A stretch of DNA of 64,000 nt, filler included, from Dugesia japonica (taxonomy: Eukaryota), in NCBI GenBank assembly GCA_001938525.1. It is 6 parts of 6 records of this genome, joined end to end, with 100 filler letters (N's around TTAATTAATTAA, not from the genome) between each part and the next. Parts side by side here need not be neighbours in the genome. Positions count along the whole stretch, not along the records: positions 53,519 to 64,000 come from MQRL01600731.1; 5 more parts are not named here. One strand, given 5' to 3'. Position 1 is the stretch's first letter. The number at the start of each line of letters is the position of its first letter. The notes under the pieces are model-generated. The model was given only the letters and a program-made list of their open reading frames with translations, did not search any database and was not told the DNA's origin. Of this stretch, positions 1-64,000 are shown one piece after another. The translations under genes were made by a program, and so were the position numbers.

Positions 1-619
1 TCGATTTGTTATCCAATATCAATAATTAAAACCTAAATTTTGATCTAAGCTTTTATATTAAATGAATTATTCAACATAATTTTAGAAAAAATCAAATACG
101 TTAAATACATTTTTAATTGTCTAAACTATTGTATCGATCGTTAAGTTAAACATGAAATATCTTTGGTCTAATTATATTAATATTCTGTTATTTAATTTAT
201 ACTATAATGAACTTATTGACAAATCAGATAAACAATTACATCATTGTGCAATAATTCTGGATAGATATAGATGATTGATAGTTCCAGAGTTGTTATCTAC
301 TTAGAGATATTAATGACAGTAATTAATAGTATAATATCAATATTGTAATTACCAGTAGTAGCTAGAAAATTAATATTAATTAAATACAATATTTTATACT
401 NNNNNNNNNNNNNNNNNNNNNNNNNNNNNNNNNNNNNNNNNNNNNNNNNNNNNNNNNNNNNNNNNNNNNNNNNNNNNNNNNNNNNNNNNNNNNNNNNNNN
501 NNNNNNNNNNNNNNNNNNNNNNNNNNNNNNNNNNNNNNNAATCAATAAAAATAATCAATAGAAGAAATAAGTATCAAAATAAATAAAGTTAATCAAAAGT
601 ATATTTTATATAAAAAATA

Positions 620-690
620 AATAACGCCATTTAAAATAAAACTTTATTGTTATATATATCGACGGATAAACCGTCATCAACAGACAAAAT
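620..690 (-). ncRNA. Degenerate HHR-bearing PLE terminal fragment
   Basis: Minus strand TTGT-CTGtTGA-T-GACG(GTTTATC)CGTC-GAtA-TATA-TA|ACAA, two core substitutions, followed by the same ATGGCGTT tail seen at ~2349. Confidence 0.55.
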
Positions 691-1598
691 AAAAAAATCA
701 GTTTATTCAATTTATATTATTTAAACAAAGATTGATGCGATTATAACTGAATTTAAGATGGCTATAATTCTTAACTTTTAATTTTAACAATTTTTCAATA
801 AAATATTTTCTTCTATAATAATATTTTATTAAAATTACTGTTTTACACCTAAACAATTTTTAGTTTTATTTTATATCAAAATTTTCTTTCTTTAAAATTT
901 ATTCAAATCCTATATTCTTGTAATATTAAAAAAAATAAAGTAGTTAAATATGCACAAACGTCATTTATGTGTTCATGATAAATTATAAATATAATAAATT
1001 TAGTGATTTAATAAAAAATAACCGCACTATAAATGTATTCAATTTAATGTTTATTAAATTAATAACGGACAAAATGAAAATCTAATTTTATTTCTAGTGT
1101 CGACTGTACCCGTCTAGAAGAATTTGATAATTTCTCTAACTGATTGAAATATTTATANNNNNNNNNNNNNNNNNNNNNNNNNNNNNNNNNNNNNNNNNNN
1201 NNNNNNNNNNNNNNNNNNNNNNNNNNATTCTAAAATCTAAAATTAACGTTTTCCATGAGAAATCAAAATTTTAGTAATAATTGCGTGCTAATAGAATGCA
1301 TAAAATTTACAAAATTATCTAATTAATCATTAATTTTATAATATTTCCTAATGTTATTGTGAACGGTATGATCATTTATTAGTTTTATTTATTTCTGTTC
1401 AGAATTTATTTTGTCCTTGCTTGACTCCTCAAAAAAGATAAATAATTTATTTATTTAAACAAAATAAATATTTTAAAAAATAGTCAAAAACGATTTGTTT
1501 AAGACAGTTTAAAACAATATAAAAACATTTATTTTCATAAAAAATATACTTTAATTAAAATTAAATAATTGAACGCCATTTTTTAAAATATTTATTTG

Positions 1599-1639
1599 TT
1601 GCGATCAATTTCGACAGAATAACTGTCATCATCAGGTAA
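1599..1639 (-). ncRNA. Minimal type I hammerhead ribozyme (inverted-arm copy)
   Basis: Minus strand TTAC-CTGATGA-T-GACAG(TTATT)CTGTC-GAAA-TTGA-TC|GCAA. Perfect 5-bp helix II, one mismatch in helix I. Confidence 0.8.
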
Positions 1640-2287
1640 TTACAGAATATTAAAACAAACTATTTACAAAGTTTAAATGATTATATAATTTCAATTATGC
1701 ACTCACAATAAATAATCAATACAATAAATTGAAGAACGATGTTGAAATTGTCAACTGAACATTAATTTTAGGATTTAATGCTCTTATCAACAAAGCTTTA
1801 CACACCACTCTCTTCCAATAATTAATAAATTCACTTCACAAGATTTTAAAATCAGAAAACCCTATTGATTTTATAGATTTGGTTCGATGCTCAACAATAT
1901 TACTATTTCTACTATTTCGACCCCTCTAACTTTGTGCTTTGATCTGGTCAATCAATTTAAATGTAATGGATGTATCAACACACATTAAAGAGACTTACCG
2001 TCATCTCTGCACCAGAGTTCAAGAGCATAGTCGAAATAGTGGGAAAATGTATAAAATCAATAGGGTTTTTTTATTTTAAAATCTTGTGCAGTAGATTTAT
2101 TAATTATTAGGAGAGAGTGATGTGTAAAACTTTGTTGATAAGGGCACATTAAATCCTAAAATTAATGTTCAGTTAACAAATTCAACATCGCTCTTAAAAT
2201 TAATTTATTGATTATGTATTGAGATTACATAATTGATATTATATAATCATTTAAACTTTGTAAATTGTTTGTTTTAATATTCTTTAA

Positions 2288-2328
2288 TTGCCTGATGATG
2301 ACGATTATTCTGTCGAAATTGATCGCAA
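2288..2328 (+). ncRNA. Minimal type I hammerhead ribozyme, intact core
   Basis: TTGC-CTGATGA-T-GAC(GATTATTCT)GTC-GAAA-TTGA-TC|GCAA. Helix I TTGC/GCAA, helix II GAC/GTC, AUC cleavage triplet at 2322-2324. Confidence 0.85.
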
Positions 2329-3614
2329 CAAATAAATATTTTAAAAAATGGCGTTCTATTATTTATTTAAAAAATTACCATTATTTCTTGAGTTTTTAAT
2401 AATTTTAAATTATTTAAAATATTCAATATTCATACTTACCAAAAATATCACAATAAAATGAATCAAATATTTAAAATATAATGTCNCTTTAAATTTGTAA
2501 ACTTAATTTGCAATTTAATAATTCTATTTTTTCCAAAAATATTATCTAAAAAAATTAATATTTGAAATTTTTAAATCAATTGAAATGAAAAATATTAAAA
2601 CTCCAATTAATTTATTTATATTCTCCGGTGTAATTTTATAATTTTAGTTTATTTTATGCCAAAATAGTTTTACCTGAAAATATATATTTTGTCTATATAG
2701 AAAATCTTTAGTGGGACAATTATATATTTCTTTAATATTGTGATATTTAGTAAATAATGTTAAGAAATTTTTTATATTTATTTTGTCATTAGAAATTGCA
2801 AAGAAACATATCACATCCCATTTGGTTAGACATGTGTTTATAAGGTATGAATTGAATCAAATAAAATAATTCATTAACTAGTTGAAATGGAGACCGTAAT
2901 AATAATTATTTCTTAAATATTTAAATATTAAAATTAGTCTTTCTAATTGCTAAAAAATTTTACTTATAATCTTATCAGTTATATTGCTTTTCAAATTTAT
3001 GGTCAATAAATAAAGGTTAAGAGTAGATTATAAAAATATAAAATTACTATCGAAGCAAATTACATTTACAAAATAGTTAATTAAATGCAATACTAGATTT
3101 ATTTATTTTTTATTTAAATTAATTTATTGTCTGTTTTTTATTCATTCTTCAAAACTGCAAGTGTGGTTGTACCGAACATATTTAGTATCAATCAATTACT
3201 AAAATGTGGACAAATACTTTTCTGAAAATGAACAGCATAAAGCGGATATCACAGAAATTTCTATCCACACCACAACAACTGGTAACTCTCTATTGTTTGC
3301 TTTAGATTTAACCTTTAAGGAACGAGGGCTGAAACAAAACTTAGATTTAAACATTCATTCTTTTTTATCATTGAAATTGTTGATATATTTCTTGGACAAC
3401 CAGCATTTTTAAATGATTTTCAATATTAATTTCAATTATTTAAAGAATAATCATTTAAAATAATTCCATAATATATTATTACTAAATTGTTTTTAGAATC
3501 AAATATACAATTTATTAGTTCTTTCAATAGTTCTGAATTTTTACATTTCACAATTGTGAAATTAATTACAATCGCAGCAATGATATACTGAAACTATATT
3601 AATATTATGTCTAC

Positions 3615-3920
3615 AATAGACAGTGTCGACAGTCGTTCTTTTGGGAAATTGTAACCGGAGATGAGAAAATGATACAAAATGATAATCTGAAAACCAAAAC
3701 GTCCTGTGAAATTGTAGCATGACAACGCTAGACTAAATATTGCTTCAAAGATATTTAGTTACCATAAGAAACCTTGACTGGGAAATCTTGGAACACCCAG
3801 CGTATTCAACAGACATTGCCTTAACTGATTATCATTTGTTTCGATTGATGCAGGACAGTTTGTGCGACACACACTTTTAACCAATGGAAGCCATCCGAAA
3901 ATGGCGTGACAACTTTATTT
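3615..3920 (+). pseudogene. Internally deleted mariner (DD34D) transposase remnant
   Basis: Reads IVTGDEK ... HDNAR ... WEILEHPAYSTDIALTDYHLFRLMQ with stops and frameshifts. Confidence 0.85.
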
Positions 3921-4616
3921 TACAAACTTATCAATTGATTTCATTGATTAAAATGATTAAAATGTATGTAAATATTTTAAATAACTTTATTTTGCAATTT
4001 CTTCAACGTAATAATTATATTTTATTATTTTTTAAACAATTTATTTTATGGTTACTGGAGAAATGAAAATATCAATAATCCAAATTAATCCAAACACGCT
4101 AGAACGAGTTTCAGTTATTTTTCAGAAAATAATGAAACTTTTAAAACAAATGTAAAATAAAATATTTGATTTTTACAAATTTGTGATTGACAAACGTTTT
4201 GAAAAAAATTATTAATTAAAATGTATTTAATGCTTAGAATTTGATGTGGAATTTTTATCACATGGAAGAAATAGGAATAAACTCATACATTTTGCATTTA
4301 ATATATATATATATATATATGTTTATTTATACAATTCATCATAGATCCGCCATTACTTTCCGAATGACCTAACAAACACCAGATTATGCATCTTAACAGT
4401 TTAATAATGCATAATAATATAGATGTGAGCAGTTAAAGACATATCCAAATAATATTGAAATTTAGTGTGGTAAAGATGTTTCTGAACGAATTTTATATTT
4501 TCTAACAAATACTATCACATTATTATTGATGAACAATTCATTTTGATTATCAATCGATCTTATCAATAAAATGCAAAATATTATGAATGAAAGATCTCAT
4601 ACAAATTACTGAAATT

Positions 4617-5638
4617 GGCTAATTTCAGTTCTTTATCCAGATTTGTTTTAATTTATTATTTTAATTAACTTTAATATTTAATTTTTAAATTCATTTTATA
4701 TTTATTCATCAAATGTAAATGAAAAACAGTCCTCTTAAGTGTCATAATTAATTGATTTCTTGATTTCTTGACGTATTAACAGAAGAAAAAGCAGTGAATA
4801 AGATTTTATTTATTATTTCATATTTTCGATTATTATTGTACAACTCGTCTTTGAATGACATCCACTAAAGCCTCATTGTTACGATTCTTCAGAAATTCAA
4901 TAAAACATTATGTTGTTTGACCAATTTGAGACAGAGCAAGTTGAAATTCCTAATTGAAAAGAAGTTCTTTCAATGCTTATTTCACAACACCAACAATAAA
5001 TCATGAAAACCAAAGAACTATACATTGTGAAAAATAGTACAACTTGTTAATTTAAATAAAAGTTTCGATCAAAAGTTTTGTTTTTTTATTGATATTTGAT
5101 AACAATTCGATATTTCGAATTAGTCTTCTTCAGGAAAAAGTCACTTTCTGAAGAAGACTAAGTCAAAATATCGAATTCTTATCAAGTATAAATAAGAAAA
5201 CAAAAATTTTGATCGAAGCTTTTATTTAAATGAATTCTGAAAAACGATCAATGGTTATGTCCAACAATTATTCTCGCAATAATTGCAATTGTAAAACTTG
5301 TTAATGATGTTATTTTTCTACATTGTGTATTTGTACAACGGTGTTTGGATTGGTATTCCAATCTTTCAGTTCAACAGGCCATACAAATAAGTATTTCATT
5401 TAAAAGAAATTTATTTTGACACCATTTGATTGCAGGTTTTTCGACTTTTATTGTTTTGATTAAATTAAATATAGTCATGAATATCTAAAATATGAAATGA
5501 TTACATTATGTAAACAATCATTATTTACCGTTTATTGTTATCATAAAATAAAAAAATAAAATAAATTTAAAAAGTAGATCTTGAAGTTAATAAAAATAAT
5601 AAATTAAAACAAATCTGGATAAAGGACTGATGTTAACC
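4617..5638 (-). mobile_element. Merlin (IS1595-like) DNA transposon, deleted, with a nested HHR element
   Basis: TIRs GGCTAATTTCAGTTCTTTATCCAGATTTGTTTTAATTT (4617) and the inverse ending at 5638. Minus-strand remnant AIKWCQNKFLLNEILICMAC...HRCTNTQCRKITSL..TIF / IYCWCCEISIERTSFQLGISTCSVSNW resembles the Merlin zinc-ribbon N-terminus. Confidence 0.7.
5052..5294 (+). mobile_element. Non-coding HHR retroelement inserted as a fold-back, with 11-bp target-site duplication
   Basis: AACTTGTTAAT at 5041-5051 and 5295-5305. Inverted arms 5051-5134 / 5147-5230, each with a CTGAAGA-A-GAC..GAAA core. 3' hairpin CAATTATT-CTCGC-AATAATTG at 5265-5285. Confidence 0.85.
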
Positions 5639-6604
5639 TCAAAATTAATAAATCAATATTATTTTAATTTTTAACATCTTCTCAGTTAATTAAATGTCTC
5701 AAAATATATATTAAATATTGGAAAATAATATTTGAAAAATTATTTTTCTGCATTTAATAAACCGTCAATTATTCAAACAAAAATTCTACGAAGTCTACGC
5801 TTATCTTATCGTAATAAATTTAAACAAACATTCTGAATATTCAAGTAATTAATAAAACCAAGACTATATCAATGTAGAATTAATCAATAATTAGCTCAAA
5901 ACCAATTTTTATCATGGTCAGTGTTCCCATAGGTGGCAGATTAGACGAAATTGTTTTGATCTTAGCAACGGTTGTAGTGATGCACTTCGAAAGTGAACAA
6001 GAAATTTTAACTGCTTAAATTTAAATAATTATAATAAGTATATCATAGATCATGTATTTATACAAATATCATTTATGATACATATTGTATTTTGTCATTG
6101 CTACTAGAATTACACAAACCTAATTAATTCTTAAAAAAAATTACAATAAAATTATTTAATTTAATTGAAATTTTAAATATGAATATTTGTAAATCTGAAA
6201 TAAACTTTTACTACAAATATTTAATTTTATTTATTTTTTTTCAAAATATTGAAAAACTTTAAAATGTAAAATTGAGCGGAAAGGCAATTTGAAAGAAGAA
6301 ATTAGATAAAAAGTTTTAAAATGTCTTTATCGCAATTATCTTTCTTTAGATAAAACAAAAAAATTTTATAACGTTTCTGAAAGAAATAAATTTTAAAAAT
6401 TATTAAGTCATTAAGTTTGAAATGTCGGATTTCCAGAAGTCCAAAGTTTGGCAGTCGATATTTTAAATATTTAAACTTGACAATTATTTGTTTTTGTTTG
6501 ACTGGATAGAAACGTCATTAATCACACGTTTAAATTACCAATAATATGATGAATAGTGGTAATATATTCGATTATTATTATTTATAATAGCAATTTGAAC
6601 CTTA

Positions 6605-6975
6605 ATCAATCCATCATAGCGGATGTATACTGTAACCAAATGGATGACATAATAAGATTGCTTGTGATTAAGCAGCTGAAACTTTTCAAAAGAAACGGAC
6701 TATTTCTATTGATCACATGTTGCCCAAACAACGCTGCTCAAACTGCAGGAGTTGGAAATGAAAACTTTCTATCATCCACCGTATCCAACAAATCTTGCTC
6801 CAACAGACTATCATTTTTTCCCGGCATTCAACTAATTCTTGGAAGAGAAATTACTAAAATCTGAAAAGGCTTCAAAAAACCTATCTATAACCAGAAATTC
6901 TTGTTGCTGTAATAAACAAGTTGTCATTAAAATGACAGAACTGTATCGATAGTTATGATGCATATTTCGAATACA
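6605..6975 (+). pseudogene. Mariner transposase C-terminal remnant
   Basis: ADVYCNQMD ... HVAQTTLLKLQEL ... HPPYPTNLAPTDYHFF ... NCIDSYDAYFE across frames. Confidence 0.85.
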
Positions 6976-7514
6976 TTAATGGCTTTTTTCTTGTTACATA
7001 ATAATCCAAAATGTTAATTAAAAATTCGACATTTCACACTTGACTTTTAAAAATTTATTTATTTTAAAATCATTGAAACCTAAATTATTTAAATATATAT
7101 ATAATTTTAATAATTTATATAATCAATTTACTCTTTATAAAATTGACTAAAATCCATTGTTTATAATTTGAGATTTAAAAATTAGTTTTTAATTGATTTA
7201 ATTTTAAAATATAATCGAATTTAAATGAAAAATAACAAATGAAAATTTACATGTAAATTTAAACCATTTTTGAAATTTATTTTCCAAATAATTCCAAAGT
7301 TAGAATATTTTAAAATATTATTTTCGACAATTAATNAAGTTAAATTTTTATGTTTTCACCATTTTTTCAACTCAAACGAAATTCAGCAACGATATAACAT
7401 GTAATATTTATATTTTAAATATATTTTTAACCATTAATTCGTAAATAACTAAATATTTTTGATGAATATAAATTTTTATTTAAATTTTTTTACAAAAAAG
7501 ATCAATATTGTTAT

Positions 7515-7725
7515 TCTTCTATTTTTATAGATTGTTCAATATGTCGGTTATGCCTTCCTCAGAAACTATTGTTCAATTAATTCTGTAATAAATTTCCAAA
7601 TACAACGAAAAAAGATTAATGTAAATTGTGTTTGTATTTGGAAATTTATATCAGAATTAATTGAACAACAGTTCCTGAAAAAAGATATAGCAGAAATATT
7701 GATCAAGCTATGGAAATAGAAGAAC
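7515..7725. mobile_element. Fold-back element with a degenerate HHR in each arm (third family)
   Basis: Arms ~7515-7605 and ~7633-7725 are inverted. Their consensus is GTTC-CTGAAGA-A-GGC(ATA)GCC-GAAA-TA-TT|GAAC. Confidence 0.6.
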
Positions 7726-8362
7726 GAATTTTTCTTTCTTGTAAAATATTTTAAATAAAACAGTTTTTCAAAAATAAAAATATTTAACCTAAAATTAATT
7801 TAATTGAATTTAATTAATTAAAACTTTTTTACGGTTACAAGCTAAAAATATAAAGTTAAATTATTCCACAGGGAATATTAATTATTAAAAATCAAATATA
7901 TCGAGCCTGTGTTCAATCAAATCAATAAATAATTCAATCTGACGCCTGGCGTTAGTAAATATTTTTAGAAAAGACTGAACAGATATTGTTTGGCAGGCAT
8001 AATATTTTGAACCAATGATTAGGATTGTTAATGATACCCAGTAGCAATATATTTCGACGAGTTAAAATATCATCAGCAAAATCAAATTCAACTATTTACT
8101 AAATTAATGAAAATTGCAACACCGGAGCTCCATACCGACAAATCTGATATTATCTCGTATTCTCTCGAGATGTTNNNNNNNNNNNNNNNNNNNNNNNNNN
8201 NNNNNNNNNNNNNNNNNNNNNNNNACAAATCTGATATTATCTCGTATTCTCTCGAGATGTTGCAACACATTATTAGGCACTAAATTTGTTACAATTTTGT
8301 TAAATTTTGCACAGAGATTTTTCACTTCTGTGCATGGTTTTATATAATTAAAAACATAAAAT

Positions 8363-8390
8363 TAATAATAATCAATAATAATAATAATAA

Positions 8391-8428
<38 letters not shown>

Positions 8429-8447
8429 ATAATAATAATAATAATAA
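8363..8447. repeat. (AAT)n/(ACT)n microsatellite
   Basis: Direct reading; runs into a gap. Confidence 0.95.
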
Positions 8448-8547
8448 NNNNNNNNNNNNNNNNNNNNNNNNNNNNNNNNNNNNNNNNNNNNTTAATTAAT
8501 TAANNNNNNNNNNNNNNNNNNNNNNNNNNNNNNNNNNNNNNNNNNNN
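8448..8547. other. Artificial assembly spacer, 44N-TTAATTAATTAA-44N (also 17400-17499, 28848-28947, 43300-43399, 53419-53518)
   Basis: Five identical 100-bp constructs. The 12-mer places stop codons in all six frames. Confidence 0.95.
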
Positions 8548-8815
8548 AGAGGACAAGTAAAGGGTTTGCATAAACCATTATTATATGGTATTATTAGACA
8601 ACTATATATTTATCATCGATATTCGATCCAATCCTGGTTGGTGATGTACGTGTTCATTCATTTGGTGATTTTGTATATGTAAGACTTGAAAATCCAATGT
8701 ATCATCATCTTTCTTCAACAAAATTGAAGTAAACATACGTGATGATGCGGAAAGATTGATTTATTTTCCATATAAATCAAAAACAAGTTTTACTCTACAT
8801 TTTCGACGAGTATAA
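8548..8815 (+). pseudogene. Polinton/adintovirus minor capsid (penton-like) C-terminus
   Basis: LYIY..DI..ILVGDVRV...RLENPMYHHL...IEVNIRDDA.RLIYFP...TSFTLHFRRV* matches the remembered motif order of Polinton minor capsid proteins. Confidence 0.75.
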
Positions 8816-8849
8816 ACAATTTGATTACTATGTGATTCATTATTTAAAT

Positions 8850-8960
8850 CAGTGTTTCTCAAAGTAGTCTGTACAACCCCCTAGAGACCGTGGAACGATT
8901 GAAGGGGTCCGTAGAGAAATTTGTCAGAGAAAGAGGGTCCTTAAGCGTCCGTGACGGATC
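8850..8960 (+). mobile_element. hAT (Charlie/Buster-like) left end
   Basis: CAGTGTTTCTCAAAGT followed by GGGTCC(G) subterminal motifs. Right end not seen. Confidence 0.55.
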
Positions 8961-9405
8961 AATTATCTTTTTTGTATTTTTAGTACATTTTATAATTAGT
9001 CAATTCCGTTTAGCAGATTTAATTACTGATGCATATTACTTTTATGCGCCTTGTTTATAGAATGACCAAATCTTTTGGCACGACTTAAAAANNNNNNNNN
9101 NNNNNNNNNNNNNNNNNNNNNNNNNNNNNNNAACATATAAAGTAATAAAAACGATTTATGATTGTCTAAAAAAATATTCAATCTTTTGTCTTCTTAACAG
9201 TCCTTCAAGTTTAGTTACTTTGAAATTGTCTTTTTCTTCAAAGTTTTAAAATTTTGAAATTAAATTATTTTTCTTCAACCAATTTATAATAATTTCATTT
9301 TATGTATAAATGTGATTTATTTATTTAATTATTATACATCAAAAATATCAAAAAATGACCATAAATTGGTTGAAGAAAAACAAATTTAAGTTCAAAATTT
9401 AGAAA

Positions 9406-11130
9406 TGAATCCACAACCATACATTATAGAAAAATTGGTAGTGCGACGTGTTTGTGTTGGTCAGTCGGTATGATTGGACATTGTCAAAGATTGGAACATC
9501 AAAATGCAGTATATCCTTTCCAATAAATATAAATTTTGCATTTTACAATTCCGAAAATTCGCATTGAGAATATAAAGATAATCTCTTTTCTGATGAAAGA
9601 TTACCAAAGTTTATTTTCATTGCTTTNNNNNNNNNNNNNNNNNNNNNNNNNNNNNNNNNNNNNNNNNNNNNNNNNNNNNNNNNNNNNNNNNNNNNNNNNN
9701 NNNNNNNNNNNNNNNNNNNNNNNNNNNNNNNNNNNNNNNNNNNNNNNNNNNNNNNNNNNNNNNNNNNNNNNNNNNNNNNNNNNNNNNNNNNNNNNNNNNN
9801 NNNNNNNNNNNNNNNNNNNNNNNNNNNNNNNNNNNNNATTACAATGAAGGAATTTAAAGATTCGTATACGTTTTTCACCTTTGTATTGGCTCCGGACTTT
9901 GCATTTGATCAACCGCAATTACCAAAACTAAAAATCTCAAGTTGGATGTGCGATTCCATAAAGCCTTGACGGAATCAGCGATAATGTATGTGTATGAAGT
10001 TTTTGATTTAGAAATTCAAATCATCAAGAATGGAATAGTGGTTGTATAAACAATACATACATGTATTTGTATTGCATAGCATGAAGTATNNNNNNNNNNN
10101 NNNNNNNNNNNNNNNNNNNNNNNNNNNNNNNNNNNNNNNTATTATACATCAAAAATATCAAAAAAATGACCATAAATTGGTTGAAGAAAAACAAATTTAA
10201 GTTCAAAATTTAGGAATGAATCCACAACCATACATTATAGAAAAAAAATTGGTAGTGCAACGTGTTTGTGTTGGTCAGTCGGTATGATTGGACATTGTCA
10301 AGGATTGGAACATAAAAATGTAATATATCCTTTCCAGAAAACATAAATTTTGCATTTTACAATTCCAAAAACTCACATTGAGAATATAAAGATAATCTCT
10401 TTTCTGATGAAAGATTACCAAAGTTTATTTTGATTGCTTTCCAATCGTCAAAACAATCAAGTTGTGATTATGGTTCATTTTGTTTAAAATTCTCAAATTT
10501 CGTTGTAACGTCCGTATGCATGGCGAGAAATGTCGATTATCGAGAAACATATACTACTAATTTTGATACTGACTATGCAATATGTTCAATCGATTATTCG
10601 TAATATGGTTCTATTAAATGTAGATCGAAACAATGGTATTACAATGAAAGAATTTAAAGATTCGTATACGTTTTTAACCTTTGTATTGTCTCCAGACTTT
10701 GCATTTGATCAACCGCAATTACCAAAAACCAAAAATCTCAAGTTGGACTCTTATATATAAGTAGGTAGATCCTAGCGCACATAAACACCCCCTCCCCCCC
10801 CCTCAAGGTCAATTTTTTCAAGGTCAAAGGGTTTATGTATACTTGATTGTGATTGGTGGAAAATTTTTNNNNNNNNNNNNNNNNNNNNNNNNNNNNNNNN
10901 NNNNNNNNNNNNNNNNNNATTACAATGAAGGAATTTAAAGATTCGTATACGTTTTTCACCTTTGTATTGGCTCCGGACTTTGCATTTGATCAACCGCAAT
11001 TACCAAAACTAAAAATCTCAAGTTGGATGTGCGATTCCATAAAGCCTTGACGGAATCAGCGATAATGTATGTGTATGAAGTTTTTGATTTAGAAATTCAA
11101 ATCATCAAGAATGGAATAGTGGTTGTATAA
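9406..11130 (+). pseudogene. Polinton/adintovirus major capsid protein, C-terminal half, in three partial copies
   Basis: NAVYPF..HFTIPK..DNLFSDERLPKFILIAFQ ... NGITMKEFKDSYTFFTFVLAPDF..QLPK..NLKLDVRFHKALTESAIMYVYEVFDLEIQIIKNGIVVV*. 9839-10089 and 10919-11170 look identical (probable assembly duplication); 10217-10747 is a diverged copy. Confidence 0.8.
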
Positions 11131-11161
11131 ACAATACATACATGTATTTGTATTGCATAGC

Positions 11162-11551
11162 ATGAAGTATNTATTGTTTTTTTATAAAGAGAAATTATTG
11201 ATTGATAGGACTTTTCCGATTGAAACAATATTGAAACGTGGTTTGGGCAGCAGGCGATTCAAAGAAGTGTATCCACTTAAACGATTACCGGACATGTTAC
11301 AAAACGGATGCTTTGTAATCATAACAGATACCTCGACTTTGGATGGTAAGCATTGTATTATCATTGATGTCAAACCAAATATTATTCGTTTATTTGATCC
11401 ANTGAGTATGTTTTATCCACTATTACTGGTAACTAAATTGGAGCGTATGTAACAGCTTGTCGAATACAATAAAACTGTGTATCAGAATCCATTGACGTTT
11501 CTATGTGAACAATATGATATTGAATAGCTCAAAGATCAGTATAAACAATGA
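11162..11551 (+). pseudogene. Adenain-like cysteine protease of a Polinton/adintovirus
   Basis: FKEVYPLKRLP..CFVIITDTSTLDGKHCII..RLFDP ... EYNKTVYQNPLTFLCEQY, i.e. the NTD..GxHW, FDxxG, Q and CG motifs in decayed form. Confidence 0.8.
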
Positions 11552-11578
11552 TAATGTGATTATCAATAAATATTTAAA

Positions 11579-13987
<2,409 letters not shown>

Positions 13988-14099
13988 ACATTTTCTTTTC
14001 GTATTTTTTTATATTAATAACAATAATATAAATTATAATAATAATGACTATAATAATAAAATATTAAGATTCATCAATAAGGTCATGCTTGAAGTNTGA

Positions 14100-14674
14100 A
14101 ACTTTACGCGTAAAACATGAAGGTTCACTTTAAAATATATGTTATTATTGAGGCTCATCACTAGTTTTATCTCAGAACAGAATAGGTGTGAAGAATTTAG
14201 ATCTAAGGTGTGAAAATTTACACATAAAACCATTTTGATTGTGAAGGTTAAGTATTTATATTAAGGTGTGAAAGTTCACGCATAAAAGAATATTTATATG
14301 ATAATTATCGTTTTGTATTGTAATGCACAATGCGCTATGCATAAAACAGAATATGTGTAAAAAATCTAGATCACAGGTGTGAACGTTCATTATTTATATT
14401 AAGGTGTAAGAATTCAAACTCAAGATGTATAAAGTCAGGTTTAAAAGTTTATTATTTACATTAACGTTTGAAAATTAACACGTAAAAAATATTTAGATTA
14501 TTAACGTTCTGTAATACATAGAAAACAATAAAAAATCAATTGTTTACTTAAAACAGTAAAAAATGACGCTATAGGTGTGAAAATTCACCTTAGGTATCAA
14601 TTTCCATTGTTTACATTAAAGGTGTGAACGCTGATTACGTCACTTCCACGCTCGACAGCATCTTACCACTTACT
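14100..14674. repeat. Candidate Polinton right terminal region with AGGTGTGAA repeats, ending ...CCACTTACT
   Basis: Six exact AGGTGTGAA (14184, 14206, 14264, 14375, 14573, 14620). The reverse complement of the end starts AGTAAGTGG, like 5'-AG Polinton termini. Lies directly after the capsid/protease module. Confidence 0.5.
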
Positions 14675-15280
14675 AACGTGATTCATAGTAAACCAAAGGG
14701 GTTAGAATGATTAATTAAATTTTTTTGAAATAAATTTTTTATTAGATAAAGCTAAGGTCAAATAAGATATTCTTTTTTTCATAGAGTCTTCAATGTTTTG
14801 GCTATATCATCATCATGAATTATTTAATGAATTCTGATTATAATTATAAATCTATGACGAGTTTATAGTTACACAAAAAACAAAAAGCTAAGACACATGA
14901 AATCACAAATGTTCGAAATGATTTCCATTATTATCACAGTGGGCTTTTGTATGGTTTTTTAACTGATATTATTCCATACTTGTTCTTTGTTTTTCTCTCT
15001 TAGTGCGACATATTATTCTCAATAGACCTCTGTTCTCAAACAATCTAATACTAAATAGAATTGATTTATGATGCTTTTATATATACATTCCAAAAATATA
15101 TTTGATTTATTAATTATAAAAAAAGCAAATTTCGTAGATATGTATACTTGTTATTATAAATCCTTTAGCTTTTTATTAATCATCCTGTATGTGGGTAACC
15201 ATTAAATATAACCTTTTCCGATTAATTGTAGTAAATAAATTTTTCATGTGTTATTTTAAAAATATGTAATTTAAACATTG

Positions 15281-15433
15281 TTTTACAATTTCAATTATTG
15301 CGAGAATAATTGTTGGACGTAACCGTTGGTCGTATTTGAGATTGCATTAAAATAAAAGCATNGATCAAAATGTGTTTTTTTGGTTTTTGATAATAGTTCT
15401 ATATTTTGACTTTGAATTCGTTAGGAATTGACT
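15281..15433 (-). mobile_element. Copy of the non-coding HHR element (degenerate core, intact 3' hairpin)
   Basis: Reverse complement aligns end to end with 5140-5294 and 37251-37400. Confidence 0.8.
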
Positions 15434-15959
15434 TAATTAAATTATTTATTTAAAGTATAGAAGTGGTGTATCAAATTACAGCTTGAAAGTTTTTATAAAA
15501 ATTTTTAGAATTACAATTTTTTAAATTTATTTTTCTATTCTTAAATCAAGAAAAGTCAGAAATTCAGATAATATTTAAAATTATATTAAAAAAGATTTTA
15601 TGTTACTTATTCATGAGAATGATCATAGGTGTTAATATTGAATTGTTATTTATTATTATTAAAAGATTTATTTCATGACATAAAGCTTGTTTTTATTTAT
15701 TCTTTGGGAGCTCAATTCTACTTGTCGATTTTTCTGATTTGATTTGCTTTGAAATATAGTCAATATTGGACTGAATTTCTTTGAGAGTTTCAATGAATTG
15801 TTCATCAGAATTAGCATGTTTGGAAACCGCTACTTCGAAAACATCATTCAAAATCTCTTCAATATTTGACTGAATTTGACTGAACTCTTTTTAAGTATTC
15901 AATTGCCGTTCTCAGGCGCATAAACCATGTTTTTGTCCCCTTGCAATTTTTGATACTAA

Positions 15960-17399
15960 CTTTATCATTAATCCAGTCGAAGCTTTGAGATAAAGTTGGT
16001 ACCTTTATCCCTAGTCGTGATGAAGCAGCAATTATAAGAGACTCATGATTAATTGTTTTAGTATAGTCACAATCAGTAGTAAATAATCTAAAGAATTGTA
16101 CAATACTTTGACAATGGTAATCATCAAGAAGATCAATACACCCCGCTTCCCCATTTCTGTTGCTGTGTAAAAATAAGCAAATTCAGAATGATCAGGTACC
16201 GAAACGAATAGATAATGCACTCGTTTTGATTTCACGAGTTCTAAAAAGAAAAACAAGACGAGAATGCAAAAAAAGCTTTCAGTTTTTGCCAACCAAACAG
16301 TTTACAATTTGCCAGTTTTTCGGCATCAGTTATTAATTTTTGAATAGTATCATATGGTGTTTGATCATTACGATCTTTAACTGGAACACCAAGATATTGA
16401 TAAAATTCATTACTAAGTAGTTTTTTAATTTTTATATCATAAATGCTTATAACANTAGGAATGTTAATATTTGGAGATTGAATGTTAGCACATTTCTCCG
16501 GACGAAATTCCATATCAATAACTTTAGTTACTTCAATGACTTTATTTACAAGAGTTTGAAAATCATCAGTATTTTTTGCTATTAGAGCTATGTCATCAGC
16601 ATACACAAGTATCTGTATAGAAGAATTATTTATCATGAAAGGTGATATTTGACATGTTTTAGTAGCTTCAAGAACAGGATTTATAGCAATGGAACAGAGA
16701 ATCATAGATAGTGGACAACCTTGTTTAACACCTTTTTTAACTTTAATGTTGCTTGTGAGAATAGGACCTTTAGTAGTTAATTGTATTGGAGTAGCAGTTT
16801 TTAAGAATATTAACAAAATCATGACTCACTCCAATAACACGAAGAATAAATCACAAATATTCATGTGATACACTACCAAAAGCATCTTTTATGTCTAACC
16901 ATGCAATATTTACAGGATAGTTTGTCTTACTTCTTGAGTTTCCAAGTGCAGAAGATAATATAGAGTTGTGTTCAACGCAGTCTTGGTGTTCAGAACCTCC
17001 TTTTTGACCAATATGTAGGAGATTATTATANTTTGTCCAATCAGTTAATTTACGTGTCAAGACTGAAGCGAATAATTTGTAAATGACAGAAAGCAATGCA
17101 ATAGGTCTCCAAGATGAGATTTTATCATAATTACCTTCTTTATTTGGTTTTCGGATAAGAACAGTTTTGAACGATTTCCACTGTGATGGAATTTGACCAG
17201 TTAAGATAGTTTTGTTGAAAAAATGAGAAAGAAGCTTACTTTTATAATCTAATTTGGAAATATCTCTATATTAAATACCATTAATGCCCGTTGTAGTATT
17301 CTTTAAACGTCTAAGTTCATGTAAGATTTCGCCAGAAGAAAATAATTCAAGATTTAATGGAGTGTTCGAAGTTTTACAAAATGGTCTAATATTTTCCCA
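15960..17399 (-). pseudogene. Non-LTR retrotransposon reverse transcriptase (RLE type, NeSL/Utopia/R2-like)
   Basis: SSWRPIALLSVIYKLF, WLDIKDAFGSVSH, KGVKQGCPLSMIL, LVYADDIALIA, YQYLGVP, KLFGWQKL. Confidence 0.9.
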
Positions 17400-17499
17400 N
17401 NNNNNNNNNNNNNNNNNNNNNNNNNNNNNNNNNNNNNNNNNNNTTAATTAATTAANNNNNNNNNNNNNNNNNNNNNNNNNNNNNNNNNNNNNNNNNNNN

Positions 17500-18098
17500 T
17501 ACACAACTCTTGCTATCACCAAGTTTTAACATACACAATATTCGCTATCAACAGCTCTTAACATATAAAATACGCGCTATCGTCAATTATTAATACACAA
17601 TACTCACTATCAATGAGTATTAACATACGCAATACTCACTATCAGTAAGTATTAACATACACAATACCCGCTATCGTCAAGTATTAATACATAATACTCG
17701 CTATCAATGAGTATTAACATACACAATTCTCACTATCAGTAANNNNNNNNNNNNNNNNNNNNNNNNNNNNNNNNNNNNNNNNNNNNNNNNNNCTATACAA
17801 TTCTCACTATAATCAAGTGTTAACATACACAATACTACCTATTATCAAGTATTACCATACACAATTTTTGCTATCGTCAAGTATTAATACATAATACTCG
17901 CTATCAACTCCTATTAACCTATACAATTCTCACTATAATCAAGTGTTAACATACACAATGCTACCTATTATCAAGTATTACCATACACAATTTTCGCTAT
18001 CGTTAAGTATTAATACATAATACTCCTATCAACTCCTATTAACCTATACAATTCTCAATATACTCAAGTGTTAACATACACAATACTACCTATTATCA
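17500..18098. repeat. 30-32 bp tandem repeat with a 125-126 bp four-monomer higher-order unit
   Basis: Monomer approximately ACACAATACTCGCTATCRTCAAGTATTAACAT. CTATACAATTCTCA recurs at 17793, 17919 and 18044. Confidence 0.9.
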
Positions 18099-18859
18099 TT
18101 TACCTATTGATTATTCAATTAATGGTTTAATCTGTTCATCACTTATACCTTATAGTAAACCCTATAATTCACACTGAATATATAGTTTACAATCAATTGC
18201 CGGTTAACTATTCACATTTTCACCTTAATGTAAAAACTTTCCTTTGAAAATATATTTCTAATGGGTTTATTCACCTATTAATCATCACCTTGTAATATAA
18301 ATTTATNNNNNNNNNNNNNNNNNNNNNNNNNNNNNNNNNNNNNNNNNNNNNNNNNNNNNNNNNNNNNNNNNNNNNNNNNNNNNNNNNNNNNNNNNNNNNN
18401 NNNNNNNNNNNNNNNNNNNNNNNNNNNNNNNNNNNNNNNNNNNNNNNNNNNNNNNNNTTTGATTCATTATTTTCCTTATTTATTGTAATATCCTAATTGA
18501 AAATAAAAAATTATAAAGGTTTTTCATCTTTTTAATGGTTAAAGCTTAAATTTCACTTATAATTTTAAAAAGTCTAACGTAACTGTATTTTACACTTTTC
18601 TCATAATTATTTGAAAATTAATTATTCAATGAATTATTTTAGTCACTTTCAATAAATATTTCGAATTATTTCAAATTATNTAATGCTTTAAAAAAATTTC
18701 AACTATTATAAATAAAGTTTGAAATAACTATTTTCAAGAAGGTTAAAGATTGACGATTTTCAATCATGTTTTTCTTACTTCGCATTAAATTTTCTATCTA
18801 ATAGTTACTTTGATGTTTAAATTTGATTTAAGTTAAAAGTTAAGATATTAAAAAGGCTG

Positions 18860-20328
18860 GTGTTCGAATTCGATCAATCTGGTGCGAAAGTTGTCTCAAC
18901 GAATTCAAGGATAATACGGTTTACAAGACTCATGAGCCTATTTGTGAGAAAATTCAGACGGGCACCACATTTTACAAGATGCCAACAGAAAAGAATCTGG
19001 AGTTTCAAGATTACTCCAAAACTATAACTCCACCCTTTGTTATATATGCTGGTTTCGAATCAGTATTACCAAGCGATGAAAAGCATTTCCAAAAACATTT
19101 ACCTGTTTCACCTGGACTGTTGTTGGTAAATCATTTTACCAATGAAGTCAAATACAGACAGTTTATTGGAAATGAATGCGTATATGAATTCCTAAAGGCT
19201 GTGGACGAAATTGGTAATAATATAGTAAATCCATATTATATAAAAGAAAGAAAAAAGAAACGAATTATGAACCCGGATCAAGAAATGGATTTTAAACATA
19301 GTACAATATGTCATTTGTGTAAAAAACGTTTAAGTAATCCAGTTCGGGATCATGACCATTTTACAGGCAACTATATAGAAGCGGCCTGTAATAAATGCAA
19401 TTTAAGTAGAAGAATCATCTATCAATTACCAGTAGTATTCCATAATTTGAGAGGATATGGCCTTCACCATATATTAAAGTATGGATTAAATAAATGTCCT
19501 CATTGGACCATATCCTGTATACCAACAACATCAGAAAAATTCCTATGCCTCATTGGACATCTGAAAGAAATTACAAGCAGATTTATTGACTCGTACCAAT
19601 TTATTAACTCTTCATTGGATGCAGCAGTAAAATCCTTAAAAGAGACACCTTTGACAACAAATGAATTTAGAGTTAGCAGAATAACAATATCAAAGGGATA
19701 TTTCCTTATAATTATGCAACCAGATTGCAAGTTCTGGTTGAAATAACAACAATGCCACCAAGATGGGAGGAAGTTAATGAGCAATATTATCAAAAAGCAG
19801 TAGAAATTTGGACTAAAACAGAATGCAACAATCTATTGGATTATATGCTAGTATATTTGAAACTAGATGTGTTTTTATTAGCCGATTTCTTTCAACAGTT
19901 CAGAACAAAATCATTGGCACACAATAATTTGGAGCCATTAACATTCTTTGGCATCCCGGGTATGAGTTTTGCATCTGCATTGATGTCATTAAATGAGCCA
20001 CTTGAATTGTTGTCCGATAATGATATGTATACCTTTTTTGAAGGGGGTATATGAGGTGGGCTAACATTTGTAAATAAACACCATATTGTTAGTAATGAAA
20101 ACACGGATTTATTATACATTGACATCATCAATCTATATGGATTGGCATTAAGTCAGAGAATTGCTGCAAATTTATTTACAATTGGGTGCACAAATAACAA
20201 AGGTACATAGAGGTGTTAAATTCAGCCAGGCATCTATTTTCAAACAATATATAGACGTTAGCACTAAATTAAGATCAGAGTGTAAATCAGAGTTGGAGAA
20301 GAATTATTATAAGCTTTTAAATAATAGC
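18860..20328 (+). pseudogene. Protein-primed family B DNA polymerase (Polinton type)
   Basis: PFVIYAGFES, VRDHDHFTG...CNKCNL, PVVFHNLRGY, RFIDS, KG.FPY, YLKLDVFLLAD, LLYID.INLYG.ALSQ, YYKLLNNS. Cut off at 20328. Confidence 0.92.
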
Positions 20329-20760
20329 AGTAGATAGATATGAGCGCACTGGCATCGAACCAGCCCCGCCCCCCGCCGCCCGCCTTCGACTGTTTCGGTT
20401 GTTTTGATGTTTTTTTACTCGTAGCATTTTGATTGGAGGTTATGAATATATGAAAAAAAATTTCGAATTCGGGTTGGAATGGTCGAATTTTTGCTCAGGA
20501 AGGATGCAAAATTATTTTTCCGAGAAATACTTATGATAACGTAACAAAATGGGTATATTTAAACTCAGAATAAATATCTGAACATATTTCTTATAGGATT
20601 TGCTAGATGAATATTTTTAGTTTCCAAGATAAAGGTGTTGGGCTTGAACACAAAAACGGGTGACATAATAAAAGAAGTAAAGATTGGGAAAGATTTACGA
20701 AACTAGAGAAGAGTAGACACAAAATGGATGAAATGGACCAGAAAACATTATCAAAAAATC
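20329..20760 (+). mobile_element. Candidate Polinton-type terminus starting AGTAGATAGATATGAGCGCAC
   Basis: Begins exactly where pPolB stops. 17/21 identical to AGTAGGTAGATCCTAGCGCAC at 10760; both are followed by a C-rich tract. Right boundary is a guess. Confidence 0.45.
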
Positions 20761-22703
20761 ATTATTCTTATTATTATAGTCATTATCATTATTATTATGG
20801 TCATTATTATTATGTAATTATTATTATTATAATTATTATGAGAATATTGTAAAATACGAGAAAATAAAAATTGGGCGTAGAAGACCCAGATTTTATGTCA
20901 CAAAAGTAAAAGAATTTATATGAGATGAAAGGAAAAGAAGTAGTAGAAGTAAAGAAAAATAAAATACTATATTATAATAATTTATTAAAGGGGTCTCTGC
21001 GACCTAATTTCATTATTATAAATAACGCTAAATAGCGTTTAATATTAATTATTATTATAATTGAATTAGTCTAGTCATCAGTCCTTGTCTATTTGACGAA
21101 AAATAAAACGAAAATCATCAGCAGATTAGCTGAATCCTTACCTGCTAAACAAGGACTTCGCCTCAGGAACAATCAGAGGTAACACGAGGTGACTGCTGAC
21201 GAAAAAGTTCATTCTAAGTAGGTGTGCGAGGAAAGTCGGTCGGAGAGAAAATGACAAGCAGCCGCGAGTTGGAAATTGGTGCTGTCCAATCAGAAGAACT
21301 CAATTACAAAAACAAGCTACGGATTGGTGAGCTAATTTTTCGTCGCAAGTTGGGGTACAAACGAGGAATAAAACTCGTTTGCACTGAAAAAACGGGCAGA
21401 AGTTAAAATCAAATTTGTAAAATTTACTTAAAAATTTACTANNNNNNNNNNNNNNNNNNNNNNNNNNNNNNNNNNNNNNNNNNNTCAAAGCAAAACTTCT
21501 TACGATTATTATTGTGGAGGCAGAAAATCAAATCAAACGTTGTTGCGATTATTATTGGAAAAGCTCAAGCTAGATAATCAAAAGTAAAAATCTTTTATTA
21601 TTTATCAGTAATTAAAATCATTTATGCATGTGACTACCGAGTGCCCTGATNNNNNNNNNNNNNNNNNNNNNNNNNNNNNNNNNNNNNNNNNNNNNNNNNN
21701 GTTTGCACTGAAAAAACGGGCAGAAGTTAAAATCAAATTTGTAAAATTTACTTAAAAATTTACTACAGAGTCAAATTTTCTTACGATTATTATTGCAGAG
21801 GCAGAAAGTCAAAGCAAAACTTCTTACGATTATTATTGTGGAGGCAGAAAATCAAATCAAACGTTGTTGCGATTATTATTGGAAAAGCTCAAGCTAGATA
21901 ATCAAAAGTAAAAATCTTTTATTATTTATCAGTAATTAAAATCATTTATGCATGTGACTACCGAGTGCCCTGATTCGAGATCGTGTTTCCGTTATAATGA
22001 GTCGCTTATGTAAAATTACAGCAGAATGGAAATGAGAAAATCCTGTTAAAATATGCAGCCGAATCGAAATAAAATTTTATGTGAAATTACAGCAGAATAG
22101 AAATGAGAAAATCCTGTGAAAATACGAGCCGAATCGAAATGAGAAGATTATGCAAAATTATGAAGCAGAATTATTAAAAATGGTTTTGGAAGTTCAGTTT
22201 TTTGTTCATACCTGATCAACTAAGTATTTGTTCAGATTATCCTAATTTCTATTATTTATTTGTCAAAAACATTTTTTATTTAATTATAATAATTTCATGG
22301 TGATTTCCACGTTTATTTATTTAAGTAATAGTTCATAAGAGATTTTAACGAATAATGCAATGGTCATCAGGAGTTTTTCTTGAAATATTTGGCCTTATTT
22401 TCATGTTATCATGTTAAATAGTATTGTTAGAATTATAAGTTTAATTTGATGTCATCACGTTTATCCTCATGTAGAGTCTCCTACTCATAGTTTATCTTTT
22501 GAGAACTTCACATTGGTGGGGACCAGAAAAGATGGCCGCGTTTGTGGGTATCTTCTCTGATCCGTACTAAAGAAGTAGTGGAAGAAGAACTGATAGGCCG
22601 TAGGCCGAAGAAGCGTGTCATTAATAAAAATCTGGTTTTATGTGCTTTGAATTAAATTTAATAATATTACTAAAAAAGTCGTTAATTTTGTATTTAATAG
22701 CAA

Positions 22704-23129
22704 ATGACAGCCTATTTCAAACTGCACATCCCATTGGTGCTTACGAACGATGGTGATACCAGGACTTTCTGGATTCCGTGGCGGAATGCCGTGGAGCTAC
22801 TGGACGAACAAAAAGAAGCTCACGATAAAGACATGCAGGAAATCAGGGCCGGCCAACAGGAGCTCGTTAAACGAAATTTGGATTTGAGACAAAAAGTGAA
22901 AGTCGCGAGTGAGGAGAAGGAAAAATTAGAGATTCAGCTGGCCCAGTGAAGGCTGGATTTGCAGGCATCGGCACGCGATATGGCAATGGCCACACAACAG
23001 ATGATGGAGTCCCGAGCGTTGATGGAAAAAGTGGAGGAGAATATATTAAAACAGTTAATGGATAACACTGGGGTCGCTACCGAGGTGCTGGACCCAGTGA
23101 TAATCAAGGTCGAATCTCTGTCTAAATAA
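22704..23129 (+). pseudogene. Accessory coiled-coil ORF 1 in the retrotransposon leader (141 codons, one internal TGA)
   Basis: Frame continues past TGA 22947 as RLDLQASARDMAMATQQMMESRALMEKVEENILKQL...ESLSK*; AATAAA overlaps the stop. Confidence 0.55.
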
Positions 23130-23361
23130 ATGTATTGGTATTATTGAGTTTCAACGTGTTTTAATTTCTCGTTATTTTACTGTGATATGTGGGTCACACT
23201 AGTAGTTGAAAATTTTATATCTGCAGAGGCAGTGTTAAGGTTAAATGATTTCATTTAGGTATTATTTATTAGATTGTTTTTCTTTTGAAGGCAGAATGAA
23301 TTTTAATTTTGCTGGTCACTTTATCATTATTATTTTGTTGATAAATATTGTTTACATAGTA

Positions 23362-23750
23362 ATGAAGTCTATTTCAACTGTATCATATTTGCCATTATAG
23401 TGAACAAATCAAATGACGAAAAGGGGTCAAAACGGGAGATGATAGCGGCACAGCAACGATGGAAAGAGGAGAGGCGCGATTTGTGCAACGAAATCCTGCA
23501 GCTCAAGGGACAGTTGAATCGATCATCCTCGAAATTCGCACAGTTGAAGGAAAAGCAGTTGGCACTTCAGCAGGCCAACCGCCTTATGGCTGATATTGTC
23601 AAGATCTATGCGGATCGGTAGGCCAAATTGTTCCATACTCTACGAACATTGTGGTTAAATTATCGATCTCCTGAGTAATCCACCGAAGCTATTGAGAAGA
23701 CCGTCAATCTGGATGCCTTACTAAAATTTGCAGTGTACATAACCAAATAA
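23362..23750 (+). pseudogene. Accessory coiled-coil ORF 2, probable paralog of ORF 1
   Basis: Start ATGAAGTCTATTTCAACTG resembles ORF 1 ATGACAGCCTATTTCAAACTG. Heptad-like EERRDLCNEILQLKGQL..LKEKQLALQQAN. Two internal stops; ends AAA-TAA with AATAAA. Confidence 0.5.
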
Positions 23751-26695
23751 ATATTAATGAGTATGGATGTAGTATCTTAATTTTCTTGAAATTTTATTTG
23801 TTGAAGTAGAGTTTTAACATTATATTTTAACTGAGCATGTGTGATTATTGCTGTCTGGGTTCACAGAGTTATTGAGTAAGACGCGATACCACAAAGTCGC
23901 GCTGAACCCGTGGAAACGAGGGGCATGTCACAGAGGTGACTTAAATACTTGTGGTTTTTAGGTATACCCTTAGACAGGTAAATAAAGTAGTAATTATCTT
24001 ATTAAAATTATCTTATTTTGAATTTAGATTTAAATGTTGTTGGAGAATTTTATTGTAGTGATTTGGAGAGGGACAATTTCGAGCGTAACCATAGATTTGT
24101 GAAAGCACCCGAGGAAAAGATGTCGTAATGGTGGATGTCATTTTGGAAAATAGGGCCCACCATTAGTAAGCTCGAACTAGAAGCCTGGTCAACTTTGAAG
24201 GGACAGCTGCAATGATCGTCTAATGACTGAAATGATTGAAATTGTTATTGACCTAGTGACAGGAATCTTTGAAGTAGTTATTGAAGTGGAAGATCTTTGA
24301 GCTTCGACGCTTCGAATAAGGAGTACCGATCTCGGAAGTTGGATACTTTGTCTGACTTCCACGCCATGAGAATGGAGCTTAGTCCAGGCGAGATAAACTC
24401 ACGAATTCCAGGGGAATAAACGATGGAGCCGGCAACTAGCATCGCATCTATTAAGCTGACCACTTATGGCGTTCGGTTGCAGTGAGTGCGCCTTGACACT
24501 CACTGCCTACAGCTAACTACCCGTAGCTCTACAGAGTTTTAGATTTGAGGGTGAAACATCCCGGTAGGACAAGGCTGCAAATTGTCCGTGGTATCTTGCG
24601 ATCAGAGGACTCAGTGTTGACAAAATGGTACAATAGTTAGCCTCAAGTGTGGCATCAGTAGTGGGATTTACTTTTGGGTAATTTATTTGGTATTGCGATC
24701 GCGGGTAGCGTCGTAGTTACACATCAGCTGGATCATGGGATTCTGACTGAGAACCTTCATTTTAGCGAGTGGTTAGGCTGTCAACTGACTCAAGCATTGA
24801 GGTATTAAAGTATTATTGTAAATTAAGGATCGAAATTGTCGCCCAGCTGGAGCTGAAAAAATAGACTACCGGCTGCATTAAGAGAGTTTTCAAAGCAAAT
24901 AAACTAGTACGAAAAAGGTTTAAATTTATTTGAATGAAAGATGATAACGGAATTAAATGAGATATATTGAAGCAAATATGGGAGTAGCGAGTTAATAACT
25001 AGTAAATCGTTCCGGATACTTTGTCGGTTAGCCACCGAAAAGAGAACTAAGAAAGACCTTGTCGGAAATGGTAAAATTATCCAAGTGTATAGTTAAATTG
25101 GGAGAAATAATAAAACTATCCGAGTGTATAGTTAAATTTGAAGTAGTAATGAAAACTGTCCGAGTGTATAGTTAAAATAAATTAGTTGAGGAGAATTTTA
25201 TTGATACTTATTATGAGAGGAGAGCTTTGAACTTACAAAATTTCACAGAGAAATTTGCCAGGAACTGGCGCAAGAGTTCCAGTGTTGATAATTGAGGAGT
25301 ACTAATGTGAAGTGATTAAAGGCGAGGCATAGCCAACAAATTAATAATTGAAATAATTTAAAGAAAAAGTGAACCGTGACGAAATTGAGTAAATAGTTCT
25401 ACAATGGGACAATTTAAAGTGGAGATAATTTAATCATTGATTAGCTGTGAAAGTTTATCAAGGGTATAAACTGCTAAGGACAGGCGGAAGTGTTCCTACG
25501 TGAAAATGAGGTTGGGATGAAGCAAATGTAAAAGGATATTAAAAGTTTATCAGGGGTATAAGCTGCCAGGAACAGGCGGAAATGTTTCCATGAGAAAAAT
25601 GAGTTGAAACAAAGGAAGTGTTATTCGATGTTAAAGGTTTTTCCTAAGGATAAACAACCAGGGGCAGGTTAGATTGTCCCAACGGGAGATATGGAGTCAA
25701 AAATAAATTGATCGTCAATTAGTTATAAAGGTTATTGGGAAGATAAATTGCCAGGAACAGGCTGGATTGTTCTATTATGGGAAATGAAATGGAAATAAAT
25801 TGAGTATTAATTAATTGCGAAAATTGTCCAGAAGACAAATTTGCCGAGAGCAGGCGGAAATGTTCCATGAGAAAGGAATAAAATTTATTAATGAATAAAC
25901 GAGTCTTGTGCTCAACGGAGGAATCAATTACAAGGAGACGAAATAAATTAATGGAATTCATTAGAGTAAGGTGTCGAAGGCACATCTGAAAATTTCGAGA
26001 CAAATAAGTATGGGAATATTATAAGTTGTTAAACTATATAAATTATAATGGGAATCACTAATCTGAGTGGAACTGTTTCAGAACAATAGATATTGAAATG
26101 GGTATTTCAGAAGACGTAAACAAATAAAATTGCTGCTTATGTTTAATAAATTATGAGGTAATAATAGTAAAATTACGTAAATACGCTACTAAAGTAATAG
26201 AAATCAAGTATAGTAATGTATCGTAGTGTAGTAATTGGTAATTAGAGGTATCACTTGGTAGATAAAAGTATTTAACAGTAGTCAATTAATGATTGCGATA
26301 ATAATATTTGAATGGGCGCAGAAGCCGTAGGGCCATATTATTTAATTTCCGAAACCAAAACAATCAACATTCTAATATTCCAAAATTCGAGATAAACCAA
26401 TCAATCTGCATATCAACCAAATAATAAATCATACATAATCACGAACCCCGGTACCATTTTAGAGAAAGTTCATAACATAGAATATCATTAGTACTTAAAC
26501 GACACAATCCAGCTAAAATAAAGCGATCGGTCTCCTACAACAGGCCGTCTCGACAATTTGACAAATCTTTATCAATTTCAGCATCCAAATCACCCAGTTT
26601 AATCTCGTCTAACGACGACGCACCAGGAGAATTTGACACCATAACAGATCCAAACCACTCAAGAGCCAATTCGTTAGTAGACCTTGATCTAGAGG

Positions 26696-28215
26696 GTGTA
26701 TACGAATCTAAACCAGTTAGCAATAGTATACCTACAACAAGAGCGTCAAGTAGAATTCGTCAATACTCGGAATCAAGAAAAGGACAACGAGGAGAATTCA
26801 AAATTTTCAGATGATGACAAGAGTATAAGTAGACAGAAATGTAAACTGTGTTCGGAATGGAAAACAGAGTTTAATAGAGATTATTTTAACGTACAACCTG
26901 AGAAATTAAATGATTTTATTGCAGCCTATGGGATACATATACAAGCGTGTCAATGGAGTGACAAGAGAGCAGCGGATCGATTACCTCTATATTTGAAGGA
27001 TTCAGCTAAAATTATTTACTGGGATAAAATTAATAGTCGTAAAGATCCCGTTGATACATGGGAAAAGGCTAAAGAAGTGTTGTTGAAAAATTTCAAGCCA
27101 ATAATGTTGCAAGGACAAGAAATTCAAGAGTTCGTTGGTCGAAGACAACTAAAAGATGAAACCTTTCAGGCATACTCAACAGAATTACGTAAACTCAGCA
27201 AATTGGCGACGAAAGACAAGTTTGATGATCCAAAAGTGCTCGGTAATTTTATTAAAGGACTTAGAAATGCAGAGGTGAAAAAATGGGTAAATCTATCTCA
27301 GCCCACGACGGTGAACATGGCAATAAACGCGGTGATGGTAGCCCATAAAGTGGAAATGAATCAAAAGCAAGCCAGTGTTTTTAAAATTGAAGAGCAAAAA
27401 GAGGAAGAGAAAAGCGAACCGAAAATCGCGGATATTATACCTGCCAGGACTCAATCATTATTTAGAGGACTGTCACTAGGTCAGAATAGGCCCCCACCAC
27501 GACAATCAAATAATAATTCGAGATCAAATGGAGGAAATAGACAAGGAGCGTGGCAGCAATCCCAGGGAAGTACCTTTTATAACTTTGGTAAACTCGGTCA
27601 TTATGCCAGAGATTGCAGATCGGCAATGATATGTAAAAATTGTCAGAAACCAGGACATAAAGCTGAAAATTGCTTTTTCACAAAATCACCAGTGTGTTAT
27701 ACATGCAATAAACCGGGTCATACGAGTAGGAATTGTTTCCAGAATAATCAAAGATCAGGCTATGGGAATTCCAATACAAACTATAATAATAAATTGAGAA
27801 ACAACCAGGCCATCGGGAAAATGATGGACGAAAATGATAAATTAAGGAACCAGATAAAGAATAATTGAAACCAAAATCAACAACAACGGAATCTTATGCA
27901 ACAAGATAGGCAAAGGCAAGATGAAACCGAGTAGCGAGTGTTTGACAAGTTGAAACAAGAGCAAAAATATTTACAATTACAATTGGAGGAACAACAAGTG
28001 GCAAGAGAAAGAATGCAAAAGCGAGAAAATAATCGAGGACAGATAAATATGATGAGAGCACATCCAATGGACGTTGAGCTATGGGCAAAGGTAACAGCAA
28101 AATGAACAATGATAACGAAACAGCTTGAGGATAAAATTACAATGATCCAAACCTTCAAGGCAGTAGTCTACCGAGAAGCATATTGGGCAATGATGAACCA
28201 TGTGTTAAAGTTAAT
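26696..28215 (+). pseudogene. Gypsy-like gag: capsid domain, three CCHC knuckles, then a coiled-coil
   Basis: LPLYLKDSAKIIYW...W..AKE.LL..F, RRQLKDETFQAYSTELRKL, FIKGL; knuckles FYNFGKLGHYARDC (decayed), CKNCQKPGHKAENC, CYTCNKPGHTSRNC. The frame continues through stops as a Q/E-rich helix. Confidence 0.85.
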
Positions 28216-28264
28216 GGAGTCAGGTGAATTAGATGCGTACACATACATATGTATATGAAACCAC

Positions 28265-28847
28265 CAGTGAAATGTGATTATCTTGTACCATGAGTCCTAA
28301 CAATTTTTCCAGCTTTATATCTTTAATTTCTAAACAGAAACTATCTGTGTCACCAGCGACTATACTAATCTTACATTTTACTAATCTTACAACCTTAAAT
28401 TTAACATTTTCTTTACATTTTCTTTACATTTTCTACTGTTTTACCATAAAGACTATTATTCAACAGCTTATAGTAGTTTTTATCTAAATCCGATTTACTC
28501 TNNNATCTTAATTTTGTGTTCTCATCAATGTAATTCTTAAAGATGTAGTCCTGATTGAATTTCACAGCCCTATGTATCTTTGTAGTAGCCTCCAGTGTAC
28601 CAAATAGTTCTGTTTTGGATAATGTGTCAGCAATAACTTCTTCACCTTTGATCCTGGAGGACTTTGTTGTTCAGCTACCACAGGTAAATCACTCAAATAA
28701 TCATGTAATTCATTTGGAATTACTATATCCACTTCCATATTATAACCATAAAATAGCGAATCCGAATCCAATTTTCTGCATTCTTCTAATATTGCATCCA
28801 ATCCAAAATGTATCCACTCAAAGTTTTTATAGGGCAATTTTTGACTT
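28265..28847 (-). pseudogene. Second protein-primed PolB remnant (Polinton type)
   Basis: SQKLPYKNFEW...GYNMEVDIVIPNELHDYLSDLP...KLLLT...KNYYKLLNNSLYGKTVENVRK...GDTDS (28354-28340). Confidence 0.9.
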
Positions 28848-29340
28848 NNNNNNNNNNNNNNNNNNNNNNNNNNNNNNNNNNNNNNNNNNNNTTAATTAAT
28901 TAANNNNNNNNNNNNNNNNNNNNNNNNNNNNNNNNNNNNNNNNNNNNTATATATATATTTATATAGACAGATAGATAGATAGATATACGATATATTTAAA
29001 CGTATTCAAATTATTAAAAATTCTTTTATCTTTGACACAAATTTTAAAATAATTTACTGAAGATTTAATAACAATTTTATTTTTTTAATACCATCATATA
29101 AATTTATATAGAAAAACGTTAATAATAAAATTGTTTAAAATACATTTTTCTCTTGCTTATTTCTATACAAATATATAGATATACAATTTTTCTAATGTAG
29201 CTCCTAATAATATATTATATCTCTGTTTACTAAACGTCTGGCCACTCCTGATCTATATGACTGATAAAACATTATCGGGTGATTTAAATAAAATTTACAT
29301 CTATTATTGAAAAATAAAATAAATATTTAGATTATATTAT

Positions 29341-29432
29341 TTATAATTACAATTATTGTGAGAATAATTGTTGGACTTAACCATTGATCGTTTTTGAGCT
29401 TTCGTTAAAATAAAGAAAAAGCTTTGATCAAT
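29341..29432 (-). mobile_element. 3' half of the non-coding HHR element
   Basis: Hairpin at 29350-29370 and CGATCAATGGTTAAGTCCAA on the minus strand. Further tail-only copies at ~32958-33010 and ~37538-37605. Confidence 0.75.
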
Positions 29433-30768
29433 TCGAAGTCGGTGAATTCCAATATAGAAAAAACTTCAAATTAAATTTGGTCCGGATTATAGTGCCGTAC
29501 CCTATTATCATATATATTTAATTTTTTACTTGTCATTCAGTAATCTGTTATTTATCAACTAAATGTTTTTTTCAAATGTAAAATAAAACAAAAAACCGAT
29601 TTCGATTTTTGCATTTAGAAGGTTTTCTTGATAAATATGTTTTGCATTAGTTACATTTTTATTCGACTGATTAGTTTTGAAGAGATATTTTAGCGTTTGA
29701 AATTTTTAATTCATTTTATTACTTTTGATTTTTAAAATAAAAAGTTAAATATTGAAATTTTTTTGAAAATCTTAAAGTTTGTTTAAATTTTTCTGTATTT
29801 AATTTTAAAATTATTATGGGTATTTATTAATATTTAAATAAAATAATTTGTTGAAATCTATATTTTAAAATTAATTTATATAAAAGAATAAGTGATTTAA
29901 ATAATTATTAATAGATACTAAAAAAGCCAAAGTGCAATTTGAAAGTTATGAAGTTAAGACAACAATCTTTAAGATACTGAAAAAATTCATTTGTTTTAAT
30001 GAATCAAGTTTTAATAAGGAGTTCTTTTTAATATTTCCTGTTGTAACTATACTGTTAATTTCATCGACGAAGCTTATATTTTAAAAAAATTGTCGACGTT
30101 TTTCTAACATTCATAATTAAAACATTTCCCTTGAACTCATATTTTTTATCTATTATTTCATTTATAAATAAATTTTTTCACTGAAAATTTTATTGGATAT
30201 GATAAGATATAAGTCTGGTTCTTATCATGACATCTAATTTTCAAAGGAAACCAGAATTATTGAAAAAAAATAATTTTAAATGAATAAAAAAAATTTTATA
30301 TTTTAAATATATTAACCACAATATATTCACAAAAATGTAAAAAATCATAGGTCCTTCGGAAAATTATGGTGGATTTCAAAACTAAAATTAAAAAAAATAA
30401 GCACCATTGGAATCTATGCATTTTTGCCAACGTGATAAAAGTTTATTGAGTCCTGTTAATGTACTTAACTTGTTTTTCCTGTAAGGTTTAATTTTATTTA
30501 CTTTCATTTATTTCTAATATTATATTTATTAGATTATTTATTATTATTTATTAAGTAATATATTTATTGTCAAAGAGATTTATTGGCTTTAATCAATTAT
30601 CAAAACGTAACCAAGTGTTTTAAAATTTTTTACTGGTGTCTGTAGCATTGCTGAAGTATCTATGGACTGACGACCACACCTTTGCTGTGATAAGTTTGAG
30701 TCGCCACCACAGCTCCGCAGTAGTAAGTTTCACTGGTAATCACAGTTTGACTGTTTTTATTCTGATTG

Positions 30769-31275
30769 GTGAACCATTCAAAACTCTGTAAACCCAAATT
30801 TTATTTTCATATATCAAATTAGGTATAATTCAAATTGTAATGAGATGATGGAGTTTTAAATAATGATTACATGACCCTATGGTGAACCATTCAAGAGCCT
30901 TTAAAATTTAATCAGGACAAATTAGGTATCATCTAAACAGTAATGTGATAATGAACAGTTTTTGTACATGATAGCATGCCCTTCTAGTAAAACATATCGA
31001 TTTTAAACCATAGAAACCGTATAAACCATTTAAATTTAATTGTAAATAAGTCATATTAGGTATTATTCTAACCGTAATGAGTTGGTGGACGTTTCTAACA
31101 TATTTTCACAACCATGTGATGTCCCATTCAAAACCATCGAAATTTTATAGAATAAATTAAGTATCGATCAAAACTGTATAGAAACAAATAGTAATTGTAT
31201 CATGATTATAAAACTTTCTGGTGAACAATTACCATTCAAAACCCTGTATACCATATCAAAATAGGTATCTTTCAA
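30769..31275. repeat. Degenerate tandem repeat, about five units of ~105-130 bp
   Basis: GGTGAACCATTCAA...ATTAGGTAT...GTAATG recurs near 30769, 30881, 30985, 31118 and 31220. Confidence 0.7.
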
Positions 31276-31884
31276 ACATATCTAGAATGTTTACAATATC
31301 GCATAACTTAAATACAATCATTATTAAAAGAAAATCAGTGCAATTTCAAGTTTGCATTGTTTAATTATGTATCTGAGCTACTACCCGATTGAATTTAATC
31401 ATAAAACATTGAAATTTTATAAACCAAATCACACAATGTTTTCGACAACTATTTTAGCTTACAATTCATGCCATTCCATTACCATCTCCGAATGTACAAT
31501 CTGACGGAATTTATTCATCAAGGACTGTAAACGTCCAACAGAAACTTTCAACTTGGAACTTATCGATTAGCCTACATAGATTTAACTATAATAGGCTTAA
31601 GTATAGTATATGCATCTCTAGCAATCTGAGCTTCTGAATTTTCGCATTCAGTCTCAAAAAGTACGCCGCCGCGACAATCTTAAACTCAACCTTTATGATA
31701 AAATGATGGAGAGCTAATCATGTACAACGTAATAATCAAAACTATTACTCCGCAAATTTTCATTTTACTACTTGACACATATTTGCAAAACAGCCAGGAT
31801 TCTTAGCTCAACAGTTATCCAATTCAATGTAAAATATTATAAGCATAAATTATTATCATAAGAAGATAGTGCATTAATATTATT

Positions 31885-31967
31885 GTTATTATTATNNNNN
31901 NNNNNNNNNNNNNNNNNNNNNNNNNNNNNNNNNNNNNNNNNNNNNNNNNNNNNNNNNNNNNNNNNNN

Positions 31968-32032
<65 letters not shown>
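31885..32032. repeat. (ATT)n microsatellite (also 53352-53418)
   Basis: Direct reading; explains the poly-I and poly-L ORFs. Confidence 0.95.
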
Positions 32033-32033
<1 letters not shown>

Positions 32034-32721
32034 CAAATTCATTATTTAAAGTTTCAAGAAAAGCAAATTATTATTACAAAATTCTGAAGTTTTTACGTAT
32101 TGTTTAGTTTAGTTATTAGTTTTAACACAAAATCATTTTAATTATGACTTTATTTGGACTATTACTAAAATATTTTAAATTATATGTATTATTATTTGTC
32201 TGTTACACCACTAAATGAATAAAATTATTAGTTTCATAAGTATACTTATTACAAAATTATTACAAGTAATTAAAAAATAATAATCAAAATTAACTATCAA
32301 ATTAATTTCCAACAAAATTTATTTAAATGCAAAAAACGTTTCTACTTAGTTTGTGTACCCCATAGGTTCTTTAAAATCGTTACGAACAGTTTAACTAGAA
32401 TCCTTGATGAGTGCATGTTCAAATAATTACAATAGAATGGTTACCTTTGAATAGTTATATTAGAATTATTTCTTTTAAATCAACTTCTTGTGAATAAGTT
32501 CTTTTGAACGGTTATATTTGAATTTTTTCGTTGTGAAAGGAGCTGTTTATCGATAATTATATTGAAATCATTCAAATATGTTATTTTTCTAAAATTTCAA
32601 CGACGTTTTGTTATGTCTTGATTTGTTGCTAAGATCAGTTTTTTAATTTTATATTTTTTATTTTGCAATAAATATTTTGTAATTAATTCAAATAATAATC
32701 TATAATATTAAAGATTTTATA

Positions 32722-32860
32722 TACAGTAAAACCCCTCTATACCGCCCCCATATATATCGCCGACTACCCTACCGCCAAAATATATTTTTAATTTTGGATA
32801 ACATACTTTATTTTGTATGTATTTTTATTTTATATACCGCCAAAGCTATGTTATACCGCC
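32722..32860 (+). mobile_element. Tigger/pogo-like left end
   Basis: TA|CAGTAAAACCCCTCTATACCGCC followed by repeated TATACCGCC. Confidence 0.55.
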
Positions 32861-33729
32861 ATCATTTATTTTTACATAACATACAAAAATAAATTTAATA
32901 CCAATCACTATATTACTCCGTAAAAATTTTTAATTAAATTATAATTTTTAATTAAATCTCAAATGCGATCAATGGTTAAGTCCAACAATTATTCTCACAA
33001 TAATTGTAATTATTAAATTATAATTGATTTACTGATCGCAGATAACTGAAAATTGATATTTTAATTTTTTCAAAGAAAATAACCCAAAATGAACAAGAAT
33101 GGATCAGATGATAATTTAGAAAATTTAAAACGTGTATATTTGATGGTAAAACGAAAAAGAGATTATACGTTATGCTGAATAACATTATTGTATACATAGT
33201 GGAATTTTCTGTGATGTTTAAAATGCGCATCATTCGAAGACAGGTTTGTGATAAATTTCTGTTAAATTGTAAACGAGATTAAATTCGTGAATAATGAAAG
33301 CACGAAAAGCAATTCTGTCCATGTTGACTACTTTGTCCACTGATAACTAGAAAGTAATTTAATTTCCATAATGAAACTTTGCAATTTATAGAAAACATTG
33401 TTGTTAATTAAATTAACATAAAAAATCGATTGAAAAACGATATTCTTTATAGTTATTCCTGAAATTCTGCACTATTAAAAAATTAGCCCATTTCTTTTCA
33501 AATGACCTAACAAAATGTTTTCAAAAATCATCAATTGTAAATTTTTAATTGTACAACCGTATCATGTTTTTAACTTTGGTTTATTATTTTGATGTTAATT
33601 CTCGTGAAAATTCTACGAAAGCTTTTTCAAAAAGAAAACAATTTTAAATTCTAAATCTAATTGAAATTAAATTTTTTAGATTGACAGGTAATTTTAATCA
33701 AAGAATAAATAAAGTTAATAAAGAATTGA

Positions 33730-33862
33730 GTAACAAAGATTTATTGTTTTGAATTAATCAAGAAATCGTCATGTTCCTGAAAAAGACTATTGTCGAAAAT
33801 TTGAACCTTTTTACAAATACATTTTATTTTGATCTTTATTTTGTTCTTTATTTCAATGAAAT
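33730..33862 (+). mobile_element. Copy of the non-coding HHR element
   Basis: GTTC-CTGAAaA-A-GAC(TATT)GTC-GAAA-AT-TT|GAAC at 33774-33806. Upstream GTAACAAAGAT...TCAAGAA is shared with ~59270-59310. Confidence 0.75.
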
Positions 33863-35949
33863 AAAATTTTATTATTGTTTGATGAAAACCAAAGGATTTT
33901 ACAAATATATTTTTCATATGAATGAAGTAGCGATTTGAATGTATTTTGTTAAAAATTAATTAACTAACTAATTTTAAAAAATAAGGTAAAATACATATGG
34001 AAATTGATGAAAATGTATGTAAAAATATGTAATACTTTGAAAATAAAATATGAGTATAAAATAAAATTAAACTGTTAAAAGTTTAATTAGTTTTATCTAC
34101 ATCTATAATTAAAATGTGTGTAACTATGTGTGTGCTTGGTATGTATTATTTGTTCTAACCTTTTTCTATAATATGATCACTTATTAAACTTTAAGTAAGT
34201 TTTTTATGCAAATAAATCTATTTTACTTATATTATAAGCCGCCAATAAGAATACAATACATTACTATAAGGTTAGTATTTTATTGCAATTTGTCAGTTAT
34301 TAAACTTTTAACCAAATTGAAAATAAAAGAATTTAGTTGAAGCAAATAAATGGATTTAATAATTGGAAACATAAATTAAAAAGAAAAAAATTTATAAAAC
34401 TCCTTAAAAATTTGAAAGTGCTTTAAAAAACTCTGGTTGTACATTCATTGGAAAAATGGAAACTAAAATTAGAATTAAATGGAGATGGAAATTTTAAAAG
34501 ATGATGGAAATTTTGGTTTTAATTTCGTTTAAATTATCAAAATAATAACAATTGAGATTTCATTAAATCAATAGCTTCGAGCAAAACATTGATTGGTTTT
34601 TTAGAAATTTCTTTTTGGTAGTTATCCGAATTTCTTACTATTTTCTTCTTTAGAAATTTAGCTTTTTAAGTGATTCAACTCAAAATTTACAAATTTCTTT
34701 CATGTTGTTGAAATTTTATTGGATAATTTATTTTAATATATTTAAGTTTATTTAATTATTATAAATTATACTGATTTTAGGTTTATCCTCTCTGATTAAT
34801 GTTTCTTCCTGTGAAGTGTGGAAATGGAGTCTGTTCCTAATGTTTTCCATGTTATGTGATTGTTGGGACTGAATCACCTAAAATAATCATTGAAAAAGTA
34901 AAAGGGATAAAATCACATGATAATTAGGTTATAATATTCAACAAACCCGAAATAAGAATAAAGAATAAATTGCAAAGAAAATATAAACGAATTATATTAA
35001 ATGAAAATCGATAAGAAATTAAAGATGTTGCAATAAATCAATTTCAATTGTGATCAATACCGATGAATTACGAACAATAAAAACGATAATCAAATTATTA
35101 AACGAATTAATAATTAAATCAATAGATTTTGGCAAAATAAAAACATAATTTGCATTAAATCTAAATAAAATATCAACAATAAGATTCATTTTTTTTACTT
35201 ATTCCAACCAATCAAAACTTCAAATTATTCCAAAAAGGGTATAAATACCCAGGTAAAACTCAAAAAAATTTAAGTGAAAAAACTAAGATCAATCCGAATT
35301 CCATTTATTCAAAAGTCCGGACCCAATCCAAGTGGAAAATGAGAATCTTCGGAACTCATGAGGAAATTTAAATCGATATTACCATCCAGATACCAGCAAC
35401 CCGCCAAATTATTTATTCAAAGTCCGGGTAAAAAAGGTTCCAAGAAACTTATTCAAGTATTTCTCGAAATTCAGCATATCAATCCTCGAGTGAATAATAT
35501 GCGAATAAATAAGTATACGAAACTAATTCTCTTAAAAATCTCGTTGAAAACTTGCGATAATTTTTTTTTCATTTGAGAACCGAATTAATAACAATAATGG
35601 ATGTGATTCAATTTTATCAACCAATAAAAATGTCTATGATCATGAAGTTTATTTTGATTTATTCAGAGTGTGAGTATTGGAGATCAATTCAGAGCTTCTA
35701 TCGCTCTGATAATAAAAATTAACTTAAAGTAAATCGGTGCGCACATGCACTTCTGTAAGGAGTCGTCCACGTTGTCGAGAAATACAGTCCAAGGAAAATC
35801 AGGTAAATCATGGATAGGTGTGGATAATTACTCAAAGTCAACAACAACTTTTAAAAAAATAATCAAAAAATCATAAATTGCTTTGGAACCACAAATGTTT
35901 TGTCCTGCTTTCTGTAATTGAATGGCTGATGGCATTTTCGTTTTGACTT

Positions 35950-37166
35950 AAGTGCGTAAGATATTTGAGAACATATATTTGATGTTACTTTTGTACATTA
36001 TTTTTTAATGCATTACTTATAAAATTGTTTATAATTTATAAAATCAACAAAAAATAATTTTATTGAAATAATATTAACAGGTTAATGGCAGACATTCAAA
36101 TTTATAAAGAAATAAATGGGCATGCTGTAATTGTGGCTTTACAAGCTGATCCTAGTGATTTAGAAATTGCGGGACATTTTCTTCAGATCTTATATTTATA
36201 ATATTCATGAAGTGTTGGAAAAAAATGAAAAAAAAAATAAATAAATAAATAAAAATCATACAAAACACTCTGACATCGTCAGAAAAGCTGATTTAATCCA
36301 AGAAGTTAAATTGGTGACAATCCAAGAATATCCACGAAATCACTTGCTTAAAATATCAAGATCTCGGAAGGAACAATCAGAAATACTGTCCATGAAAACA
36401 TTGGATATAAGTTTTATGTGTTGAGAAAAGAACAATTTCTAAAAAAAAGAAAATCGGTTAATCAGATCTCAAAGGTTCTTAAACAAAATTTAAAAACTAG
36501 CAGAAAAAGATGCAATTTGGTTTTTCTCGGATGACAAAAGCTTTAACAGGATAAATGGTCGTTTTTTATGTAGAGACTCTAGTGAAGTTCCGAGAGTAAT
36601 GCACAATAAATGTCCTGCAACTGTCATAGTTTTAAGGGTAGTCAGCAATGAAGGGCATGTGAACTTTGCTGTCTATATTGAGGTCCTGCAAAATGTTGTT
36701 AAACCGTGGATAGACTCAGTGCGAAATGGAAGATATCATATTTTTCAACAAGTCTCTACACCATCACACAAAGCTAAATCAACACAGAAATGGATTGCTG
36801 AAAGTGTTTCTGACCACATCACTCCTAAATACCCAGAAATTAATCCAATCGATTATTACATATGGAGCGCTATTGAGAAAGAGGTTTATGAGCATTCTTT
36901 TAACACTTTAGATGCTTTGAAGCCCACCATAGTGAACGTGGAGTCGAATATGAATCAGGCCCATTTAATTAAAGCTTGTAAAAGATTTCGATTTCGTGTA
37001 GAAGCAGTTATTACAGCTTATGGTGACTTATTTGAATAAAACAATTAAGCAGTTAATAAATTTTCATCCTTGTAGAATTTTTCATTAATTAAATTATCAT
37101 GTGTCCTTATATATCAGTTTTCCTATAAACATCATACATGTTCTCAAATACCTTACTCAACCTGTA
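35950..37166 (+). mobile_element. Tc1/mariner element, maT (DD37D)-like, decayed transposase
   Basis: TIR-like GTAAGATATTTGAGAACAT (35956) and ATGTTCTCAAATACCTTACTCAACCTG|TA (37138-37166). WFFSDDK, YIEVLQNVVKPWI, IFQQ.STPSHKAKSTQKW, INPIDYYIWS. Confidence 0.85.
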
Positions 37167-37250
37167 TTTTGCATGATTTAGCTACATTTCTCATTTAATA
37201 AAAGGTCATTTAATTATTGTGTTTGTTTTAGTATTTGGATATAATTTTAA

Positions 37251-37400
37251 AAAGTCAATTCCGAACAAAAACTAAGTCAAAAATTCCAAATATTATCAAA
37301 AACAAAAAAATATTTGATAGAAGCTTTTATTTAAATGAAATCTGAAAAACGATGAATGGTTATGTCCAACAATTATTCTCGCAATAATTGTAACTGTAAA
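37251..37400 (+). mobile_element. Copy of the non-coding HHR element (degenerate core, intact hairpin 37370-37390)
   Basis: Colinear with 5140-5294. Confidence 0.8.
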
Positions 37401-40092
37401 ATATAATTTTATATATATATATAATTGGAATGATCCAGGTTAAAAGAATTAGAGATGAGAGATTATTCTCAAATGAAGAAATGAAATTCCTAAATAACGG
37501 CTATCCAAATAAAGTCATATTTAATGAAAATTAATCAAATGAATTCTCAAATGCGATCAATGTTTAAGCACAACAATTATTCTCATAATAATTATAATTG
37601 TAAAATAATAATGGAATTTATGAAAAATCAAAATATTTTGTAAGTCTGGCTTCAGTAAAAATAATTTTTCTCCTAAACCATCTTCGTTGTCAAGTATTCT
37701 TTATGGTAATTTGTTTAGAAAAACCTTGAAAATAAAATACTTGAAAATCACAATCGGAAAAATTAATATTACCTATCTATCTATCTTAACAATTATAAAC
37801 ATAAATAATAATTATTATATTAACATCAAAAAGATTATATAAATGAATGTTACTAAATATTTTTTGAAAAAATTTACAGAAAATTCAAATTAGAAAACAG
37901 AATTTCATCGACACACTATGATTTCCAACCACTGATTTTATAAATATTTTCTTAGTCACATTTGCAATTTCATTTAACAAGAAAATGACTTTTCGGTTGA
38001 CAAATGATGCTCTCATTTTGACAGATGAATCGTAATAATTGCATCACGAAATTTATAGAGAGATTGTAAAGTTAATTAATATTTATGATTTCTTTTATTT
38101 GAAATTAGCCAAAAAAGTCAATCGGGAAACTCGATACAAATATAATTGAAAATAAAGCTGCATATTTTCCATTTATGATTATCATATAATGGTTATTTCC
38201 CCAATATTTTGTAAATTTGTTCAAATTAATAAATCAAAAATACTATTATTTTTGTGATTTCTATTTCACATCAATTAAAATTCATTTCAGCGTAGTATTA
38301 GTTTGTCTGTATGCACTTTTATATTAAATTGATTTTGGGTTGCTATATATCCAGGTATGACTTTAAACACTCGCTCCAAGAGTTTTCTTTTTACTGATGT
38401 CCATGACCATAAGAAAGAACTAATTCTGATTTTATTTGATATTATGCAGATTGATCGACTTTCCAGTACTTTCCGATCAAGTGAATTCCTTGAAAAAATT
38501 AAAAAATAATCTTTATTGAAAATTGTTTCTTTGTTTGAAATAGAAAGGTTATTCACATTACAGTTCAATTGGCAGGTGATAATAGTTTCCTTCCGAAAAA
38601 TTATTTATTTATTGAAGAATTATTGTAATGGTTTCTGATTAAAAAATTTATTTTGTCCAATAAAAAGAAATCGATGGGATATGTGGGGCCCCCAAAATAT
38701 AATAAAATTACGATGGTGTGTAATAGATGAATAATATACCGTGTAAGTGTGCAATTGAATTGAAATAAAATACTAATTACACTGGTGTGCAAATGGAGCA
38801 GAAAAAATTCTAGTTTTGATAAGTAATTGGACATAGATAGATCAATTCAATCGGGTTGCCAAGGGGTTTCTAATCGCGCTCTGTGCTTGTTCCAGATTAA
38901 TATACAGTTAACGCTAGTTTTTATTAGTTTATGTAAATTATGAATTATACTGTAATCGATGAATTTTAGTAACTAATGATAACATAACTTTCATTATATG
39001 AATTATTTTTGCTTAGTAATGAATTTAACTATTGGTTATATTTATAATTAAACAATGATAAGTTAATGGCAATTTGCTAATAATATTGATTAATAGTTAA
39101 CATGGTTAATTAAAATTTTGTAGTAATGAATCATTGTAGTAATGTTTAAATTAGTTTTTCATTAATTGTAATTCATAATGATCTATAATAATGATAATAA
39201 TAACGAGGAAACAATAAAAATACATCTCCTTATTTTTTAAAGTAACCAGTAATAAATAACATCTCGGTAGTAACTTTTGATTTGTTAAAGACGACAATAA
39301 TAAACATAATATTAATAGCGATAATTATAAGAGATAGTACTGATAACAAATGAATGGTTAATGATGGGTAAAAGTGATAATAATTAATGGCCATGACGAT
39401 ACATAATGGGAATAACAATAGGGATAATAAGGCTAATAATGTTAACGTATAAGAAACATAATTGGTATGACTTGATGTCGACATTAGTACGAATCTACAA
39501 TAATAAAAATAATGATAATAATAATAAGGATAGTAAGGAAATATGAAATAAAGGCTAAATTATTCATCCATCTTGCATTCCTCTCGAAGTTTAAAATCAA
39601 CAATAATAGCTGCAACAAGATATTAATATATACATCATACAATACTAGTCACTCTGATCAAAAGGCTTACAAAATTTTATGTCGATCCTAAATGAGTATT
39701 ATTGAAGTGTGAACCAAAAGAATGCAAGCATGCACTCGAATTATGGATTACGAGTCACTGGCTTCATTCTGAAGATCTAAAACGGGACTCTAGATTTAAT
39801 TCTTCACGTGGTTTTACTAAGCCATGACACCCTAGATATAACTTAAATTTTGAACTGTTTAGATGTAACCCCAACAATATCAATTTCTAAATTCTTCCTC
39901 ACATAGACAATACTTTGTATTTCTAGCAAAACATGGGTTTGAATAATTAACTATTGGTTTAAAAGATCGAGTATTTATTAAACATGTTTAGGTTATTTTT
40001 TCATATTTTGTTAGTCTTTTAGTTTATTAAATGGATTAAATAATCCATTTCTCTATTTACTTATAATTTAATTTTTTATTATTCATTAACAC

Positions 40093-40282
40093 AAAAGCTT
40101 CGATCAAAATTTGTTTCTGATAATAATTCTAATTTTCGACTTTGTCTTCGTCAGGAATTGACATTTATCAAAAGTCAATTCCTGGCGAAGACAAAGGTGA
40201 AAATTAGAATTATTATCAAAAATAAAAAAAACAAATTTTTATCGAAGTTTTTATTTTAATGAATTCTGAAAATCGATCAATG
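40093..40282. mobile_element. Fold-back copy of the HHR element
   Basis: Arms ~40093-40162 and ~40174-40250 are inverted; the 3' tail is truncated after GATCAATG. Confidence 0.85.
40125..40159 (-). ncRNA. Ultra-minimal HHR, intact core (35 nt)
   Basis: Minus strand AATTC-CTGACGA-A-GAC(AAA)GTC-GAAA-AT-TA|GAATT with a perfect 5-bp helix I. Confidence 0.8.
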
Positions 40283-42042
40283 ATCAGGATAATTTTTTTA
40301 TTACTTATATTTAGTAATAATCTATTGCTTGCCACTGAAGTCTAATTTTCAGAATATATTTTAATATATTTAGGTTATCGACCAATATCATAATAATCTT
40401 AATAATAATCAATATCATTATTGTGAAAGATACCTCATTGCAGACAATTTTTGGATTGGGTGTTAATTTTATTGTTATTGTGTAAATATTAGTAGGATTA
40501 AAGTAATTTTAAAAAGAAAGACTTTTAAAATAGTGTTTGTCGTGGAACATAGTTCTGGTAAACATGAAATTTGTAAGTCTCTTTTGATTTGTTATTAATT
40601 AGAATTTTTTGAATCGGAAAAAAATTGTAATTACTTTTCATTAATTTTTCTAATTCTTGTAATAGTAAGTGTTAATAAATTTGGTAAATAACTCACGTAG
40701 AACTGTAATTTTTATATCTTGATTACATTGAATTAATCTTTTTATAAAAATTAGTTTTATGAAATTTTCCGTTATCAATTTATATAGTAACAATAAATTT
40801 ATCGATTTTAATTGGTCTTATTTCATTCAAGTTGTATTCATTATTTTTCAAATGAATAACGTAAATGAAAAATATCGACATAAATATAACATCTCTAACA
40901 ATTATAATTATAAAAAATATAATCAATAAAATAGTTTTTCCTTTGATTAAATTTAGTTATTTCAAAGTAATGTTATTTTCTCTATATATATTATTCAAAT
41001 TTTATACATTTTAAATCAGTGACGGAATAAACGATATTTAAAATATTTCCTCCGCCCGGAGGTAGAAAATAAACTTGTGATTTTAAAATAAAATAAATTT
41101 GTAGTAGCATTTTCACTAAATGTTTTATAACATTTAAATTTTTAATGTTTTGTTTGAATATAAGAAACTATTTAAATTTTTGAACCTTAATATGAACAGT
41201 TTAAAAGATGTAATTAGCAAATTATAAGGACCTCTTAGAATACATTATTTTATTTTTAGGAAATAAGAGTTTGCTTGTAAGTCATTTATTGTGTAAGCAT
41301 TGCATTCAAACGTAGAACAAGTAAGAGCCTCTAGATATATTTTTAATTATGTTTGGAAATCTTTAAATAAACGATGCGGTAAATAAAAAAAACAATAAAA
41401 TCAATGAGAATAAGTTTAACTTGAGTAATACGCAATTAAGCTTAATTAATTGCGTTATGTTATTTTCGTGTTTTTATAAAAACCATTAATGTCTCAAATA
41501 CATTAGAAATAATTGATTGTGCTTCGAAAACAAAAATGAGATTTTACGATATGATTAGAAGCTTGGGAGGAAAGAAATAATACAGTTGTCATTTTGGAGG
41601 AAAAAATACACTTGATTTGTTATTTACCTGCTACTAATAAATAATTTTAAGAAAGAAAAATTTTAATATTTCCTAATTTAGCTTTTGTTCAAAATATAAA
41701 TAAGGTTGCACTATTCGTATACCATTAAGATGTTATGATTTTTTTTTGTTGTTTTCATAAATTACATATTGCAATTTTTCATGTTTTTTAAAACTTTATA
41801 TTTAGAGTAATTCTTTTATTTTTTTTAAAATCTAGGTCTGTAACTGAACATGTCTACTCATTGTAGTTCTTTCTATTGTTTTTCTAGTTAATTCAATTAT
41901 CTCAGTAGTTTTGCTTGTTGCTATTCATAATAATTACAGTTAATATTTATTAAAATAAATTCAAATAGATATTTAGAAGTCTTGTAAAATTTGTATAATA
42001 TTATCACTTTTAATAACTTTTTAAATAAAATTTTTTTCTTAC

Positions 42043-42358
42043 CTGATAATACATCGCAAATTTCCCATAAACCTCCGTGCATATTCATTAAACACCAAAT
42101 CTTATCTGAATTGTTGACATGAGCAACTTTAATACCATTTACTTGATTTGCGTCATCCAATAGGTGCTCCAAAACTATAAATTTTGTTTTGTTAGAAACA
42201 AAAAGTGAAATATTGAAAATTGTTTTCTCCCAATTTGGAAGAATAATAACTACTGAGTAAAATGCAGTAGCTAAAATAGGCAATAACCAACTGATAACAA
42301 ATAAAAAGACCGTATTTCGAGAATGATTAGGAAAACAAATTTCCAAATTAATACTCAT
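42043..42358 (-). CDS. First coding exon of a claudin/PMP22-superfamily membrane protein
   Basis: ATG at 42358; hydrophobic segment FLFVISWLLPILATAFYSVVIIL, then PNW, then HGGLWEIC (W...GLWxxC signature); donor AG|GTAAG at 42043/42042, phase 1. No lesions. Later exons not identified. Confidence 0.75.
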
Positions 42359-43399
42359 TTTTAAAAGAATAATTGCGTAATTACTAGAAAAACCATTGAT
42401 CGATATTTTTGCTTTGAAATTGATTTGTATTATGACAAATTATAATACAAACAATGGAATAAATTTCATTGGATATGTAAGTAACCAATGAAAATCTAGT
42501 AAAGGGATTGAAACAAGTGTAAAGGAAAGTTTAGTATCAATATTAATTATACAATGACAAGAAATTCATTTGCTTCAACAGATTAATATAGATATGAATA
42601 GTAATTCTATCTCATTAACGCCCTAATTATTTCAAAGTTTTCTCTTTTACTTTCAAAAGCTACTTTAGTAATTTTAGTGATTTCAAAATTCTACCGCCGA
42701 TCATGCATAAATAATATATTCATTAAGTCAAAATATGATATTTAAAGTGTTTAGAGTAAGAGATTTAAATATAACTCTTTGAGACACCACAGTGTTAAAA
42801 GTGAACCACCTTTCTGATGCGTAAAAAGGCAAAAAACCTAATTGAATTATTATTTTTTATATTTTAAGCCATGCCTCAAAGGATTAAAAATATAAACATG
42901 AATTAATTTTTTTTTCTAATATTGTCATTCGGGAATACAAATTTGAAATCCAAAAACCGACCATTGTTTAACCGATTTATCCATTTTAATAGTTTTTCTA
43001 ACTAATTTTTTTAGTAAATTTTAAATGCTTGTGTAATATTTTTTCAATGTCTGGCAGTTTTTATTTAAAATGGGTTAAATTAAAATGTTAAAATCCAAAT
43101 ATGAAAATACAAAAATATATTAAAATGCATTTTCCTAAAAATTACATTCTCGATTTCCTGGTTTTGAAGTTCAATTTTAATTTTCTCTTCTTTTTAAATT
43201 TCACAAACTTGTAGAAGGCAGATTTAATTAAGTTGTTAAGCTTGACTGAACTAGAGTCAGCGACGGATCTTGGAACTATTCATATGAAGGGCGATACTAN
43301 NNNNNNNNNNNNNNNNNNNNNNNNNNNNNNNNNNNNNNNNNNNTTAATTAATTAANNNNNNNNNNNNNNNNNNNNNNNNNNNNNNNNNNNNNNNNNNNN

Positions 43400-43492
43400 T
43401 CCTGAAGAAGACTATTGTCGAAAATTTGAACCTTTTTTTACAAATAAATTTTGTTTGGTTTTGATCGAAGCCTTATCTTATTTTAATGAAAC
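43400..43492 (+). mobile_element. Copy of the HHR element with intact catalytic core
   Basis: TC-CTGAAGA-A-GAC(TATT)GTC-GAAA-AT-TT|GAAC; the 5' side is lost in the gap. Confidence 0.75.
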
Positions 43493-44750
43493 CTTCTAAG
43501 GAATTAATTAATTACGATTGAAAGTACACTCCCGAGTTTGCCTCTGTCAAATAAGTCTTAGTTTGCTAAAATTTACAAGGCAAGATAATAAGTAATATTC
43601 CGTGTATGAACTAAACAATTTGTGAAAGAGCCGAAGCCGAGGAGTCGTAAGAGCCATGTGTTGTCGATCACTGATCTAGTTGATCGACTTTTATTCAATT
43701 GTCTTTAAACAAAATGCTTTGTTGAAATAGCCGATTGTTGTTACGTAAGTAACATGCTTCAAGTTCGACAGTTCTACACACTATCCAATAATATTTTGTC
43801 ACCGAGCTTAATTAATCTTATCTTTTTCTACATTTCCTTTCTCTTATATGTCAAACCATGAGGATAAATAAACATTTCAAATTCCTCTACATGAAAACTG
43901 TAGTTATGTGCAAAAGTGTGAGAACTGTTCTTCTCGGTCTAATCTCTGAATAACAGTTTTGTATCTAATTTCATAGGAGAATGTGCAAACTCTTCGAGTC
44001 TGAACTCTCAGTTTAATCTCTGCCAAATATTTTTAAAAATACTTTTTTGTCCCCATTATAACTAAATATATATATATATGTTTTTATAATTATAACACGT
44101 TAATTAAATAAGATAGATAATATGATGTAAAGCAGAGGTGTCAAACTCGCGGCCCGGCCAATATATCGGCACTCAATAATATATACACACACATATATAA
44201 ATAAAAAACCGATGCAGAATAAAAACAAGATAGGAAGAATTTTTTTGCTNNNNNNNNNNNNNNNNNNNNNNNNNNNNNNNNNNNNNNNNNNNNNNNNNNT
44301 AGGTAACTACGGTAGTTAAGCAGGAATAATATCTAAAATATGTCAAATTTAGATTACTGATTTTTTGACAGATTAAACATTTTGAAATAATTTTCAAAAA
44401 ATACAAACAAAATGCTTTAAGAAAAGTTAATTAAATGGCCAACTGTTAAATAATTAACAGTGATNNNNNNNNNNNNNNNNNNNNNNNNNNNNNNNNNNNN
44501 NNNNNNNNNNNNNNNNNNNNNNNNNNNNNNNNNNNNNNNNNNNNNNNNNNNNNNNNNNNNNNNNNNNNNNNNNNNNNNNNNNNNNNNNNNNNNNNNNNNN
44601 NNNNNNNNNNNNNNNNNNNNNNNNNNNNNNCAGAATAAATAAAACGCTAATTGACAGATGCATTAAGACGTTGGACGTTAAATATAAACATATAACGAGA
44701 AATTGGTTTGTTGGTATCATCGACAGTAATTATAGACTTCAATATTATTT

Positions 44751-45360
44751 ATACAGGGTGTTAGTTAAACATGGGGCAAAATTTTATGGTTTGATGTAAA
44801 ATTAAAAAGTAAGATAAGAATCTCTCATGAACTTGTATTCTAAAATGCTTCCTTTCGGTCGAAAAATGGAAACAAAGGAATTTAGTATTTTGAAGANNNN
44901 NNNNNNNNNNNNNNNNNNNNNNNNNNNNNNNNNNNNNNNNNNNNNNATGAACTTGTATTCTAAAATGCTTCCTTTCGGTCGAAAAATGGAAACAAAGGAA
45001 TTTAGTATTTTGAAGAAAGAATCAAGTAGAAAAATGATATTGCGCCGAACTTTTCATCGTTGGACTCGCAATTACACTACGGACAAATTGGTGTATGGAA
45101 AAAGTTCTANTAACGTAATCCTAAAAAGTAATTAAACAAAGAAATCTTTAAAAGTGGATAAAAGCCTCCATTTTGAATTTTTTTAAATTGTTTCTTGTAC
45201 AATTCGGTAAAGGATTAAAAACTATCTATACATTGTTTAAAGAATTTGTATGCGAAAATGAATACTTTACGAGTAAATCACATAAGAAAGAACAAATGAC
45301 TTTTAAAAAATATTTTTAAAATGAGTTTTTGGAACCATTTCTTTATCAACATGTATCAAA
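44751..45360. mobile_element. Probable non-autonomous Tc1/mariner-type element
   Basis: Starts TA|CAGGGTG; no coding remnant; right end not found. Confidence 0.35.
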
Positions 45361-47299
45361 CTTGATATCATTAGATGACAAATACGTCTGTCATGTTACA
45401 ATAGAAGTNGACCAAAAGTTTTAAAAATTACATAGAAGTCGGTGTGATATTTATTATCTCCACACAAACTATATTCCTCTTGATCTGTTGAAATGCCTAT
45501 TGGAATCATCATCAGGGCAGAACAACTTCTCCTCTTCGAATGTTCTAGAAAATTAAAAAGATGGCCACTTGAAAAACAGTCTAATTTATGATAAATCGAA
45601 AATTCCAGAAATTGCGATTTCACAACCTAATCATGTTTCAGTTTTGACAGCTAAAAATGCTTTTGTTCAGATTTCTCTTGATATGTGGAAAGGCCTATTG
45701 GAATCATCATCTCGACAGAACAACTTCTCTTCTGTGCATTGTTACCTTGGCATATTAAAAGGAAGAAAAGGAAGAAAGCCAGAAGAGTTCGCCTATACTA
45801 CAGAAAAATGGGTACTCCCACATTTAGGAAGANNNNNNNNNNNNNNNNNNNNNNNNNNNNNNNNNNNNNNNNNNNNNNNNNNNNNNNNNNNNNNNNNNNN
45901 NNNNNNNNNNNNNNNNNNNNNNNNNNNNNNNNNNNNNNNNNNNNNNNNNNNNNNNNNNNNNNNNNNNNNNNNNNNNAAGGTGGTTGCAGAAGCTATGATG
46001 ACCAGTGTGGAGCAGCATGATAATAAAGTAAGTTTAAAATCAGGAAAAGGAGTGACAGACAATCTTTTTTAAATAGTAAAAACAAAAATCTCGAAACTTA
46101 TAAAGAAAATGCGAATAGTTAAGAGAAATTTAAATGAAAACACGAAACAGAATTTGACATCTGAACTAAATTATCATTTAATTAAATTATTGCAAATTCC
46201 AATGAAAGTAGATTCAAGCTTGTTTATTTATTGTTCTACATAAAATTATTGTAAATAATACACATTTGAAAAGAAAAACCGTTAAGTGACGTCACATGGT
46301 ATGAAAAAATTAGACTGCTCCTATCGTTGTTTCAATGTTAATCTTCGCGGCCGTTTTTAAATAAGTACAACGAATGTATATGAAAAGTTAACATTTGTCG
46401 ATATTTACTATTACTAATCTGGAATTTATAGTATTCATAAGATTTACGAAATTTAGCATAATTTATTGATTTGTCAAATTCTATCATTCTAATCACTATA
46501 TTTCCTGCCATTGGAATTGCGTATGAATTACATTGTCGACAAGATCATCTGCTATTAATCATCTATAAATTTCATAAAACCGAATATTTCTTTATTTTAT
46601 AGTGAGAAGTGATTAATTCTTTGAACGCGTTAAACGAAGTATAAAATTCGATCTGAAAGATGGAAATTTTTCATAAAAAATAAAGTATTTTACAAAATTC
46701 CTTTTAATTAATATCTTGATTCAATACACCGAAAATTATTTGTCAGGTTATATTTTGGGAGAAAGGGGGGCTCAAAAAATGAAATTTTAATATCAAAAAA
46801 TTAATTTTTTCGTAAATTTATCGATAGTGATTATACAGCTATTAGTCGTGATTTATGATTTTACAAGGGAGGGAAAGTCTAATACCCACCACTAGCTATG
46901 TTTATGACATAATAGGACTGTCAAACTTTGATGAAGAGNNNNNNNNNNNNNNNNNNNNNNNNNNNNNNNNNNNNNNNNNNNNNNNNNNNNNNNNNNNNNN
47001 NNNNNNNNNNNNNNNNNNNNAAAAACAAATTACTCACGTTAAGTATCAAAGAGGGGATGAAAATAATCTCAGGGACAGCACAACAGTATACACGACTTCA
47101 CAAAACACTAACTAGACTAAGAATTCAAAATCATCAGCGTTAACACATATGGTAACCATATAATAAAAATTAATCCTGCCTCTATAATTTTGAAAAGAAA
47201 GAGACATATGTTTGGCATTTCTTTGACCCACCCCTGCGCAATATTTAAACACAAAACGGTCTGTATATCACAGACAGTGTTATAAATGCAAGACGACAA

Positions 47300-47414
47300 A
47301 AATCGACTACCGCGTCGAAAGGTAGCGTACAAGCCATGGACTATAGTCGATTTATGCGTCGAAATGGGAAAAAATTCGTGCGAATTTAGTCGATTTACGT
47401 GTTTAAAGGGTTAA
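47300..47414. mobile_element. piggyBac-like terminus
   Basis: ...GTTTAAAGGG|TTAA at 47401-47414 with repeated GTCGATTTA subterminal motifs. Confidence 0.55.
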
Positions 47415-48154
47415 TAAATTAAAATGTAAATCCAAAATAGTTAAGTAAACATTTTACTATACTCAGTAAAATATATTTCGAGTGGTTTATTTTCAAATAA
47501 AATTCAATTTAATCTAATTTTTTATTTAAATTTCAAAAGTAAATTTTGGAATTAATTTATTTGTCAAAATCAATTTATTTTAATCATGTGCGTATCCCCA
47601 GAATTCGATAAATCATCGATGATGATTGTTGCCTTAAGAAAAAGCCAAGAAGTATTAATTGAAAATATGNNNNNNNNNNNNNNNNNNNNNNNNNNNNNNT
47701 AAATAGTTTATAAGAGATCATTTCTAAATTAGATTTACATTAGATTTTAATAATTTTTAAATTTAGAATATAATAATTTTTAAAAATATTCTTGAAATCT
47801 TTTATAACTTTTACTTCAAACTTTCAATTGTTAATTTTCAATTTTTAATCCGTACAGTTTGTAAATTATGTTCAATGAAATTATAATTGATAAATATATA
47901 AAAACAATTTTAAGTTTACTTTTTCATGTATTTCTGACGGTAAACTTTAACTGTAACCATAGAAAGTTTCTAAAATTTAAATGAATATGGGTATAAAACA
48001 AGTTGCATAATCTCATGAGTAATATATACTCTACCTAATAAGCTGACGGTATCTAATATTGGTAATTCTTGAGCAAATCTTTAACTCTAAATCAAGAGTT
48101 TCCAAAATGGAAACTCTTGGACCACATTGCCTACTCAACACCATTCAGCAGTTC

Positions 48155-49835
48155 GTAGGGTTTTTTTTCTGTAAAAAAAATCGAAACCGATTAACCATCA
48201 TAAAGAACTGCGGTTTTCGGTTTTATTTGAAAATATGTAGGAAAAGAAAAGTTTCTGTACGGGAAAAAATAATCATCCACATCTGTAAGGGATTAAATTT
48301 TGTTCACCATTGTCCAGTTTTTCAAAAATATCATGGAACGTTTGAAAACTCGTGAAAATCNAGAATTAACAGATTTGGCTACATGCTTATTAGATCCTTT
48401 AAAATTCCCAACAAAGTCTTCTTTAATATTGGCCGGAAATCTTTTTGAACGGCTTTATCCAAACGACAATTAGGTTGAAGGTTAATGTTCGGCAAATTCA
48501 AAAGAATTATAAGAAGTGGCCAATTCAAATTATTCCCTGCAAGACAAAGTTCAAAAAGCTATTCAGGAAGTATTAAAGAAAAATACTTATAGACAACAAG
48601 TAGCTCTTCAAATTCTATGACCCAGGAGTTCACTACATATAAAAGAACTTCCGAGAGAACAAAAAAAATTAAATATTTTGTTTCAAGGACTCTCTACAAT
48701 TAAAGCTACATCCATTTTTGCCGAAAGAATATTTTCTTTAAGCGCAAACTTTTGTACAAAATTAAGATCTCGATTAAACGACTAACATTTAAATAGTTTA
48801 GTGTTTTTAAATNNNNNNNNNNNNNNNNNNNNNNNNNNNNNNNNNNNNNNNNNNNNNNNNNNAAGGGATTAAATTTTGTTCACCATTGTCCAGTTTTTCA
48901 AAAATATCATGGAACGTTTGAAAACTCGTGAAAATCTAGAATTAACAGATTTGGCTACATGCTTATTAGATCCTTTAAAATTCCCAACAAANTCTTCTTT
49001 AATATTGGCCGGAAATCTTTTTGAACGACTTTATCCAGACGACAATTAGGTTGAAGGTTAATGTTCGGCAAATTCAAAAGAATTATAAGAAGTGACCAAT
49101 TCAAATTATTCCCTGCAAGACAAAGTTCAAAAAGCTATTCACGAAGTATTAAAGAAAATTACTTATAGATAACAAGTCGCTCTTCAAATTCTATGACACA
49201 GGAGTTCACTACATATAAAAGAACTTCCGAGAGAACAAAAAAAATTAAATATTTTGTTTCAAGCACTCTCTACAATTAAAGCTACATCCATTTTTGCCGA
49301 AAGAATATTTTCTCTAAGCGCAAACTTTTGTACAAAATTAAGATCTCGATTAAACGACTAACATTTAAATAGTTTAGTGTTTTTAAATTATTTTTTAAAT
49401 TTAAAATAAACCAAGTTTTGTTTCCAATTTTTTTTAGTTTTATAATTAAAAAAAACATAAATATTTATATTCATAGATATAATATTTTAGCTTGTACTTA
49501 GTTGTACCTTTATTTAAACTCTAATATATTTATGTATCAATATGTATTCTGTATTTTTAACTATTTACCATATGAATTATACAATCGAATGACGTTTACA
49601 TCGTTCATTAAAGGAAATCATAGCCAAGAAACTAGATTGGAATATTTATATATGAAGTAAATAATTTCCAATGTTTAGAAATATTAAAATCAACTAAACT
49701 GCTCCAATTATTTTAAAACAAATATATATTCAAAATTTCTAGTTCCATCCCATTCAAATATCAGAGACTATTACCAAAAGTTCTTAAAAACCGAAAACCT
49801 CGGTTTTGAAAAAGTGCGGATTGCCAGAAATCCTA
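48155..49835 (+). mobile_element. Deleted hAT element with C-terminal dimerisation-domain remnant, duplicated across a gap
   Basis: TAGGG.. left end and ..TCCTA right end with AACCG repeats. ALSTIKATSIFAERIFSLSANFCTKLRSRLND at ~48690 and ~49265. Confidence 0.75.
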
Positions 49836-52800
49836 GCAGTTCTTAATAAAAAAGATAAATAACTCTGATATATAAATTTTAATAAAGTCTTAGGAGCATT
49901 ACCAGAATATTTGCATATTATCACAAATAATAATGAAAATATTAATGGGATTATTAATCTTCTTAAACTGAGATTCCAAATTTTAAAAGTTCATTACAAA
50001 TATAGACTTCAAATGTTTATCAGATAAATCTGCTTTGTATTTTGACTTGTTCATTTTTAAAAATATCTCTAAAAATAGAGATTGGTTTAGCGGGAAATTT
50101 CATTAAATTTGGAAAATACTTATTGTTTAAAATTTTATAGAAGTATATCAAGTTTCATTCTTGTATTTATCTTTTTTTATGGTCATTTATTATGAAGTTC
50201 AATAAATTTCATTTTTATTTTTATCAAGCAGATTTTGTAATGGTTTAATTTTCTTCGCATCACCATCCAAATGAGCACATCTTTTCTGAAATTGTTTTTA
50301 TAAGATTTGAAATAATTAAATTTGCAAACACAGAAAAAAATTCTCCTTCACTTTTTCTGTAATTCTGCTCAACATGATATATTAGAGAAGTAATGATCCT
50401 CCATATGGTTGTCTACAAGTATCAACCTTGATATGGATTCCTTGGTGTATTTTAATCAATTAAAAACCAAGNATAATGTTCATCATAGTATCTGCTCATG
50501 TTCTATAAATTATATTCATTCTCAGAACACCTGTTTAACAGAGTAAATTTTAATAAGATTTCCTGTCTCTTGTATTAAAAAAAATTTCCTATCCTTTAAA
50601 AGATTTCCTGTTAACTTTTTAAATTAATTACTTATTTGGTTAAATTTTTCACGTGTTTTATTTTATTCATAATTACTGAAAATAACTTCATTTTGTGTTA
50701 ATGCACTAACATATTTTGTTTAAGGTCGTGTGAAATATTATATTCATATAAAAAGCGCACAACTAATGTGATTATAGTAAACAAATTGATCAATAACTCT
50801 GTTTGAACATGTTATTGAATTTTCTATTTCTCTAGATATAATAATAATAATAATAATATTCGGTTGAGAATATATTGTTTTGTAATTTATTATTTCACTT
50901 AAAAAATTTGAATATCCATCAATACACCGGCAATGGTTAACTCGTATTTTTATTGATTATTATTAATTTTATGAAATTATTTCTTGCATTTTAATAATTT
51001 CAATTACAAAATTTTTTTAAATATTATTTTAACCATATTTCTACCCGATTCAAACAGAACTAGAATAAATTTCGACAAATATTAGGCTTAATTGTTTCGA
51101 GAGATAAATAATTAAATTAGTATTTTTAAAAGTTCATATTGGTCAGTAATTTGCATACAACAATTTTCTAAATTGGAAATCATTGATAAATAATATAAAA
51201 CAATGATTGATAGATGTTTTAGTCGATTAAAATTGTTGGAATTATTACTACGTTATTGAAATTTTTACACAAAAATCTATTTATAAAATGTTTTAAGCAA
51301 ATCTTTTTGATAATAATAATATTTCATACTTAAATACAAAAAATCCTTTAAAATCATTTTTTTATAAAAAATATTTTAATTAATATTATATTCAATTTGT
51401 ATTAAAATAAAATTTGCCAACTCTAACAAATTTCAATAAAAATATATCCATATGTTAAAGAACTGTCTTTTAAAATATAGGACGGTTGGTAAGCCTACTG
51501 TTAAATGAGCGCAAAGCTTCTTTTTCTTCATTGAGAGTTTCATGATTAACATTAATAGTTTTATAATTTACTTTTAGATTACAAATTAGAAACCTACATT
51601 TTATGTTTTCTGTTGCCTTATTTTTAAAGTGGTTTAATCGTTTTTATTAAATAAATCAAAAAATTTCAAATAAATACTCTATCAAATACTCTATATACTC
51701 TATAACAAGGCCATTTAAATATAGATTTTTGATATAAAACGTGTTGAATATTCTTTATTTTTAACTATTTGTAAAATTTGATGAAAAATAAAAACAAAAT
51801 ATTCATAAATTTAAAACGTTTTAAAGTACATTAAAGAATTTTGGCTTTTGTAAACTTGAACACGATTTAAACACATGTGACGAACGGATGGGGTACGCCA
51901 ATGTTTAGTTTACAGTTATCATTTAATTTTTAGTTTATTTTAATGCTTTACTATTATTGGGGGAAATGATGTTAGAAATAAAAGATAATTGACGTCTTTT
52001 CTAAATTCATAAAAGGACAAGGACTAAAAAGCACAGTTAAATAACTGCCTTTAAAATAAAGGACGGTTTGCAACCCTAAATTTATAATAAAACATTAATT
52101 TTAAAATTTTCAATTTCGCAAATAATGATAGCAAAAACTTTTAATAATAAAATGGATTTAAAATTTTAATGTACTATTCTAATACTATTCTAAACTTGTT
52201 AATTAATATCGATGTAGTTATTTATTTCTTATTAATAAATTTATTTTTATTAATTATTCATTATTAATTATTATTAATTTATTATTATAAATTTATTATT
52301 TGGTAAACTTATCCTCATTATTTATATATTATTTCATGTTTTTACTCTTAAAAATTCATATTAATTACACTCTTAATTTCAATAAATACTTCTAAGTGTT
52401 TTTATTTATTAAACTGCTATTTTATGAACGCGTGTAATTTTGTGTTCATCTCTATAATTAAAATTGAAAATGTTGGAACCAAAATAAATGTGAAAGTTAA
52501 AAACAAATTTTATGATAAAAATAGATCTAATATACTAAAGTTAACAAAAGTAGCTCTTCTAAATATTCTGCTCTGACAATCGATTTTTATCAGTGAAATA
52601 CCAATTAATTTAATGAATAAATGAAATTTTCCGAGTAAAAAGTGTTATTCGAAAAATTCACACATTATTATACTGGCGCTTCATAAAATTATGATTGCAA
52701 CTTTAAATTGGGTTCACTTTTTCAATATTCTTTATGATTAGTAAACATGTATCTTTTAAACATGTTAAAAAAAATTTTTTATTTTGAAAATTACAAATTA

Positions 52801-53351
52801 TTAAACTAATTATTCATACAAGTTAAACTTGTCTCTCTGAAGCATTGGAAACAGTATGGCATCATTCATGAATTATTATAAACAAAAATTTTCTTAATTA
52901 CTAAAAGCAAATGTAATATATTTAGAATTGTATGAATCAAAATACTTGTCGGTGAAAAAAAATGGCGATTTAATTAAACGTTTCGGTAGAATTTCATCTT
53001 GTGGTGATAATTATTTACAATTAATTGATACATGCTAAAATTTTCTTTCGTTTTTTAACATTAATATTAAATAGTTTTTTCTAGGAATCTAGTAGCAATA
53101 TAAAATTATTATTAAAATATTAAAAAATAATTTTGGAATGTTATTTTAGTGCCTCTCGTTTCCAGAATGTGTCCCAGTGATATATGTCGAGTTTGGAAAA
53201 GTGGAGGAAACGTTAGAATTGATACAACTTTAGTTGGATTTTCCGGATCATCAGACTGGGTTCGAGGCAACTTGAGTTACATATTTAGATTGAGTGGTTA
53301 GATTTAATTTAGATTTAATTTACGATAACTAAGTGAATAATTAAGTGAATG

Positions 53352-53418
<67 letters not shown>

Positions 53419-53518
53419 NNNNNNNNNNNNNNNNNNNNNNNNNNNNNNNNNNNNNNNNNNNNTTAATTAATTAANNNNNNNNNNNNNNNNNNNNNNNNNN
53501 NNNNNNNNNNNNNNNNNN

Positions 53519-56500
53519 GAATTTTGAAATAAGAGTAAAAAAGCTTGTTCACGATATATTTGAAAGCAAAAGATCACCAGAGGAAATATCAAAAGTTTTT
53601 ATTCTGAATGGTTTAAGAAGTGGGAAATTTAAAGAATCCTTTGCCCTCCAACGAGAATTAAATGACGATAAACGTCGAGGATTGGCTGGAAACCTTCATA
53701 AATTTGTAGCGAAAAGTATTGAAAATGTAGTCAACGAAAGCTATGCAAGTGCAGTTAAGAGATCAGCTTTTGAAACAGAACTTAATAAAATGGGAAATGA
53801 TTACAGAGGACAATATTTTCATCACAAAGAATATACTCCAAAATATTCTGGAATTTCTAGAAAACCGACAAAAGATTCAAGGATTGGTAATAATATGCAA
53901 CAATTAAAAGATATAAATGAATAACAAAAAAGAAAATTTCCAAAACATTCTCTGAAATATGTAGCAACAAAAATTTAAAATAGATGTCATACTAAAGCAC
54001 CTCCAGAGTAGAATTCCTACAGCATGGTGCTTGTTTTTGCTGTTGAGAAACAAACCATAGAAGAATAAACTGTCCTTTCAAAAATAGGTAGTTAATATAC
54101 AGTAAAAAAGGCCATGCTTTCAAAAATTGTGCATTGTTACAAAGACAGCACATTAACCAAAGAATATTATGCATAGCAGAACAAGAAAAAGAATCCTTAA
54201 ATGAATGTGACTCCTTAATTGATTTTGAACATGATGCAATAAATATCTTAGAAAATACTGAAAAAATGACCAGCAACTCACTGTGTTCATCTCGTCAGTG
54301 AGGTTGCATTAAAGAATTTTAAAGAGAAAAATCGAGATATTGATAGGAGACCTTATGTTAAACTGATGTATCAAAAACGTGATGGTAGAAATTGGAGTAG
54401 TGTAAATTGTAATGGAATTAGTGTAGAGATGTTATGGGATTCTGGAGCATCTGTCTCAGTGAAGAGTGAGGAAATTTGGAAGTAAATAGGTTCACCTAAA
54501 ATTCAATTTTCAAATGAAATGCTTGCTGGAGTATTTTTTGAGGAAAAAAATGCATAGAAAAGCTAGAATTAAATTATTTTGGAATAAAAAGCATATTGAG
54601 AAAGAAATAACTATTGTTAAAGACATTTGTCCAAATTTTATTAGTGGTATTGATATAATGGACGCGTTTGGAATGGGAATAAAAGAGATCAATTTCATAG
54701 ATTCAAAAGATTTTATATGCAAAAATAAAAAAATTTGATAATAAAAAGATTAATGCACTCAAGCTAAATGCCAACAATAGAATAATTGAATTACTTGATA
54801 AATATGACCACATATTTATGAATTCAAAATTTAACGTAGGGTTAACAAATATTACAATACATAAAGTAGAAACTAAAGGAGAACCCGTATCGATAAATCC
54901 AAGAAGACAACCAATGCACTTAGAAGGCAAAATAGAATAATTAATACAAAATCTATTATCAGCAAATGTTATAAAACCTTGTCGAAGTACATAAGTGATT
55001 GTTCCAAAAAAAATTGGTTCTCTAAGAATGTGCCTTGATTTTAGGAAATTGAATTCGGTAACTGAAAAATATTCATTTCCTTTTCCAGATATAAATATAT
55101 AATGGAACATTATTGGATATATTATTAGATGCATTAAATAGCTCTATGTTTTTCTCATCAATTGATCTAATACAGGTATATTATCAAATTGAATTAACTG
55201 AGAAGTCAAAATTAAAAACAGCTTTCATCACAAAAATGGGATAATTTTGTTTAAATCGCATGCCGTTCGGATTATGCACTGCTCCTGCAACATTTCAAGA
55301 ATTAATGCATAAAATTTCCCACAAGATGTTATTTACTGGAGTGCTCGTTTATCTTGATGACATTTTAATTTTTATCAGACACAAGAAATTTATGATAAAC
55401 ATTTACAAAATGTGTTGGAATTAATTGAACAATCTGATCTAAAAATTAATCCTGAAAAATGTATATTTAATGTATCAAAACTCATATTTCTTGGTCATAC
55501 AATCAATTCTAAAGGTGTTGAAACAAATGATGATATTATTAATAAAGTAAAAGAAGCTGTTATTCCAAAATGTGCAACCCAAATTTGAACGTTCTTGAGA
55601 TTGACAAATTATTATCGTAAATTTATTAAAGATTACGCAAAAATTGCCAGTCAATTATATGCAGCAAAAACTGGATCGAAAGAAGTTGTAGAGTGAACTG
55701 AAGAATGTGACAGCAGTTTTAAACTACTAAAAAAAAATTATGATCTTCTCCAAATCTTGGCATTTCCGAATCATCAAAGTAAAATAATATTAGATACAGA
55801 CGCTAGTTTCAATGCAATTTGTGCTGTTTTGGGTCAATTGTCGAGAGATGGTGTGGAAAATGTTATTGCTTATGCATCTCGTAATTTGAATGATCATGAA
55901 AAGGGTTATTTTGTAATCAGAAAAGCATTATTGACACTACACGAATTTAGGATTCATTTCAAACATTATCTCTATGGAAAAAGGTTCATCGCCCGAACTG
56001 ATCGTAAGGCATTAGTGTGTGTGTGAGAAAAGCAAGTAAACCAATTAGTTCATGGTTCTAGACGTGCATTACAAACCTAGCAGAATTTGATTTTGATCTT
56101 CAATTTTGTAAAAGCATTGATCATGGTAATGCTGATGGATTATCAAGAATAGGAGAAATTTTATCTGCCCAATGTTTGTCGATTCATCACGATGCAAAAG
56201 GTAAAAAATCTAGAGTTAGAAGAATTAATATTGTAGAAAGCTCAAGTTATGATAAAGAAATTATAATAAAAATTCAAAGTAATGATCAAATCATCAAAGA
56301 GATAATTGAATATATTTAAGATCAAAGCTTCCAAGTTAATAAAAATTTAAATCAAAGTAAATACTTCAGAGATATTGATAAATTCGTCATGGAAGAAGAT
56401 AAATTGCTGTTTTTTGAAAAAATTTAGAAGAGGATTGTTTTTTGCAAGTAAATGAGACGTTAATTTAATAAATTACATTCATGAAGAATAATGTCACTTG

Positions 56501-57300
56501 CGAACGAGAAAATTAACTGAATATATTCAAACAATTTATTTTTGACTTGATATGCTCAGAACAATTGAATATGAGTTTAAAAATACTTACTTTGCAATCA
56601 AAGTAAAACATATACAAGCAAAACCAAAGAATTTTTATTACCTATAACCGAATTTGGAGCACTAAAACAGATTGTCATTGATATAGCTTATTTTGATGAA
56701 TCAAAGTTAAAGAAGAAGTATGTTTTAGTCATTATAGATTGATACAGCTAACTTGTTAGCCTGTCAGCCATGGCAAAACAAGACAAAAAATCTGTAGTTT
56801 AATCAATAAAAGAGAATTGGATATATAGATTGGGCAAGCCCAAATATATACTGACAGATATAGGCAAGATATTCGAAGGAAAATCGATGAAAGGAATGCA
56901 ACTGGAGCATCACTGTTTGAAATAATTTATGGAAGAAAAATTATGATTCATGAACCAATACTAAATAATAATACAAGCATTAGAGAAGGTAGAGAATTAG
57001 TAGATAAAAATATGAAAAATTCGGCTCTGAAATCAAATGAATATGAATCAGATAAAGGAATACGCCGGAATTTTGCTGAAGAGGAAGAAGTTCTAGTAAA
57101 GGTAGAACCTTAGAACTTGAAGAAAAATGGATACAGAAATGAATGTTCTATTGAAATATTAAAATTTCTAAGCCCACATCAAAATCTTTTAAATTATTCT
57201 GGAATCCCTAAACCACGAAGGATCGAGTGGCTAAAAAAACAGATGTTCAAAAATATTAGGAAGGAGGTATGTTAGATATAATATTTAAACATATTTGTTT
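53519..57300 (+). mobile_element. Decayed Gypsy/Ty3 LTR retrotransposon (gag-PR-RT-RH-IN, PPT, start of 3' LTR)
   Basis: CFCC*ETNHRRINC knuckle (54032), LWDSGASVSV (54432), RMCLDFRKLN (55025), [42 protein letters not shown], integrase remnants; AGGAAGGAGG-TA-TGTTAG at 57258-57275. Confidence 0.92.
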
Positions 57301-57849
57301 AAATATTATTGATTTATTATTATTTTAATGAACTTTGAAAATGTCTAATTTTGAATTACAAAATCTAACTATAATTATTAACCAATGAAAATTAATTTTA
57401 ATCAGATTAATTTAAATTGTGTTTTAATTTCAAAGTTTGTAATCAAATTTAACACAAAATGTCAGAAATTCTGGCACACTCAACTATCACATTACCTTTC
57501 CATCATCTACCGAAATCTATCAACTACCAACAAACCTATTAAGGTTAAAAAATCAACGCGCGATAACTCATACGACTGTGTCAATGCGCCACTACCCTTT
57601 GTAAACCAAACCACCCATACCACTTCATAAGTCCTTTAGACAATGTATAGATAGTATTTTATTTCAAACACACCCATACCATAAAACCTACAAAAAAATT
57701 AAAATCAAGATCTCTACACCTTCCTCAAGTCTAGTTTTACTCTTACACACAAACCACCCCCACATGACTTACTTGAAACTGATCACCTAAACTTTCCAAA
57801 CACCCACAAATTTTAAAAATTAAATTTACACACACACCTCCAGGATAAA

Positions 57850-60260
57850 ATTTTCAATCTAGATAAAAAAAATGATCCGATTAAAATTATTTTAATCCAA
57901 AAAATTTTAGAAAAAAACTTTCACAAAAAATACTAGCACAAAAATTCTAGCACAATCGTAATCTATTATCAAACAAACATTTCAGTTCCAGTATTCACGG
58001 TACCAGGCAATTCGGTAACATGGAAACATAATTTAATAGGCTATTTAACATGATTAAATCTTTAAAAATTCAAATCTGAAAAAGTCGCAAAAGTTATTAT
58101 TTATTATTCGGTAATATGGAAATATTTGATGTAACAAGTTTATTTACTAATGTTCCATAAAGAGAAAATTGATTTGTGTTGTGAAATATGGAGTGAGTTT
58201 TATCCTAAAAAATTTTTAATGATAAAGCCTTTCGAGACCTTTTAACTTTTGTAACATTGAATGTTCAATTTTTTATTAATGATGAATGATATAGACAAGT
58301 TGATGGCGTGGCCATGTCTAAATGAGAGAGTTAGATTAATGATTATTATTCTGTTAAACCTTTAGTTTACAATTAATTAATTGAGATAAAAAATAATTTT
58401 GAGAGTTAATTTAAAATTAAAATTCATAATTAAAATGAACTAATAAAATTTCGATAAAATCTGAAGAATTATGTAACATGGATCTGTTGTGTTGATTCTA
58501 CCAAGAAGCCATCATTTTTCTGAAGAAGACTTTTGTCGAAAATTTGTATTTTTATACAAATATACTTTATTTTTGATCAAAGTCTTTTCTTTATTTTGAT
58601 GAAATCTTTGGTTTTTTCTTGTTTTTGAAAATCTCTCCAAGTACATAGCTTTTTTCGAGTATATGACTAGCTTGCATCCAAATATAGGCTTTACGGTTGG
58701 AGATTCAACTATTCCGTTTATTAATATAATACTTTTTGAAAGAAAGAATAACTTCTTGGAAACAGAAATATATAGAAAGAATACTGATACCGGTTTGTTT
58801 ACAAATCCTACCAATTTTTGTGTCAAAAAATTTAAAGTAATATGATTAAAGGATTTCATAAAAATAAATAAAACCTCGATCAAAATAAAATAAATTTTTA
58901 AAAAAATTCTAATTTTCGACAAAAGTCTTCTTTAAAATTTATTTCCATTTGCAAAGATCAAAACGATGTAAATCTTCTAAATTATTAATTTTCATTAGTC
59001 ACTACTTATACAAATTCTTTATAGTTTATCAAAATTTTTTTGGTTTATAAATTTTAATTTTAAATTAACTCAAATTAACTCTTAAACTTGTTTAATTAAA
59101 TCAAAAAATCTTGTAAATGTTTAATTATTAATAATTCTTCAACTAATAATAAAATATTTAAAAGATTTTTTGATTTAATTAAAAAAGTTTAAGAGTTAAT
59201 TTGAGTTAATTTAAAATTAAAAATAAAATTTATAAACCAATAAAATTGTGATAAAATAGAAACCATTTTGTAACAAAGATCTATTGTCGTTTGGAATATA
59301 TCAAGAAGTCATCATTTTCCTGAAGAAGACTATTGTCGAGAATTGAAATTTCAATAAAAATACATTTTATTTTGATCGAAGCTTTTTCTTTATTTTAATG
59401 AAATCTCAAATGCGATCAATGGTTAATTTCCCCACAATTATTCTCGCAATTATATAAATGCGTAAAGGACTAATTCATCGTTCTTGGGACCTCTCTTCTA
59501 CTTTAATCAATACAAACAAGAATCTGAATAAATTAATTGATTTTCTTTATAAAAATGGGTATTCTAAATTTTATATTAGTATTTAAACTTTGAATAAACT
59601 AAATTGTGATTTCTCTTGTGCTGACGTGTCTGTGATTGTGGTTAAATTGTTTTATCATTACCTTATTCTTGAGGCTTTAAAAACTTTAAAATTCTATTAA
59701 AAATGGTCTTAAGGATATTTTAAATATAGAAGTTGTATTTCAATCTCACAAAGTTATAAATATGTTCCATAATAAGCCTATAACCTCTTTAGGATTGTGT
59801 TCTGATCTGATCTATCAATTTAAACGTAATGGGTGTAATGCTACATACATTGGAGAGACTTCCCATCATCTCTGTACTATATTTCAAGAGCATAGTTGAA
59901 ATAATTGAAATAGTAATATTGTTGAGCATCGAAGAGTATGTATAAAATCAATAGGATTTTCTGATTTTAAGATCTTGTGCACTAGATTTAATAATCAACG
60001 GGATACAGTGATGTGTGAAGCTTTGTTGTTAAGAGCATTTAATCCTAAAATTAATGTTCAGTTGATGGATTCATTAAAATGAATGGATTCTTAAAATTAT
60101 TTTATTAATTATGTATTAGATTGCATAATTGACGTTATATAATCATTGAAATTTTAAACGATAGTGTATTTAATGATTTGCCTAATGATGACGGTTTTTC
60201 GTCGAAAAAAGATTTTATTAAATAGCTTTCTTTTATTTTTATAAAAAAGCTGCCAATGTT
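57850..60260 (+). mobile_element. Decayed Penelope-like element (RT + GIY-YIG + HHR tail) with nested HHR elements
   Basis: FDVTSLFTNVP (58125), YRQVDGVAM, LHPNIGFT...ETEIYRKNTDTGL, DLIYQFKRNGCNATYIGET (59804), CEALLLRAFNPKINVQ; degenerate HHR TTGC-CTaATGA-T-GACG..CGTC-GAAA at 60178-60207. Confidence 0.88.
58400..59452. mobile_element. Long versions of the HHR element: one direct copy (~58400-58606) and one fold-back (~58853-59452)
   Basis: Cores at 58520 (+), ~58908-58932 (-) and 59320 (+). ~58853-59125 is inverted against ~59155-59405; hairpin tail at 59435. Confidence 0.8.
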
Positions 60261-60769
60261 TTATGAATTTTTAAATATGAAAATCTACAAGAGATTTGTT
60301 ATTTATTTATAATTGTATAATACAAAAATATTTAATCTATCTTGTATTCAAAGCCGTGGGATATAAGAAAAAGCGACATTAAGCCCTCAAATTTATAATA
60401 ATAAAACAAAATTTATTTTATCATCATTTAAACGAATTAATTTTTCCCCTACAACTCCATCTTGGCAATAAGATTTATTTCTTTGATTAAATATAAATTA
60501 GCTGTCTTTTAATTTTTTACTGAAAAGGTTTACATATGGATCTCAATACCGGTAAAGTGCTAATTACACCTTAAATGTTTTACCGGTAATTCGGTAATTG
60601 GAAAATCAGGATTTCAAGTTTTGTATTTAATAGATTTTCTATTGGGAACTAATTGTGACATAAACATAACATCTAGCTTCTTATTAGTTATCGATAATTT
60701 ACGGAAACATCAGAAATTAGATGGAATAAAAGTATACTAGTATACAGATTTATAATTCTGCACTGCGGC

Positions 60770-60910
60770 TAGGGTTTGCAAACCGGTTAAAACCGGTTTT
60801 TAAAAACCGGGTTTTCAATGAAAAACTAAAAACTGAAAATATAACCTGAAAATATAACTAATCTGAAAAATAACCTGGTAATTTTTTAAACAGCATTTAA
60901 AAAAACGGAT
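60770..60910 (+). mobile_element. hAT-like left end
   Basis: TAGGGTTTGCAAACCGGTTAAAACCGGTTTT with AACCGG repeats. Confidence 0.5.
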
Positions 60911-60999
60911 TAGCATAAATTTTACACAAGAAGACAAACTACTAATTCTCAATTTCATAATTTTTATTGGAAATTCTAATGTAATAAATCAGAAATAGT

Positions 61000-63900
61000 A
61001 TTTTTCTGTAAAATAAACAAAAATTTTGAATAAGATCTGTAAATTGTCAGCTGATCAGTTTAGAACCACTAGGAAGATTTATATAGAATGGTAACGATGA
61101 ACACAAAGATATGATCATTTATCTAGGAAGAACGGCATAGAACCGCCAAAGAGACTCGTAAGGAGTCAACCACATGAATAGCATAGAACTATCGGAAAAC
61201 ACTTGCTGCACCGAAATTGTTAGAGAAAACATAGATAAATAGTTTTCACACATAAGTATCCACGATCTTTACATAGATCTTTAGAAGAACTACTTGAGAC
61301 GAAGAATTTATTGGCCCCAGAACAGGTCCTCCTCGGACGCTGAATATGGCCATTCGTTGGATGTTATTGAATTGGGGCTATGGGTGGCTGGGTAACTTGG
61401 TCATCTAACTTCTGCATTGAGTATTTATCAAAAAACTGACTTGGGAGGTTACTGATCGACTGTTTGTTTTGTAGCTATAGAAAGTCTGTTCTACTTTGGT
61501 TAAATTAATCTGTCGTGGAGGAATCACCACTCGAATTGGTGTTTCCTTCAAAAAAGCATTTTCATCGTGTAATTTCTTCACGGTTTCTCAAGGTTTTGAA
61601 TATCGTTATCATACAACTTCCTCTTGGATTTCCATCACTGACTTTCTGCTGTTAGACTAACATTTTTTGCTAGAAGATGTTTAACCATATTGTCCAAGTT
61701 CTGGATGTCCATTTGATATCGTTCTTTTTCAAATCTCTTTAAATGGGTTTCTTTTATTAGTCGTTCATTCTCTTTCGGAAATTGATTCCATTTTCTTAAT
61801 TAAAATACACATAAATCATAATATTGAATATTTAATTCATAAAACGTTAGGAACTACTGATTATAAAGATTACTGATTAAGCAAATTTTAATTGAGACCG
61901 GTATTTACAAATTGTTTAGTAGTATTTCCTTTGTTACTTTTACTGTACTGTATGTTTATTTACAATTTACCGTGTATACCACTCATAGATACACCACATG
62001 CCACTCCTCAATTGGCCATTTACACACTACACATCGTTTGAACTCATTTCTCTAATGACATTTCTGACAAATTGCTACATGCCCACAAGGTAAATTCAAA
62101 ACTGAAACTGCTTCCACTTTGCATTCTTTACATCTCATCATTTGCTCCGTCTTTGCCTTGTATATTAATGACACTGTCTCCTCAAACTCTTTCATCTTCG
62201 TGATTAGCTGCTAAACTTCATTGAAAAACTGAACATTTCCCAATCGCCGCTTGCTGATATTCCAATAATATTCATTCCACACCTCTTTCTCATTCTTATT
62301 TGCTTGTTGCATCGTCAATACTCCGACTANCCTTAAAATAGNATTTTAATAACCAAATATTTCCTCAAAATATGACACATTATCATNNTTCATCCTCTGA
62401 TTAATTTNTTGTAATTCTGCTATTGATTTCTGTTCTAAACTTGACTTCTCCATCATTATTGTTTCCACAACACAGCTCNACAATCTTNNGAAATCTTCAG
62501 ACATTCTATATACAAATTGGAATTATTCTTATTACGCACTGATTAAATAAATATAATTTTTGTTCTACTTCTACCATACTTTTACTGTTTTTGATTTTGA
62601 AATACAAGTTTTTTGTTTTTTACATAGTAATACAATTACTATTAAGCATAAACTTTTACAATAGTCTACATTTTGGCATCTACTATCATAGATTACTCTC
62701 TTCTCCATACCACACCCTCTCACTCGTCTCGATAGTGTTCAGGATGGCGGATATGCTCGGTAATCAATTAATTTGAAATAAGATAAGCTCTGCATTATAT
62801 GCTTTTAACTCATTCACTTGATGTCTCAGATCCTCTACTATTTTGTTAGTTTCATTCAAGGTAAAAATTCTGATTTTCGGTAATGTGTCATCACTGGTTC
62901 TCCACTATTTTATTCAATCAGTGTATCTGCATCACATAAAAGTTTTGATTCTCTACCAGGGTTGCATTCAATTGCCGGGTTTGTTGCAATTGTCCGTTTA
63001 GTACATCCGAATTTCTCATTACGCTCCTATAGTGTTGGTCCCACAAATTCTCTATTGTAAAATAAGGATTTAAAGGTTGATTAAGCATCTAGGTATATGT
63101 TCGTGCTGGTTACTCCGTAATTGCTCTGTCAGTGTCGTCAAGATCCGCATTTACTGTTAGATGTTCATTAATTGTCATTTGTTTTTGTTCCATTTTACTA
63201 AATAAATGCTACTATAAACACTATCGTGATCCATTTCAAAATCAAATTTATTCAATCACTCAATACTTTAATTTACTTAATCAACTATGCTCTACTTTAC
63301 ATTTCGAGCTACTCAAAAACTAAATTGTGTATCCTGCTGTTACATTTCACGTAATTTATTTACAACTTTACTTTCACCACTACTCAATAATTCCACCACA
63401 GCTCAATTCCTCCCTCAGGAACTCCTGATCACACAAACTCTCTTGGTGGATGCAAATATTTTGCCGTAAAATCTCTTAACTCCGGTTCTAATCGCAGTCT
63501 CGGATATCGCCCTCGTTTCGCTTAACAAATTAACATTGTTATAATCGTCATCATGATTATCGCAATGACACTTGCTACTCCACCGCTGAGTCCTGCTGAC
63601 CAATTCTCTTCATTTTTCATTTTTCTTTGCTCCGTGATTGCCTTGAACTTTAACTTGGCTTTACCCGAAAATGTCCTTCGTGAACTGGTCCTTACCAATT
63701 TTCGCATGAATTGATCAATAAAATCCTCTTACTTTTTTTAAATACATTTGATCGTATCTTCACTGGTTTAATTCGTATTGTTATTTTCTCATATTCCACT
63801 GTCGTTGTGCTTTCCGCTTCTTGTTGGACTTTATGTTTATAATTCTCCAACTTTTCCACCACTTTTTCTAGTGTCGGTATTAGCCTAATTGACTTTTTGA

Positions 63901-64000
63901 ATTGTTCCACACCAGGGTCTCCGTGTTCGTCGTTTTCTTTTATAAATTGTACTGTTTTCGCTATAATTTTTGTGACTTTGCTTTGTATTCAGTATCGTTC
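61000..64000 (-). mobile_element. Probable 3' part of a giant Gypsy-like retrotransposon
   Basis: Decayed coding run with KVVEKLENYKHKV (resembles the Gypsy integrase C-terminal GPY/F region), hydrophobic segments, the RING finger and a downstream coiled-coil ORF. No RT/IN core or LTR inside the window. Confidence 0.45.
61983..62285 (-). pseudogene. C-terminal IAP-type C3HC4 RING finger of a long decayed ORF
   Basis: 62132->61983: CKECKVEAVSVLNLPCGHVAICQKCH*RNEFKRCVVCKWPIEEWHVVYL*. All eight ligands present; one TAG at 62054-62052. Confidence 0.85.

What the first reader, a model, noticed from the sequence alone, without database searches (positions are those of the whole stretch)
5041..5305. 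Abundant non-coding retroelement built from a hammerhead plus a conserved 3' hairpin
Seen: about a dozen fragments across five of the six joined sequences. Cores lie near 5110(-), 5148, 15400(-), 33778, 37260, 40125(-), 40182, 43402, 58520, 58910(-), 59320; the hairpin CAATTATT-CTCRC-AATAATTG (or close variant) at 5265, 15292(-), 29350(-), 32986, 37370, 37574, 59435. Layout: HHR, A-rich linker, TTTTGATCGAAGC, CGATCAATGGTTA, hairpin. Copies share the 3' end and vary at the 5' end, and this copy has an 11-bp TSD. Inference: a retrozyme/SINE-like parasite of PLE reverse transcriptase, with the hairpin as a possible RT recognition signal. I do not recognise it as a named family.
Basis: partly seen in the sequence, partly recalled or inferred. 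Interest (0 to 1): 0.8.

Follow-up and report, generated by a model that had tools for sequence, protein, structure and literature searches.

The report
Penelope retrotransposon terminal-repeat fragments
The repeat is real, but it is most likely the scattered, decayed end pieces of an ordinary Penelope-type jumping gene, whose ribozyme, optional 3' tail and back-to-back copies are already described, rather than a new kind of RNA parasite.

Summary
The repeat is real: 16 fragments (13 insertions) in 5 of 6 joined scaffolds, a minimal type I hammerhead, and an 11-bp TSD at the finding's copy. The claim that copies share one 3' end is wrong. Eight stop about 55-60 nt short of the hairpin, seven reach it and one is intermediate. 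In all three head-to-head pairs the inverted arm is the short one. This is the known optional 'tail' of Penelope-like elements (PLEs), which marks two RT start sites. One copy runs upstream through a 154-nt UTR into PCLNERVRLMIIILLNL*, which ranks directly behind three verified PLE endonuclease C-termini among 2,643 window sites. A tail-only copy adjoins a thumb-like piece. The hairpin block reads as 22 open codons from an ATG. No head-to-tail arrays exist, so it is not a retrozyme. The RT/GIY-YIG remnant at 58.1-60.1 kb belongs to a second PLE family that this one interrupts twice. Still open: subfamily A1 always starts just upstream of the ribozyme and could be a non-autonomous solo-pLTR unit. 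The full ORF was not found.

The parts
5041..5051 (+). Left copy of 11-bp target-site duplication
5047..5137 (-). Inverted, short-ended pLTR arm (A1); HHR core starts 5133, stem II broken; stops at the ATG position, no tail
5136..5294 (+). Forward, long-ended pLTR arm (A1): HHR core from 5148 (G12 mutated), predicted cut 5172/5173, A-rich leader, ATG 5230, tail
5230..5295 (+). 'Tail': 22 open codons from ATG, probable ORF N-terminus (inferred)
   Evidence: analogy
5265..5285 (+). 8-bp hairpin, -2.7 kcal/mol; putative long RT start site (inferred)
5295..5305 (+). Right copy of TSD
9..69 (+). Short-ended A1 fragment cut by window start
15281..15434 (-). Long-ended A1 solo copy
29340..29432 (-). 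3'-only long-ended copy
32946..33013 (+). Tail-only insertion with 14-bp TSD (32933/33012)
33721..33862 (+). Short-ended A2 copy with part of the 3' UTR
34552..34658 (-). Decayed short-ended A1 copy
37250..37400 (+). Long-ended A1 solo copy with 11-bp TSD (37239/37401)
37424..37531 (+). RT-thumb-like piece (FLNNGYP) joined to the tail-only copy that follows; suggestive only
   Evidence: no database hit
37533..37604 (+). Tail-only copy
40075..40288 (.). Head-to-head A1 pair; minus arm (core 40154) is the only intact minimal HHR; short / intermediate ends
43400..43494 (+). Short-ended A2 copy cut by scaffold edge
58312..58365 (+). Probable C-terminus and stop of family A's own GIY-YIG ORF (PCLNERVRLMIIILLNL*)
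58366..58607 (+). A2 3' UTR (154 nt), HHR core 58520, short end
58849..59456 (.). Head-to-head A2 pair with 3' UTR on both arms; inverted arm short, forward arm long
58125..60079 (+). Host element: decayed RT-thumb-GIY-YIG ORF of a different PLE (family B), interrupted by the two A2 insertions; not part of family A

Best explanation
The fragments are pseudo-LTR (pLTR) remnants of an unnamed, endonuclease-bearing Penelope-like retrotransposon family with two subfamilies, A1 and A2. SHOWN in sequence: layout of 3' UTR, minimal type I HHR, A-rich leader, ATG, about 60-nt optional tail with hairpin; two classes of 3' end; head-to-head pairs; TSDs; one copy reaching a probable ORF stop. INFERRED from the Anolis PLE: the RT-GIY-YIG protein binds the RNA just inside its own ORF, nicks AT-rich DNA and starts cDNA internally at one of two sites, the hairpin end (long) or near the ATG (short). 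It copies backwards through an uncleaved hammerhead into the upstream repeat. Most events stop after 70-350 nt, leaving solo pLTRs; events primed on both strands leave an inverted short arm against a long arm, as at 5041-5305. The copies are dead on arrival and have since decayed to about 61-91% pairwise identity. The HHR has a palindromic 4-nt helix III, so it could cut only as a dimer or with protein help.
For: Two-class 3' ends, 8 short / 7 long / 1 intermediate of 16 (BLASTN ends agree). [quoted passage not shown] C-terminus at 58312 ranks 4 of 2,643 proline-start sites, behind only the three verified family-B C-termini, needs no frameshift, and resembles the ends of P0029 and P0047. It is followed at once by the UTR shared with other A2 copies (77.7% over 238 nt). 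Thumb-like piece ranks 2 of 935 stop-free 36-aa windows. Tail has no indel in 6 of 7 long copies and spans 22 codons; Adineta Pen2a pLTR plus tail also covers 22 aa. The HHR has the extra base between positions 9 and 10.1, a G10.1-C11.1 pair and palindromic helix III (AATT or ATAT), as in PLE min-HHRs. TSDs of 11, 14 and 11 bp in 3 of 11 testable insertions. Insertion flanks average 82% AT vs 72% for the window. A verified PLE with the same ORF-UTR-HHR order lies in the same window.
Against: No full or long ORF of family A is in the window; the adjacent RT/EN is family B's. Both ORF remnants are short. The C-terminus was missed by an HMM and ranks only 12th on its head motif alone. The thumb piece scored 12.1 bits against a shuffled-window maximum of 12.0 and found no database relative. 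Differences between copies in the tail frame look mostly non-synonymous by eye, and 3 of the 6 indel-free copies carry stops, so there is no codon-level sign of selection. A1 copies share nothing upstream of about 13 nt before the HHR core. The tail (55-60 nt) is longer than the 30-40 bp described. 8 of 11 insertions show no exact TSD of 11 bp or more. HHR stems show no covariation above shuffles.
Confidence: 0.78

Rival explanations
1. A2 is ordinary pLTR debris, but A1 (the finding's subfamily) is a self-propagating non-autonomous unit of about 155 nt: a solo pLTR transcribed from just upstream of the HHR and copied in trans by a PLE protein from the hairpin to the RNA 5' end.
For: All 5 testable A1 insertions begin within roughly 9-16 nt upstream of the core on the forward or solo arm and share nothing further up, whereas A2 copies run 55-205 nt further. 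The 37250-37400 copy is a clean TSD-bounded unit. Non-autonomous PLE derivatives are known (MRC1; retrozymes from pLTRs).
Against: pLTRs with defined lengths and solo pLTRs are described for autonomous families. The same fixed start would arise from short cDNAs run off the 5' end of an autonomous element's mRNA. A1 keeps the ATG-led frame. A1 copies are 74-88% identical to each other, with no young burst.
Confidence: 0.15
2. A classical non-LTR retrozyme: head-to-tail repeats self-cleaved into circular RNA and reinserted by rolling-circle RT.
For: HHR-bearing, low-GC, TSDs longer than 4 bp, unit within the 150-450 bp range.
Against: 0 head-to-tail units among 16 fragments. Sequence upstream of 3 of 3 solo A1 copies does not match the tail beyond chance. 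The HHR is minimal, not canonical. No HHR-bearing copy starts at the predicted cut site.
Confidence: 0.04
3. A Helitron/Helentron-type non-autonomous DNA element defined by its 3' hairpin (features recalled, not from a call).
For: Conserved subterminal hairpin near the long 3' end.
Against: TSDs of 11-14 bp, a hammerhead, variable 5' truncation with inversions, a PLE-like ORF end, and half the copies lack the hairpin.
Confidence: 0.02

Closest known systems
Poseidon PLE of Anolis carolinensis (PAc; PMC11167929)
   Same: HHR in the pLTR near the ORF start; RT starts in a stem-loop inside the ORF at two sites that delimit the optional tail; AT-rich targets; uncleaved RNA is the main template.
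   Different: PAc's ORF starts in HHR stem II and RT starts 111-118 nt into it. Here the putative ATG lies about 58 nt past the cut, the long end about 66 nt into the frame, and the two ends are about 55-60 nt apart. No activity shown here.
Adineta vaga Penelope families Pen1-Pen6 (PMC3846280)
   Same: Inverted pLTR adjoining a direct one, optional tail on one arm, pLTR plus tail covering 22 aa of the ORF, 8-10 bp TSDs, solo pLTRs, microhomology junctions, one Penelope inserted into another.
   Different: Those have full ORFs on record and a 31-bp tail; here only ends were recovered.
Minimal type I HHRs of metazoan PLEs (PMC4209133)
   Same: Extra nucleotide between 9 and 10.1, G10.1-C11.1, palindromic helix III, short helix I; mostly single copies or opposite-strand pairs 100-700 bp apart; several families per genome.
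   Different: Helix II here is 3 bp, shorter than the 7-8 bp Schistosoma motifs. Four motif strings were not found in the 2 supplement files searched; 1 file was not searchable.
Non-LTR retrozymes (PMC7229834; bioRxiv 10.64898/2026.07.22.740005)
   Same: Type I HHR, short, low GC, related to PLE pLTRs.
   Different: Defined by tandem repeats and canonical HHRs; neither is present here.
Non-autonomous Chlamys elements such as MRC1 (PMC8557442)
   Same: Non-autonomous derivatives sharing 3' ends with autonomous PLEs; the model for rival 1.
   Different: Often multicopy head-to-tail, and the Chlamys clade mostly lacks canonical HHRs.

Membership tests
EN+ Penelope-like element (pLTR remnant) | Minimal type I HHR in the terminal repeat | tested here: met
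   against the features; intact in 1 of 12 arms, recognisable in the rest
EN+ Penelope-like element (pLTR remnant) | Inverted 5'-truncated copy adjacent head-to-head | tested here: met
   3 pairs among 13 insertions
EN+ Penelope-like element (pLTR remnant) | Optional 3' tail, often on one end only | tested here: met
   8 short / 7 long / 1 intermediate of 16; inverted arm short in 3 of 3; longer than the 30-40 bp described
EN+ Penelope-like element (pLTR remnant) | Short variable TSD | tested here: met
   11, 14, 11 bp in 3 of 11 testable insertions; null 2% for 11 bp or more
EN+ Penelope-like element (pLTR remnant) | GIY-YIG ORF end directly upstream of the repeat | tested here: inconclusive
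   A2: 17-aa C-terminus ranks 4 of 2,643 but was missed by an HMM; A1: none reaches upstream
EN+ Penelope-like element (pLTR remnant) | pLTR plus tail overlaps the ORF start | tested here: inconclusive
   22-codon ATG-led frame, indel-free in 6 of 7, but no synonymous bias and no read-through copy
EN+ Penelope-like element (pLTR remnant) | Own full-length RT plus GIY-YIG ORF | not testable with these tools
   Host genome not available; the ORF next to A copies is family B's
Non-LTR retrozyme | Head-to-tail tandem units of 150-450 bp, each with an HHR | tested here: not met
   definition
Non-LTR retrozyme | Canonical type I HHR (helix I 6 bp, helix II 4 bp, loop contacts) | tested here: not met
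   helix II 3 bp, helix I 3-5 bp; no Rfam hammerhead hit
Non-LTR retrozyme | Expressed as monomeric circular RNA | not testable with these tools
   needs RNA data
SINE (features recalled) | tRNA/5S/7SL-derived Pol III head | tested here: not met
   ARAGORN 0 genes; Rfam no gathering-score hit
A named Repbase/Dfam family | Sequence match to a curated consensus | not testable with these tools

The most novel reading that the evidence does not exclude
A1 is a self-propagating solo-pLTR retroelement of about 155 nt: not tandem, no Pol III head, bounded by its RNA 5' end and the PLE internal RT start site. The TSD-bounded tail-only insertion (32946-33013) and the short/long asymmetry of inverted pairs would be genomic footprints of a dimeric PLE enzyme starting at two sites at once, one per target strand.
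Probability: 0.15. Interest if true: 0.45.

Novelty: new member of a known kind. Interest (0 to 1): 0.17.

Why it matters
As read here it matters little: it is one more PLE family in a genome that holds at least four HHR-bearing repeat families within 64 kb. Its value is as a clean in-genome illustration of the two-start-site model of PLE reverse transcription, with short ends, long ends, tail-only inserts and asymmetric inverted pairs. If A1 proved to spread on its own as a non-tandem solo pLTR, it would show an intermediate between PLE ends and retrozymes and define a minimal cis-acting cassette for PLE-driven insertion.

Tried and rejected
Rfam found nothing at gathering score; at low stringency only generic hairpin (miRNA-type) matches caused by the inverted repeat, no hammerhead family. 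An exact 26-nt hairpin pattern in GTDB genomes gave 0 hits. Word-indexed protein search with the 74-aa RT piece gave none; the profile search found 111 hits. The thumb-like piece gave no relative in the Atlas or the protein set. My first idea that the RT/EN at 58-60 kb is family A's own was rejected: its five pieces map colinearly to single proteins once A is removed, and it ends in a different UTR and HHR. A circular A1 monomer (tail joined to the 5' start) was rejected: 0 of 3 upstream flanks match the tail beyond chance. Covariation in HHR stems is not above shuffles; 81% of cells pair vs 16-48% when slid (one search used a wrong stem I register and is disregarded). Whole-unit folding z = 0.43, so no global structure. 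The two-strand fold of the intact HHR did not return the full hammerhead, only stem II and an intermolecular helix III. A splice acceptor or Inr at the A1 5' start was considered by eye and left unsupported. Viral and metagenome contig collections, the host genome, Dfam and Repbase stayed unchecked. Supplements were searched only for short motifs; unsearched files could list this family.

Full report
Setting. The window is six scaffolds joined by N-TTAATTAATTAA-N spacers, about 28% GC overall, and rich in mobile-element remnants: Gypsy-type gag and RNase H, a non-LTR RT, a polB-type ORF and a DDE transposase. I infer an AT-rich animal genome and did not determine the species.

The repeat is real. 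BLASTN with 5030-5315 finds the listed copies. The hairpin pattern has 6 matches and the HHR core 5, against 0 in 100 shuffles each. A profile gives 17 of 29 hits above the shuffled maximum; one belongs to another family and was dropped, leaving 16 fragments from 13 insertions in 5 of 6 scaffolds, about 2.8% of non-N bases (14 of the 16 were in the training set). Two subfamilies are visible, A1 (including the finding's copy) and A2. The finding's locus is a head-to-head pair, 5047-5137(-) against 5136-5294(+), inside an 11-bp TSD.

The ribozyme. It parses as a minimal type I hammerhead: stem I of 3-5 bp, CUGANGA plus one extra base, a 3-bp stem II closed by G-C, GAA, a palindromic 4-nt helix III (AATT or ATAT), and the cut base. 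These are the features listed for PLE min-HHRs, which also occur mostly as single copies or opposite-strand pairs (PMC4209133; I read parts 1-2 of 4). A strict descriptor passes 1 of 12 arms of this family, plus one family-B motif, and nothing in 100 shuffled windows. Both arms at the finding's locus are damaged. Stem pairing is 81% against 16-48% when slid, but covariation does not exceed shuffles. Rfam has no match.

The 3' ends are not shared. Eight fragments stop near the ATG position, seven run on 55-60 nt through the hairpin, and one is intermediate. In 3 of 3 inverted pairs the inverted arm is short. Two fragments are tail-only and begin about where short copies end; one has a 14-bp TSD. 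PLE insertions are described as often having an inverted 5'-truncated copy and a 30-40 bp tail at one end only (PMC8557442; passages). In the Anolis element the tail is the stretch between two RT start sites in a stem-loop inside the ORF, and uncleaved RNA is the main template (PMC11167929; parts 1-2 of 4). In keeping with that, no HHR-bearing copy here starts at the predicted cut. The tail reads as 22 codons from an ATG with no indel in 6 of 7 long copies; in Adineta Pen2a the pLTR plus tail also covers 22 aa (PMC3846280; section 6 and passages). Against a coding role: differences between copies look mostly non-synonymous, and 3 of those 6 copies have stops.

Links to an ORF. At 58125-60079 lies a decayed RT-thumb-GIY-YIG element. 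Its endonuclease piece finds P0001 and P0002 (E 7e-34 and 1e-28), its RT piece finds 111 proteins, and P0001 carries RVT_1 and GIY-YIG matches. Its five pieces map in order onto single proteins, and it ends in a different UTR and HHR, so it is a second family (B) that A2 interrupts twice. It is therefore not family A's ORF. The first A2 insertion, however, begins with PCLNERVRLMIIILLNL* at 58312-58365, followed by a 154-nt UTR shared with other A2 copies and then the HHR. A score built from 17 PLE C-termini ranks this site 4 of 2,643, behind only the three family-B C-termini. An HMM missed it, and the test was designed after I saw the motif. At 37424-37531 a thumb-like piece adjoining a tail-only copy ranks 2 of 935, but its HMM score only equals the shuffled maximum and it has no database relative. 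Each is modest evidence alone; both sit where the PLE model predicts.

Mechanism. Shown: layout, end classes, inversions, TSDs, AT-rich flanks (82% vs 72%). Inferred: a PLE RT-endonuclease nicks AT-rich DNA and starts cDNA internally at the hairpin or near the ATG. It copies back through the ribozyme and usually stops early, and priming on both strands yields short-against-long inverted pairs. The hairpin is weak (-2.7 kcal/mol) and its stem is near-invariant, so its role as a recognition site rests on analogy. Confidence 0.78.

Rivals. Retrozymes are defined by tandem units with canonical HHRs (PMC7229834, passages; bioRxiv 10.64898/2026.07.22.740005, parts 1 and 3 of 5). There is no head-to-tail unit here, and the tail does not reappear upstream of solo copies. 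There is no tRNA head. What remains open is A1: its copies share nothing beyond about 13 nt upstream of the core, so it could be a non-autonomous solo pLTR (0.15). Fixed-length and solo pLTRs are, however, described for autonomous families.

Novelty. It works like the end of a Penelope-like element and meets four of seven PLE features tested or considered; two are inconclusive and one is untestable here. Whether the family is named could not be checked in Dfam or Repbase. Four motif strings gave one unrelated paper in full text and nothing in the supplement files searched (one file unsearchable). I did not see tail-only insertions described in the passages read; searches were seen as listings only, so this is not a claim of absence from print. 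Verdict: new member of a known kind, interest 0.17.

Noticed in passing
window 58125-60300: Family-B PLE (RT, thumb, GIY-YIG, UTR, decayed HHR near 60182) holds two A2 insertions within 1.6 kb (chance about 0.05). The first replaces about 38 codons with microhomology at both junctions; the second has an imperfect duplication of about 15 bp. Could be nested insertion or template switching between two PLE RNAs.
   Followed up: partly
window 1559-2399 and about 600-700(-): Head-to-head pair of 5'-truncated family-B copies with endonuclease remnants and HHRs at 1635(-) and 2292(+); a further B-like HHR fragment near 683(-).
   Followed up: partly
window 7474-7760: A third HHR family as a head-to-head inverted pair (cores near 7560(-) and 7675(+)); weakly hit by the family-A profile (12 bits).
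   Followed up: partly
window 8076(-): A fourth minimal-HHR-like motif, single copy.
   Followed up: no
window 16241-17270(-): Broken non-LTR reverse transcriptase (RVT_1).
   Followed up: no
window 18844-20054 and 28562-28891(-): polB-type and endonuclease-VII-like ORF pieces, Polinton/Maverick-like (label recalled; Pfam hits are below curated cut-offs; 20197-20327 matches 28453-28583).
   Followed up: no
window 26693-27868 and 55697-56026: Gypsy-type gag with zinc knuckles (391-aa open frame) and an RNase H piece.
   Followed up: no
window 36494-37039: DDE_3 transposase remnant.
   Followed up: no
window 17500-18098: Minisatellite with a 31-32 bp unit and higher-order 94/126 bp periods.
   Followed up: no
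window 41921-42439(-): 172-aa frame with a claudin-like GLW-x-C look (recalled; no Pfam hit); a weak family-A-like stretch at 42365-42405 lies inside it, below the noise threshold.
   Followed up: no
window 8138-8261, 9838-11170, 44827-45016, 48287-49388: Near-identical direct duplications either side of N gaps, probably scaffolding artefacts.
   Followed up: no

What the first reader, a model, noticed from the sequence alone, without database searches (positions are those of the whole stretch)
40125..40159. 35-nt hammerhead whose helix III is only a 4-nt palindrome: predicted obligate dimer
Seen: between GAA and the cleavage base the copies have only AATT (40125-, 33778, 43402, 58520) or ATAT (5110-, 5148, 7540-, 7677); the PLE-linked family has ATTGAT or ATATAT. 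Helix I covaries (AATTC/GAATT, GTTC/GAAC, TTGC/GCAA, TTGT/ACAA) and all have one extra base after CUGANGA. A two-base loop cannot close helix III in cis, but a self-complementary 4-mer can pair between two ribozymes. Established: PLE-associated minimal HHRs cleave as dimers. The switch between two different palindromes is sequence-level support, and these cores are extremely short.
Basis: partly seen in the sequence, partly recalled or inferred. Interest (0 to 1): 0.75.

Follow-up and report, generated by a model that had tools for sequence, protein, structure and literature searches.

The report
Known-type minimal hammerhead in abundant repeat
The 35-base motif is a real minimal hammerhead ribozyme of the kind already described for Penelope-like retroelements, sitting at the 5' end of a very abundant short repeat, and this copy is most likely an inert relic locked in a long hairpin.

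Summary
On the minus strand, 40159..40125 reads helix I (AATTC), CTGACGA, one extra A, a 3-bp helix II (GAC-AAA-GTC), GAA, AATT, A17, then helix I (GAATT). A strict descriptor gave 0 chance hits in 36 Mb of simulated sequence.

Reads from the same organism show a hugely repeated family. The two middle bases of AATT change at near-equal frequency, about 40% each, which fits a switch to ATAT.

The architecture is not new. A helix III with no loop, a palindromic 15.2-16.2 pair, an extra base after A9, a G10.1-C11.1 pair and a 4-5 bp helix I together define the published "min-HHR" of Penelope-like elements (Cervera & de la Pena 2014), which was already proposed to act as a dimer. Only the very short helix II is unusual.

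The motif lies at the 5' end of a ~190-nt SINE-like repeat with eight copies in 14 kb. At this locus two copies sit head to head. The partner arm has a dead core, the pair folds into a hairpin of about -90 kcal/mol, no same-strand partner exists in the piece, and no RNA reads come from the locus or end at the cleavage site.

Verdict: a real new member of a known kind, of low to moderate interest.

The parts
40125..40159 (-). Intact minimal type-I hammerhead. Helix I is 40155-40159 paired with 40125-40129. Core CUGACGA is 40148-40154, with an extra A at 40147. Helix II GAC/GUC with loop AAA is 40138-40146. GAA is 40135-40137. The helix III palindrome AAUU is 40131-40134. A17 is 40130, and the predicted cut is between 40130 and 40129.
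   Evidence: Sequence; descriptor scan; family variation.
40177..40211 (+). Mirror copy of the hammerhead in the other arm, with a dead core: CTGGCGA (A6 to G at 40185) and a helix II mismatch (GAC/GGT, 40197).
   Evidence: In one search, 84% of the family depth has A at 40185 and 98% has T at 40197, so these are private mutations of this copy.
40071..40166 (-). Left arm: one repeat unit running from its 5' end (AAATGTC plus the hammerhead) outward, about 96 nt, lacking the 3' part of the unit.
   Evidence: Inverted repeats I4 and I5. Repeat depth spans 40072-40288 while the flanks are at single-copy depth. BLAST and alignment.
40170..40291 (+). Right arm: a second repeat unit, head to head with the left arm across a 3-nt spacer (40167-40169), about 122 nt.
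40047..40070 (+). Candidate target-site duplication, left copy. Its partner is 40292-40313.
   Evidence: Local alignment score 12; 3.8% of random window pairs of the same geometry score as high. Both copies abut the repeat-depth boundaries. Borderline evidence.
40292..40313 (+). Candidate target-site duplication, right copy.
33773..33806 (+). Second structurally intact copy from a different subfamily: helix I GUUC/GAAC, helix II GAC-UAUU-GUC, AAUU, U17. The core carries G8 to A (CUGAAAA), so it is predicted to be inactive.
   Evidence: The downstream body matches the family. RNA loose-end consensus at 40110 matches this subfamily.
37257..37291 (+). Decayed hammerhead at the 5' end of a full-length repeat unit (core CGAACAA, GAA changed to AAA).
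   Evidence: Repeat family D5.
34623..34659 (-). Decayed hammerhead of another diverged repeat copy.
37246..37440 (+). Most complete repeat unit in the piece, about 190 nt: 5' hammerhead region, A-rich stretch, conserved body, 3' stem-loop.
37369..37391 (+). Conserved 9-bp stem (ACAATTATT / AATAATTGT) with a 5-nt C-rich loop near the 3' end of the unit, 83-105 nt downstream of the hammerhead cut position. It may be the counterpart of the AC-rich stem-loop where a PLE reverse transcriptase initiates.
   Evidence: Present in 4 copies in alignment A2. The spacing is compared with the PAc element in PMC11167929. The functional reading is inference only.
37484..37621 (+). 5'-truncated repeat copy with no hammerhead, lying directly downstream of the 37246 unit.
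   Evidence: (D1).
32922..33025 (+). 5'-truncated repeat copy (3' body and stem-loop only).
29313..29431 (-). 5'-truncated repeat copy (3' body and stem-loop only).
   Evidence: (I1-I3).

Best explanation
The motif is a genuine member of the minimal type-I hammerheads (min-HHR) described for Penelope-like retroelements and found dispersed by the thousands in animal genomes. Here it forms the 5' end of a ~190-nt non-coding, SINE-like repeat. That repeat is extremely abundant in this AT-rich genome, and several of its subfamilies are transcribed.

In source copies, the ribozyme would act on multimeric or read-through element RNA. Two units would pair through the 4-nt palindrome to make a 4-bp helix III, and helix I would also be swapped between the two units. 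That gives 14 inter-unit base pairs in total. Each core would then cut after H17, probably with help from a protein such as the retroelement's own RT/EN protein. This step is inferred from the literature and is not shown here.

The copy at 40125-40159 looks like a passive insertion relic. It is one arm of a head-to-head pair of two units that may carry a target-site duplication. The partner arm has lost its core. Any transcript across the pair would fold into a ~90-bp hairpin that hides the ribozyme. The locus gave no RNA reads in the three runs examined.
For: All conserved hammerhead positions are present, together with the four hallmarks that Cervera & de la Pena did not put in their descriptor: an extra nucleotide after A9, G10.1-C11.1, palindromic 15.2-16.2, and covarying short helices.

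Chance is excluded: 0 hits in 36 Mb simulated and 0.0 to 0.003 expected per piece.

Family scale: 10,704 contig pieces of a DNA run match at 90% or better. Summed depth is 692,242 over 40134-40164 against about 9.5 in the unique flanks. AAUU changes to AUAU at about 40% of depth, and H17 varies A/C. The element's 5' boundary falls at 40161-40166, where flanks have no consensus.

Subfamilies share the body but differ in helix I and in helix II loop.

Head-to-head arms are 57 nt and 89% complementary. The hairpin is -90.7 kcal/mol against -2.0 for the monomer fold.

RNA reads are nearly all 90-95% alike and only partly on the stretch, so they come from other copies. The unique flanks have zero RNA depth.

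From the literature: dispersed single min-HHRs and close opposite-strand pairs have been reported; a PLE protein nicks and extends both DNA strands; and the PAc hammerhead cleaves only with protein present.
Against: No autonomous PLE (RT or GIY-YIG ORF) lies in the 14-kb piece; only a mariner DDE_3 relic was found, so the PLE link is by motif class alone. ORFs under 70 aa were not scanned.

Helix II is only 3 bp, against 7-8 bp in the published Schistosoma families.

Nearest-neighbour energy does not favour the dimer (+0.6 kcal/mol).

No read starts or ends pile up at the predicted cut, and more than 100 RNA reads run across it.

Only 1 of 5 hammerhead-bearing copies in the piece has an intact core and helices. 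In-piece covariation is not significant. Linkage of the two palindrome changes is inferred from marginal frequencies, not read directly.
Confidence: 0.78

Rival explanations
1. A chance hammerhead look-alike fixed in one ancestral AT-rich repeat and multiplied passively. It has never been a ribozyme.
For: Helix II is only 3 bp and helix III is absent. The folding energies are near zero. No Rfam hammerhead model matches even at E up to 10. No RNA ends fall at the cut site. In-piece covariation is not significant. Most copies in the piece are decayed.
Against: There were 0 descriptor hits in 36 Mb of simulated sequence. The motif keeps its shape across subfamilies that differ in helix I, helix II loop, H17 and palindrome sequence. 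It shows four independent hallmarks of the published min-HHR class.
Confidence: 0.08
2. The functional unit is the ~200-bp palindrome itself: a foldback or MITE-type DNA element, or a hairpin precursor of small RNAs. The hammerhead resemblance would be incidental.
For: The arms are 57-61 nt and 75-89% complementary. The hairpin is -90 to -96 kcal/mol on either strand. There are sub-threshold matches to miRNA precursor models (mir-4798, 43 bits, E 2.5e-6). A possible target-site duplication flanks the pair.
Against: Most genomic copies end at 40161-40166 with unrelated flanks, so they are single arms rather than palindromes. The other copies in the piece are single units or 5'-truncated ones. 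The miRNA matches lie far below gathering scores (43 against 75) and are expected for any long hairpin. No RNA reads come from this locus.
Confidence: 0.06
3. An active hammerhead that does not need a second ribozyme. A protein cofactor or a distant cis sequence would supply the helix III partner, so the palindrome would not be the dimer interface.
For: The PAc PLE hammerhead cleaved only when its protein was added. The 4-bp A/U helix is very weak. Most genomic copies are isolated.
Against: Self-complementarity of the 4-mer appears to be kept while its sequence changes (AAUU, AUAU, and AUGU with wobble). That is what a homodimer interface predicts, and it is not needed for a protein clamp.
Confidence: 0.08

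Closest known systems
Minimal type-I hammerheads (min-HHR) of Penelope-like elements and dispersed metazoan copies (Cervera & de la Pena 2014, PMC4209133; Lunse, Weinberg & Breaker 2017, known to me only through citations, as the paper was not held)
   Same: Open helix I of 4-5 bp. CUGANGA followed by one unpaired nucleotide before helix II. G10.1-C11.1. GAA. Helix III reduced to A15.1-N-N'-U16.1 with a palindromic middle and no loop 3. Thousands of heterogeneous copies per genome, mostly dispersed single motifs. Opposite-strand pairs occur. Action as dimers is proposed.
   Different: Helix II here is 3 bp with a 3-4 nt loop, against 7-8 bp in the Schistosoma families, giving a 34-35 nt motif. 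No PLE ORF or pLTR context is visible in the piece. The motif sits at the extreme 5' end of a ~190-nt non-coding unit.
Metazoan non-LTR retrozymes (de la Pena et al. 2020, PMC7229834; 2026 preprint 10.64898/2026.07.22.740005, which links them to PLE pLTRs)
   Same: Short (170-400 nt), AT-rich, non-coding, hammerhead-bearing, transcribed repeats thought to be mobilised by PLEs.
   Different: Retrozymes carry canonical type-I hammerheads with loop 1-loop 2 contacts and occur as tandem arrays that give circular RNAs. Here the hammerhead is minimal, copies are dispersed or head to head, and no back-joined reads were reported.
Schistosome Sm-alpha / Sj-alpha SINE-like retroposons with a hammerhead (as summarised in PMC6765202)
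   Same: SINE-like, high-copy, non-autonomous elements that carry a type-I hammerhead with a weak helix III.
   Different: Those carry a canonical hammerhead downstream of a pol III promoter. No promoter boxes were tested here, and the motif is the minimal form.
Double hammerheads of newt satellite 2 and avocado sunblotch viroid (Forster et al. 1988, cited)
   Same: A helix III too weak for monomer cleavage, with two copies pairing to build an extended helix III.
   Different: Those keep a short stem and a loop 3. Here the whole of helix III is the 4-nt palindrome, and helix I must also swap between the two units.

Membership tests
PLE-type minimal hammerhead (min-HHR) | Catalytic core C3 U4 G5 A6 N7 G8 A9 and G12 A13 A14 | tested here: met
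   CTGACGA at 40154-40148 and GAA at 40137-40135 on the minus strand. The copy at 33773 fails at G8.
PLE-type minimal hammerhead (min-HHR) | A15.1 and U16.1 followed by H17 (not G) | tested here: met
   A at 40134, U at 40131, A17 at 40130. Listed family variants at H17 are C, and in the mirror arm C (6%) with a trace of G (1%).
PLE-type minimal hammerhead (min-HHR) | No loop 3; positions 15.2-16.2 self-complementary (palindromic helix III) | tested here: met
   AAUU in all five copies in the piece. AUAU at about 40% of family depth through paired changes at 40133 and 40132.
PLE-type minimal hammerhead (min-HHR) | One unpaired nucleotide between A9 and 10.1 | tested here: met
   A at 40147 and A at 33784.
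PLE-type minimal hammerhead (min-HHR) | G10.1-C11.1 closing pair of helix II | tested here: met
   GAC...GUC in both structurally intact copies.
PLE-type minimal hammerhead (min-HHR) | Short open helix I (4-5 bp) with compensatory variation between families | tested here: met
   AAUUC/GAAUU against GUUC/GAAC. RNA loose-end consensus gives GAAAC for the second subfamily. Statistically weak within the piece.
PLE-type minimal hammerhead (min-HHR) | Long helix II (7-8 bp), typical of the Schistosoma families but not required by the descriptor | tested here: not met
   Helix II is 3 bp.
PLE-type minimal hammerhead (min-HHR) | Location in the pseudo-LTR of an element that encodes RT and GIY-YIG endonuclease | tested here: inconclusive
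   No such ORF of 70 aa or more in the 14-kb piece; only a DDE_3 relic. The published class is mostly dispersed single motifs. The rest of the genome was not available.
PLE-type minimal hammerhead (min-HHR) | Self-cleavage after H17 as a dimer | not testable with these tools
   No read ends at 40130|40129 in three RNA runs. Standard RNA-seq is a poor test, and the PAc study also saw none.
Canonical type-I hammerhead (Rfam Hammerhead_1 and relatives) | Match to a curated hammerhead covariance model (closed helix III, loop-loop contacts) | tested here: not met
   No hammerhead family among matches at E up to 10 over 28948-43299.
Metazoan non-LTR retrozyme | Head-to-tail tandem arrays of 170-400-nt units, each with a canonical type-I hammerhead | tested here: not met
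   Copies are dispersed, head to head or 5'-truncated. One loose tandem (37246 and 37484) lacks a second hammerhead.

The most novel reading that the evidence does not exclude
This 34-35-nt family, with a 3-bp helix II and a 4-nt palindromic helix III, would be among the smallest natural hammerheads that still cleave, working as a domain-swapped dimer. Its ~190-nt host would be a Penelope-dependent SINE. The head-to-head pairs flanked by a target-site duplication would record reverse transcription primed from both strands of one staggered break, matching the two-strand nicking and internal initiation seen in vitro for the PAc element.
Probability: 0.15. Interest if true: 0.55.

Novelty: new member of a known kind. 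Interest (0 to 1): 0.27.

Why it matters
Minimal hammerheads are very common in animal genomes, yet their activity and role in living cells are still called a mystery (PMC7761336). A family this short and this abundant, with natural AAUU and AUAU versions and several helix I versions, would be a convenient natural test set for three questions. Does the palindrome act as a dimer interface? Do the subfamilies fail to cross-activate? Is a retroelement protein needed? The head-to-head insertion may also carry information on how such elements integrate. The finding does not add a new kind of ribozyme or a new principle.

Tried and rejected
- Rfam, all families, E up to 10: no hammerhead model matches. 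The only hits are generic hairpin matches to miRNA and leader models, far below gathering scores, explained by the palindrome.
- Pattern scans of public metagenome and viral contigs for this family's core with helix III left free: two metagenome hits. Both have G at position 17 and no helix I pairing, so they are chance matches. No outside relatives were obtained.
- Lunse et al. 2017: not held, so its variants could not be compared base by base.
- Pfam on the seven ORFs of 70 aa or more without N: only a weak DDE_3 (mariner) relic, and no reverse transcriptase or GIY-YIG. ORFs under 70 aa were not scanned.
- Covariation count on the five copies in the piece: one compensatory pair, not above the shuffles. 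There are too few sequences.
- RNA read ends at the predicted cut: none. More than 100 reads from other copies cross the site. This says nothing firm about low-level cleavage.
- Thermodynamic support for the dimer: the nearest-neighbour model does not favour it (+0.6 kcal/mol), and the minimum-energy dimer is a different, extended pairing. The model ignores the tertiary core, so this is uninformative rather than contrary.
- Organism identity: run names are coded, and I did not pursue it.

Full report
**What is at the coordinates**

The minus strand from 40159 down to 40125 reads as follows:

| Part | Sequence | Coordinates |
|---|---|---|
| Helix I, 5' strand | AATTC | 40159-40155 |
| Core C3-A9 | CTGACGA | 40154-40148 |
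| Unpaired base | A | 40147 |
| Helix II | GAC-AAA-GTC | 40146-40138 |
| G12-A14 | GAA | 40137-40135 |
| Helix III | AATT | 40134-40131 |
| H17 | A | 40130 |
| Helix I, 3' strand | GAATT | 40129-40125 |

Every conserved hammerhead position is present. Helix III is only the four bases A15.1 A15.2 U16.2 U16.1. The predicted cut lies between 40130 and 40129.

It reads GTTC, CTGAAAA, A, GAC-TATT-GTC, GAA, AATT, T, GAAC. Its shape is kept, with a different helix I and a different helix II loop. That copy should be inactive.

**Is it more than chance?**

I wrote a descriptor requiring the core, 0-1 extra base, helix II of at least 3 bp, GAA, A-N-N'-U, H17 not G, and helix I of at least 4 bp.
- It finds exactly these two sites in the 14.3-kb piece: one with an exact core and one with a single core mismatch.
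- First-order Markov copies of the piece gave 0.0 and 0.003 per piece.
- 36 Mb of simulated double-stranded sequence gave no hit.

Covariation inside the piece is thin. Five copies yield one compensatory pair, which is not above the shuffles. The case therefore rests on the descriptor statistics and on the genome-wide read data below.

**The motif belongs to a very abundant repeat**

BLAST and alignment within the piece give eight copies of a ~190-nt unit.
- The unit starts with (AAAA)GTC plus the hammerhead.
- An A-rich stretch and a conserved body follow.
- It ends with a 9-bp stem (ACAATTATT / AATAATTGT) closed by a 5-nt C-rich loop.

The most complete copy is 37246-37440, whose hammerhead is decayed. 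Three copies are 5'-truncated and keep only the 3' part: 37484-37621, 32922-33025 and 29431-29313. One further copy (34675-34531) is heavily decayed.

I laid reads of the same organism on 39700-40600.
- Segment 40072-40288 is matched by 10,704 contig pieces of a DNA run at 90% identity or more.
- Summed depth reaches 692,242 over 40134-40164, against about 9.5 in the unique flanks. The tool warns that this is not a copy number, but the family is clearly huge.
- Copies end at 40161-40166 with flanks that have no consensus. This places the 5' boundary of the element 2-7 nt upstream of helix I.

**Genome-wide behaviour of the palindrome**

- 40133 T>A accounts for 141,060 of 350,137 depth (88 contigs).
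- 40132 A>T accounts for 140,681 of 339,993 depth (83 contigs).
- No other letter is listed at these two positions.

On the ribozyme strand this reads as AAUU changing to AUAU. The two counts are marginal totals, so linkage is inferred. It is backed by loose-end consensus sequences that read GAA-ATAT-C-GAATT... in a DNA run and an RNA run. Two other RNA runs show a variant GAA-ATGT-C-GAATC, which is still self-complementary if G-U wobble pairs are allowed.

H17 varies between A and C. No variant reaching the listing threshold appears in CUGACGA. The 90% identity filter biases that last point.

An RNA loose-end consensus at 40110 matches the sequence downstream of the 33773 copy. The two copies therefore belong to one superfamily, with the same body and a different helix I.

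**The local context**

The intact motif is one arm of a head-to-head pair.
- Arms 40110-40166 and 40170-40226 are 89% complementary with 3 nt between them. Weaker complementarity extends to 40073 and 40272.
- The plus-strand arm carries the same motif at 40177-40211 with two private defects: CTGGCGA (A6 to G at 40185) and GAC/GGT in helix II (40197).
- In the family at large, 84% of depth has A at 40185 and 98% has T at 40197.

A transcript of either strand across the pair folds into a hairpin of -90.7 or -96.0 kcal/mol. The monomer fold of helices I and II is only -2.0 kcal/mol. The hairpin also explains the sub-threshold miRNA-model matches in Rfam.

No intact hammerhead lies on the same strand anywhere in the piece.

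RNA reads in three runs are almost all 90-95% alike and only partly on the stretch, so they come from other copies. The unique flanks have zero RNA depth. No read starts or ends pile up anywhere, and more than 100 reads cross the predicted cut.

Directly outside the repeat boundaries lie similar direct sequences, 40047-40070 and 40292-40313. They are a candidate target-site duplication of borderline significance: 3.8% of random window pairs of the same geometry score as high.

**How it most likely works**

In a dimer of type-I motifs lacking loop 3, the strand topology forces three inter-unit helices:
- A15.1-A15.2 of one unit pairs with U16.2-U16.1 of the other, giving a 4-bp helix III.
- The 3' strand of helix I of each unit pairs with the 5' strand of helix I of the other.
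- In total, 5 + 4 + 5 base pairs form between the two units, and each core cuts the other unit's H17 bond.

This follows from the hammerhead three-way junction and is inference. It predicts that subfamilies differing in the palindrome or in helix I cannot activate each other.

The nearest-neighbour energy of this dimer is +0.6 kcal/mol. Tertiary contacts, a tandem context or a protein would therefore be needed.

Two published results fit that need. Min-HHRs cleaved poorly even as dimers or trimers. The hammerhead of the lizard PLE PAc cleaved only when its protein was added.

For the copy in question I conclude it is a relic with no activity of its own.

**Comparison with what is known**

Cervera & de la Pena 2014 defined the min-HHR on the reasoning that no helix III or loop 3 is needed if two copies pair. 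They found thousands per animal genome, mostly as dispersed single motifs and sometimes as close pairs on opposite strands.

They listed four emergent hallmarks:
- covariation within families;
- a G10.1-C11.1 pair;
- palindromic 15.2-16.2.

All four are met here. A 2020 review states that these motifs usually lack any non-conserved nucleotide of helix III, and that their role in vivo is still a mystery.

What does differ is the 3-bp helix II, against 7-8 bp in the Schistosoma families, and the host: a ~190-nt non-coding unit with the ribozyme at its very 5' end.

No PLE ORF lies in the piece; only a mariner-type DDE_3 relic sits at 36599-37036.

Two parallels with the PAc element are suggestive but unproven.
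- In PAc, reverse transcription starts in an AC-rich stem-loop 85-92 nt downstream of the hammerhead cut. Here a conserved stem-loop lies 83-105 nt downstream.
- The PAc protein nicks and extends both DNA strands. That could produce a head-to-head pair whose 5' ends meet in the middle, as seen here.

**Verdict**

The dimer interpretation is reasonable, but it is already published for this class and remains untested for this family. This copy is most likely inert. I class it as a new member of a known kind, of low to moderate interest.

Noticed in passing
window 36599-37036 (+): A 146-aa ORF with a weak match to the C-terminal half of DDE_3 (Tc1/mariner-type transposase; E 3.8e-4, below the Pfam cut-off). 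Probably a decayed mariner-like element.
   Followed up: partly
window 40047-40070 and 40292-40313: Similar direct sequences immediately outside the head-to-head repeat pair. They could be a ~22-nt target-site duplication made by a single insertion event. Significance is borderline in this AT-rich DNA.
   Followed up: partly
window 37369-37391, 32987-33016, 37575-37604 and 29340-29369 (-): A conserved 9-bp stem with a CTCAC-type loop near the 3' end of the repeat unit. It lies at about the same distance from the hammerhead cut as the reverse-transcription start stem-loop of the PAc Penelope-like element.
   Followed up: partly
window 37350-37368 and equivalent places in other copies: The repeat body contains CGATCAATGGTTAAGTCC, which loosely resembles a pol III B box (GGTTCGANNCC). 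This comes from my own recollection of the consensus and was not tested.
   Followed up: no
window 30767-31142: Three to four diverged direct repeats spaced 103-237 nt apart (families D4 and D8), unrelated to the hammerhead repeat. Their nature is unknown.
   Followed up: no
window 31968-32046 next to the N run 31896-31967: A long (ATT)n microsatellite borders the assembly gap. A GATA-type microsatellite lies at the start of the piece (28948-28985).
   Followed up: no
window 39731-39792: A second, unrelated repeated segment: DNA contig depth rises to about 1,000-1,260 against a single-copy level of about 9.5.
   Followed up: no

Follow-up and report, generated by a model that had tools for sequence, protein, structure and literature searches.

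The closest described system is Burro1 (also GYPSM1), a giant Gypsy element of planarians (Jurka 2007 and Grohme 2018, as reviewed in PMC6431247). The accessible part of that review lists cargo for Burro elements that is related to apoptosis and ubiquitin: BIR, BCL2-like, MATH/TRAF and Ubi/SUMO-like domains. The B-IAP encoded by Burro1 is described as a RING plus a BIR and is reported to protect planarian stem cells (Lee et al., Dev Cell 2026, as given in the accessible part of PMC13465017). The planarian precedent for anti-apoptotic cargo, named in a preliminary description of the DNA studied here, is real (PMC6431247 and PMC13465017, in their accessible parts). Planarian piRNA targets include LTR elements and Polintons, according to the accessible text of PMC8532177. 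Among cellular IAPs, the tail residue Phe616 of cIAP1 acts in trans within the RING dimer, where a tail aromatic props the donor ubiquitin, and Arg606 is the linchpin (PMC6349121, accessible part). XIAP has a Tyr at the linchpin position and is still an active E3, indicating that linchpins other than Arg can work (PMC12326332, accessible part).

We analyzed a stretch of 64,000 nucleotides of Dugesia japonica DNA (referred to as the window), near the end of which a gene for an IAP-type RING protein, ORF C, lies on the minus strand. It resembles Burro in its association with a very abundant element and accessory ORFs, in the IAP-type RING cargo, and in the apoptosis/ubiquitin theme. Unlike B-IAP, which is described as having both RING and BIR, ORF C is a separate short ORF with a helical bundle in place of the BIR, and its relatives occur in Mavericks. 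In the literature covered, which left out Repbase and most subscription papers, neither this small family nor an IAP-type RING carried by Mavericks was found to be described, including in the accessible parts of PMC11131425 and bioRxiv 10.64898/2026.10.13.758929. A BIR-less RING ORF may already be present in Lee et al. 2026, in Grohme 2018 or in their supplements.

The RING gene and the array around it

A complete C3HC4 RING is encoded at 62132–61986 on the minus strand. All eight zinc ligands are present, together with the LPCGH core and a terminal VVYL that is followed by a stop codon (61985–61983). One in-frame stop (62054–62052) interrupts the domain between ligands 6 and 7. PF13920 of Pfam matched it with 35.6 bits (cut-off 27, E 7.8e-9), which confirms the RING of the preliminary description. 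The absence of a BIR was borne out as well: PF00653 had no match in the ORFs of the window or in 21 family proteins, and a BIR-like ligand pattern was not found in the three minus frames of 61000–64000. PF00653 was present in six of ten scanned non-family matches.

ORF C begins with its own ATG at 62504 and carries two further in-frame stops (62348–62346 and 62213–62211), as well as N in seven codons. Three stops in 173 codons are few compared with the 8.4% expected for non-coding sequence of such composition (P = 2e-4). The copy in the window is dead.

The AlphaFold model of ORF C (pLDDT 88.5, pTM 0.72) consists of a helical bundle and a long helix that runs into the RING. The model superposed on the cIAP2 RING with an rmsd of 1.3 over 56 columns. 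When it was used in a fold search, the best solved structures were cIAP2 and IDOL, the RING of IDOL/MYLIP scoring equal to that of cIAP. In the profile match to solved structures, the tail of ORF C aligned with the cIAP2/cIAP1 tail; its aromatic residue takes the position of Phe616 of cIAP1, and the linchpin position is occupied by Lys.

The RING gene is one of four short ORFs (A–D) that are parted by AT-rich spacers of about 190 nt (coordinates in the table).

Features of the array and of the sequence upstream of it, in the order in which they are read on the minus strand
Feature	Positions	Strand	Basis or remark
Low-copy open frame, likely different sequence joined at about 63670–63730	63730..64000	−	Read depth, contig ends
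ORF A, decayed; one hydrophobic segment (63584–63525), then basic residues; frame open from 63728	63381..63620	−	Reading frame, hydropathy
Spacer A/B, 190 nt, AT-rich; holds the WITIVFIVAFI reading, likely non-coding	63194..63383	−	Composition, stops
ORF B, decayed; coiled-coil-like by eye, frame change, short internal repeat	62690..63193	−	Reading frames
Spacer B/C, 189 nt, AT-rich	62505..62693	−	Composition
ORF C, 173 codons; helical bundle, long helix and C-terminal IAP-type RING	61983..62504	−	Pseudogene here
Helical N-terminal domain common to the family of relatives	62190..62456	−	Helical-only profile
C3HC4 RING and C-terminal tail, 8/8 ligands	61983..62132	−	PF13920, fold, alignment
Spacer C/D, 191 nt, AT-rich; AATAAA at 61960	61792..61982	−	Composition
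ORF D, decayed; coiled-coil-like by eye; lies past the RING gene, split over more than one frame	61405..61791	−	Reading frames

Apart from ORF C, none of the ORFs of the array gave a significant match in Pfam or PHROGs, nor did the low-copy ORF upstream, and ORF D is neither an A32 ATPase nor a gag. The reading frames of these three ORFs (A, B and D) are only weakly open, with P values of 0.01–0.09 for limits that were chosen after looking. The preliminary description had read this region as about 2 kb of decayed coding sequence. It is not one frame: from 63728 down to where ORF C starts, frame −3 has 408 codons with 30 stops among them (7.4%, against 8.4% expected for non-coding sequence), and the open stretches are spread over three different frames. 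Both hydrophobic peptides named in that description do lie in frame −3, one in ORF A (Kyte-Doolittle 19-residue maximum 2.57) and one at 63233–63201. The latter, WITIVFIVAFI, lies in an AT-rich spacer among stops, with one stop eight codons before it, two directly after it, and eight in the 63 codons around it. Inverted pairs within 60500–64000 occurred at chance level only.

Seven DNA runs of one organism contained 6–10% of the sequence words, and no RNA run was among those listed. When contigs of four of these DNA runs were aligned to 62490–64000 at 80% likeness, 960, 939, 1,464 and 858 contigs aligned, mostly less than 95% alike to the window. Summed depth was 810–74,597 over 62490–63713 (3–27 for single listed contigs), 305–871 in the bin after 63713, and 20–89 over 63765–64000. 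In the bin where ORF C starts, summed depth was 6,606–16,521, and contigs continue from there into the ORF. These sums do not give a copy number, and the aligned region takes in the start of ORF C but not the RING. As far as this start, the array is a very abundant repeat; the depth contrast, two to three orders of magnitude in all four runs, fits a very high copy number.

The stretch upstream of the array is two to three orders of magnitude rarer than the rest. It has an open frame at 63988–63692 (minus strand) with one stop in 99 codons. No integrase match was obtained for this stretch in Pfam, PHROGs or PDB, and the suggestion that the coding sequence starts with an integrase C terminus was not supported. 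One contig matches 63472–63723 and then continues with 264 letters unlike the window. Contigs about 85% alike to 63674–64000 diverge from the window below 63674, and those about 93% alike continue down to about 63660. It is likely that a junction lies near 63670–63730, though divergence below 80% likeness could mimic one.

A family of small RING proteins without BIR

The ORF C protein, with X at the breaks, was compared with 1.84 billion representative proteins in a full scan. There were 54 matches at E ≤ 0.001, seven of them at E ≤ 1e-10. Nineteen of the 54, picked by eye, are proteins of 106–218 aa with the same helical N-terminal part and a RING at or near the C terminus. In one further match, P0040, the family unit is fused ahead of Retrotrans_gag and the RING is cut short. 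The remaining 34 were BIR-containing IAPs, other RING proteins or chance matches. The best identities between ORF C and the small relatives were 25–37%. A functional name was found for none of the 18 small relatives looked up, nor for P0040.

When the family profile was built without the window row, ORF C was its sole match in the window (117 bits, iE 2.8e-37); a profile of the helical part only, again without the window row, also matched ORF C (30.8 bits, iE 1.1e-10). Among solved RINGs, the family profile matched cIAP2 (1e-14), cIAP1 (8e-14) and XIAP (8e-12) best, with MYLIP (8e-9) next. In a tree of 31 rows, the 23 family rows fell on one side of a branch and the eight IAP rows on the other, with support 97/91; this tree omits 14 other outgroup rows, and two of its IAP rows (L005 and L007) were called by eye. 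A wider tree of 45 rows, in which the row L001_ctx is out of frame, gave the family a support of just 37/87. ORF C had no supported placement within the family in the 31-row tree, and P0040 was no closer to it than the Maverick members were. Judged by its sequence, ORF C is a member of an unnamed family of small, BIR-less IAP-type RING proteins.

The preliminary description had inferred a membrane-associated E3 at the end of a probable retrotransposon polyprotein extension. The transmembrane segment, however, belongs to another ORF about 1 kb upstream, and all 19 relatives lack a segment of that strength, reaching at most 1.87 where ORF A reaches 2.57. Nor is the polyprotein end supported, since ORF C starts at an ATG of its own and is no longer or shorter than its relatives as a group. 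Given the stop densities and the 19 small relatives of the same layout, the RING closes a separate ORF, very probably a stand-alone accessory gene, rather than a retrotransposon polyprotein. A word-indexed protein search, which is a weak search, gave no longer relatives among 41 and 6,126 candidates; near the length of ORF C, it returned three already known members among 1,047 candidates. No relative was found in viral contigs with the RING pattern, the Maverick capsid-like ORF, the ATPase, P0040 or the gag of the window as queries.

Like cIAP1/BIRC2, cIAP2/BIRC3, XIAP, BIRC7 and IDOL/MYLIP, the family has its PF13920 RING at the extreme C terminus after a long helix; unlike the cellular IAPs, it has neither BIR nor CARD. 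Viral IAP and RING-only proteins (baculovirus, iridovirus and giant viruses; BFVD) resemble it in being captured IAP-type RINGs. They differ past the RING, where rmsd is high (query TM-score ≤ 0.43) and the helical domain is unmatched. A G-Y loop in the helical domain resembles the MGF loop of the UBA domain, which is common ahead of the RING in IAPs but, unlike the BIR, does not define them. Five tests for a UBA gave nothing positive: the family profile placed the helical part on the MGF-loop segment of cIAP1 at 3.0 bits, the helical-only profile had no UBA match in PDB, comparison with one IAP gave 3.8 bits (below the 4.5 bits of shuffles), and no UBA likeness appeared in Atlas or VIA rows.

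The metagenome scan yielded 16 loci from 56 pattern matches. Four of these match over both domains; the other 12 match over the RING alone, and six of them were inspected. One of the four, L001, is 1.3 kb long and has no neighbour genes. In the other three, L002, the near-identical L003, and L004, the family gene lies directly before an A32-type ATPase gene. In L002 and L004 the ATPase is followed by an rve integrase and two long ORFs; these ORFs had no library match, and from the Polinton gene order we take them to be the minor and major capsid genes. Upstream of the family gene, L002 has a dual-specificity phosphatase and a TRAF-like RING-zf-MATH protein, and L004 has TBP. Hence, the family is Maverick cargo in two distinct elements, and it adjoins a Gypsy gag in one predicted protein. 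The window protein and its Maverick relatives belong to one family along both domains, with 25% identity in 153 aligned columns (E 2.4e-11). The surroundings differ: the gene abuts the ATPase in the Mavericks, near TRAF, dual-specificity phosphatase or TBP genes, whereas ORF C has unrelated ORFs as neighbours.

The carrier of the gene

We lean towards a Burro-type giant Gypsy (LTR) element, rather than a Maverick, as the carrier. The abundance of the array fits the 'thousands of copies' of Burro (PMC6431247, accessible part), and the GC skew, the layout of a second element, the gag fusion of P0040 and the lack of a Maverick core gene at 61300–64000 point the same way. Sense-strand GC skew was 0.31 for the array, 0.15–0.21 for the Gypsy parts of the window and 0.04–0.11 for Maverick sequence; RING-coding sequence is G-skewed in Mavericks as well (0.13–0.23), so that the skew is weak evidence. 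The second element, at about 21700–28250, has tandem repeats and the same layout of ORFs and spacers ahead of a gag. This gag has three CCHC knuckles and a coiled-coil-like run, as described for Burro in the accessible part of PMC6431247. No alignment was obtained between ORF B and the leading ORF of this element. P0040 is a single predicted protein with a truncated RING, and may be a join made by the gene caller. The ATPase, the integrase and the presumed capsid ORFs of L002–L004 had no match in 61300–64000, where the unit is cut by the window end; the RING gene was the sole match of these loci there. Burro-type elements exceed 25 kb and combine LTRs with a gag (retrotrans_gag and 2–3 CCHC) and PR-RT-RH-IN, while Mavericks have terminal inverted repeats and genes for pPolB, an rve integrase, an A32 ATPase, capsid and protease. 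No gag, pol or LTR linked to the array was found in the 2.7 kb seen.

The same stand-alone gene could instead be carried by a Maverick/Polinton, in which case the four ORFs would form an accessory block with a separate promoter and poly(A) signal for every ORF. We consider this less likely. The gene order in three of the four fetched loci, with the rve integrase in two, speaks for it, as does the fact that all relatives seen in a long context (L002, L003 and L004, two distinct elements) are Mavericks. Fragments of a related Maverick family are also present in the window, at 8.6–11.1 kb, but they are more than 40 kb away. As for separate transcription units, the context of the AATAAA in spacer C/D resembles that of one following ORF A (63360), but the count of AATAAA is 6 against 5.6 expected. 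The spacers share words weakly: the long common words of the three spacer pairs were matched by 10/200, 8/200 and 115/200 shuffles, respectively, which is marginal for two pairs. An exact 12-mer common to spacers B/C and C/D was matched by 8/200 shuffles, which is marginal for a word chosen after the fact, and a 9-mer was at chance level (55/100 shuffles). The ORF that follows the RING here is not an ATPase, and both the abundance and the strand skew suit the Gypsy parts of the window better.

That the RING ends a Gypsy pol polyprotein which continues beyond its integrase to give a membrane-bound E3 is largely refuted and now highly improbable. The transmembrane segment and the RING are both in frame −3, and Burro polyproteins carry many cargo domains, while accessory ORFs can be polyprotein subdomains (PMC6431247, accessible part). 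Against this, the 30 stops lie between the transmembrane reading and the RING ORF, the upstream stretch is of low copy and has no integrase match, and the relatives are small proteins with no transmembrane segment, longer ones not having been found in the weak searches above. Even harder to credit is a decayed single-copy host IAP or RING pseudogene with no mobile carrier. Such a view draws on the lack of a linked transposition gene in the window, and on depth data that stop short of the RING; it is opposed by the high depth of the bin at the start of ORF C, with contigs continuing into the ORF, and by the tree, in which the protein groups with mobile-element proteins and not with host IAPs. 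The placing of an IAP-type RING on a multi-copy mobile element in the preliminary description is supported.

A possible role for the RING protein

In RINGs of this type, residues of loop 1 and loop 2 contact the E2, and the hydrophobic residue four positions before the third ligand faces the dimer. These positions were surveyed in 20 complete family RINGs including that of the window (P0013 and P0040 were omitted as incomplete), and in 29 control RINGs, one control having been dropped. The tail aromatic, a tail of 11–12 residues, and this hydrophobic residue were kept in 20/20 family RINGs. Ile, Val or Leu in loop 1 was present in 3/20 family RINGs compared with 22/29 controls, the Pro of loop 2 in 1/20 compared with 16/29, and the linchpin Arg in 1/20 compared with 12/29; Arg or Lys occupied the linchpin position in 9/20 family RINGs. 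Fisher P values for the three contrasts were 3e-5, 2e-4 and 0.007, and make the difference look stronger than it is because the family rows are related. Hence the family keeps the tail aromatic and the dimer-side hydrophobic residues of cellular IAP and IDOL/MYLIP RINGs but, unlike cellular IAPs, has mostly replaced the loop-1 hydrophobic residue, the loop-2 Pro and the linchpin Arg.

This pattern of residues suggests that selection on the family RING has favoured dimerisation over its own activation of E2~Ub. The family protein probably dimerises, as judged from its homology to cIAP RINGs. The kept dimer side and the altered E2 side would fit a partner-dependent ligase, or a decoy, that targets host IAPs and is not an E3 of the usual, self-sufficient kind; we hold this reading tentatively, at a little under even odds. 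The activity of XIAP with Tyr at the linchpin, the Arg or Lys in nine family members and the relatedness of the rows count against it. The heterodimers MDM2-MDM4 and RNF2-BMI1 offer an analogy only, with the dimer face kept and the E2 face lost (PMC12326332, accessible part). Intact copies would make a BIR-less protein; this would pair through its RING tail with itself or with a host IAP, and the pairing would tune IAP/TRAF ubiquitin signalling. Since there is no BIR, direct inhibition of caspases of the IAP kind is not expected, and any anti-apoptotic effect would therefore be indirect. By analogy with the B-IAP of Burro1, the chances that the element would gain through the survival or signalling of its host cell seem evenly balanced. 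For the explanation as a whole, namely a separate ORF in an abundant repeat, a Burro-type carrier and a regulator that acts by RING pairing, we estimate a probability of about 0.5.

A serious competitor, which fits either carrier and which we would still rate below an even chance, is an ordinary homodimeric E3 that works autonomously. Its helical domain would bring in a defence or signalling protein of the host for ubiquitination, and nothing would tie it specially to IAPs or apoptosis. All zinc ligands are kept, as is the tail aromatic that props the donor ubiquitin (PMC6349121, accessible part), and linchpins other than Arg can work (PMC12326332, accessible part). The equal score of the IDOL/MYLIP RING in the fold search, and the lack of a BIR for direct caspase binding of the IAP kind, agree with such an enzyme too. 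What it explains less well is the joint change of three E2-side positions throughout a family whose dimer side does not vary. A much bolder proposal extends the RING-pairing regulator to an undescribed, IAP-derived family of RING decoys that moves, within aquatic invertebrates, between Mavericks, which are DNA elements, and giant Gypsy elements, an unrelated class that uses RNA. Its members would have kept the dimer face and shed the BIR and the E2 face; they would capture host IAP RINGs in heterodimers and rewire apoptosis or TRAF signalling, as part of a toolkit of TRAF, phosphatase and RING genes. We regard this as doubtful.

The copy studied here is the dead remnant of a common repeat, and the general idea has been published before. 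The theme of the captured IAP in Burro1 is perhaps wider, with a second, BIR-less family of IAP-type RINGs in Mavericks and probably in giant LTR elements. If the family is shared by both, such cargo passes between giant DNA and RNA elements, and its members would offer small natural test cases for a RING turning from ligase into regulator. It is likely that large mobile elements share this RING gene, which they would use to tune the cell-death signalling of their hosts.

A probable giant and an ordinary Gypsy element

The plus-strand sequence at 21700–28250 is likely the 5′ portion of a Burro-type giant Gypsy element; its gag, which follows tandem repeats, is accompanied by a coiled-coil-like run, and the sequence is cut off ahead of pol. 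For the ordinary Gypsy element, the gag-like ORF and the integrase-like end were both judged by eye.

Features of the window and of the metagenome Mavericks
Feature	Position	Strand	Remark
Short decayed ORFs, T-rich spacers between	21700–28250	+	positions are those of the whole Burro-type candidate
Tandem repeats in candidate	22006–22160, 25065–25176, 25450–25640	+	
gag	26693–27865	+	Retrotrans_gag, three CCHC
Ordinary Gypsy element, decayed	53475–57275	+	RT and RNase H by Pfam
Maverick/Polinton fragments	8613–11449, 18844–20051	+	
ORF resembling cysteine protease by eye	11120–11449	+	no Pfam match
Non-LTR RT fragments (RVT_1), DDE_3 fragment, GIY-YIG end	16244–17270 (−), 36494–37036 (+), 59690–60082 (+)		
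Long imperfect palindromes	1559–2368, 58852–59405, 5047–5234, 7474–7760, 40073–40272		72–87% identity
Near-identical duplication	48287–49388		526 nt, 97.7%; adjoins N gap
Near-identical duplication	9330–11170		252 nt, 100%; adjoins N gap
Metagenome Maverick	L002 178–6794		host-like signalling cargo
Metagenome Maverick	L004 171–7166		host-like signalling cargo

Other repeats and remnants

The DDE_3 fragment is Tc1/mariner-like and scores under the Pfam cut-off. The GIY-YIG end, Penelope-like by eye, resembles window 1609–2399 and gave no Pfam match. Several of the long palindromes belong to one dispersed repeat family, and the two duplications are possibly assembly artefacts.

ORF D, the decayed ORF downstream of the RING gene, appears to be cut off by a different sequence (60771–61330), which opens with a short palindromic terminal-like motif (60789–60814) and has no Pfam match.

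Mavericks and their cargo

The Maverick fragments of the window match both presumed capsid ORFs from L004/L002, the metagenome loci, and include a DNA_pol_B_2 fragment scoring under the Pfam cut-off. At both loci, the 5′ part of the integrase is overlapped by a long ORF in a different frame. In a separate protein (P0019), an apolipoprotein L domain is fused to two IAP-type RINGs. Alongside the small RING gene, L004 carries TBP, and L002 a dual-specificity phosphatase and a TRAF-like RING-zf-MATH protein; MATH/TRAF cargo is found in Burro too.
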